Source: Antedon mediterranea
Lineage: Eukaryota > Animalia > Echinodermata
Direction of reading: 5' to 3'
NCBI RefSeq assembly: GCF_964355755.1
Contig: NC_092678.1
Span: 25,933,365-25,997,364 of the forward strand
DNA: 64,000 nt
The position numbers and the translations under genes are program-made. Positions within the stretch are counted from its first letter, which is position 1; every line of letters begins with the position of its first letter. Under the pieces are notes generated by a model. It was not told where the DNA came from, ran no database searches, and was given only the letters and a program-made list of their open reading frames with translations. Below, in pieces: positions 1 to 64,000 of this stretch.

Positions 1-294
1 TATATTGTTTACACTGTGTATTAGTTGTGTATGTTGCTGAAGTATAGTTAGGTTTGTGTGCACACATTATGGTAATTTATTCATAATATTCATCTTCTTG
101 ATGTTGGTGAATTTCTAATAAATATTCCCAGAATCCAGTTGTATAGTGCAGACTTAGGTCATGTGTTGCGTACTTATGTCATGTGTTGCTTATTTACCAT
201 TGTTGCTTACTTAGTAATTAAGCTAACCCAAAGTAGCCATTCTTCCATCACACTTTACATAATAAAATAAACTAAACTTTTTTCTTAATTTTAG

Positions 295-828
295 GGATGG
301 TTTTCGCCGATGCATGAAAGTACAAAATAGATTGGAGGCACAGATAGAAGAATTAAAGAAAAAAATGAATGAACTACTTCAAGAAAGGAGAGTTGGTAAA
401 GAAGAAGCATTCCAACACTTGCAAGCTATTCTGCAGGTAGCTATTGTACAGACCTCTTTCAAAACTAAATACTGACAAATGTAACCTGTTTAATTAAAAT
501 GACACATTTCATTTTTCAGTTGCAATCTATTCTGCAGGTAGCTATTGCAGATCTCTTACAATACTAAATACTGACAAATGTAACCTATTTAATTAAAAAA
601 GACACTTCATTTTTTCAGATGCACGAAAACGTACTTAATGCAACGTCACCAACAGCACTACCCCACAGTCTTGAGGTTCCATCAGAAGCTAGCGAGCCAC
701 TCTCGGACTCAATTGATGGTAATTTGAATAACATGTCATGGTTACCACCCCCTTTTGTCAGCAGCCAGCATGTTCCTGAAACAATTGAAGCAGATCCACA
801 TGCAGGGATAATGCAAACTGATTTATAA
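295..828 (+). CDS. 3' end of an unidentified coiled-coil protein with a C-terminal class I PDZ-binding motif (-QTDL*); partial
   Basis: Exon 295-436 (tttag|G GAT GGT...CTG CAG|gtagc) reads DGFRRCMKVQNRLEAQIEELKKKMNELLQERRVGKEEAFQHLQAILQ. It splices in phase 0 to 619-828 (ttcag|ATG..., MHENVLN...AGIMQTDL*). Family not recognised. Confidence 0.65.
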
Positions 829-1879
829 AATAACACAACAATTTATTTGTAAAAAATAGTGACACAGATGTCATGAATGATTTGTTTTATTAACATCTGG
901 AATTGGATGATTTTAAGTTGGAAATTATGGGCTGTCAACTGCAACTGGGATATAGACAATAGCAGTTATAACAATAGAGTTATAATGGGGTTGGGGTATG
1001 ATGATAAAAGACACTATTTTGAGTGTCGTCATATCTTCTCTTTTTACTGTATCTTTAGTATTCATGTATATAATCAATTATTAAAATTCAGGACATTATA
1101 CCTTGCTTTCAAATACAATAAAATATATACAGTATATATATATATAGTATATATGCTAAACCAAATAAGATACCCTTTCCACATTAAGAAGTTACAGCTT
1201 TCAAATACAATAAAATATATACAGTATACAGTATATATGCTAAACCAAATAAGATACCCTTTCCACATTAAGAAGTTACAGGGTTATCATTTATATACTA
1301 CAGTATTATGAATTCAAACAATAATGCTTTTCATGATTTTGGTGTATGTACCAAATTTAAAGTCAATTTTAGTTATATTGTATGATGTGCCTTATACTAA
1401 GAAGAGTAGTCATAACCTGTAATGATGACATATTGTATGGAACGCCTCCTCTGCCTTCAGTTCACATTTATCATGCAGTACACACCAATGGTCATAACCT
1501 GTAATGATGACATATTGTAGATACAGTAGTGGATTCTGTATATAAACTGTATATTATATTTTAATAATAATCTTATTATGTTGCCTTTGACTATTTTATC
1601 TTGACACCTTGCTTTTACTCCGTCTGTAATTCAGTGTTTATTTGCTCGTCAGCTGAATTTTAGTTTAGTATGAACTTAATGAAAATGATAAAATAATATA
1701 TAATTAATGCTAGTGTGCACTGAGTATTATGAAAATATAAAATTGATCAAATGTTTAGATAATGTAGACGTTTTAAACTGAAACTATTTATCATGTATAA
1801 ATTTTATATTCTTGAATTAAATTTGTATAGGTGGTAACTATATACAAACACAAATACCCTGATAAATAGATTTTCACCC

Positions 1880-2255
1880 CTAATCCTGGTCCAAGTACCT
1901 TTAAACTAATCCTGGTCCAAGTACCTTTAAACTAATCCTGGTCCAAGTACCTTTAAACTAATCCTGGTCCAAGTACCTTTAAACTAATCCTCGTCCAAGT
2001 ACCTTTAAACTAATCCTGGTCCAAGTACCTTTAAACTAATCCTGGTCCAAGTACCTTTAAACTAATCCTGGTCCAAGTACCTTTAAACTAATCCTGGTCC
2101 AAGTACCTTTAAACTAATCCTGGTCCAAGTACCTTTAAACTAATCCTCGTCCAAGTACCTTTAAACTAATCCTGGTCCAAGTACCTTTAAACTAATCCTG
2201 GTCCAAGTAATTTCAGAAATCTCCTAATCCTGGTCCAAGTACCTTTAAACTAATT
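1880..2255. repeat. 26-bp minisatellite (taatcctggtccaagtacctttaaac), about 13 copies
   Basis: Directly visible head-to-tail repeats; period 26 (1881 to 1907). Confidence 0.95.
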
Positions 2256-2763
2256 TCAGAAATCCCCTTTTTTTTCAAAAACACCAAAGAGAAGCAACAT
2301 TTCAAAACCTCTAGTCTGTAACTTTATTTTTCAAATTATCTCAGTCAAAACGGCAGTAATTACTAATATATTATGAGTAATGTTAATCAATAGTGATCTT
2401 GCCTCCACAACATTTTGATTCAACAAATTAATTAAATTGTTTATAGGTGAAATAGCCTATCTACTTATGTGTGGGTAGTGTCCGAGTTCCAGTCTGACGT
2501 CTATGTGTGTGCATGTTTTTTTTGTTTGTAGTATATTAAGATATACAGATATAAAAATACAATTGAATAGTATTTTACATATTGATCCTTTACCTTTGCT
2601 AACTTTGGTATAATAAAATAAATAGGAAATGTTCTTTGTAATTTATTCTTGACAGTCTTGTTTATTCTAAGTACTAGAGTAGTGTTCAATGGCACCAGTT
2701 GCGTAAGTTCACAACATTTGATGACAGCATGACAGATTTTAATTTGATGCATGAATTTTGTTA

Positions 2764-3038
2764 TAGCGCCCTCTGATTTGTTGCTTTTATTTTACACATA
2801 ATCATCTGACAGTTCCCGTGTATCTCACACAATCTCTCTTATAGTTAAACTGTTTGGTTTGATTCGAAATTTCGGTATATCAATTATTTGAGCATCTCAA
2901 CCATCTCATATTCCCCAAAGAACCGTGAGAAATTCTAGGACACTAACGTCAAAAAAGGGTATTCCCGGTTCTCACACACAAAAGTATGACGTCAAAATTC
3001 CCAGCATTCTTGGTGGTAGGTGGTACATTCGCTAAATC
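2764..3038 (+). promoter_or_regulatory. Probable USP15 promoter
   Basis: Perfect CRE TGACGTCA at 2987-2994; ZNF143/Staf-like AATTCCCAGCATTCTTGG at about 2996-3013; TAGCGCCCTCTG at 2764-2775; locally CpG-richer, immediately upstream of the ATG at 3039. Confidence 0.5.
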
Positions 3039-19330
<16,292 letters not shown>

Positions 19331-20021
19331 ACATTGTGTGTCTAAAACAACAAACTGAAATACAATTCAAAGATGTTTGCAGCAAGGATTTCACATGCAG
19401 GACAGTAGGCAGCTGTGACTTGTTGTAAAACAGATAATTTAATGCTGATTCCAATTACAAATGAAAGCTTTAGCTATAAGTAAATGTAGAGTGAATATTG
19501 TGTACAGCTAATAAACATAGCATATACTGAACATATGAGTTTATGAAATCAATTTGGCTAAAATACATTTATATTACAATGGGTTATTAATTTCATATAA
19601 CATCCCTCCCCTGTAATGGAACAGTCCATATTTATGTACATTCCTATTTTAAACGTCCTCTTCAATTCATCTTCATGTATTTTATCAGAAATGATGGCGC
19701 AATAATACAAAGTCCTAAAAATACATATGAGATAACAATAAATCCAAAGCATGTGTTCATATATCCATGGTACTATCCCATTAAACATCAAATTTACTGA
19801 AATATATTTTAAGATAAATGGATGAAATGTATGATTGATAGAACAACTTGTTTTTGTTCATTGCTTTTGTTTGAAACAGTTTAGACAAATCAAAATTATT
19901 TTATTAAGTGAATACAATGAATTGTCTATTTAAGAATTCGCATAAAAAGTTATCAAGTTATATATCTGTATCATAAATGCATTATAGTTTTGCACATATA
20001 TATTTTACATTAGTATTGTAT

Positions 20022-20431
20022 GATTACCTTAATATTCACCTACAACAGCAAGACATGATACTGTATAGGTCCCATAGACTATTACCTTAATATTCACCTA
20101 CAACAGCAAGACATGATACTGTATAGGTCCCATAGACTATTACCTTAATATTCACCTACAACAGCAAGACATGATACTGTATAGGTCCCATAGACTATTA
20201 CCTTAATATTCACCTACAACAGCAAGACATGATACTGTATAGGTCCCATAGACTATTACCTTAATATTCACCTACAACAGCAAGACATGATACTGTATAG
20301 GTCCCATAGACTATTACCTTAATATTCACCTACAACAGCAAGACATGATACTGTATAGGTCCCATAGACTATTACCTTAATATTCACCTATACCAGCAAG
20401 ATATGATACTGTATAGGTCCCATAGACTATT
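20022..20431. repeat. 58-bp minisatellite, about 7 copies, downstream of or in the USP15 3' UTR
   Basis: Unit attaccttaatattcacctacaacagcaagacatgatactgtataggtcccatagact. Confidence 0.93.
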
Positions 20432-21370
20432 TTATTTTGCAGTTGATTTCTTTATATTGTACAGGAGATATATAAGGATTTACTAGGTATAGCAGAAGGT
20501 AGTGATTCCAGGGCCTAATACACATACTGGTCCTTTCAGTTTTTATATTTTAAACATCAATAATATTTCATTACTAATTTAATATTGTATCTAACAATTC
20601 CATACATTTTAGTGAAAATAATGTGGAAACATGTGAAGTTAGGGGTGTGATATTCATTTTATTATTTGCAGACTTGCTTTCGAATCGAAGGAGTACAAGC
20701 TGCATACAATTTGGTTGTACTCTGAGAAATTATCGTCATACATCATATTTATAGCCCATGTATTGTTTAAAGGTCACTCCAACTTTGAGAGGGCATGTTT
20801 TTTTTTCCTTCAATCAATCTTTCCAATAGTTGTATGTACCCAACAAAACAGTATATTTATATTATTTGTGGTTTGCAAGGAAAGTACAGTAATTCAGTGT
20901 TAATTTTTAGTCAGAAATTGTTATATTTTGTGTAATTTATTCAAATGTAGTTTATAATTTATACAATAATTTAATAACAATTGGGTAAAATTGAAAATGC
21001 TTCACAAATAAAATTTAACAAATAAAGCTATAATTCTATCAGTTTAGCTGTTGTAAAATTGTTTAATTTTTTATGAAATTTGTAACTAATTTGTGTAGGT
21101 TACGGTAGTTAAATAATTTTATTCAGCTGATCCCTCTAGCCAACTTTACCATATGTTTCATACTTAAGCAGCAGAGAATCAACTTAAGTCATGCTGCTTT
21201 ATAATATTACTGGCCTATCATTTTATTGTAGTCAAGAAGTACAAAACATAATAAGAGACACAATATTTTACTAGATTTTATTTAATACAAATTACTAAAC
21301 TGGAATGAATATAGGAAAGGTAAAACATTTTATATTTTGTACGATGAAGTCAGTTATTGTTGGCGTGTAT

Positions 21371-22201
21371 TCATAGATCAATGGTTTCTGTGGAATCTGG
21401 TTGAAGATAACGTTTATTTCCAAACTCATCTGTAAACATGACTGCATTACCAACTGGATTGAACAGCTCCCAAAGTTTCTCAAACTCCCCTTTATATGGA
21501 TGGACAATTAGTGGTTCGTTTGTGACCAACACATTCTCATTGTTGCCCAAGATGGCGTGCCGTGTCCAATTCAACGATCCATTTAAAAGTACGATACCAT
21601 CAATAATTATAAATTTATGATGCATCAAAAAGCTTGAAAGGTCTGTGCGTACATCAATTCCATTTTTACGTAGATTTCCAATGTGGTTGCCAGATAAGTT
21701 AATAGATTCATCATCTGTAATAACTCGAACGACAACTCCTTTCTTGTGCAATTCGATAAGTATATTTAAAATGACTTTATTCGATAAGGTATACACGCAT
21801 ACATCAATTGATTTCTTTGCTGATTGCACGTAACGTGTGAGTTTCACAAATGGCGATACTTTGTGACTAAATCGACAATTGCTGTTAGTGCATCCGCTTC
21901 CCCAGAAATGGTGTTTACACGGTTCATGGCTTTCTGGAAAGAAGTGCACTTCGTGAAAGATGTTCAGTTGTGAGCTTGGACGGGTGCCGTTATCTGAAAG
22001 TGTTGCATATTCAATAGCGGGCAGAGATAGTCTTCGGTGATTTCTTTGAAACATTCTTATGAAGTACTGGCAACAGTAAGTTCTTGCTTGTGACAAAGAA
22101 TCTCTGAAGGTTTGTGATTTACATCCCATATACAGCATGTACAACACCTCAGAAACCACACCAGCACTCAGGAAGGCAGTTGCCCATACTTTGAAACTCA
22201 T
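21371..22201 (-). CDS. PLD6: Mitochondrial cardiolipin hydrolase / Zucchini nuclease (PLD6), single coding exon, 276 aa
   Basis: First ATG at 22201 (MSFKVWATAFLSAGVVSEVLY, hydrophobic anchor); CCCH motif CKHHFWGSGCTNSNCRFSH; SAKKSIDVCVY; GVVVRVITD; single HKD motif MHHKFIIIDGIVLLNGSLNWT; NNENV; EFEKLW. Confidence 0.95.
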   Translation of the reverse strand: MSFKVWATAFLSAGVVSEVLYMLYMGCKSQTFRDSLSQARTYCCQYFIRMFQRNHRRLSLPAIEYATLSDNGTRPSSQLNIFHEVHFFPESHEPCKHHFWGSGCTNSNCRFSHKVSPFVKLTRYVQSAKKSIDVCVYTLSNKVILNILIELHKKGVVVRVITDDESINLSGNHIGNLRKNGIDVRTDLSSFLMHHKFIIIDGIVLLNGSLNWTRHAILGNNENVLVTNEPLIVHPYKGEFEKLWELFNPVGNAVMFTDEFGNKRYLQPDSTETIDL

Positions 22202-22299
22202 GATTCTCAATTTTCTAATAATCTAGGCCTAGGCCTAGGCTATCAACTTGTCTTGACATATCTATAATATTCAACTTAATTATTGTGAATGTCAAACAG

Positions 22300-22580
22300 C
22301 TCCCATGCCAAATCACGACTGATAGTCTGAAATATACAGTTATTTGACAAGAAAAGAGAGTAGCCAACCAGGGGAGCCACACCAAAGCCGTGAACTTCCG
22401 TTTTTTTTTAATAAAAAGTTGTTGTTTTCGAGATTTTTCGTGGGGGGTCTGTATAACGCCCTCAAGCGTTTTCATGCTTCAGAAGAGAGCAGTGATTACT
22501 CTAATTGGGGAGAGGAGAGAGCTGAGATACGTATTCATTAATAAAGATAAAAACAAAATTTGAAGTAATAAAAGGTAAGT
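22300..22580. promoter_or_regulatory. Probable bidirectional promoter for PLD6 and TMBIM4, with a non-coding TMBIM4 exon 1
   Basis: CpG-richer patch with ETS-like ACTTCCG at about 22394-22400. Strong donor AAAG|GTAAGT at 22573/22574 could join the acceptor ttttag at about 26206, just upstream of the TMBIM4 ATG. PLD6 starts about 200 bp away on the other strand. Confidence 0.5.
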
Positions 22581-22880
22581 GAATACACCCTTATTTTAAA
22601 TCTCATTTCTATGATCTCAGTGTAGTAAGTAAGTAAGTAGGCCTAGGCTAAATATCTATCTATAATCGTACCGTATCTATCATCAGTCTCTTTTGTCTAG
22701 GCTCCCTCTAGCTGCTAACTAATAATACTTCTGGGCCTACTAGGCTAGGCCTAGGCCTAGGCCTAGTACCTATAGTATATAGGCCTAGCCTAGCTAGCCA
22801 GGAGGTAATAATAATGTAATGAAAGGAAGGTAAAGGGTGAGGTTCTACTGCCACTGGCGGTACTACTACGTACGAGACTG

Positions 22881-24096
22881 GGCGCTAATGCAGTTTCGTA
22901 CCCACCCCTTAAAATTACTCCAAATGATTTCAATACTTCATCTAGCCTACTCACGAGTTGTCTACAGCATTCAGCAAGCATAAAATGGTAAAAGGTCGAT
23001 AATTTCTTATTTATAACTATTTTTAATCAATTAATAATTGAGCACCCTTCAGAAATCCATCGCCAGCTTAGCTTCGCGAAAATCATCGCTAGGCCTGCCG
23101 ATGAAAGTACGGAGGCCTCATAGGGCATCGATCTATAGAGGACGCTGTTATATGATCATATTATGGCGATAATAAAATATTTTTTACATGTTCCTCGTGT
23201 AACGGATTTTAAGTTTTTTTCATAAAGAAATATTTTGTGTTTAATTATGTTGAATTCTATTTATTTTGAATGTTGTGTGTTATTGTCTTGTCAAATTATA
23301 TTTTTTGTAAGGGTCCCTAATGATCAGCTTCGGCTGGATGGACCACCCTCATAAAATATTGTTGAAATAAATTAATGAATAGACATGAAATGATGTATTC
23401 AGTGTCAGCAGAAGTAAAATAAATTCTAGTAATTGATGGAAAACATTTTTATTATAATTATTGTATTACTGTACATTACATTTCAATAAATTATATCTTT
23501 CTGTTTTTTAATTCTTTTTATTCATTTCATTTATTTATTTGACCTACAAACCATAATGTAAAATAAACTAAAACAGAGGAAAATTGGTCAGTACTTATAT
23601 CTTCAAGAGTCAGCAGTTCCATATTTATCTTCTTTTCTGTGTGAAATTCTACTAGTAAAATGAAAGAACAAATTAAAAACATAACATAATTATGATGATA
23701 CCCACAATGATGAATACAGCAATTGTATAGTATTTCTTTTCTTTATTAAAAATACGAAACGCATGTCGGAAATAATGAAAATTATAATTATTTGGTGCGT
23801 GCTTTAAACGTTAGTAACTACGCCCTCTATAAAACGCAACTGTTTACTCTATAGAGTTAATGTCCTGTGAGGCCTCCGTACTTTTATCGGCAGGCCTAGC
23901 GATGATTTTCGCGAAGCTAAGCTGGCGATGTATTTCCGAAGGGTGCTCAGTATTAATTGATTAAAAATAGTTTTAAATAAAAAATTATCGATTTTTTACA
24001 ATTTTATGATTGCAGAATGTTGTAGACAACTCGTGAGTAGGTTGGATGAAGATTTTGAGTAATTTTAAGGGGTGGGTACGAAACTGCATTAGCGCC
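22881..24096. mobile_element. Non-autonomous DNA transposon with about 250-bp TIRs and an 8-bp TSD (Merlin- or Mutator-like)
   Basis: TIR GGCGCTAATGCAGTTTCGTACCCACCCCTTAAAATTACTC... is mirrored at about 23830-24096; TSD CGAGACTG at 22873-22880 and 24097-24104; 5'-GG terminus. Confidence 0.85.
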
Positions 24097-24184
24097 CGAG
24101 ACTGATGTAGGCCTAGATGGCCTAGGTCCAAACGCGCGGTCCTTTTAATAATAGCCTCTGGAAAAGGACTTGGGCAGAAGCTAG

Positions 24185-26077
24185 GGTGTCAGATGAAATC
24201 GGTCGTGCTTGAAATCGGTCGCGTTTGAAATTGGTCGCGATAAAATCAACTTCCGGTATTTTGTATGGCGCGCCGCTAGAGCTATACTTTTGATGATATC
24301 GGTCGCATTTGAAATCGGTCGCGTTTGAAATCAAACAATTACGTAAAAGAGAACAATTTATTTAAAAACAATAATTTTTACAATATAGCCCGTAAAGCCA
24401 GCGTATCCATTTTTATACTTATGCATACTGTGGCAGATATATCATATCCATGTCGTTAACAACATCCCTATTCGATCACCTTATTTTTATTTCGATCCGT
24501 TATGTAGGATAATATTAAGTGTATAATGATTATAGGTCTTTTGTTATTTAAACTTTGACCCTTGGCTTGTGTTATTTAATTAGTTGTTTTTTTTAAATTT
24601 TATTCATTGGACTTGGTAATGACTCCATGATGGAGTCGAAACATCGTTCTTTTTTTAAGCGTTGTTTTTCTATTACGTATTTATAATGATTATTGTTGAG
24701 GCAAATCACGTGTATATTTTTATTTCTAATGTTTAAAATAGTTTTTAGTAAAATGATCATTATATGCGGATGGTTAAAAGGCGAGTTACTGAAATAAACC
24801 CCCGAATAAGCCATATTGTGGAGATGCGCCTTCTATGATCGTGCAGCTGTTTCCCCTAACAATACGTTATTTTGCTGACGGGGTTTCCCCTTTTTTAAAA
24901 AACATGCACTTGTTAGTGTTAAATCATGGACAAAACACGTACGATCGTTGTCCATGGCGAGGTAAAGATGACGTCTATTACTAATAACCATACGTTTGAA
25001 ACGTCTATAGGCCTGTAGGCGTCCTGCATGTGTTTTTGTGAAACGATCCAATGAGCTATAGATGCTCGACGCGATTATGAGATTATGTTCATTCATTCTT
25101 TATTTAGCCTTTAAAATCGAAATACATTTAAAACATAGGTAACAAAATCAAGACACGTGGAAATCTAAGGAGGCAAGGATAAGCAAAAGCAATTAAAATC
25201 GCTGTAGCTCACAGGCTTGCTTATCCATAATAATTCCGAATAAAGCACTGTTTCTATAATTTGACAGTATGATTTATATATAATTTACGTATATACGTCG
25301 GCGATAGGTCTACTATAGATTTTAATTTGAATATCTTTTATTTCTTCATTTATTAATCATTTAATGTAAATAATTAAGTAAGTGCAACTCAGTGTCTCAC
25401 ATTCATACGCCGTTCGTAAATATCTAAATGTTTAAATATCAGTGCAGATTACCTCTTTGAGAATCGTGTCCACCTTTATTATCCATACATTATTATTCTC
25501 ACATAGTCTATCATTGTACATCATAGTCCTAATGTAGGCTGGTAGATTGATTTATAACGGCATATTATCTATATATTTTATTAATATCCTAAAACCATAC
25601 GTAATTGTTTGCATAATAAAAGACACGACATACGTATATTCTCTATATAATATATTAATTACAGTACATATAAATAGAGGAATTATTATATGCCTAATAT
25701 AACATTATGCCTAATATAATATTTAAACGTGTTTAGAAATGGCCATTGAAAAGACAGTCCTTCTCCGAGACCTGTGAAATACAAAAAAAAAATAATTTAA
25801 TGATTGATAATAAATATTTATTAACCAAGTACAGTACACATAAATAATCTAGTTCCTAAAAAATATAAATTAAATCTATATAAACGAAAAATGTATATCC
25901 CGCTCTAGCATCCAGCATCCCGCTCGATCCATACAAAATAGCGCGACCGATTTCACACGCGACCGATATCAAAAGTATAGCTCTAGCGGCGCGCCATACA
26001 AAATACCGGAAGTTGATTTTATCGCGACCGATTTCAGACGCGACCGATTTCAGACGCGACCGATTTCATCGTAAACT
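24185..26077. mobile_element. Non-autonomous foldback/Mutator-like DNA transposon with modular TIRs and an 8-bp TSD
   Basis: TIRs built of GAAATCGGTCGCG modules plus ataaaatcaacttccggtattttgtatggcgcgccgctagagctatacttttga, inverted at about 25940-26070; direct repeat GAAGCTAG at 24177-24184 and 26078-26085; the outermost 7 bp are imperfect. Confidence 0.8.
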
Positions 26078-26240
26078 GAAGCTAGCTTACTACTAAACCA
26101 AACAAATTCTATTTTTACTCATTTATAGGCCTAACCAGCCATACATACATACAGAACAGAAAGGAGAAAATATTGAACTGAACCGTTTTTATATTCTTTA
26201 TTTTAGCTTTTTATATAATTCATTTTACTTCGTCGTAATC

Positions 26241-27639
26241 ATGGAAGTAATTGACATAGAAAGTGGTAAACAGTCTAGTATTGAAGATGACTTTAATTAT
26301 GGAAGTAATGTTGCAACAGCACACATTCAAGTTCGTATGGGTAAGTAAATATGACAATAGTTAACAAACTATAGTAAATAGTACTGTGACTATACTCAAA
26401 TCTGTATTCCTTCTAAATATAAATAGATCATGTTTTGTATGCTAGTCTACGAATAAATTTCAAATGTATCACTAGCAATTGTAGTGTAGATGGATCAAAC
26501 TCAAATGTTTAAACTTTGTAATTTAAATGGATCATAAATGTTTTATATGCTAATTATAAATTTCAAATTTATCTGTTGTAGGTTTTTTGCGTAAGGTGTA
26601 TGGAATTCTATCCTTACAGCTAATTGTTACCACCGTCACTGCAGCCTTGTTTATGTCATCATCCACCATAAAGGGTTATGTACAACAAAGGTACAATTTT
26701 TAATTTAGTTTCTTCAACTTATTTAAATAATATTAAGACATGGGCTTTTAAATAATTGGTACATGACAGAGATCATGGGTGTTGTGGAACCAGTGACTAT
26801 TACAATAACAGAATCAATACTGTGTAACAGTGTGAATAATGGTACATATTACATTAATGTTGTTTAGTTCTAGATATTTCATGTTTTCTATTATTAGTGT
26901 GTAGCTCCTTAATGTTTTATAAATGGTTTTTTTTTCAGTTCTGGATGTTTGATGTTAGCATGTATTCTTTCACTAGGCCTTATTGTAGCATTAATGGTTA
27001 AACGTCATGAATCGCCTACAAACATGTACCTTCTGTTTGCTTTTGTAAGTATTTTATATCATTTGTCCTAAATTTAGACTACAGTATATTCTATATTCAA
27101 ACACTGATGTGATGCATGCATTATTAACATGTTTTGTGTCATATAGACTTTTGTAGAAGCATACTCTATTGGTACAGTGGTCACATTCTACGATGTAGAT
27201 GTTGTGATCCAGGCATTTGTGTTAACGGCTGCAGTCACTCTAGCACTTACGTTCTATACACTTCAAAGCAAAAGAGACTTCACTTCCTGGGGTGCTGGGT
27301 AGGTAATCTACATGTCTATAGCATACTATATTAATATTTTTGCTTGATTAGAACAATTAATAAGCAACCATACTTTCATGTTTCAGATTGTTTTCAGTTT
27401 TGTGGGTGTTGATTTTTGCAAGCATACTACAGCTGTTTTTCCAAAGTGAAGTAATGAATCTGATGATTGCCGTTGGAGGCGCTGTTCTCTTCTCGCTGTT
27501 TATCATTTATGACACTCATCTTTTAATGCATAAATTGTCACCAGAAGAGTACATCTTGGCGTCTATTAACCTTTATTTGGATATTATAAACCTTTTCTTG
27601 TACATTCTCCGTATCCTTAATGAAGCAAAGAAACGATAG
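26241..27639 (+). CDS. TMBIM4: Protein lifeguard 4 / Golgi anti-apoptotic protein (Bax inhibitor-1 family)
   Basis: Exons 26241-26340 ([22 protein letters not shown]), 26582-26690 ([14 protein letters not shown]), 26939-27044 ([13 protein letters not shown]), 27147-27298 ([14 protein letters not shown]), 27387-27639 ([39 protein letters not shown]...*); phases are consistent. Confidence 0.95.
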
Positions 27640-28620
27640 GAGTAAGAAATCATTCCAGGACAAAAAGGTTTCATTCAAGTGATTCTAGTGCAAAATGCAT
27701 TCTTGGCATACATTTTAAATTGTTATTTCTTTACATCAGTCATGGGGATATATTTTATCTTCATGCATCAATTGAAACTCCTCTGTATTAATATTTTAAT
27801 TGCTGTTACTACTATAAGTTGTTTTTAGATATCATAAGGATATTTGATTGTGTATTTAGAGGTGCATGGAGGTATAAGGTGTAATTAAATATATTTTCGT
27901 AAGTTTAATATATGAAACTAAAGTAATATTAAATATATGGGTTTTCACTGCATAGATTTAGAGTTGGAGGAATAAGATTAAGAAATAATACTTAATTGTT
28001 GTGAAAGAGGTGAATTTGTTTGTTATTATACAGCACAGTAGACACTGATGCTTCTAGGGAGGAAAGATCTGACAGGTGAATTTTATGTATTTAAAGCAAT
28101 AAAAACAAATTGGGACACAGCTCTATTTTTGTTGTTATTTGTGTTTACGTTGTCACTTTTATATTCATCATTAACGTCATAATGTAATTTGTCAGCGTTG
28201 AGGGCGCTAAAAGAGTAATGTTTATTTTTAGACGATTACGTAATTGTTTACAGCATTTCCTTATCTCACGGTTGGTTGGTTAAGTTGTTCACTACTGTCG
28301 GTGCCACACACAACCCAACAAACAACAGTAGGCATTATTAGTAGAGATCGAATTTAATGGAATGAGTTACTTGAAGGTTTGTATATAAAGAAATTTTAGG
28401 GTTTGTTAATTACTTATTTGATGATGATGTTGCATTATATTGCTCCATGATTATATTATTAACAATATGCAATTTCAGATCAACCATTGGCTGTTTTAGT
28501 TATTAGAGGCTGGGATCGTTTGGTTGTGCACGATCGACCCTCTTTCTCCCAATAACATGGCGCGCCACTCTCGTCATAATTTACCTTTCTTTATGAAAAT
28601 TCCGAACGATATGTTCGGAA

Positions 28621-28983
28621 TTTATTTTTTTTTTTTTTATTTTTTATTTTATGTCTTTAGGCAATGTGGCCAAGGATTACCAATAGTGAATTAATCACTG
28701 TCCTATCAGATAGGTGGTAATCCCCCTGATACAGGGGCTATTGTGTGAACCAGTTCACCGGGGTAACCCCCTACTCTTTTTCGAATAATGAACTGGGTTC
28801 TTTAAAGTACACACAGGTTATAACTGTGTACACTGGACCTACGGTTTATAGTCCTTATCCGAGAAGACTTGTTCCACCACCAGAACTAGGAGCGAGTCGG
28901 CCTCGAACCCTTGCCGATGTTGTTGTTGGCTCTTTAGGTACGGTAAACGGCGCCCCTGCCTTAACCGCTCGGCCATACGCCTC
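28621..28983 (-). mobile_element. tRNA-derived SINE with a Deu/Nin-type conserved core (DeuSINE-like)
   Basis: Minus strand: A box TGGCCGAGCGG (28965-28975), B box GGTTCGAGGCC (28899-28909), core GTCTTCTCGGATAAGGACTATAAACCGTAGGTCC...AAAGAACCC...TTCGAAAAAGAGTAGGGGGTTACCCCGG that resembles the Deu domain from memory, and an A-rich tail (T run at 28621-28650 on +). Confidence 0.8.
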
Positions 28984-29114
28984 AAATGTCAAAAAAAGTA
29001 GTGTAAATAAATTGTTTTGCACTGTGACAACCAACCAATGCTAAATACTTAACTAGTAACTTAAACTAGTAGTACGTGTTGTTTTTAGCGTGCTGTGCCA
29101 CCACAATATTATAA

Positions 29115-29858
29115 CGGCGTGGTTAGGATTCTGGCACCGGAACTCAACTGCCCACCGTTAGGGAATCCAACACGCTATTGCGCATGCCCAGAGCTCTGGG
29201 AAGTGAATTATAGCTCCACACCACGGAGAGTCGGAGTGTTATTGGTTATAGGGATTTACTGTAGCCTAGATAGTCGTTGCGCGAGCGAGAGAGCGATGGA
29301 TGAAACTTGGCCTATGCCATACATGAATTAATAATTAAAATACGACTACGCCATGCGTTAAAATAATTATAATGATATTAATAAGTATCAGTATCTATCT
29401 AAGAATCGTAATGCTGTTTTTAGCGTTGCGACCCTGACTTCCCGAACAGTTTTTTCACATCCACGCGGTGGCTGCCGTCAACAAATCAACTTGTGATTGC
29501 ATGTTGTTATGTACAGTATAATGCATTATGAAAAATCATAAAACTAGTCATGTAATTATATAATTCATAATGATATGAAGTTTATATATGAATGAAGCAA
29601 CCACTTTTTAATTACAAAATAAATACTATACGCCCACTGCCTGGTCATGTCTAACTGGTAGCCCTAGCCTAGATTAGTGGATCCCATATTAGCAGGCATC
29701 TAGGCTAGTTCGCCGTGTGGCGCAGCTATGAAATGATCCATCGCTGTGATAAGTATATAGAGTCGCCCCGATTACCTCACTCTGGGCATGCGCAATAGCG
29801 TGTCGGATTCCCTAACGCTGGGCAGTTGAGTTCCGGTGCCGGAATCCTAACCACGGCG
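29115..29858. mobile_element. MITE with about 80-bp TIRs and a 9-bp TSD (Mutator-like)
   Basis: CGGCGTGGTTAGGATTCTGGCACCGGAACTCAACTGCCCA... is inverted at about 29780-29858; TSD ATATTATAA at 29106-29114 and 29859-29867; lies in the putative PARP4 5' UTR intron. Confidence 0.85.
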
Positions 29859-29955
29859 ATATTATAACCCAATATACTGTAGCACCTCAGATATTCTTAA
29901 TTGGTTCGCATTGTATTTTTTGTTTCAGAATTCTGACATATAAACAGCTTTGATA

Positions 29956-32900
29956 ATGTTTGGTATTTTCCAAGGCTATCAATTTGCATTTGAGCTTGAC
30001 TACAGTTTCCGTTACAAACAAAAACAAGACCTAAAGAAGAAAATAACAAACAATGGTGGAATAATAACGTACATCCTTACAAAAAAGGTATTTTGAACCA
30101 ACTGCAAAGATTTTATTGATATGCTAGACCCTATTAAGCCGATTTTCAACTAGACGAATTTATTCGCGCAAATAAAAATTGTAAGCTTATACGCAAACAT
30201 GCATGCGTATAACCTGACGCTTTCGATTCACACGAACGATTTCGCATAGTGGAAAATCGGCTTTAATCAATTTTATTTTTGGTACACTGTGTCATGTCAT
30301 ACTTTTTCTAAAACAGGTTTATTTGATTTCAGACCAACTTTTTGATTGTAAGTAATGGAAACCAAGCTGAGTTAACATACAAAGGTAGAACTGCTCAGAA
30401 ACATGATATACCAATAGTCACTGTGGAGTTTATATACCGTTGTGTAAATGAGCAAAAAGTATTGAATTTCACAGATTACCTGGCAACTGATGGTAAGCAA
30501 GTAAAGGAATTTGAAAAAGGAAAAATCAAAAGTAAGTATTTAACCATTTAATTGCCAGAGAGCACCAAACACCAAACATCATCACACACTTGTGTGTTTA
30601 TATTTGAACCTGTGTTCACTACTACTTCTTTCTGAAGAAGAACTATCTACCCAATTAAAAGATATTCTATCATTTCTAGATATACCTATAATCTTTATTA
30701 TTTATTGAAAAGCCATATACTGTACTTATTACATAATTATTCTGTCTATGTATTTAACAGGTAAAACTAAGAGTGCTATAAAGACAAGCAGTTCACTTAA
30801 TGTTAATGCAGTCACGTATGTACTATTATTTATACTTTACAAAAGGAAATTATTTGACACAAATTATTATTTTGTAAATTCAATTTATTGTCAAATACTC
30901 CAAAATGGCGAAGAGATAATAGTTTGGTTTTATTTAGGAGAATTTATTGACTTCTTATGCAAATTAACACTATGTTTTTTGTTATACTCAGTACATATAA
31001 ATAGAGTATTTTATTGACTATTTCTTAAGCTAATTAATACTGTTTTTTTTATTATCAGTACATACAAATAGAGTATTTTATTGACTATTTCTTAAGCAAA
31101 TTAATACTGTATGTTTTGTTTCAGTACATATAAATGGGGTGACAATAAAGCACCAGAGTTTGATGAATTCAATTATGAAGTTGCCAAAAGCTGTCTCCTT
31201 TTGGTAAGTTTTATCTGAACAACTAAAAATCCAAATTAGTCACTGATTCACAGAGAATATCTACAGTCAAAATGTTATTAATTTTTTTTTCAGGGTTCAC
31301 CAAAACCCAAAAAGGGTAGCCTTTTTTACCAGCTTGAACTGCATGTTTTACCAATTACCAACCAGTCTACTATCAAAAAAAGCTTTCGTGTGTTCTGTCA
31401 CCATGGAAACTGCAATGACCTTAAGGTAGGCATACCTACAGTAGGTTTGTTAAGTTACGTACTACTGCCCTCACGTCAGCATTCATGAAGTTAAAAACTG
31501 TGTTATCACTTTATAAATAACCATACACAAAATGTTAATGTTTTTCCTTTGATTTTAATTAGGATGAAAATAGTGGTTCAAAAGAATGTCGGTATTTGCA
31601 GTCTAGCTCTGATGCCCTTAAAATATATGCACACTTATACAACTTGTACAGTGGTCCAGCCCACAATTACAAGAAATCAAACAAGTTTATCTCAAGATGG
31701 ATTGGATCTGATAAACAGAGAAAGGTAGAATTTGATTTGAAAAAAGAATGTAGAAAATTATGTAGTAGAACTATGAAATGTCATAATATTAATTACAATT
31801 AGTTTGAAACAACACAATTTGGAATTCATTAATTTCAATGTTTTTCTTTAGATCTCTATGGAATCCAGTTTTGAATCTGATTCTCTGTCATCAGAAATAG
31901 TTGAGTTGGTAGAGCATATTTGGCAAGAAGCAAATGAAGAACTAAATGAGCTCCTGTCTCTGCCGCAAGCAAGTCTAAAGAAAGAACAGGTACATTTGAT
32001 TCCTTGGCTACATGCCAATTTCATTGTTGGCTGTTTTGCCTTTTAAATATGCACATTGTTTTGGAAGGCAAGAATAGATACTAATGTTGTTGTTATTTAA
32101 TTTATTCAGGTTGAAAAAGCTGAAGCAATACTTCTACAAATAAAGCATGAATTGGATAAAAACCAAAATAGGACAGAGCTTGATAAACTTAGTAAGAGAT
32201 TCTTTGAGCTAATACCTCTTCAGAAAACGTACAGTGTGATTGAAGACAAACTGATGTTAACAAGAGTACATGATATTTGTCAAGTATGTAGAATTTTTTT
32301 ACTTTGTTCTTTGTTAATTATTTCAGCGGTCGTTATGATCTAGATCAAACAAACTGATTTTTTATTGCTTAATTTTATAGCTGATTAAAGATGTAGTGAG
32401 TGTGAGTGAAGCCACTGAATTTTCACCACGTAGCAGTATTCAGGCTAAGGTCCGTGCTCTCAGATGTCACATTCAGCATCTGTCAACTTCATCCCCAGAA
32501 TTTAAAACAATTTTAGACATGGTCAAGGCTAACAATGAAAGGTAAATAAAAGTGACATTTTAGACAAATATGCAATAAATACTAAGTTAAAATTATACAT
32601 AATTTAATATAAACTACAACATTTGTTAAAATTATTTTACAGTAGAAATAAATTTGATGTTAAAAACATTTTTGCTGTTAATCGACCAATCGAGGAGACT
32701 AACTTTGCAAATCATCTTGGAAATAAAAAGCTTTTATTTCATGCATCCAAGCCAGCAAACTTTGTTGGGATATTTACACGGTTTGTATAATAGTTTTGAT
32801 AATTATTTTGTAATAATGTTGACAACATCACACACAATAAAACATGTCTTTCCTATTAAAATAACAAGCATAGTACAGAACCTGATTCTATTCTTTGTTG

Positions 32901-35900
32901 TGTTATTATGTTTATCTTATATTGTTTGAAGGTTTTCATGGCGAAATCAAATGTTGATATAAAGTTTGCAGTACACCACATGTATTAGTTCTGAAAAGAA
33001 TTGTTGAGTCTCTCGACGTGCTTTGATCGTCCTAAGGAGTGAGAATGATTGATCGAAACGTCGAGAAACTCAACAGTTTATTTCAGAACTAATACATGTG
33101 GTGTACCGCAAACTTTATATCAACATATGTTTATCTTATAGTGTTAACTTACATATTTAATTGTGTCAGGTTGTCTTGATGTTAACACTTGTATTTTCAG
33201 AGGCCTTCTTCTGCCAAAAATAGTTGTAGATGATTTTGGTGGAAAAAGAACAGATCCTGGCAACCTGGGATGTGGAATTTATTTTACAGACAGTAGCAGG
33301 TATGCTCTATTATTAGTAACAATGATTGTGAATCTTAGTGTGTTACACTTCTTTTATATTGTATGCAAATTGTATTGTTTTCTATATTTTCAATAAAGAG
33401 ACAAAGACAGTTTTATTATTTATTTCATTTCATTGACCATAAGTATTGATTGCCTGAACTATAATGAAAAAAAGTATAAAAAGTGCTTTAACTACAACAT
33501 ATCTTTGGTTTATTTCTTTAATAGTACAAGTGGAAAGTACTCTTCTCGAGGAAAAGTTAAAGGATCTCGCTTTATGCTAGTAAATGAAGTAGCACTTGGA
33601 AAGTGTCTGGATATGAAGTCTAAAGATTACAAACTGTCATCTGCCCCAAGGGGCTATGATAGTGTGCATGGTGTGAAAACAGCAGTTGGAATAAAGTCGG
33701 ATTTCATGGTATTTTAACACACACTTTCAATAATAACTTTTAGTTGATGTAGATCCTGTATTTGAATCAGAATCTGAGTGGTGATTCCATTGTTTTTTTT
33801 ACACCAAATCCTTGATAGTGATTTTTGGCTCTAGTTAAAACAGCATTTGTTGATGTTTTTTTTTTTTTAAGGATGATGAGTTAGTTGTATACAATACAAA
33901 TCAACAACGCATTCGTTACCTTGTTGAGTTTACACTTCCTGAGGACACCATCAAAGATATTGTTCATATGTCGACGATGAAAGAATCACAGGATAAAGAT
34001 TTAGAAATGATGCATACAGATATCAGTAAGTAGCTATTTTGTTTATATTTAAAAAACACTGATTGAAATCTAGTTTATTAAGCATTATCTGATGAACACT
34101 TAATATTCCTAATGTTTTAGATATTGATGATATTGAATGTATTGTGAATCCATTGGACAAGGTACAAGCTGGTCTGCAGTCTGTGGACAATCATTCTGTC
34201 CCACTAACTGCTGTTCATATCAAAGCAAAGTTGATAGATCTTGCTGCTCAGGTTAGACTCAACAATTAATAGTTAGTTTCCATAACACTGTTCTAGTGAT
34301 CTTGTTGTATAATACATTGTTTCATTAAGTATAGTTGATCATACTTAACAAAATGTATGCTTTATGAACGTGTGCAATGGTACAGCTTGACCCTAACCTT
34401 TTTGTATAAGGTAAAAACTAAGCAAATAATTAATCATACCCAATTTTCACTGATAAATGAATCATTTTATTTACAGGTTGTTGTACTCCAAGCTTATAAG
34501 AATGACAACAACGTTCCAATTGAAGCCAAGTATGTATTCCCTCTGGATGACATGGCAGCAGTGTGTGGCTTTGAGGCTTTCATTGATGGTAAACACATCA
34601 TTGGTGAAGTTAAAGATAAAGAGGTCGCTCATCACGAATACAAAGAGGCCATCAGAAAAGGACATGGGGCTTACTTAATGGATGAGGAAACACCCGTAAG
34701 TAACTTAAGGGGCTTACTTAATGGATGAGGAAACACCCGTAAGTAACTTAAGGGGCTTACTTAATGGATGAGGAAACACCCGTAAGTAACTTAAGGGGCT
34801 TACTTAATGGATGAGGAAACACCCGTAAGTAACTTAAGGGGCTTACTTAATGGATGAGGAAACACCCGTAAGTAACTTAAGGGGCTTACTTAATGGATGA
34901 GGAAACACCCGTAAGTAACTTAAGAGGCTTACTTAATGGATGAGGAAACACCCGTAAGTAACTTCAGAGTTTTAAAACCCGCTTTAATATAACTAATTAC
35001 TAACTACATTGATTAAGAGCTTTGATTGGTTGATATAATAAGAGGTTACCTACATTGATTAAGAGCTTTGATTGGTTGATATAATAAGAGGTTACCTACA
35101 TTGATTAAGAGCTTTGATTGGTTGATATAATAAGGGGAGGTTACCTACATTGATTAAGAGCTTTGATTGGTTGATATAATAAGAGGTTACCTACATTGAT
35201 TAAGAGCTTTGATTGGTTGATATAATAAGAGATTACCTACATTGATTAAGAGCTTTGATTGGTTGATATGTAACATACATTGATTAAGAGCTTTGATTGG
35301 TTGATATAATAAGAGATTACCTACATTGATTAAGAGCTTTGATTGGTTGATATAATAAGAGATTACATACATTGACTAAGAGCTTTGATTGGTTGATTTG
35401 TTTTGTTTTCTAAAGGATGTTTTTACTGTGAGTGTGGGTAACTTGCCTCCAAATTCTGAAGTGTTGATTAAAATCACCTACGTAGCAGAGTTGGCTGTTG
35501 ATTCTAGTAAGATTGTTTTCAATCTTCCCGGCAGTGTAGCACCTTGGAAAAAAAATAGTGCTCTCTCTGTGACAACACAGGAAGAAATGGAAACCATGAA
35601 GATTTCGAGCAAACCAAAAGGGTACACATATTTCACATTTTATTATGCCAATGTTTTATCAATTGAAAATAAAAGGTTGTCACCTAACTAAGCTTTTGAA
35701 AGCATTTGTAATTTAATTTATGAATTTGTATTTTGTAATGTAATTTCCATTGATAGTATTTTAAATGATACAAACAAATTAATTTTCCCCCGCAGAGATA
35801 CATCAGTCCAGGTTGCAATTGAGATGCCTTATGAAATTCGTTCCATTAAGTCTCCAACTCATCCTGTCAAAATGAAGGTAACAACAAATATATAAGTGAA

Positions 35901-38900
35901 TTATTTGTTATTGATCAATAAATATTGACTAGCTTCAGGTATTGATAGATTTTTTTTATTATCTAGCAATCTGCTACCAAGGCTACAGTAGAATTACAGA
36001 AGAATATTTCACTGGGAGATGGTTTTCAACTGTTGATCCAATTAGCAGAAATACATGTACCCAGAATGTGGGTTGAGAGACATCCAGAAAAGGTTGACTC
36101 ACAGGTATGACTTGTTTAAAACAGAAAAGGTTGACTCACAGGTATGACTTGTTTAAAACCAAATGTTTCAATATGTTTTTGATATTCCAGTAGTTTAAAA
36201 AAAAAAATTTAAAACAAATGTATGTACGATATTTTTTTCCCATGACATTTACTTTGTTGTTGTTAATAGGCATGTATGTTGACATTCTATCCTAAGTTTG
36301 AAAGTTAAAATAAATTTAGTTATGATAGTTTTTACATTTGCTGCATTTGTTGTTGTTATTAGGCATGTATGTTGACATTCTATCCTGAGTTTGAAAGTGA
36401 AGATAATGAATCTCCAGAGATTCTATTAGTGCTTGATTTGTCAAACTCAATGAAAGGAGAGAATTTGTTGGAAGCTAAGAAGATTCTTCTTATGACTCTT
36501 CATCATCTTCCATCTAAAGCACTGTTCAACATCATCACATTTGGAACAAGTAAGGCGGAAATTATTATCATCTGTTAAACAAAATAGTAAAATATTTGGC
36601 CAATACAAAACAAATTTGTAATCGATGTACTGATATCTTTGTTTTTTAGATTTTGACGAGTTGTTTCCAGCTAGCCAACCAGTGTCTAATGCTAATCTGT
36701 CTCTTGCTAAAACGTTCATCTTCTGTGTTCAAGCTAATATGGGCAACACAGAAGTATGGCGTCCTCTTCATGCCTACTTTTTGCTTAGTGATGCCAAATG
36801 TCTGCGCAACATCTTTTTGATTTCTGATGGACACATCAATAATGAGGAATCTACTTTAAGAGCAATTCGACTAAATTCAAAAACTAACCGAGTGTTTACT
36901 TTTGGGATAAGGTATATTAGTTTTCAATCCATAAGATGAATTTAGTTTAAATAAAATGTTTTTAACTTATAAAATTCATGAATGGTCATTCAGAAGAGAA
37001 TCATTGTATTCATGTCTTCAACTGTTTCTATTACCTTAGCTCTAGTGGCAACAAACACTTGCTGAGAGCCATCGCCCGTGTCGGAACTGGAGCCTTTGAA
37101 TTCTTTGATACAACTACAAAGTCCAAGTGGGAAAGAAAGGTTAGAGGTTAAATAAAAATAAACAAAATAATTATAATCTGTTTTAGAATGACACTAAATA
37201 ATACAATAATTTTAAAATGATTTTAATAGATCAAAAATCAGTTATTGAAAGCTAGGCAACCAGCATTAAGCAACGTGAGTGTTGAATGGCAACAATTTGA
37301 TGACAACGCCCCCAAACCAATCCAAGCGCCCGGACAAATAACATCGTTATTCAGTGGATCACGGCAAGTAGTGTATGGATACATTCCATTTTGCCAACAG
37401 GTTAGAATCATTCATAATTCACATACAGTTTATTAAACTTACATCAACAATTTAAATATCCAGATTGAGAACATAGTGTCCTTGATTTCTCAGTGCTAAC
37501 AATTTAAATATCCAGATTGAGAATATAGAGTCCTTGGTTACTCAGTGCTAACAATTTAAATATCCAGATTGAGAACATAGTGTCCTTGGTTACTCAGTGC
37601 TAACAATTTAAATATCCAGATTGAGAACATAGTGTCCTTGGTTACTCAGTGCTAACTGGTTTTGTGATATAATTTAATGATTGTGCATTCTTTTCGAAAT
37701 ATTTCTATTTGATAAATATCAAATGTGAAAACAATTTCATCTGGTTTTGATATAAAAAGGAGAAACTGTTTCCGACATTCGTAAGTTTTTCACAGGTTTT
37801 ATGAGCTCTATCTTTTTATTACCATTCCATTAAAGGCAACTTTAAAAGCTGAGGTTGGTGGAGAAGAAATATCAACCATGGTTTCCACTCAGGAACTTAA
37901 TATAACAAAAGGAAAGGTAAGACATTAGTACATTTTATGTTATTAATCTTTAGAAGTATTTCTCAAAATCCTCAATTTTTAATATCAAATTCTATATCAA
38001 TGTTGAAAAAGCAATATCGTTGCATTATGACCAAATTTCATATGGAGATGAATTTATTATAACTTGATTGATTTCCAAATCATACATATTTCTTGATACA
38101 TACAGTAGCAGTTTCCATATCAATAATAACAATTGTATACAAAATGATTAAAAACCTGTAGATACTACACCAACTTACGGCCAGAGCTATTTATATCTAT
38201 GTCAATAATAACAGTTGTATACAAAATGATTAAAAATCTGTAGATACTACACCAACTGACGGCCAGAGCTATTTATATCTATGTCAATAATAACAATTGT
38301 ATACAAAATGATTAAAAACCTGTAGATACTACACCAACTGACGGCCAGAGCTATTTATATCTATGTCAATAATAACAATTGTATATAAAATGATTAAAAA
38401 CCTGTAGATACTACACCAACTGACGGCCAGAGCTATTTATATCTATGTCAATAATAACAATTGTATATAAAATGATTAAAAACCTGTAGATACTACACCA
38501 ACTGACGGCCAGAGCTATTTATATCTATGTCAATAATAACAATTGTATACAAAATGATTAAAAACCTGTAGATACTACACCAACTAACGGCCAGAGCAAT
38601 CATCCGTGACTGGGAAGATGGAACTTTGGATGTTGACCCGGTAGAGCATGACATTAAGAAAGAAGCTCAGAAATCTTACATCATTGATGTCAGTAAAGAG
38701 TATTCTATAGTGACACAATTTACCAGTTTTATCGCCGTAGAAGAACGACATATGGTTTGTATTTATTGGTTAATATTACTTACTTGTTATATAACATGTC
38801 ACCCATATACCTGTACTTCTCTGAGGGTCTGTTTCTGCTGCATAACGCAATTTAACCGGTTATTTTTAAATAGATTAAAAATAGATAACAATAACAAGAC

Positions 38901-41900
38901 CGCGTTTCTGCTCAATTTGTGCTCCGAAATAACCGGTTAAATCTATGGGTGGTCGTCGAGCAAAACGTCATCATTACCCAAAATGCAATACACTCAGACG
39001 GAAGTAGTAAGTTGGCTGTTTGTTTACATCGACGTCGTCAGTACACACGTGTGTATATCGCCGAACATCTCAAACATGTTAAAATAATAAAATGTTGTCT
39101 ACAGATCTACAAGTTTTGTTTTTTGTAAAGCCTACTTACTGATCGCTATTAAAATTAATTCTCATGGCGCCTTCAAAAACATGGGGAGGGTCGTGCAGCG
39201 CCCGATCGCCTAGGATAATTTTTATCTAGCCTAAAATTCATCAACAAAGGCGATGATGATACGGCCCTTACCACGTGAACGACTGTTGTCTTTCGCGAGC
39301 GCGCGGTCCTACAAAAAACCAAACGGAAACAAAAACGAGACTTAGAATGTTGCAATACCTACCAAACGAGAGTAGATAATTGTTAATTAATTATGATTCA
39401 TGAAACCCTAACTTTTATAGCAAAAATCGTCCGAATTTGTGTTAAAAACGACGAGTTTAGCCACAAAAACTTAAATCAAACGAGAGTATCCAAGTCATAG
39501 AATATCGCACGCACATAGTGCCTTTAATAGAATAATGAGTATTAAACATTGTTTCGCATAATATTATGTACTAACATAAATAATAACACATTTCTATGCT
39601 TAATAAAATCATATTTAATATATTATCAAAGGCTCTCATAACCTTTGTTTTCGGTCGATGTGATGTTTTTCTAAAAAAATTTTATAAAACGATCAAATTA
39701 AGATTGTTCATTGTTCTCCTATTAAAGGCACTAAGGGCGTGCCATAAATACGCTCGTTTGGATTAAGTTTTTGTTGCTAAATTCATCGTTTATAACATAA
39801 ATTCGGATGATTTTTGCTATAAAATTTGGGTTTTCATAATCAATTAACCATTATCTACTATCGTTTGGTAGGTATTTGCAACATTTTGAGTCCCTTTTGT
39901 TTCCGTTTTGGTGTTAATATAGGACCATCCATACCCTTCGCGAGCGTGTACTAACGCCTCAAATTGCTTAGCTTGGGTAGTCCCCGGAACTCCACCCCAA
40001 ATTCCTCTTTTACTTTCGCAAAAATGCTCTTATTTATTATCTGTGATTCTTTTCTATTGCCTGCCATCCTTCCCCGTACTTTCTCTCCCTCCACAACTGA
40101 ATAACATATCTTGTGATTTCATTCATCCACATACATGTTCACTTCTTCGTTCGACTGTCAAAACCACGAGGAAAACACACACCGTATGCGACGGTATCTG
40201 ACCCGGGGTCACAACTGTCAATCAAATAACCGTTATTTCGTGTTGCAGCTAAGAATTGCTCAGCGATAACCGGTTAAACGGCGTTCTAACACCGATTTAA
40301 ATTGGTGTTTTTAACCGGTTATTTTGCGCTGCCTTTTAACCGGTTACCACAAATTTGTCCTGTTTCTGCTGCCAAGAAAATGGAGTTAATTTATTCACAC
40401 CGATTTTAATTTATTCACACCGATTTTAACCGGTTATTTTTATGCAGCAGAAACAGGCCCTGAGGTACACGCAGGAGGAAACAATGAGCCAAACAAAACT
40501 TTAGATTGCTTGTTACATAATTTATTGGAATAATTTAGTTAGTGCCACCAGACCATATTGAAGGTTGTCTGCATATAAAGCAGAAGTGTTTGAATTATGT
40601 TTGGTACATAATTTTCTTTAAAAAAGAGTTAAATAATAGTAAGTACTTTTTAAAAATGAATTTATATTGTTCAAAAATACATACAGACTGATTTCCTTGG
40701 AACTGTTTTCAAGCCAAGTATTAATGACCTGGTTGCGAAAGAAGATGTTGATGTTATTCCTTATATTGGCTGGGAAGAAAATTTTGAGCATAGTGTTCAG
40801 AAAAAAGAAGTTGGATGTACAAGTTTGGAAGAAAATAATGAAGATGAATATTCAGTTTCAGAGTCTTATTATTCTGAAGATTTTTTGGTAAGACTAAGTA
40901 CACCCATAAAACACACAATAAGATAAGATAAGGATAAGAGAAAATATAAGAAAATAACTGGGAAAAAATCAAACAATGGAATATATATTAGGAAGATGTA
41001 TAACATCATTGTATTGATCATTTGAAAATGAAATGAATAAAAGTAGTTAACGCCACAAAAGAGAAAAAAAAAAATAGTAAAACACACAATCAAGTGATTC
41101 TAATAACTACTTTAAAACCTTTCTGTCCAATAATTATATGTTGTCTTGAGAGTTGTTCTATTTAGCTTTTACATTAATACTAAATTGTATTTTTAATCTT
41201 TTAGAGTGAATCGGACATGCTTTGCAATTTTGAATATTTAGGTTAGTGAATGATATTGTGTTATATAATTGTGTATAAACAACATTACACCATGTTAAAT
41301 ACTACATGACAGGAACACATAATTTATTATGATTCATGTTAGGGCTTTGACTCCTAACCCTTTTTGTATCTCAAACCATTCTATACTGTATGCCATTCTA
41401 TAATACCAAATTGCCTGATTGTATAGTCTATTATTAAAATATACTGTATGCCATTCTATAATACCAAATTGCCTGATTGTATAGTCTATTATTAAAATAT
41501 ACTGTATGCCATTCTATAATACCAAATTGCCCGATTGTATAGTCTATTATTAAAATATACTGTATGCCATTCTATAATACCAAATTGCCTGATTGTATAG
41601 TCTATTATTAAAATATACTGTATGCCATTCTATAATACCAAATTGCCTGATTGTATAGTCTATTATTAAAATATACTGTATGCCATTCTATAGTACCAAA
41701 TTGCCTGATTGTATAGTCTATTATTAAAATATACTGTATGCCATTCTATAATACCAAATTGCCTGATTGTATAGTCTATTATTAAAATATACTGTATGCC
41801 ATTCTATAATACCAAATTGCCTGATTGTATAGTCTATTATTAAAATATACTGTATACCATTCTATAATACCAAATTGCCTGATTGTATAGTCTATTATTA

Positions 41901-44900
41901 AAATATACTGTATGCCATTCTATAGTACCAAATTGCCTGATTGTATAGTCTATTATTAAAATATACTGTATGCCATTCTATAATACCAAATTGTCTGATT
42001 GTATAGTCTATTATTAAAATATACTGTATACCATTCTATAATACCAAATTGCCTGATTGTATAGTCTATTATTAAAATATACTGTATGCCATTCTATAGT
42101 ACCAAATTGCCTGATTGTATAGTCTATTATTAAAATATACTGTATGCCATTCTATAATACCAAATTGCCTGATTGTATAGTCTATTATTAAAATATACTG
42201 TATGCCATTCTATAATACCAAATTGCCTGATTGTATAGTCTATTATTAAAATATACTGTATGCCATTCTATGATACCAAATTGCCTGATTGTATAGTCTA
42301 TTATTAAAATATACTGTATGCCATTCTATAATACCAAATTGCCTGATTGTATAGTCTATTATTAAAATATACTGTATGCCATTCTATGATACCAAATTGC
42401 CTGATTGTATAGTCTATTATTAAAATATACTGTATGCCATTCTATAATACCAAATTGCCCGATTGTATAGTCTATTATTAAAATATACTGTATGCCATTC
42501 TATAATACCAAATTGCCTGATTGTATAGTCTATTATTAAAATATACTGTATGCCATTCTATAATACCAAATTGCCTGATTGTATAGTCTATTATTAAAAT
42601 ATACTGTATGCCATTCTATAATACCAAATTGCCTGATTGTATAGTCTATTATTAAAATATACTGTATGTCATTCTATAATACCAAATTGCCTGATTGTAT
42701 AGTCTATTATTAAAATATACTGTATGCCATTCTATAATACCAAATTGCCTGATTGTATAGTCTATTATTAAAATATACTGTATGCCATTCTATAATACCA
42801 AATTGCCTGATTGTATAGTCTATTATTAAAATATACTGTATGTCATTCTATAATACCAAATTGCCTGATTGTATAGTCTATTATTAAAATATACTGTATG
42901 CCATTCTATAATACCAAATTGCCTGATTGTATAGTCTATTATTAAAATATACTGTATGCCATTCTATGATACCAAATTGCCTGATTGTATAGTCTATTAT
43001 TAAAATATACTGTATGTCATTCTATAATACCAAATTGCCTGATTGTATAGTCTATTATTAAAATATACTGTATGCCATTCTATGATACCAAATTGCCTGA
43101 TTGTATAGTCTATTATTAAAATATACTGTATGCCATTCTATAATACCAAATTGCCCGATTGTATAGTCTATTATTAAAATATACTGTATGCCATTCTATA
43201 ATACCAAATTGCCTGATTGTATAGTCTATTATTAAAATATACTGTATGCCATTCTATAATACCAAATTGCCTGATTGTATAGTCTATTATTAAAATATAC
43301 TGTATGCCATTCTATGATACCAAATTGCCTGATTGTATAGTCTATTATTAAAATATACTGTATGCCATTCTATAATACCAAATTGCCCGATTGTATAGTC
43401 TATTATTAAAATATACTGTATGCCATTCTATAATACCAAATTGCCTGATTGTATAGTCTATTATTAAAATATACTGTATGCCATTCTATAATACCAAATT
43501 GCCTGATTGTATAGTCTATTATTAAAATATACTGTATGCCATTCTATGATACCAAATTGCCTGATTGTATAGTCTATTATTAAAATATACTGTATGCCAT
43601 TCTATAATACCAAATTGCCCGATTGTATAGTCTATTATTAAAATATACTGTATGCCATTCTATAATACCAAATTGCCTGATTGTATAGTCTATTATTAAA
43701 ATATACTGTATGCCATTCTATAATACCAAATTGCCTGATTGTATAGTCTATTATTAAAATATACTGTATGCCATTCTATAATACCAAATTGCCTGATTGT
43801 ATAGTCTATTATTAAAATATACTGTATGCCATTCTATAATACCAAATTGCCTGATTGTATAGTCTATTATTAAAATATACTGTATGTCATTCTATAATAC
43901 CAAATTGCCTGATTGTATAGTCTATTATTAAAATATACTCTATGCCATTCTATAATACCAAATTGCCTGATTGTATAGTCTATTATTAAAATATACTGTA
44001 TGTCATTCTATAATACCAAATTGCCTGATTGTATAGTCTATTATTAAAATATACTGTATGTCATTCTATAATACCAAATTGCCTGATTGTATAGTCTATT
44101 ATTAAAATATACTGTATGCCATTCTATAATACCAAATTGCCTGATTGTATAGTCTATTATTAAAATATACTCTATGCCATTCTATAATACCAAATTGCCT
44201 GATTGTATAGTCTATTATTAAAATATACTGTATGCCATTCTATAATACCAAATTGCCTGATTGTATAGTCTATTATTAAAATATACTGTATGCCATTCTA
44301 TAATACCAAATTGCCTGATTGTATAGTCTATTATTAAAATATACTGTATGTCATTCTATAATACCAAATTGCCTGATTGTATAGTCTATTATTAAAATAT
44401 ACTCTATGTCATTCTATAATACCAAATTGCCTATGTAATTTTTATTAATTAAATTGCTGGTTCTTTTACAGATTATGAAGTTGGCGACTCATTTGAATCA
44501 GAATGTAAGTGAATGGTTTGCTATTACAGTACAGCTTGTAGATCAGTTAAGACCCTTTCTCACAGACGTGCCTGCAATATACCGGTATGATGCTGGCGTC
44601 GTGCCGGTATCGTTACCGGCATATACCTATTCTCATTACGGCATGGTAATGGTACATTCCCGCAACATTTCTGGCACACAGCTCTGTGAGAATGGGGCTT
44701 TATAGGAATATATAGTCTCTAGTGTGATGTCCTGTTAAGTAATTATTTTGTTTTTTCTGTAATTTTTATTAATTAAATTGCTGGTTCTTTTACAGATTAT
44801 GAAGTTAACGACTCATTTGAATCAGAATGTAAGTGAATGTTTTGCTATTACAGTACAGCTATTTGAATGTAAGTGAATGACTTGCTATTACAGTACAGCT

Positions 44901-47900
44901 ATTTGAATGTAAGTGAATGTTTTGCTATTACAGTACAGGTATTTGAATGTAAGTGAATGTTTTGCTATTACAGTACAGCTATTTGAATGTAAGTGAATGT
45001 TTTGCTATTACAGTACAAGTATTTGAATGTAAGTGAATGTTTTGCTATTACAGTACAGCTATTTGAATGTAAGTGAATGTTTTCCTATTACAGTACAGCT
45101 ATTTGAATGTAAGTGAATGTTTTGCTATTACAGTACAGGTATTTGAATGTAAGTGAATGTTTTGCTATTACAGTACAGGTATTTGAATGTAAGTGAATGT
45201 TTTGCTATTACAGTACAGGTATTTGAATGTAAGTGAATGTTTTGCTATTACAGTACAGGTATTTGAATGTAAGTGAATGTTTTGCTATTACAGTACAGGT
45301 ATTTGAATGTAAGTGAATGTTTTGCTATTACAGTACAGGTATTTGAATGTAAGTGAATGTTTTGCTATTACAGTACAGGTATTTGAATGTAAGTGAATGT
45401 TTTGCTATTACAGTACAGCTATTTGAATGTAAGTGAATGTTTTGCTATTACAGTACAGGTATTTGAATGTAAGTGAATGTTTTGCTATTACAGTACAGGT
45501 ATTTGAATGTAAGTGAATGTTTTGCTATTACAGTACAGGTATTTGAATGTAAGTAAATGTTTTCCTATTACAGTACAGGTATTTGAATGTAAGTGAATGT
45601 TGTGCTATTACAGTACAGCTATTTGAATGTAAGTGAATGTTTTGCTATTACAGTACAGGTATTTGAATGTAAGTAAATGTTTTCCTATTACAGTACAGGT
45701 ATTTGAATGTAAGTGAATGTTTTGCTATTACAGTACAGGTATTTGAATGTAAGTGAATGTTGTGCTATTACAGTACAGGTATTTGAATGTAAGTGAATGT
45801 TTTGCTATTACAGTACAGGTATTTGAATGTAAGTGAATGTTTTGCTATTACAGTACAGTAAATATATGAAGGTCAGATACATGATGACTTGCACCATACA
45901 CCGGACTTGTAGGACTATATCCCGGACTTGTAGCACTATATCCCGGACTTGTAGCACTATATCCTGGAATTGTAAACCCTAACCCTATTTATTTATTTAT
46001 TTACTGAAAAATTAAATCCTAAAAATAAACATGTTAGGAGATTCAATCTTGTATTCTCAATACCTATTTATCCGGATGATAAAAGAAATGATTTTGCATT
46101 TTTTGTTTTTATTTATATATTTGGTTGCGTTTACTGTACAACTCCAGAATTTTGTCTTACAGTTCAAGAAAAATATAGTGCTACAATTCCAGGATATAGT
46201 GCTACAAGTCCGGGATATAGTGTTACAAGTCCGGGATATAGTGTTACAAGTCCGGGATATAGTCCTACAAGTCCGGGATATAGTCCTACAAGTCCGGGAT
46301 ATAGTCCTACAAGCCCGAGATATAGTCTTACAAGCCCGAGATATAGTCTTACAAGCCCGAGATATAGTCCTACAAGTCCGGTGTATGGTGCAAGTCATCC
46401 TGTATCTAGCCATACAGGTACGAAATTCCTATTGTATTGGGATGCAAATTTACAATATTACTACTATAACAATATCAACTTATGAAATCATTATGAATCT
46501 ATGATAAATAATATATTAAATTAGATATCAGTCAAAATAAATAAATATATTGTATTTTTGCTTTTGTTGTTTATCATTATAAAGTGTGAAAGTCGTTTAG
46601 AGTAAACTTTGAAATTATAAAATATTCACTATGTGTGATAAACCGTAATCATCAGTGAGATTTTGTAATCATTATCACCACTACATTTAAAAAATATTCA
46701 TAATAAAATATTCACATTGTGCTAAAATAAACATTCTGTACCAGCTCAAATAATAATTATGTTTTACTGGCACAGATATGCCTATTGTAATGGACTCCGG
46801 TTCATTTTCAATTAAAGCTGGAATGGCTGGAAACACTTTCCCGTCCAGGGAACTACCAAGTGTTGTAGGTCGTCCTCGTCACCAAGGTGTCATGGTTGGC
46901 ATGGGTCAAAAAGGTGCATATGTTGGGACAGAAGCTGTTGGAGGCTCCTCACATCTATGTAAGTATAGAAAATGGTCTGAATCAACATTTTTAAATCTCA
47001 TCTTTTTGTTTGTTTGTTGAGAATTGTCAAAATCAACATTTTTAATTCTTATCTTTTTGTCTGTTGAGAATTGTCTGAATCAACATTTTTAATTTTCATC
47101 TTTTTGTCTGTGTGTTGAGAATTGTCTGAATTCAAATTATATCAATATGATTGATAATTTAAAACAAATTATATATTACAATTTCTTTTCTTTAGTTCGT
47201 AAAATAGAAAAAAAAAAAAGAAATTCAGATCAGCCAACCTTCTCTTATGTCTCTATGGGTACTTCTCCTCGTCCTTTACGTCTACCACCTCCACCTCAAC
47301 CTAAACCAAAGCTAGATACGTTTGTTGGATGGATGGATAATGATGAAGATGATGATGATGATTATGATGATATGGGTTTTGGGGATCCATGTCCACCTAA
47401 ACCAAAGCCAGGTATGTTTGGTGCAAGACATTTAAAAAAAATATTATTATAGATTTCAAGATGCTCTAATTTATTAACAAATAAAAATGTTTAAAATATA
47501 AAGATGAGTATACATATAGATATTACAAACCAAATCTCTACAGATTACTGTATTTCAAATTTGTGAATTATGTTTAATTTAAAGCAGTACCTGCCATCTG
47601 TTTTATTTAACACTGAATTTATTGTAATCAAATCTAGCATTGTATATTGTGGCAGGAGTTTTTTAGTTTTAGATAGTTTAATTTTGTAGACTTTGTGCAA
47701 GTTAAAAAGTGGCACGCTTTCAAAGTGCTTGTTGACATAAAACATATTCCTCATGTAATACAGTATTACATTTTGCAGGCCCACAGCAAATGCAACAACA
47801 GCAAATGCTTGGTAAGACAACACGACAATCAGCTGAACAGACGACTGATAGATTACCGGCAGTAGAACGTTCATTGACCTTAGGTACTTTTGATTATTAC

Positions 47901-50900
47901 TTAAAGATTATTATTAATGACAAGCTATTCTTACAAATTGCACCATGTATTTCATAAAATCTCATTAAATTCATTCCCACCACCACACCATTCATTTGGT
48001 AGTCGTCGTAAGTTAGTGTTTTCCCTCAATATACATCATTTTAAATTTTAAATCCACCACCACTATCATCACGAGGTGCATCTGTATCACCTTCTGCTTC
48101 ACTTCTGTCAAAACTTTGTCCACCACCACCTCCACCAAAGCCACCAGCATCTGTATCAATTCCTCTAGGTACAATTGTTGGATCGATGGATAATGATGTT
48201 GAAATGGGTTTTGGTGGTCCATGTCCACCTAAACCAAAACCAGGTATGTTTGGGGCAATTTTTTTTTATGTTATATCACAGGGTTCAATATTTTAAAAAA
48301 GATTTTAAGATGCTCTAGTTTAGTAACAAATAAAAATGTTTAAAATATAAAGATGAGTATACATATGGATATTACAAACCAAGTCTCTACAGATTGCTGT
48401 ATTTCAAATTTAAAGCAGTACCTGCCATCTGTTTTATTCAACAATGAATTTATTGTTATCAAATGTAGTATTGCATATTGTGGCAGGAGGTTTTAGTTTT
48501 AGTTTTGTAGACTTTTTGTGCAAGTTAAAAAGTGGCACGCCTTGAAAGTGCTTGTTGACATAAAAAACATTCCTCATTTAATACAGTATTACATTTTGCA
48601 GACTCACGATCAGTTCCGCTTATAATGCTTGGTAAGACAACACAACAATCATCTGAACAGACGACTGATAGATTACCTGCAGTAGAACGTTATAGAACGC
48701 AAAAATGTATTACCTTAAGATCTGGTGCATCTATACAAAGCCCCTCTATGGGTATGGCTCCACCTGCAGCTGCTGCTGTTGAACGGTCACCACCTTTAGT
48801 AAAATCAGGTACGTTTGTTATTTATCTATACAAAGTCTCTCTATGGGTATGGCTCCACCTGCAGCTGCTGCTGTTGTACAGTCACCACCTTTAGCAAAAT
48901 CAGGTGCGTTTGTTATTTATCTATACAAAGTCTCTCTATGGGTATGGCTCCACCTGCAGCTGCTGCTGTTGTACGGTCACCACCTTTAGCAAAATCAGGT
49001 ACGTTTGTTATTTATCTATACAAAGTCTCTCTATGGGTATGGCTCCACCTGCAGCTGCTGCTGTTGTACGGTCACCACCTTTAGCAAAATCAGGTGAGTT
49101 TGTTATTTATCTATACAAAGTCTCTCTATGGGTATGACTCCACCTGCAGGAGCTGCTGCTGTTGTACGGTCACCACGTTTAGCAAAATCAGGTGAGTTTG
49201 TTATTTATCTATACAAAGTCTCTCTATGGGTATGGCTCCACCTGCAGCTGCTGCTGTTGTACGGTCACCACTTTTAGAAAAATCAGGTGCGTTTGTTATT
49301 TTTACTTGAACACAGATTTGTCTTTGTAGCTTTGTAGTGCTGTGCACATAAATCGCTGTGACATTATTATGGTAGTTGATTGATTATTCAATCCAGTGTT
49401 TCTCTCTTCTTTTTTTTTCAGAAGACTTGTTAATGACCAATAGGGAACAAAATGTAACGAAAATGTTAACAATGAAAACTCGTGGACTTTCACCACCAAC
49501 AAACTCTAGTGCTTCAGATCCATCACTTCCTCGTCTTTCAAAACAATATCGTGTACCACCTCCACCTCCACCTAAACCAAAGCTAGATACGTTTGTTTTA
49601 ATGGATAATGATGAAGATTACGATGAAGATGATGATTACGATTATAATGCTATGGGTTTTGGTGATCCATGTCCACCTAAACCAAAGCCAGGTATGTTTG
49701 GTGCAAGACATTTTATTTATTTTTTTATATTATATCACAGGGTCCGATATTTTAAAAAAAGATTTCAAAATTCTCTAATTTATTAACAAATAAAAATGTT
49801 TAAAATATAAAGATGAGTATACATATAGATATTACAAACCAAATCTCTACAGATTACTGTATTTCAAATTTGTGAATTATGTTTAATTTAAAGCAGTACC
49901 TGCCATCTGTTTTATTTAACACTGAATTTATTGTAATCAAATCTAGCATTGTATATTGTGGCAGGAGTTTTTTAGTTTTAGATAGTTTAATTTTGTAGAC
50001 TTTGTGCAAGTTAAAAAGTGGCATGCTTTCAAAGTGCTTGTTGACATAAAACATATTCCTCATGTAATACAGTATTACATTTTGCAGGCCCACAGCAAAT
50101 GCAACAACAGCAAATGCTTGGTAAGACAACACAACAATCAGCTGAACAGACAACTGATAGATTACCGGCAGTAGAACGTTCATTGACCTTAGGTACTTTT
50201 GATTATTACTTAAAGATTATTATTAATGACAAGCTATTCTTACAAATTGCACCATGTATTTCATAAAACTCTCATTAAATTCATTCCCACCACACCATTC
50301 ATTTGGTAGTCGTCGTAAGTTAGTGTTTTCCCTCAATATACATCATTTTAAATTAGTAAACAATTATTGCTTTATATGATAGGTGACATGCGTAGGAAGC
50401 GTGAAAGACGTGAAACAGATGCATATAAAGAAGAAATATCCGACGCAATCTCCCTTCATCGATGTAAGTATTTAGAGAATTTTCAGATTAAAAAATGTTG
50501 GTATGGTTAAATTTATACTATTCTACTATTCTATGTATGTGTATGTGGGTGAATGTATGTAGAGAATGAATCCTGTTAGTCTTTTGTTAGAGTTTGATGC
50601 AAATGATTTTGAGGTAAGTATCAAACACTACTATCTGCTTTGATTGTAGCTTCGCAAGCAAAGAGAAAACAGCGTGAACATTTTCAAAAAATTATTATTA
50701 TACTCAATATACATTATTTTAAATTAGTGATCAATTATTGCTTTACATGCTAGGTGACATGCGTAGGGAACGTGATACGTGTAGGCAACTTGATACGCGT
50801 AGGGAACGTGATACAGATGCATATGAAGGTGAATGTAGATCTCGTACATTTCGACAAAAGCGCTGTATGGATATGGCTCCAACTTCAGCTGCTGCTGTTG

Positions 50901-53900
50901 TACGGTCATCACCTTTAGCAAAATCAGGTGAGTTTGTTATTTATTTATACAAAATCTCTCTTTGAGTATGGCTCCACCTTCAGCTGCTGCTGTTTTACAA
51001 TCACCACCTTTAGCAAAATCAGGTGAGTTTGTTATTTATGGGTATGGCTCCACTTGCAGCTGCTGCTGTTGTACGGTCACCACCTTTAGCTAAATCAGGT
51101 GAGTTTGTTATTTATCTAGACAAAGTCTCTCTATGGGTATGGCTCCACCTGCAGCTGCTGCTGTTGAACAGTCACGGCCTTTAGCAAAATCAGGTGAGTT
51201 TGTTATTTATTTATACAAAATCTCTCTTTGAGTATGGCTCCACCTTCAACTGCTGCTGTTTTACGATCACCACCTTTAGCAAAATCAGGTGAGTTTGTTA
51301 TTTATCTAGACAAAGTCTCTCTATGGGTATGGCTCCACCTGCAGCTGCTGCTGTTGTACGGTCACCACCTTTAGCAAAATCAGGTGAGTTTGTTATTTAT
51401 CTAGACAAAGTCTCTCTATGGGTATGGCTCCACCTGCAGCTGCTGCTGTTGTACGGTCACCACCTTTAGCAAAATCAGGTGGGTTTGTTATTTATCTATA
51501 CAAAGTCTCTCTATGGGTATGGCTCCACCTGCAGCTGCTGCTGTTGAACAGTCACCACCGTTAGCCAGATCAGGTATTTTTGTTATTTTTACTGAAGAAC
51601 ACAGATTTGTCTTTGTAGCTTTGTAGTGATGTGCAAATAAATCGCTGTGACATTATTATGGTAGTTGATTGATTATTTAATCCAGTGTTTCTTTCTTTTT
51701 TTTTTTAGAAAACTTGTTAATGACAAAAATAACATATAAGACAAGAAACAGAGAAAGGAAAAGAAATTCATCCATCCATGGTGTGTTTATGCATCTCACA
51801 TTACTTCATTTACCACATATTTTGAAGAATAGTTTTTTGTTACTGTTTACTCATTATATATTTTATGTTACACTTTTAATAAAATGATTTTTCTGGTACA
51901 GTGAAATTGAAAACAATAAAAATGTATTAAACATTAGTTTAATCATGGACCTATTCTAATTTATATGTCCATGGTTCAATAGTGAAGACTTACTAACAGA
52001 GCTTCAAAAAAAATTCTAGCAAATAAGGCAATGTTTTCAAAATTCAAAGCAGAGAATACTCAACTATGGACATTTGGTGCACCTACTTTCAATATATCAA
52101 TATCTATTCTGGTTTTCATCCAATTATTGTTTCACTGAAATATTTTGTCACATTTGTCGTTTAGAAAGTATGGAACCGAGGAAGAGTGGAGTGCGTGTAT
52201 TTGGATTGAACAGAACAGATCTATTGTCGTACTACAAAAGTAAGTCTTTTCACTGTTTCTGTAAACCTTAACTCAGTATAATAACAATTTAAATGGTTTA
52301 TAAAAAAATGAATTTGTGGATAAAAATAACAAACATAATACACTTAAATGCTGGTAGCAAATGTATGAGAGTTTAGTTTCTAACTTGACTCTAAATCAAC
52401 CAAACAATGTATGATTCTTCAGATACCATATTTTGTATATAGTAATAAACATTTTATCTTATTTTTAAAAATGTTAGAAGATGAGCCAAACCTAGCTTTT
52501 GTATTTGAATCACTAAAAGAAGCCATTAATGCACAAGACAAAGTAAGAAACAAATTAATGATTATATAATATTGTGATTATTCAATGTTGACTCACTAAA
52601 GGAAGCCATTAATGCACAAGACAAAGTAAGAAACAAATTAATGATTATATATTATTGTGATTATTCAATGTTGACTCACTAAAGGAAGCCATTAATGCAC
52701 AAGACAAAGTAAGAAACAAATTAATGATTATATAATATTGTGATTATTCATGATGTGATTGTGATTATTCATGATGTCATAATCTATGATATCCGTCATT
52801 ATTGTGTTCAGTGTGTTGTTATTATTATTTGTTTATATGTAACATATTTTTGATTTGTAATCATCATGATTACATTTATTAACCGAAGTTTATTCACATT
52901 TTTATATTAAAGGCTTCTGGTTCCTGGTCGAGATTGTCTATTAAAGAGCTGATCAAACTTGATGCTGTCATCAATGATCAGTTAAAAGAAATTTCACAAA
53001 AAGATGGTAAATATAGAATTCATTATCATTTCCCAGTTGTTCTTAAGATCCAGTGTATGAATCAATCTTATGTACAGCAGTAGTTGTATGTCTGCTAGAG
53101 TGTGTACTTCAATCCTGTTCACTCCTTTTTTCAGATTCAGTGTATGAATCAATCTTATGTACAGCAGTAGTTGTATGTCTGCTAGAGTGTGTACTTCAAT
53201 CCTGTTCACTCCTTTTTTCAGATACAGTGTATGAATCAATCTTATGTACAGCAGTAGTTGTATGTCTGCTAGAGTGTGTACTTCAAAATTGGAAACAGTT
53301 TACAATAATAATTGACAGAGAAATAACAGAAGAGTATCATAATGCAATAACCAGTCTTTGGAATGCAGAGTTCTTTCTTCAGTCAGTGGTGCAGCCCAGT
53401 GAACATTACAATGTGAAAGAACCAACCTGGATTGAATATGCTGAAAAGCACTTGCTTGAGACTCCTCAGATAGGTAAGTCATCCTCATCAACGTTAGCAA
53501 CTTTATTTGTTTGTGATTGATCTTACACTTTGTTAAATAGTAGCTTACAATAATTTAACAGTGAGTAATGGTAATTTTAAAAGGTAGTGTTAGGTTGTAG
53601 ATTGATGTTGATAAGTTCTCCTTTCAGGCTTACATGATAAAACATCTATATTCATTGATTCTGAAGGTTTGATGTGCCTGGAAGGCCGATTAACAGGAAT
53701 GTTAAAAACAGGTTATGGAATAACTGTGAGTAAATGTATCTTCTTTGTTAATGTAAATCTTTGTATCTTTTGACGTGTTTTTTCAATATCGTATTTTTTG
53801 ATGTTTTTTATAATTTTAAGAGCTTTGTCTGTGTACAATCTTTAAATTTTAAATATTATATATATTTCACAATAAATGCTGTGCAAGCAGCGCATTCATG

Positions 53901-54566
53901 TATTATAGGTGACTGTGAGTATGTAGGTTACTGAGTAATGTATTATTAAACTGATATAGTGGTTAATCCTACAGACATCCACAACTGGTTCAGATGAATT
54001 ATATTATTTCAAGAAATTAATTGTTTGTTTTAAAGCATACATTCTGGAGATTATCAGCTTGTTTTGCAGTACTCTTTGCTATTGATCGTAGATATGTTTC
54101 ACAACTTTTCAACCAAGCTGGACTCCGGTCTCTGGGTATGTGCTGTAGTATACATGTTTATTAGTACTACTGTCTCATAGTTTTGTGCTGAATTTAATGA
54201 TTCTATTATTTACTGAGAAAGGTTGGGTTCTTAACAGTCTGAGAAATAAAGTAATTGCTGTGTGTTTTTTTAATAGGAGTCAAACGTCAACAAGCAGTAT
54301 ATTCCATGTTTACCATGGCTGTTGGCATCAAGTTATTAACTAATGCTGCAAAGGATACCACCTCTTTCACCAAATCTGGAGAAATGGATGCATATTATAA
54401 TTTGAAACATCTATTGGCCGAGTTGGAAACTTCCCTAAATGATAAAGAAAGGAGTTACTTAGGACTTGCCAGAAATCTAGACATGGGCAGCAATTGGCGC
54501 AATGTAGCTTCAAAATTATGCAGATTTGAACAAGATGAAGATGGAGCCGGCTGTAATTGGTTGTAA
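29956..54566 (+). CDS. PARP4: Protein mono-ADP-ribosyltransferase PARP4 / vault PARP (BRCT, regulatory, ART, VIT, vWA, variable linker, C-terminal MVP-interacting region), more than 40 exons
   Basis: BRCT-like start [16 protein letters not shown]...ITNNGG (29956-30087). Catalytic LLFHASK...RGLLLPK...[13 protein letters not shown]...KYS...DDELVVY (about 32643-34025). VIT QAYKN...[33 protein letters not shown] (34477-34695) and [12 protein letters not shown]. v[11 protein letters not shown]...[24 protein letters not shown]...[15 protein letters not shown] (38572-38754); [16 protein letters not shown] (40687-40887). C-terminal FWRLS...GLRSLGVK (54036-54135, 54278 onward) and LDMGSNW...TAA at 54566. 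Exons in the 41-53 kb linker are less certain. Confidence 0.93.
30136..30264. mobile_element. Small Harbinger/Tourist-like MITE
   Basis: AAGCCGATTTTCAACTA ... TAGTGGAAAATCGGCTT inverted ends in a TA/TAA-rich context. Confidence 0.6.
32922..33126. mobile_element. Palindromic insertion, probably an inverted Penelope-like pseudo-LTR fragment
   Basis: Near-perfect hairpin 32951-33126 with GATCGAAACGTCGAG near the centre; flanked by the 15-bp direct repeat TATGTTTATCTTATA (32907-32921, 33126-33140). Confidence 0.6.
34666..34963. repeat. 43-bp tandem repeat of a PARP4 exon end plus donor, about 7 copies
   Basis: Unit ggggcttacttaatggatgaggaaacaccc|gtaagtaacttaa; the first copy encodes [10 protein letters not shown]. 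Confidence 0.95.
35005..35397. repeat. About 46-bp minisatellite, about 8 copies
   Basis: Unit tacattgattaagagctttgattggttgatataataagaggttacc. Confidence 0.9.
37447..37656. repeat. 52-bp tandem repeat, 4 copies
   Basis: Unit aacaatttaaatatccagattgagaacatagtgtccttggttactcagtgct. Confidence 0.9.
38118..38597. repeat. 82-bp tandem repeat of a PARP4 acceptor plus exon start, 6 copies
   Basis: ...aaaacctgtag|atactacaccaactgacggccagagc with period 82 (38161, 38243, 38325...); only the last copy continues into the coding exon. Confidence 0.93.
38825..40460. mobile_element. PIF/Harbinger-like non-autonomous element with a nested long-TIR element (about 39305-39927)
   Basis: TIR GGG(T/C)CTGTTTCTGCTGCATAA, 3-bp TSD TGA in a C-TGA-G target, repeated TAACCGGTTA subterminal motifs. 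Inside it, about 230-bp inverted arms at 39305-39530 and 39715-39927. Confidence 0.8.
41383..44432. repeat. 58-bp intronic minisatellite, about 52 copies
   Basis: Unit atactgtatgccattctataataccaaattgcctgattgtatagtctattattaaaat; period 58. Confidence 0.97.
44550..44699. mobile_element. 150-bp Tourist/Harbinger-like MITE
   Basis: TIRs AGACCCTTTCTCACAGA / TCTGTGAGAATGGGGCT; TTA on both flanks (44547-44549, 44700-44702). Confidence 0.75.
44825..45859. repeat. 40-bp minisatellite seeded at a PARP4 donor, about 26 copies
   Basis: Unit gaat|gtaagtgaatgttttgctattacagtacaggtattt, starting at the end of the 33-nt exon 44796-44828. Confidence 0.95.
45871..46411. mobile_element. TIR element with 21-bp subterminal repeats and internal (AACCCT)2; its right arm overlaps a putative PARP4 exon
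   Basis: Left end GGTCAGATACATGATGACTTGCACCATACACCGGACTTGTAGGACTATAT matches the reverse complement of the right end GGCTAGATACAGGATGACTTGCACCATACACCGGACTTGTAGGACTATAT; about 4 repeats on the left, about 10 on the right. Confidence 0.75.
46163..46417 (+). CDS. Putative PARP4 cassette exon encoding RNA polymerase II CTD-like heptads
   Basis: tttgtcttacag|...|gtacga, 255 nt, phase 1-1, no stop codon: [84 protein letters not shown]. This frame is not in the ORF track. Confidence 0.65.
46776..46958 (+). CDS. Putative PARP4 cassette exon encoding an actin N-terminal fragment
   Basis: ggcacag|AT ATG CCT...CAT CTA T|gtaagt, 183 nt, phase 1-1: [53 protein letters not shown] versus actin [51 protein letters not shown]. 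Confidence 0.8.
47280..50355 (+). repeat. Intragenic segmental duplications in the PARP4 linker (about 47280-48045 and 49550-50355 near-identical; 48100-48700 a diverged third copy)
   Basis: Shared intron sequence and repeated exons [16 protein letters not shown]...[12 protein letters not shown] and [15 protein letters not shown]...; twin spurious ORFs 47545-47874 and 49854-50183. Confidence 0.9.
48729..49300. repeat. 95-bp repeat of a PARP4 exon end plus donor, about 6 copies
   Basis: ...atgggtatggctccacctgcagctgctgctgttgtacggtcaccacctttagcaaaatcag|gt...; the first copy ends exon 48602-48808. Confidence 0.9.
50865..51585. repeat. Second array of the same 95-bp exon-end/donor repeat, about 8 copies
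   Basis: Same unit as 48729-49300; the first copy ends exon 50754-50926. Confidence 0.9.
53047..53287 (+). repeat. 87-bp in-frame triplication of a PARP4 acceptor plus exon start
   Basis: ag|at(c/t/a)cagtgtatgaatcaatcttatgtacagcag... at 53047, 53134 and 53221; ORF 53053-53520 reads through all three. Confidence 0.9.
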
Positions 54567-54587
54567 ATGTAACTAAATTGTTGAGCA

Positions 54588-54818
54588 ACATGTTATTAAT
54601 ATCTTATTGTTAATGTTGTTTTATACGATTTTTACATTTGCTGCTAGACTTGTACATTTACCAGCATGTTATTAATATCTTATTGTTAATGTTGTTTTAT
54701 ACGATTTTTACATTTGCTGCTAGACTTGTACATTTACCAGCATGTTATTAATATCTTATGGTTATTGTTGTTTTATACGATTTTTACATTTGTTGCTAGA
54801 CTTGTATATTTACCAACA
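54588..54818. repeat. About 78-bp repeat, 3 copies, in the PARP4 3' UTR
   Basis: catgttattaatatcttattgttaatgttgttttatacgatttttacatttgctgctagacttgtacatttaccag repeated. Confidence 0.88.
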
Positions 54819-55521
54819 TTGCATATATATTGCTCTGCTTGAAATTAGTCAAGAACATGGCAATATAACGTTTGAATTTGGACATGAAAGGCAATATTTA
54901 TTTTTACATAATATTTAAATACATTAACAATTTAGGCAATATACGTTACTTAAAACGTTTATCAGTGCATTAATAACTGAATGTTGAGTCAATATATAGA
55001 AAATATTAAGTAATAATCAAATTTGTTGCGTAGCACTGTGTAAATTATATTACGACATTGTCAAATGATTGAAACAGTTTGGTACATGATCTCATACATC
55101 GAGCACAGCACATCAACGAAGTTTCTATATTTTTAGTTTAGTTAGTATGAAAAAAATGTCTCTGGTGGGATTCGAACCTGCAACCTCTCGCCTCGCTCGT
55201 TGATGTACCATGCTCGACGCGATTATGAGATCATCTTTCTAATATGAGCACTCTGATAGTCAATTGAAGTATATTGATTTGTATATATAAGATTAAGATC
55301 CATTCCAAAATTGTTTATATCTACCAAGCTATCTTGTGCCCGAAAGCTCTGCTAATTTTTCTGGTTGTTTTTACCTTTGGTATCTCCATTGAGATTAAGC
55401 CAAATTCGCCTAATTTTTATGTTATTTTATTGTATTGTACAAAAGTTATACGTTGTAAGTATTTTAGTTATCGCACTCATATGACCTTGGACATAAAACG
55501 GAAGACGGCGCCGTCGTTTAA

Positions 55522-57108
55522 TTAGGTGATCATTTAGAATAAAATGATCACCTATTGTTATTGTATAAAATCTTTATTCTTATGATTCTTCTTTATTTCT
55601 CTCTGTACAGATTTTGTGTAACAAATATCTCAAAAAGTTGAATGTTAATGATTACCAAAATTTCACAATGTCTTTCAAATACTTTAACTTAGTCCTAATA
55701 AGCTTTTCAGCGTGATCACTCATCCGTGACGTCATTTATACGCCATTTTGTGAATTCACATTATCAATCATATCTCCATAATTCATTATCACATATTAAC
55801 GAAATTCACAACACGTAAACTTCAGGTCAAGGGTAAAAATATTAGCAAATAAAAACGCACGCGCACGTAGGGTCCTGTGCGTGAAATCGCGCGTTAAAAA
55901 TTTAAAAAGCTCAAAATTAAGTTTTGATCAATTTAGAGCATGAATTGGGCCATTTGCGTGTTTCAAAAAATTACTGCGCAAAAACACGTTTTTGCGCGCG
56001 CGATACTTAAAAAGCGTAAAAATACGATTTTTTTGTACAAATCGCATTCTGCTCACCATCCTTAGTACATTCTCCAAATTTGAGTCAGTTCAGACTTAAA
56101 ATAACGCTATACGAGCAGGTTAAAAATGACAAAATGCGCAAATTAATTGCATCAAAGTGCTGAAAATGGTGAAAAATAAGGCATTTTTGAAATGAAAATA
56201 TTTCTTCAGAATGCACGATGACCCCCAAATTTTTTAACTTATTCTGGAAGCCATCGAGTTGTAGATATGAATTCATGTACATATTTTACGTACAAAATGT
56301 TATTACGTCATCAAATGGCCACTTGAATTTAAAATAAAGTTTTTTTTCTTTTTAGTCATATTTTATCACATTGAATAGAACTCATCTCTGTTATTGTGTT
56401 GCCGATTTTCGCTCAAATTTTAGTATGTGATTGCTCAATTAATTGACTTTCTTAGGACTTGCCACTATTTTTATTTTGACGACATCATCATGCGTAAAAA
56501 CTTGAATAACGTAGGTCGTGTAATTTCACCTTCGCCGTAAATTTGAATATCTTACAGCTCTTCAGAATTAAAGGTGACCTTGATGATTACAATTTATTAT
56601 GAAAGCTGATGAAATGTAGATATGAATTCATATAAAAATCAAGCCTATCGGATGTTGTGACGTTAACATATGGCCAGTTGAAGTTAAAAAGTAGTTTTTT
56701 CATCTTTTTTGTCAAAGTTATACAAATTTCAAAGAGCGCGCACAGCGCTTATACATGCCAAATTCTCTTCCAATTCTTATATTGATTTGCTCAATTCATT
56801 ATCTTTCGAAATTGTCATCATTGAGTTTATTTTGATAATTCCATCATAACAAAAAATTAGAACATGATGTGTGTCCCGTAATTTCACCTATGCTACACTT
56901 TATATATATATATACATTATGTATGTACATATTGTATATGGCATATAATAGGCACAACTCAGCACTATAAGCGTATAATAGGACGTCATACATTCAACAT
57001 TTTCTGATCGTATGTTAACGTGCGTGTATGTAAAAAAAAAATTAATTTCAGTAAAATGATAAAAATGATCACCTATAATTCGTCAAAGTGACGAATTAAA
57101 TTCTAGTT
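55522..57108 (+). mobile_element. Non-autonomous Helentron/HINE element, about 1.6 kb, related to 16319-17510
   Basis: 5' TT plus hairpin TAGGTGATCATTT-n-AAATGATCACCTA (55523-55554), TTC-rich tract, subterminal copy AAATGATCACCTA (57063-57075), stem-loop TAATTCGTCA-aag-TGACGAATTA (57076-57098), CTAG-TT (57103-57108). Internal diverged duplication at about 56260-56530 and 56615-56890. Confidence 0.85.
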
Positions 57109-58055
57109 TTACGTTCCATTTGTTCCGTTCCGTGAAACAAGTTACAGAACATTATTTTAAAACAGCGACCTCAACGAAAATGATCTTTAGCGCCGTAATT
57201 TAAAAGGCTCTGTTTACGTTTTTCTGTGGTTTTATTGTAGATATAGATTCTATGGTTGAAGTCGTTCGCCGTCAAATGAATATTTTATCCACAGTAAAAA
57301 AGGTATTTATGGATACTAAATTGTTAATTGATTGTATTTCAAGTACTACTACTACTGTAACTTTTTAATATTGAATTAGGGTTAGGGTATAGCATCTCTA
57401 AAATGTCGTCTCACGTTACGTCTAGCGGTAACGGTTAGATGATTACATTATCGAGTTTTGTAATAGTAGGCTAGACATATAGCCTGGCGGTACCAACCTG
57501 TTATTTAGGTATCCAGTGAATAATTAACATGGTGTCTATATTGTAAAATTATGAATTCCTCCATGGTAAAATGAAACACTTTAAAATTCACAATGTACTA
57601 TGAACTATCGCACTGTAATAAGTTGATTTAACACAACAATGTTGTAAAATAAAGAAAAGTTTAATAATATTTTCATTAATGTATATACATATCAATAAAT
57701 GCACTGATGAAGGGCTGTGTTGGCCGACGATGAACTATGCACATTGTTCTAGCTGTTCTTAATTCTTATCGCCGCATTTACATTGGTGGTGACTCTACAG
57801 CAGTAGTCCATGATAAGTATACCTATGTTGGATGCCTATCGGAGGTACCTCCGTGGTATGCCAGTAAACCAGTGAATTCTCTCTCATTAATCAACATATT
57901 CCAGAAATTATACTACTGGTATTTACTGTATAGTGGTTAGGGAAAACTTTGTTTAGTGCTCCGATCATTTACATACATATTATGCAATAATAATGTTTAG
58001 CATTTCTGAAATGATTATTAATTATAATGTGATAGAATCAAATAAATACAATTAT

Positions 58056-58428
58056 ATTAATAACAGATTTGTTTGGTTAATTTGTTTACCTTACTTTAGG
58101 TTACTTTCAGTTAAGTTATTAATAACAGATTTGTTTGGTTAATTTGTTTACCTTACTTTAGGTTACTTTCAGTAAAGTTATTAATAACAGATTTGTTTGG
58201 TTAATTTGTTTACCTTACTTTAGGTTACTTTCAGTTAAGTTATTAATAACAGATTTGTTTGGTTAATTTGTTTACCTTACTTTAGGTTACTTTCAGTTAA
58301 GTTATTAATAACAGATTTGTTTGGTTAATTTGTTTACCTTACTTTAGGTTACTTTCAGTTAAGTTATTAATAACAGATTTGTTTGGTTAATTTGTTTACC
58401 TTACTTTAGGTTACTTTCAGTTAAGTTT
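58056..58428. repeat. 62-bp minisatellite, about 6 copies
   Basis: Unit tattaataacagatttgtttggttaatttgtttaccttactttaggttactttcagttaagt. Confidence 0.92.
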
Positions 58429-58644
58429 TTAAACTGTATTTATTTTTTCCAATATAAAAATAGTTTTAACAATAATACTGTATAACTTACGCGTTATCCT
58501 TTATATATCAACAGCCTCACAATACTAGTTTTAGTTTCTGACGGAAACCACCTTGTGGTTCTTGAATTAAATACAAATCAATCGTGAATATTTTTATTTA
58601 TTCTTTAAACTGGATAGCCTCTTCAAACTACGGTACAGTTACAG

Positions 58645-61600
58645 TTAAACAAATATTTCTTCAGTTTCACTCGCGGAAGTGAGTTGAGTGTGTGTAATTG
58701 GACCGTTTCTTTCTGGACCAAGTCTCTCCATTCCATTTTTAATGTGCATCTTCTGGAAGATTTGCTTTGGGTGATATCCAGTAGATTTTGATTTTTGCTC
58801 TTCCAACTTTCTTCTAAAACTCAATGATCGCTCGTGTGCTTCTTTTGTGGCTTCCGTAAGTTCCTATTAATGTTTTTTTTAATAGAGAAGTTAGTATGTT
58901 AGAGCAGAAGTCTGTAATATCAATGTACGTGAATTAAACATGTGACATAAAAAGGTCCATGAGAAGCGACTACAGCAATAAACTAAAGAAAGCGTCACGA
59001 CGCCTACAAGCAGGGCCTAGTCTGAATCCCAGATTTAGATGATATTATTCATAAATAATTATTTTTATTAACGTTAAAATGATAATATCGGGGGGTTGTT
59101 TTTAAAAAGAAGTGGTTAATAAATAATTGTTTACTAAATCTAAGGATGCTAACAAAATTGCAATGATTTGACATCAGTGTAGTGAGTATTACTATTTATT
59201 AATTTAGTATTCCAGTCCGGTATATTTAAGTGGTTAAGTAGGATATTAGTATTTAGTTAATCATCCTTAGTTCCACGCAAAGATTCCCCAAAATCCAGCT
59301 TTTCCTCTAGAGGTTTCACTGCAATTCTTTGGCAAACCCCTTTTACTGCCTTCTTGTTTTGTCTCTATATTTTGACTACATTCAATATCCGAATCTGTAA
59401 TGTTCGACAATTCAGAATGGTGTCGTGCACGTTGGCGGCGTTTGTGATGTTCATTTTGCTTAATTCGAAAGCTTTCTTTTCTATAATATTCTTCATGCAT
59501 TGTTTCTATTATTGCCTGAAAGTTGAGATGTTTTTAAGTAAAACAAATAGAAAATACATTTTCAATATTAAACAGAAAAGTCGAATTATAAAATGATTAA
59601 AAGTGAATTCAGTAAGACTTACTTGAAGCCATGCGTATTTAATGTCTTCAGAATCACATTGCATTTTTATAACCTCTGTAACAGTCCCGTCTTCTGTTGT
59701 AGATTTGACAGTAAATGTACATCCGGTCTGATCAAGTTCATAATCATTTGCCTACATAAAATTAACACATACTAGTTTACAATTTTGGTTGGCCCCCCCC
59801 CCCCCTAGTTACTGTACCTATAACCCATTCGTCTATAGAAACTAAAGATGGAGATTATAAAAGAACCGTTTTACCTTGATCCTCTCATACACATACTAGT
59901 TTACAATTTTGGTTGTCCTCCTCCCCTAGCTACTGTACCTATAACCCATTCGTCTATAGAAACTAAAGATGGAGATTATAAAAGAACCGTTTTACCTTTA
60001 TCCTCTCATACACATACTAGTTTACAATTTGGTTGTCCTCCTCCCCTAGTTACTGTACCTATAACCCATTCGTCTATAGAAACTAAAGATGGAGATTATA
60101 AAAGAACCGTTTTACTTTGATCCTCTCATACACATACTATAGTTTACAATTTGGTTGTCCTCCTCCCCTAGCTACTGTACCTATAACCCATTCGTCTATA
60201 GAAACTAAAGATGGAGATTATAAAAGAACGGTTTTATCTTTATCCTCTCATACACATACTAGTTTACAATTTGGTTGTCCTCCTCCCCTAGTTACTGTAC
60301 CTATAACCCATTCGTCTATAGAAACTAAAGATGGAGATTATAAAAGAACGGTTTTATCTTTATCCTCTCATACACATACTAGTTTACAATTTGGTTTTCC
60401 TCCTCCCCTAGCTACTGTACCTATAACCCATTCGTCTATTAGAAACTAAAGATGGAGATTATAAAAGAACCGTTTTACCTTGATCCTCTCATACACATAC
60501 TAGTTTACAATTTGGTTGTCCTCCTCCCCTAGCTACTGTACCTATAACCCATTCGTCTATAGAAACTAAAGATGGAGATTATAAAAGAACCGTTTTACCT
60601 TTATCCTCTCATACACATACTAGTTTACAATTTTGGTTGTCCTCCTCCCCTAGTTACTGTACCTATAACCCATTCGTCTATAGAAACTAAAGATGGAGAT
60701 TATAAAAGAACGGTTTTATCTTTATCCTCTCATACACATACTAGTTTACAATTTGGTTGTCCTCCTCCCCTAGTTACTGTACCTATAACCCATTCGTCTA
60801 TAGAAACTAAAGATGGAGATTATAAAAGAACCGTTTTACCTTTATCCTCTCATACACATACTAGTTTACAATTTGGTTGTCCTCCTCCCCTAGCTACTGT
60901 ACCTATAACCCATTCGTCTATTAGAAACTAAAGATGGAGATTATAAAAGAACCGTTTTACCTTGATCCTCTCATACAAATACTAGTTTACAATTTGGTTG
61001 TCCTCCTCCCCTAGTTACTGTACCTATAACCCATTCGTCTATAGAAACTAAAGATGGAGATAATAAAAGAACGGTTTTATCTTTATCCTCTCATACACAT
61101 ACTAGTTTACAATTTGGTTTTCCTCCTCCCCTAGTTACTGTACCTATAACCCATTCGTCTATAGAAACTAAAGATGGAGATTATAAAAGAACCGTTTTAC
61201 CTTTATCCTCTCATACACATACTAGTTTACAATTTTGGTTGTCCTCCTCCCCTAGTTACTGTACCTATAACCCATTCGTCTATAGAAACTAAAGATGGAG
61301 ATTATAAAAGAACCGTTTTACCTTGATCCTCTCATACACATACTAGTTTACAATTTTGGTTGTCCTCCTCCCCTAGTTACTGTACCTATAACCCATTCGT
61401 CTATAGAAACTAAAGATGGAGATTATAAAAGAACCGTTTTATCTTTATCCTCTCATACACATACTAGTTTAAAATTTTGGTTGTCCTCCTCCCCTAGTTA
61501 CTGTACCTATAACCCATTCGTCTATAGAAACTAAAGATGGAGATTATAAAAGAACCGTTTTACCTTGATCCTCTCATACACATACTAGTTTACAATTTTG

Positions 61601-63647
61601 GCTGTCCTCCTCCCCTAGCTACTGTATCTATAACCCATTCGTCTATAGAAACTAAAGATGGAGATTATAAAAGAACCGTTTTACCTTGATCCTCTCCACA
61701 TTCAACTTGTATTTGACCTTTAATGTTTCATTTCCCGATAACATCTTCTTGGTTGGTGTACACACCATCAACATATCATTGAACTACGATTAAAATAAAC
61801 CATGTTATTCATGATTGTAATGCGTGTGAAAAAAAATATTGACTATACATTTTTATTGGACGTGTATATGGAAAAACCCTAAGAGCATCAAGGGTAAACG
61901 AAGTTTATTAAAATTGTACTGTATTGTTATAATATTATTTAAAATCATAATATAAATAAAGTAAATTAGATGATGATAATTATAATATTATAAATAATAA
62001 TTAACTTAATTTTCATTTCTATAGCACCTTTATAAGAACAGGTCATCTAATCTGGTGAACATTACTTTTTTTTTAACCGTCACTGATAATTTTATTTTAT
62101 TTTATTTTATTTCATACTCATCCAACAGCGAGTAACTCGCCAATAACAGGATGGATAAACTATTTAATAATTTCACAAGACAAACATATACACAAGATGC
62201 TCTACATAAACAAAGACTTATTATTAAGTCTTTGGGACTTGCGTAATGTGAGGTTTTGACATAGTTGGGCCAAGCTTTGAGGAGAACGACCGATAGCACC
62301 TCTTGCTTTCATTATTTTCCAATATAATATATATATATATATGTCTTACCAAAAAGATTCGTTTTTGTTCGAGACCATTTTTACCCAGCATTAGTACGTT
62401 GCCTTCTTTAATGATTTCTCTAGTTGGCGTCACTATTTTTTCTCCGTCAATCATTTTTCCTATTGTGATGAGTCTTAGTCTCATTTCCTTAATTATTAAA
62501 AATAAAGTTTCATTTCTTAATTTATTAGGTCTGTGTGAGTGACACCAATGTGATATTACGCATCAAGTATGTGATATAACGCATCAAGTATGTGATATAA
62601 CGCATCAAGTATGTGATATAACGCATCAAGTATGTGATATAACGCATCAAGTATGGGATATTACGCATCAAGTATGGGATATTACGCATCAAGTATGGGA
62701 TATTACGCATCAAGTATGTGATATAACGCATCAAGTATGTGATATAACGCATCAAGTATGTGATATAACGCATCAAGTATGGGATATTACGCATCACGTA
62801 TGGGATATTACGCATCACGTATGGGATATTACGCATCACGTATGGGATATTACGCGTCACGTATGAGATATTACGCGTCAAGTATGTGATATTACGCATC
62901 ACGTATGGGATATTACGCATCAAGTATGGGATATTACGCATCAAGTATGGGATATTACGCATCACGTATGGGATATTACGCATCACGTATGGGATATTAC
63001 GCGTCAAGTATGTGATATTACGCGTCAAGTATGTGATATTACGCATCAAATAAGGATATTACGCATCAGTATGGGATATTACGCATCAAGTATTGGACAT
63101 AAGTATTGGACATTACGTATCAAGTATGGGATATTACGCATACGTATGTGGTATTACGCGTCAAGTATGGGATATTACGCATCAAGTACAGGATATTACG
63201 CATCAAGTATTGGATATTACGCATCACGTATGGGATATTACGCATCAAGTATGGCATGTTACTAATCTTAGTAAGTTTACAATATGTTGTTCAAATACAA
63301 GAAAAATTGAGGTAAGTCACTTAGTTATTTTGACAGCAAATATTTTTTATGTTTGAAAGCAATGATAATACACTATATCTTAATGTTGTTGTATCTCCAG
63401 CTGCTTTGCGGAGTATGTTTTTTAAAGTAAAGCAACGTGTAGCTACTGACTTACCCTCGACTTGATAAAATCATTTGCATGTTGCGCGGCTTCCTTGATG
63501 ATCCCTAAACCCTCTACAACATAAAACAAACATGTTATTATAATGTTTGGTTTGGAATATTTTGTCAAAATTATGTAAAACGTGCAGGCTACTTACTCTC
63601 TGTTTCGTCTCTATCTTCTGAATTGTCTGGTAGTTTCTTAAGATATC
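58645..63647 (-). CDS. 3' part of an FGD-like Rho guanine nucleotide exchange factor (end of DH domain plus PH domain); 5' part lies beyond the window
   Basis: Minus-strand exons 63597-63647 (YLKKLPDNSEDRDETE), 63455-63513 (KGLGIIKEAAQHANDFIKSR), 62350-62487 (EMRLRL...IVTPTREIIKEG...KRIFL), 61685-61783 (FNDMLMVCTP...), 59623-59751 (...CTFTVKS...KYAWLQ), then a terminal exon at 59267-59515 or 58645-58863. All GT-AG with matching phases. Confidence 0.85.
59765..61697. repeat. About 120-bp minisatellite, about 16 copies, anchored on a RhoGEF donor (minus strand)
   Basis: Units contain ccgttttac|cttgatcctctc, i.e. minus-strand gagaggatcaag|gtaaaacgg, or variants of it; the last copy is the real junction at 61684/61685. 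Confidence 0.95.
62548..63255. repeat. 21-bp minisatellite (gatattacgcatcaagtatg[g/t]), about 33 copies
   Basis: Directly visible; explains the MRNIPYL/MRYITYL ORF 62525-63049 and its + strand counterparts. Confidence 0.95.
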
Positions 63648-64000
63648 CTAAATAAAAGTAATACATACTGTTAATCCACAGTCGTGATAACTCCAAACGC
63701 GAAGCGGCTAACTGTTCAGTTGTCTACAGAAAATTAAGTAATCCCAAGAAAATATCTATGATTCTCTATACATCACACACTGTATCCCACTGTATACCTG
63801 AATGTCAACCATTTCAAACAGAATTGATAAATAGAATCAAAATTGTTATCAAAAAATAGTGGATGACTTGTTTTTAATGTGTTTTTTAAAATGTTTTTAG
63901 TTAGTTTAGTCTTTTTTAAAGAGGGTAACCCAGATCAGTGATATCACTGCTTTCCACTGAGGCCCTCTAGTCACCATAATGTTAGGGCCTTACTTTCTAA

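Follow-up and report, generated by a model that had tools for sequence, protein, structure and literature searches.

RNA polymerase II CTD-like heptads in a spliced exon of the variable PARP4 linker of Antedon mediterranea

Introduction

The functions of the vault and of PARP4 are long-standing open questions. In mammals, recurrent positive selection within PARP4 has been reported for exon 30 alone, and the authors of that study proposed that this exon recognises pathogen factors (PMC4038475). PARP4-like proteins to which a 14-3-3, actin or ubiquitin domain is appended were reported in Perina 2014, where these domains were read as pathway links; in the accessible part of that text RNA polymerase, Rpb1, heptad, CTD and decoy are nowhere named (PMC4245714). 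Two further systems are of relevance here. In ITIH4, according to the available part of PMC7793589, residues 633-713 constitute a bait, and cleavage yields a MIDAS-dependent trap. The Ser5-phosphorylated CTD, for its part, is directly bound by a viral polymerase, as stated in the available part of PMC4907247.

Here we analyse the PARP4 gene contained in a 64-kb stretch of DNA of the crinoid Antedon mediterranea (the window), the variable linker of which includes an exon made up of heptads like those of the RNA polymerase II (Pol II) CTD.

Results and discussion

The window is AT-rich and rich in tandem arrays, with 61 rows in the repeat search. Its PARP4 gene spans positions 29956 to 54566, and the BRCT, PARP, VIT and vWA exons score in Pfam; the succession of BRCT, PARP catalytic, VIT and vWA domains, in this order, identifies the product as a PARP4. 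A public model, P0210, a PARP4-like protein of A. mediterranea of 2138 aa, can be aligned over the full length of the gene, in most parts with 95-100% identity within exons, and starts with the BRCT domain at residue 3. The catalytic H-Y-E residues are found in it at 443, 482 and 552, and the vWA MIDAS at 886, 954 and 981, in both cases as motif matches only. No polymerase family domain and no NB-ARC/NACHT or LRR scaffold was detected in P0210 by Pfam.

The core exons (29956..41241, + strand) encode the BRCT, PARP regulatory and catalytic, VIT and vWA domains and a post-vWA domain. They are followed by the variable linker (44472..52239, +), in which 12 exons were mapped under the guidance of P0210, and by C-terminal exons (52478..54566, +) in which a profile search indicated a putative, divergent MINT-like (vault-docking) domain. 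The latter was matched with iE 2e-5 by a vertebrate-only profile and with 4e-18 by a mixed profile that contains a close relative, and PF26156 does not figure on the P0210 record. All 12 linker exons are of phase 1-1, as against none of the 25 mapped core exons (two core exons were left out), and some of them are copies of one another. The addition, removal or duplication of exons of this phase leaves the reading frame intact.

Several other features of the window were recorded. Several tandem arrays extend across a PARP4 exon boundary and contain many copies of a donor or acceptor site (34666-34964, 36085-36159, 38120-38597, 44825-45858, 52505-52750 and 53046-53286); in the 40-bp array at 44825-45858, a donor-like site is repeated about 26 times. 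Two 95-bp arrays (48729-49301 and 51037-51588) consist of units that close with a donor-like site and code for a short peptide rich in Ala and Pro, and may represent further optional linker exons. An intronic element at 38821-40464 has 25-bp terminal inverted repeats and encloses a nested inverted-repeat element at 39354-39876; both are likely to be non-autonomous transposons. The neighbouring genes encode a DUSP-UBL-UCH deubiquitinase (3989-8436), a PLD-like protein (21371-22222, - strand) and a member of the Bax-inhibitor-1 family (27364-27639). The PLD-like gene is apparently single-exon, and we take it to be of the zucchini/PLD6 type. Long arrays with 121-bp and 21-bp units and open frames are located at 59765-61696 and 62548-63262, near two ORFs without Pfam match.

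The heptad exon (46163..46417, +; 255 nt) is preceded by AG and followed by GT, and is of phase 1 at both ends. The tandem-repeat search of the window found in it a 21-bp array of 10.0 copies at 46173-46381, which in the frame of the exon reads as ten heptads in tandem (46174-46383) with the pattern Y-S-x-T-S-P-x. The frame, which a first-pass annotation of the sequence had described as absent from the ORF list, corresponds to an ORF at 45976-46485 in a stop-to-stop scan. That annotation had counted about ten CTD-like heptads, with Y1, S2, T4 and P6 in all ten and S5 in nine, and the translation of the exon gives exactly these counts. Position 3 is P in four units and A, V and L in two each, while position 7 is G in six, R in three and V in one; four of the ten units read YSPTSPx, P3 is lost in the other six, and none is an exact YSPTSPS. 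With PF05001 the exon scores 73.7 bits (cut-off 20.3), which places the array among tandem heptads of the YSPTSPS type. No match at or above 0.9 was obtained in the ESM Atlas.

Splicing was assessed in the assembled contigs of one run from a single study (X1), a probable RNA run, taken as such because GT..AG joints are seen in it and not in the other runs compared; its coverage is mainly exonic. Five runs were considered, all without an annotation as RNA, and four of these, X1 included, were compared. A GT..AG joint from 46417 to 46776 is present in X1 at a depth of 202 and absent from three other runs compared, these three corresponding to one sample. Further GT..AG joints of X1, 47411/47779 and 40887/41205, were found in none of the other runs compared. 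On the upstream side, a 353-letter X1 contig (depth 223.1) covers 40687-40887, 41205-41241, 44472-44504 and the start of the exon at 46163; the acceptor joint at 46163 was pieced together from the loose ends of contigs in two alignments, which we took as one contig. At 40686, another loose end of X1 has the sequence with which the conserved core exon at 38754 ends. In these contigs the heptad exon is thus spliced in frame, with the PARP4 core on its upstream side and an exon encoding an actin fragment on its downstream side. Neither skipping of the heptad exon nor an A-to-G change in it was found in the X1 contigs, from which rare forms are lost.

These data bear out the overall reading of the first-pass annotation, that of a spliced, in-frame PARP4 exon with CTD-like heptads, an acceptor, a donor and a phase matching both neighbours: X1 contigs support both the 46163 and the 46417 end, so that the splicing on which that reading depended is present. 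Other parts of it need correction. The exon had been called hidden, and yet P0210, the model of a near-identical allele, already includes it, with seven heptads. The upstream neighbour had been placed at 44796, whereas the exon used in the transcript, directly upstream of the heptad exon, is a 33-nt exon of phase 1-1 at 44472..44504 (+), as deduced from the X1 loose end and the P0210 mapping; the one at 44796..44828 (+), which precedes the 40-bp array, is a duplicate of it used neither in X1 nor in P0210. It had also been missed that the next exon encodes an actin fragment, and that the heptads share this region of invertebrate PARP4 with many other pieces of host proteins.

The actin-fragment exon (46776..46958, +; phase 1-1), which is spliced in X1, corresponds to an N-terminal part of actin (profile positions 6-53 of 410) that includes the D-loop region. 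It scores 32.2 bits with Pfam Actin (cut-off 27), and matches PDB actins with an E value of 1e-16. The linker holds as well proline-rich and acidic repeats, two of them with a degenerate ending like that of the ribosomal stalk, a motif-based likeness that is weak in the Antedon gene.

The linker varies between alleles. The number of heptads is ten in the window and seven in P0210, and X1 enters the heptad array directly at a P3 unit. In the actin exon, comparison by hand of X1 with the window gave five differing sites, three of them silent and none in the D-loop core. The X1 exon that follows the actin fragment (46958 onward) has a start that differs clearly from that of the 47196 exon of the window, and suggests that the linker is strongly divergent between alleles.

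Conservation within the array had been put forward as proof of selection, and does not hold as such. The ten units are near-identical as DNA, with only 8 of the 21 sites variable among them, and the array is, judging from its sequence, a recent expansion, so that conservation within it carries little weight. The six amino-acid changes cluster at positions 3 and 7 with p=0.004, but p rises to 0.16 when clustering at any two positions is considered, and a change at 46294 in X1, read by hand, alters one P6. The bias within the array would be a weak sign of selection. The evidence that counts is recurrence across species rather than conservation within the array.

To this end, a homologue set was used that included the best 120 of 1042, and 125 proteins were labelled by genus. 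After dropping three without the anchor motif and 29 with fewer than 300 residues after the anchor, 86 invertebrate proteins (53 labels, two without genus name) and seven vertebrate proteins were kept; the vertebrate-type set comprised 14 proteins, i.e. these seven and seven further vertebrate-type ones, with ten times less sequence. Most homologues are predicted gene models, the transcript check covering the heptad and actin pieces of Antedon. The search of PARP4 orthologues for YSPTSP, which had been advised in the first-pass annotation, found this hexamer after the core in 22 of the 86 proteins and 16 of the 53 genus labels among the homologues listed, namely six of molluscs, five of echinoderms, three of sponges, one of an annelid and one of amphioxus. 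It was found nowhere in the 102,235 residues of the cores of the same proteins, and in none of the 14 vertebrate-type linkers, on ten times less sequence. Residue shuffles gave at most two labels in 300, dipeptide-preserving shuffles a mean of 1.2 and at most four in 100, and 172 unrelated anagrams at most one; the next commonest word of the form xSPzSP occurs in two genera, compared with 16 for YSPTSP. True arrays of exact YSPTSPS are found, for instance, in Sycon, Dreissena and Strongylocentrotus, and in another crinoid genus, Anneissia, a single unit is located at the corresponding point of the linker (76 vs 68 residues into it). The order of the CTD and actin pieces differs between lineages. 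As far as can be read from these sequences, the recurrence of YSPTSP after the PARP4 core is a statistically strong pattern, and CTD-like repeats outside RPB1 that recur in five animal phyla would come as a surprise to transcription specialists.

Pieces of other host proteins were sought by means of motifs picked after the data had been seen. Among the 53 labels, the actin D-loop was found in 19, the ubiquitin end in 11, the ribosomal-stalk tail in 10, the histone H3 tail in five and 14-3-3 in four, with at most two in the shuffle controls. At least one sought motif was present in 36 labels, at least two in 18 and none in 17, and no sought motif was found in the 14 vertebrate-type linkers. These counts are lower bounds, since the calmodulin motif was found in 0 of 53 labels despite Pfam EF-hands in four genera. 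Poly-proline, frequent in both groups (35 of 53 invertebrate labels and 6 of 14 vertebrate-type linkers), was excluded from the pieces.

Precomputed Pfam annotations rendered extra domains in 42 of 69 non-vertebrate labels among the homologues listed: actin in 23, ubiquitin in 20, 14-3-3 in six, Hsp70 in six, synaptobrevin in five, EF-hand in four and Snf7 in two. When 18 invertebrate proteins hand-picked for such extras were scanned, 17 carried foreign families, all at residues 1252 to 2368, after the core, and three vertebrate proteins carried none in the same scan. Most pieces are truncated, such as actin (5-53/76 of 410), 14-3-3 (125-223 of 223), Hsp70 (380-528 of 599) and synaptobrevin (3-62 of 89), and cannot be working proteins. 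In the actin pieces of 20 genera, conservation is 0.93 in the D-loop region and 0.66 in the preceding 28 columns, a difference that is partly built in, 5 of the 21 D-loop columns being the anchor; in true actins, there is almost no variation in either stretch. Which pieces are present, and in what order, varies between lineages and paralogues. By these motif and domain matches, CTD, actin, ubiquitin, 14-3-3, Hsp70, SNARE, EF-hand, Snf7 and ribosomal-stalk pieces recur at one place across invertebrate phyla.

That such pieces are a general trait of VIT-vWA linkers was not upheld, since among 120 non-PARP VIT-vWA proteins, mostly metagenomic, the only one with a piece was the query itself. Further extras were noticed in the PARP4 models P0159, P0219, P0226 and P0249 (nuclear-receptor-type C4 zinc finger, PDZ, WH2 and PF01394). 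Of two Anaeramoeba VIT-vWA proteins without PARP (P0126 and P0287), one has an actin the N-terminal piece of which is placed after the rest, and the other has an N-terminal Ras-family domain.

From the splicing, the cassette structure, the allelic variation and the recurrence at one place, all of which were observed, we infer a lure. In this proposal, which we hold to be evenly balanced between true and false, the heptads, which a spliced exon adds to the variable linker, are one of several copies made from exposed parts of core host proteins, and these would act, by analogy with other systems, as pathogen bait. A protein of a virus or microbe that targets the Pol II tail, actin or ubiquitin would attach to, or cleave, the linker copy rather than the original, and would in this way come close to the vWA and catalytic domains of PARP4, to be held, ADP-ribosylated or shut in the vault. 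Given a host kinase that modifies them, the heptads would mimic the Ser5-phosphorylated tail, since Ser5-Pro6 is kept in nine of the ten units. The other donor proteins of linker pieces are frequent targets of pathogens. More tentatively, and by the same analogy, invertebrate PARP4 could be seen as an intracellular trap with multiple baits, whose engagement would lead to capture or ADP-ribosylation in the vault; its exon-shuffled linker would then offer copies of the surfaces that pathogens attack most in the host, namely those of the Pol II tail, actin D-loop, ubiquitin, 14-3-3, Hsp70, SNAREs, ESCRT-III, calmodulin-like domains, ribosomal stalk and histone tail.

Several points weigh against a role as bait. 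The function is proposed on the basis of pattern and analogy, and actin, ubiquitin, Hsp70 and calmodulin have abundant transcripts and are likely donors of fragments even without pathogens. The motifs are found in 0 of 14 vertebrate-type linkers, though exon 30 is the selected part in vertebrates, 17 of the 53 labels are motif-free, six of the ten heptads lack P3, and selection within the array is not evident from the clustering of changes. Moreover, the pieces are also surfaces bound by host partners, so that the same pattern fits docking of host proteins. The heptads would in that case recruit CTD kinases, phosphatases or factors of RNA processing, and the other pieces would draw in the binders of actin, ubiquitin and SNAREs, as cargo or substrates of PARP4 and the vault. 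Recurrence and conservation fit this equally well, and according to the respective reports, human cells that have lost PARP4 show an altered vault interactome (PMC12280208), PARP4 is found in part in the nucleus (PMC7916137) and the actin and ubiquitin add-ons were taken as pathway links (PMC4245714). We consider docking rather unlikely all the same, because the set and order of the pieces vary by lineage and paralogue, and the number of repeats by allele, which would be odd for a fixed housekeeping link, and because the region corresponds to the exon described as positively selected in the accessible part of PMC4038475.

It could also be the case that the linker is a tolerant disordered spacer, in which pieces of abundant transcripts accumulate and minisatellites expand; the heptads would then be a Ser/Pro-rich phospho-tether without mimicry, and some of the fusions would be errors in gene models. 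A window packed with tandem arrays (61 rows), units near-identical at the DNA level after a recent expansion and a weak bias within the array are what would be expected of it. This explanation is nevertheless improbable in our judgement, as one exact hexamer leads the xSPzSP words by 16 to 2, a single segment of actin has been retained in groups that range from sponges to echinoderms, best in the D-loop region, and the heptad and actin pieces are both spliced in Antedon.

An inverted copy of the 3' part of the heptad exon, of about 3.5 units, lies in the upstream intron (45875..45974, - strand; 100 nt, 87% complementary to 46308-46407), with a spacer of 333 nt between the two arms, which within the window match only one another. 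In the predicted fold, copy and exon would pair over about 100 bases of the pre-mRNA and enclose the acceptor site; the z-score of this hairpin (-18.9) merely restates the inverted repeat, and an effect on splicing or editing is possible. Contig depth over the copy is a few times the local baseline, depth being no gauge of copy number. The earlier framing of this repeat as a transposon is not supported, and we read the copy as a local inverted duplication of the 3' part of the exon. An exonised small inverted-repeat transposon (45875-46407), with the array as its terminal repeat and the heptads as a coincidence, would account for the 100-nt inverted repeat around a 333-nt spacer, but is very improbable, given that no target-site duplication was seen by eye at the ends of the repeat, that Anneissia has YSPTSP at the same linker position (76 vs 68) and that YSPTSP recurs in 15 other genera. 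Neutral capture and transposon coincidence both fit the data poorly.

If the linker is indeed an array of baits, each piece would name a host target attacked by the pathogens of that lineage, and the positive selection on the matching human exon would be explained. Even under host docking, the pieces would constitute a ready list of candidate vault cargo.

Comparison with known systems

The heptads of Antedon share with the RPB1 CTD (PF05001) their tandem, in-register arrangement with Y1, S2, T4, S5 and P6. They differ in that they are internal, on a PARP, and limited to ten units, none of them exact and six of the ten without P3, in a protein without polymerase domains; they are spliced into PARP4 and do not form the C-terminal tail of the largest subunit of Pol II.

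With ITIH4, as described in the available part of PMC7793589, the Antedon protein has in common a VIT-vWA core with a MIDAS motif and a variable region directly after it, which in ITIH4 holds the bait. The core profile ends at residue 1223 of human PARP4 and at residue 608 of ITIH4, and profile positions 885-1205 match ITIH4 272-608. On the other hand, ITIH4 is a plasma protein with a generic cleavable stretch as bait, according to the same text, whereas PARP4 is intracellular, has an ADP-ribosyltransferase domain and carries in its linker copies of specific host proteins; P0210 has a BRCT domain at residue 3, which does not suggest a secreted plasma protein.

The integrated domains of plant NLRs, in the available part of PMC4759884, are likewise host-protein copies carried on a single scaffold, which differ by lineage and in some cases recur, and the linker pieces conform to this description as fused, lineage-varied copies of host proteins. 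Here, unlike in plant NLRs, there is no NB-ARC or LRR, the scaffold is a vault enzyme, many pieces are found per chain and effector binding is putative. Were the multiple-bait reading correct, PARP4 would be an animal counterpart of the plant integrated decoys on an unrelated scaffold, and the vault would gain a function.

Human PARP4 (PDB 11jf, 9bw6; PMC12280208, PMC4038475) shows the same order of BRCT, PARP, VIT, vWA, variable linker and an end that in Antedon is putatively MINT-like, and the Antedon linker corresponds in position to its fast-evolving exon 30. The Antedon linker consists, in contrast, of 12 phase 1-1 exons with Pol II CTD and actin pieces, the motifs of which are found in 0 of 14 vertebrate-type linkers. 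The PARP4-like proteins of Perina 2014, from amoebae, unicellular holozoans, amphioxus and sea urchin, carry three of the same types of add-on in the accessible part of that study (PMC4245714); compared with these, the add-ons found here are mostly truncated, of many more types, and several occur together in one linker. No paper joining PARP4 and YSPTSPS, and none with a bait-array reading, was found in the main texts of the open-access literature. The gene, a public model that includes the exon, and the 14-3-3, actin and ubiquitin add-ons were already known, while the heptads and the wider array of pieces in invertebrate PARP4 are apparently undescribed.
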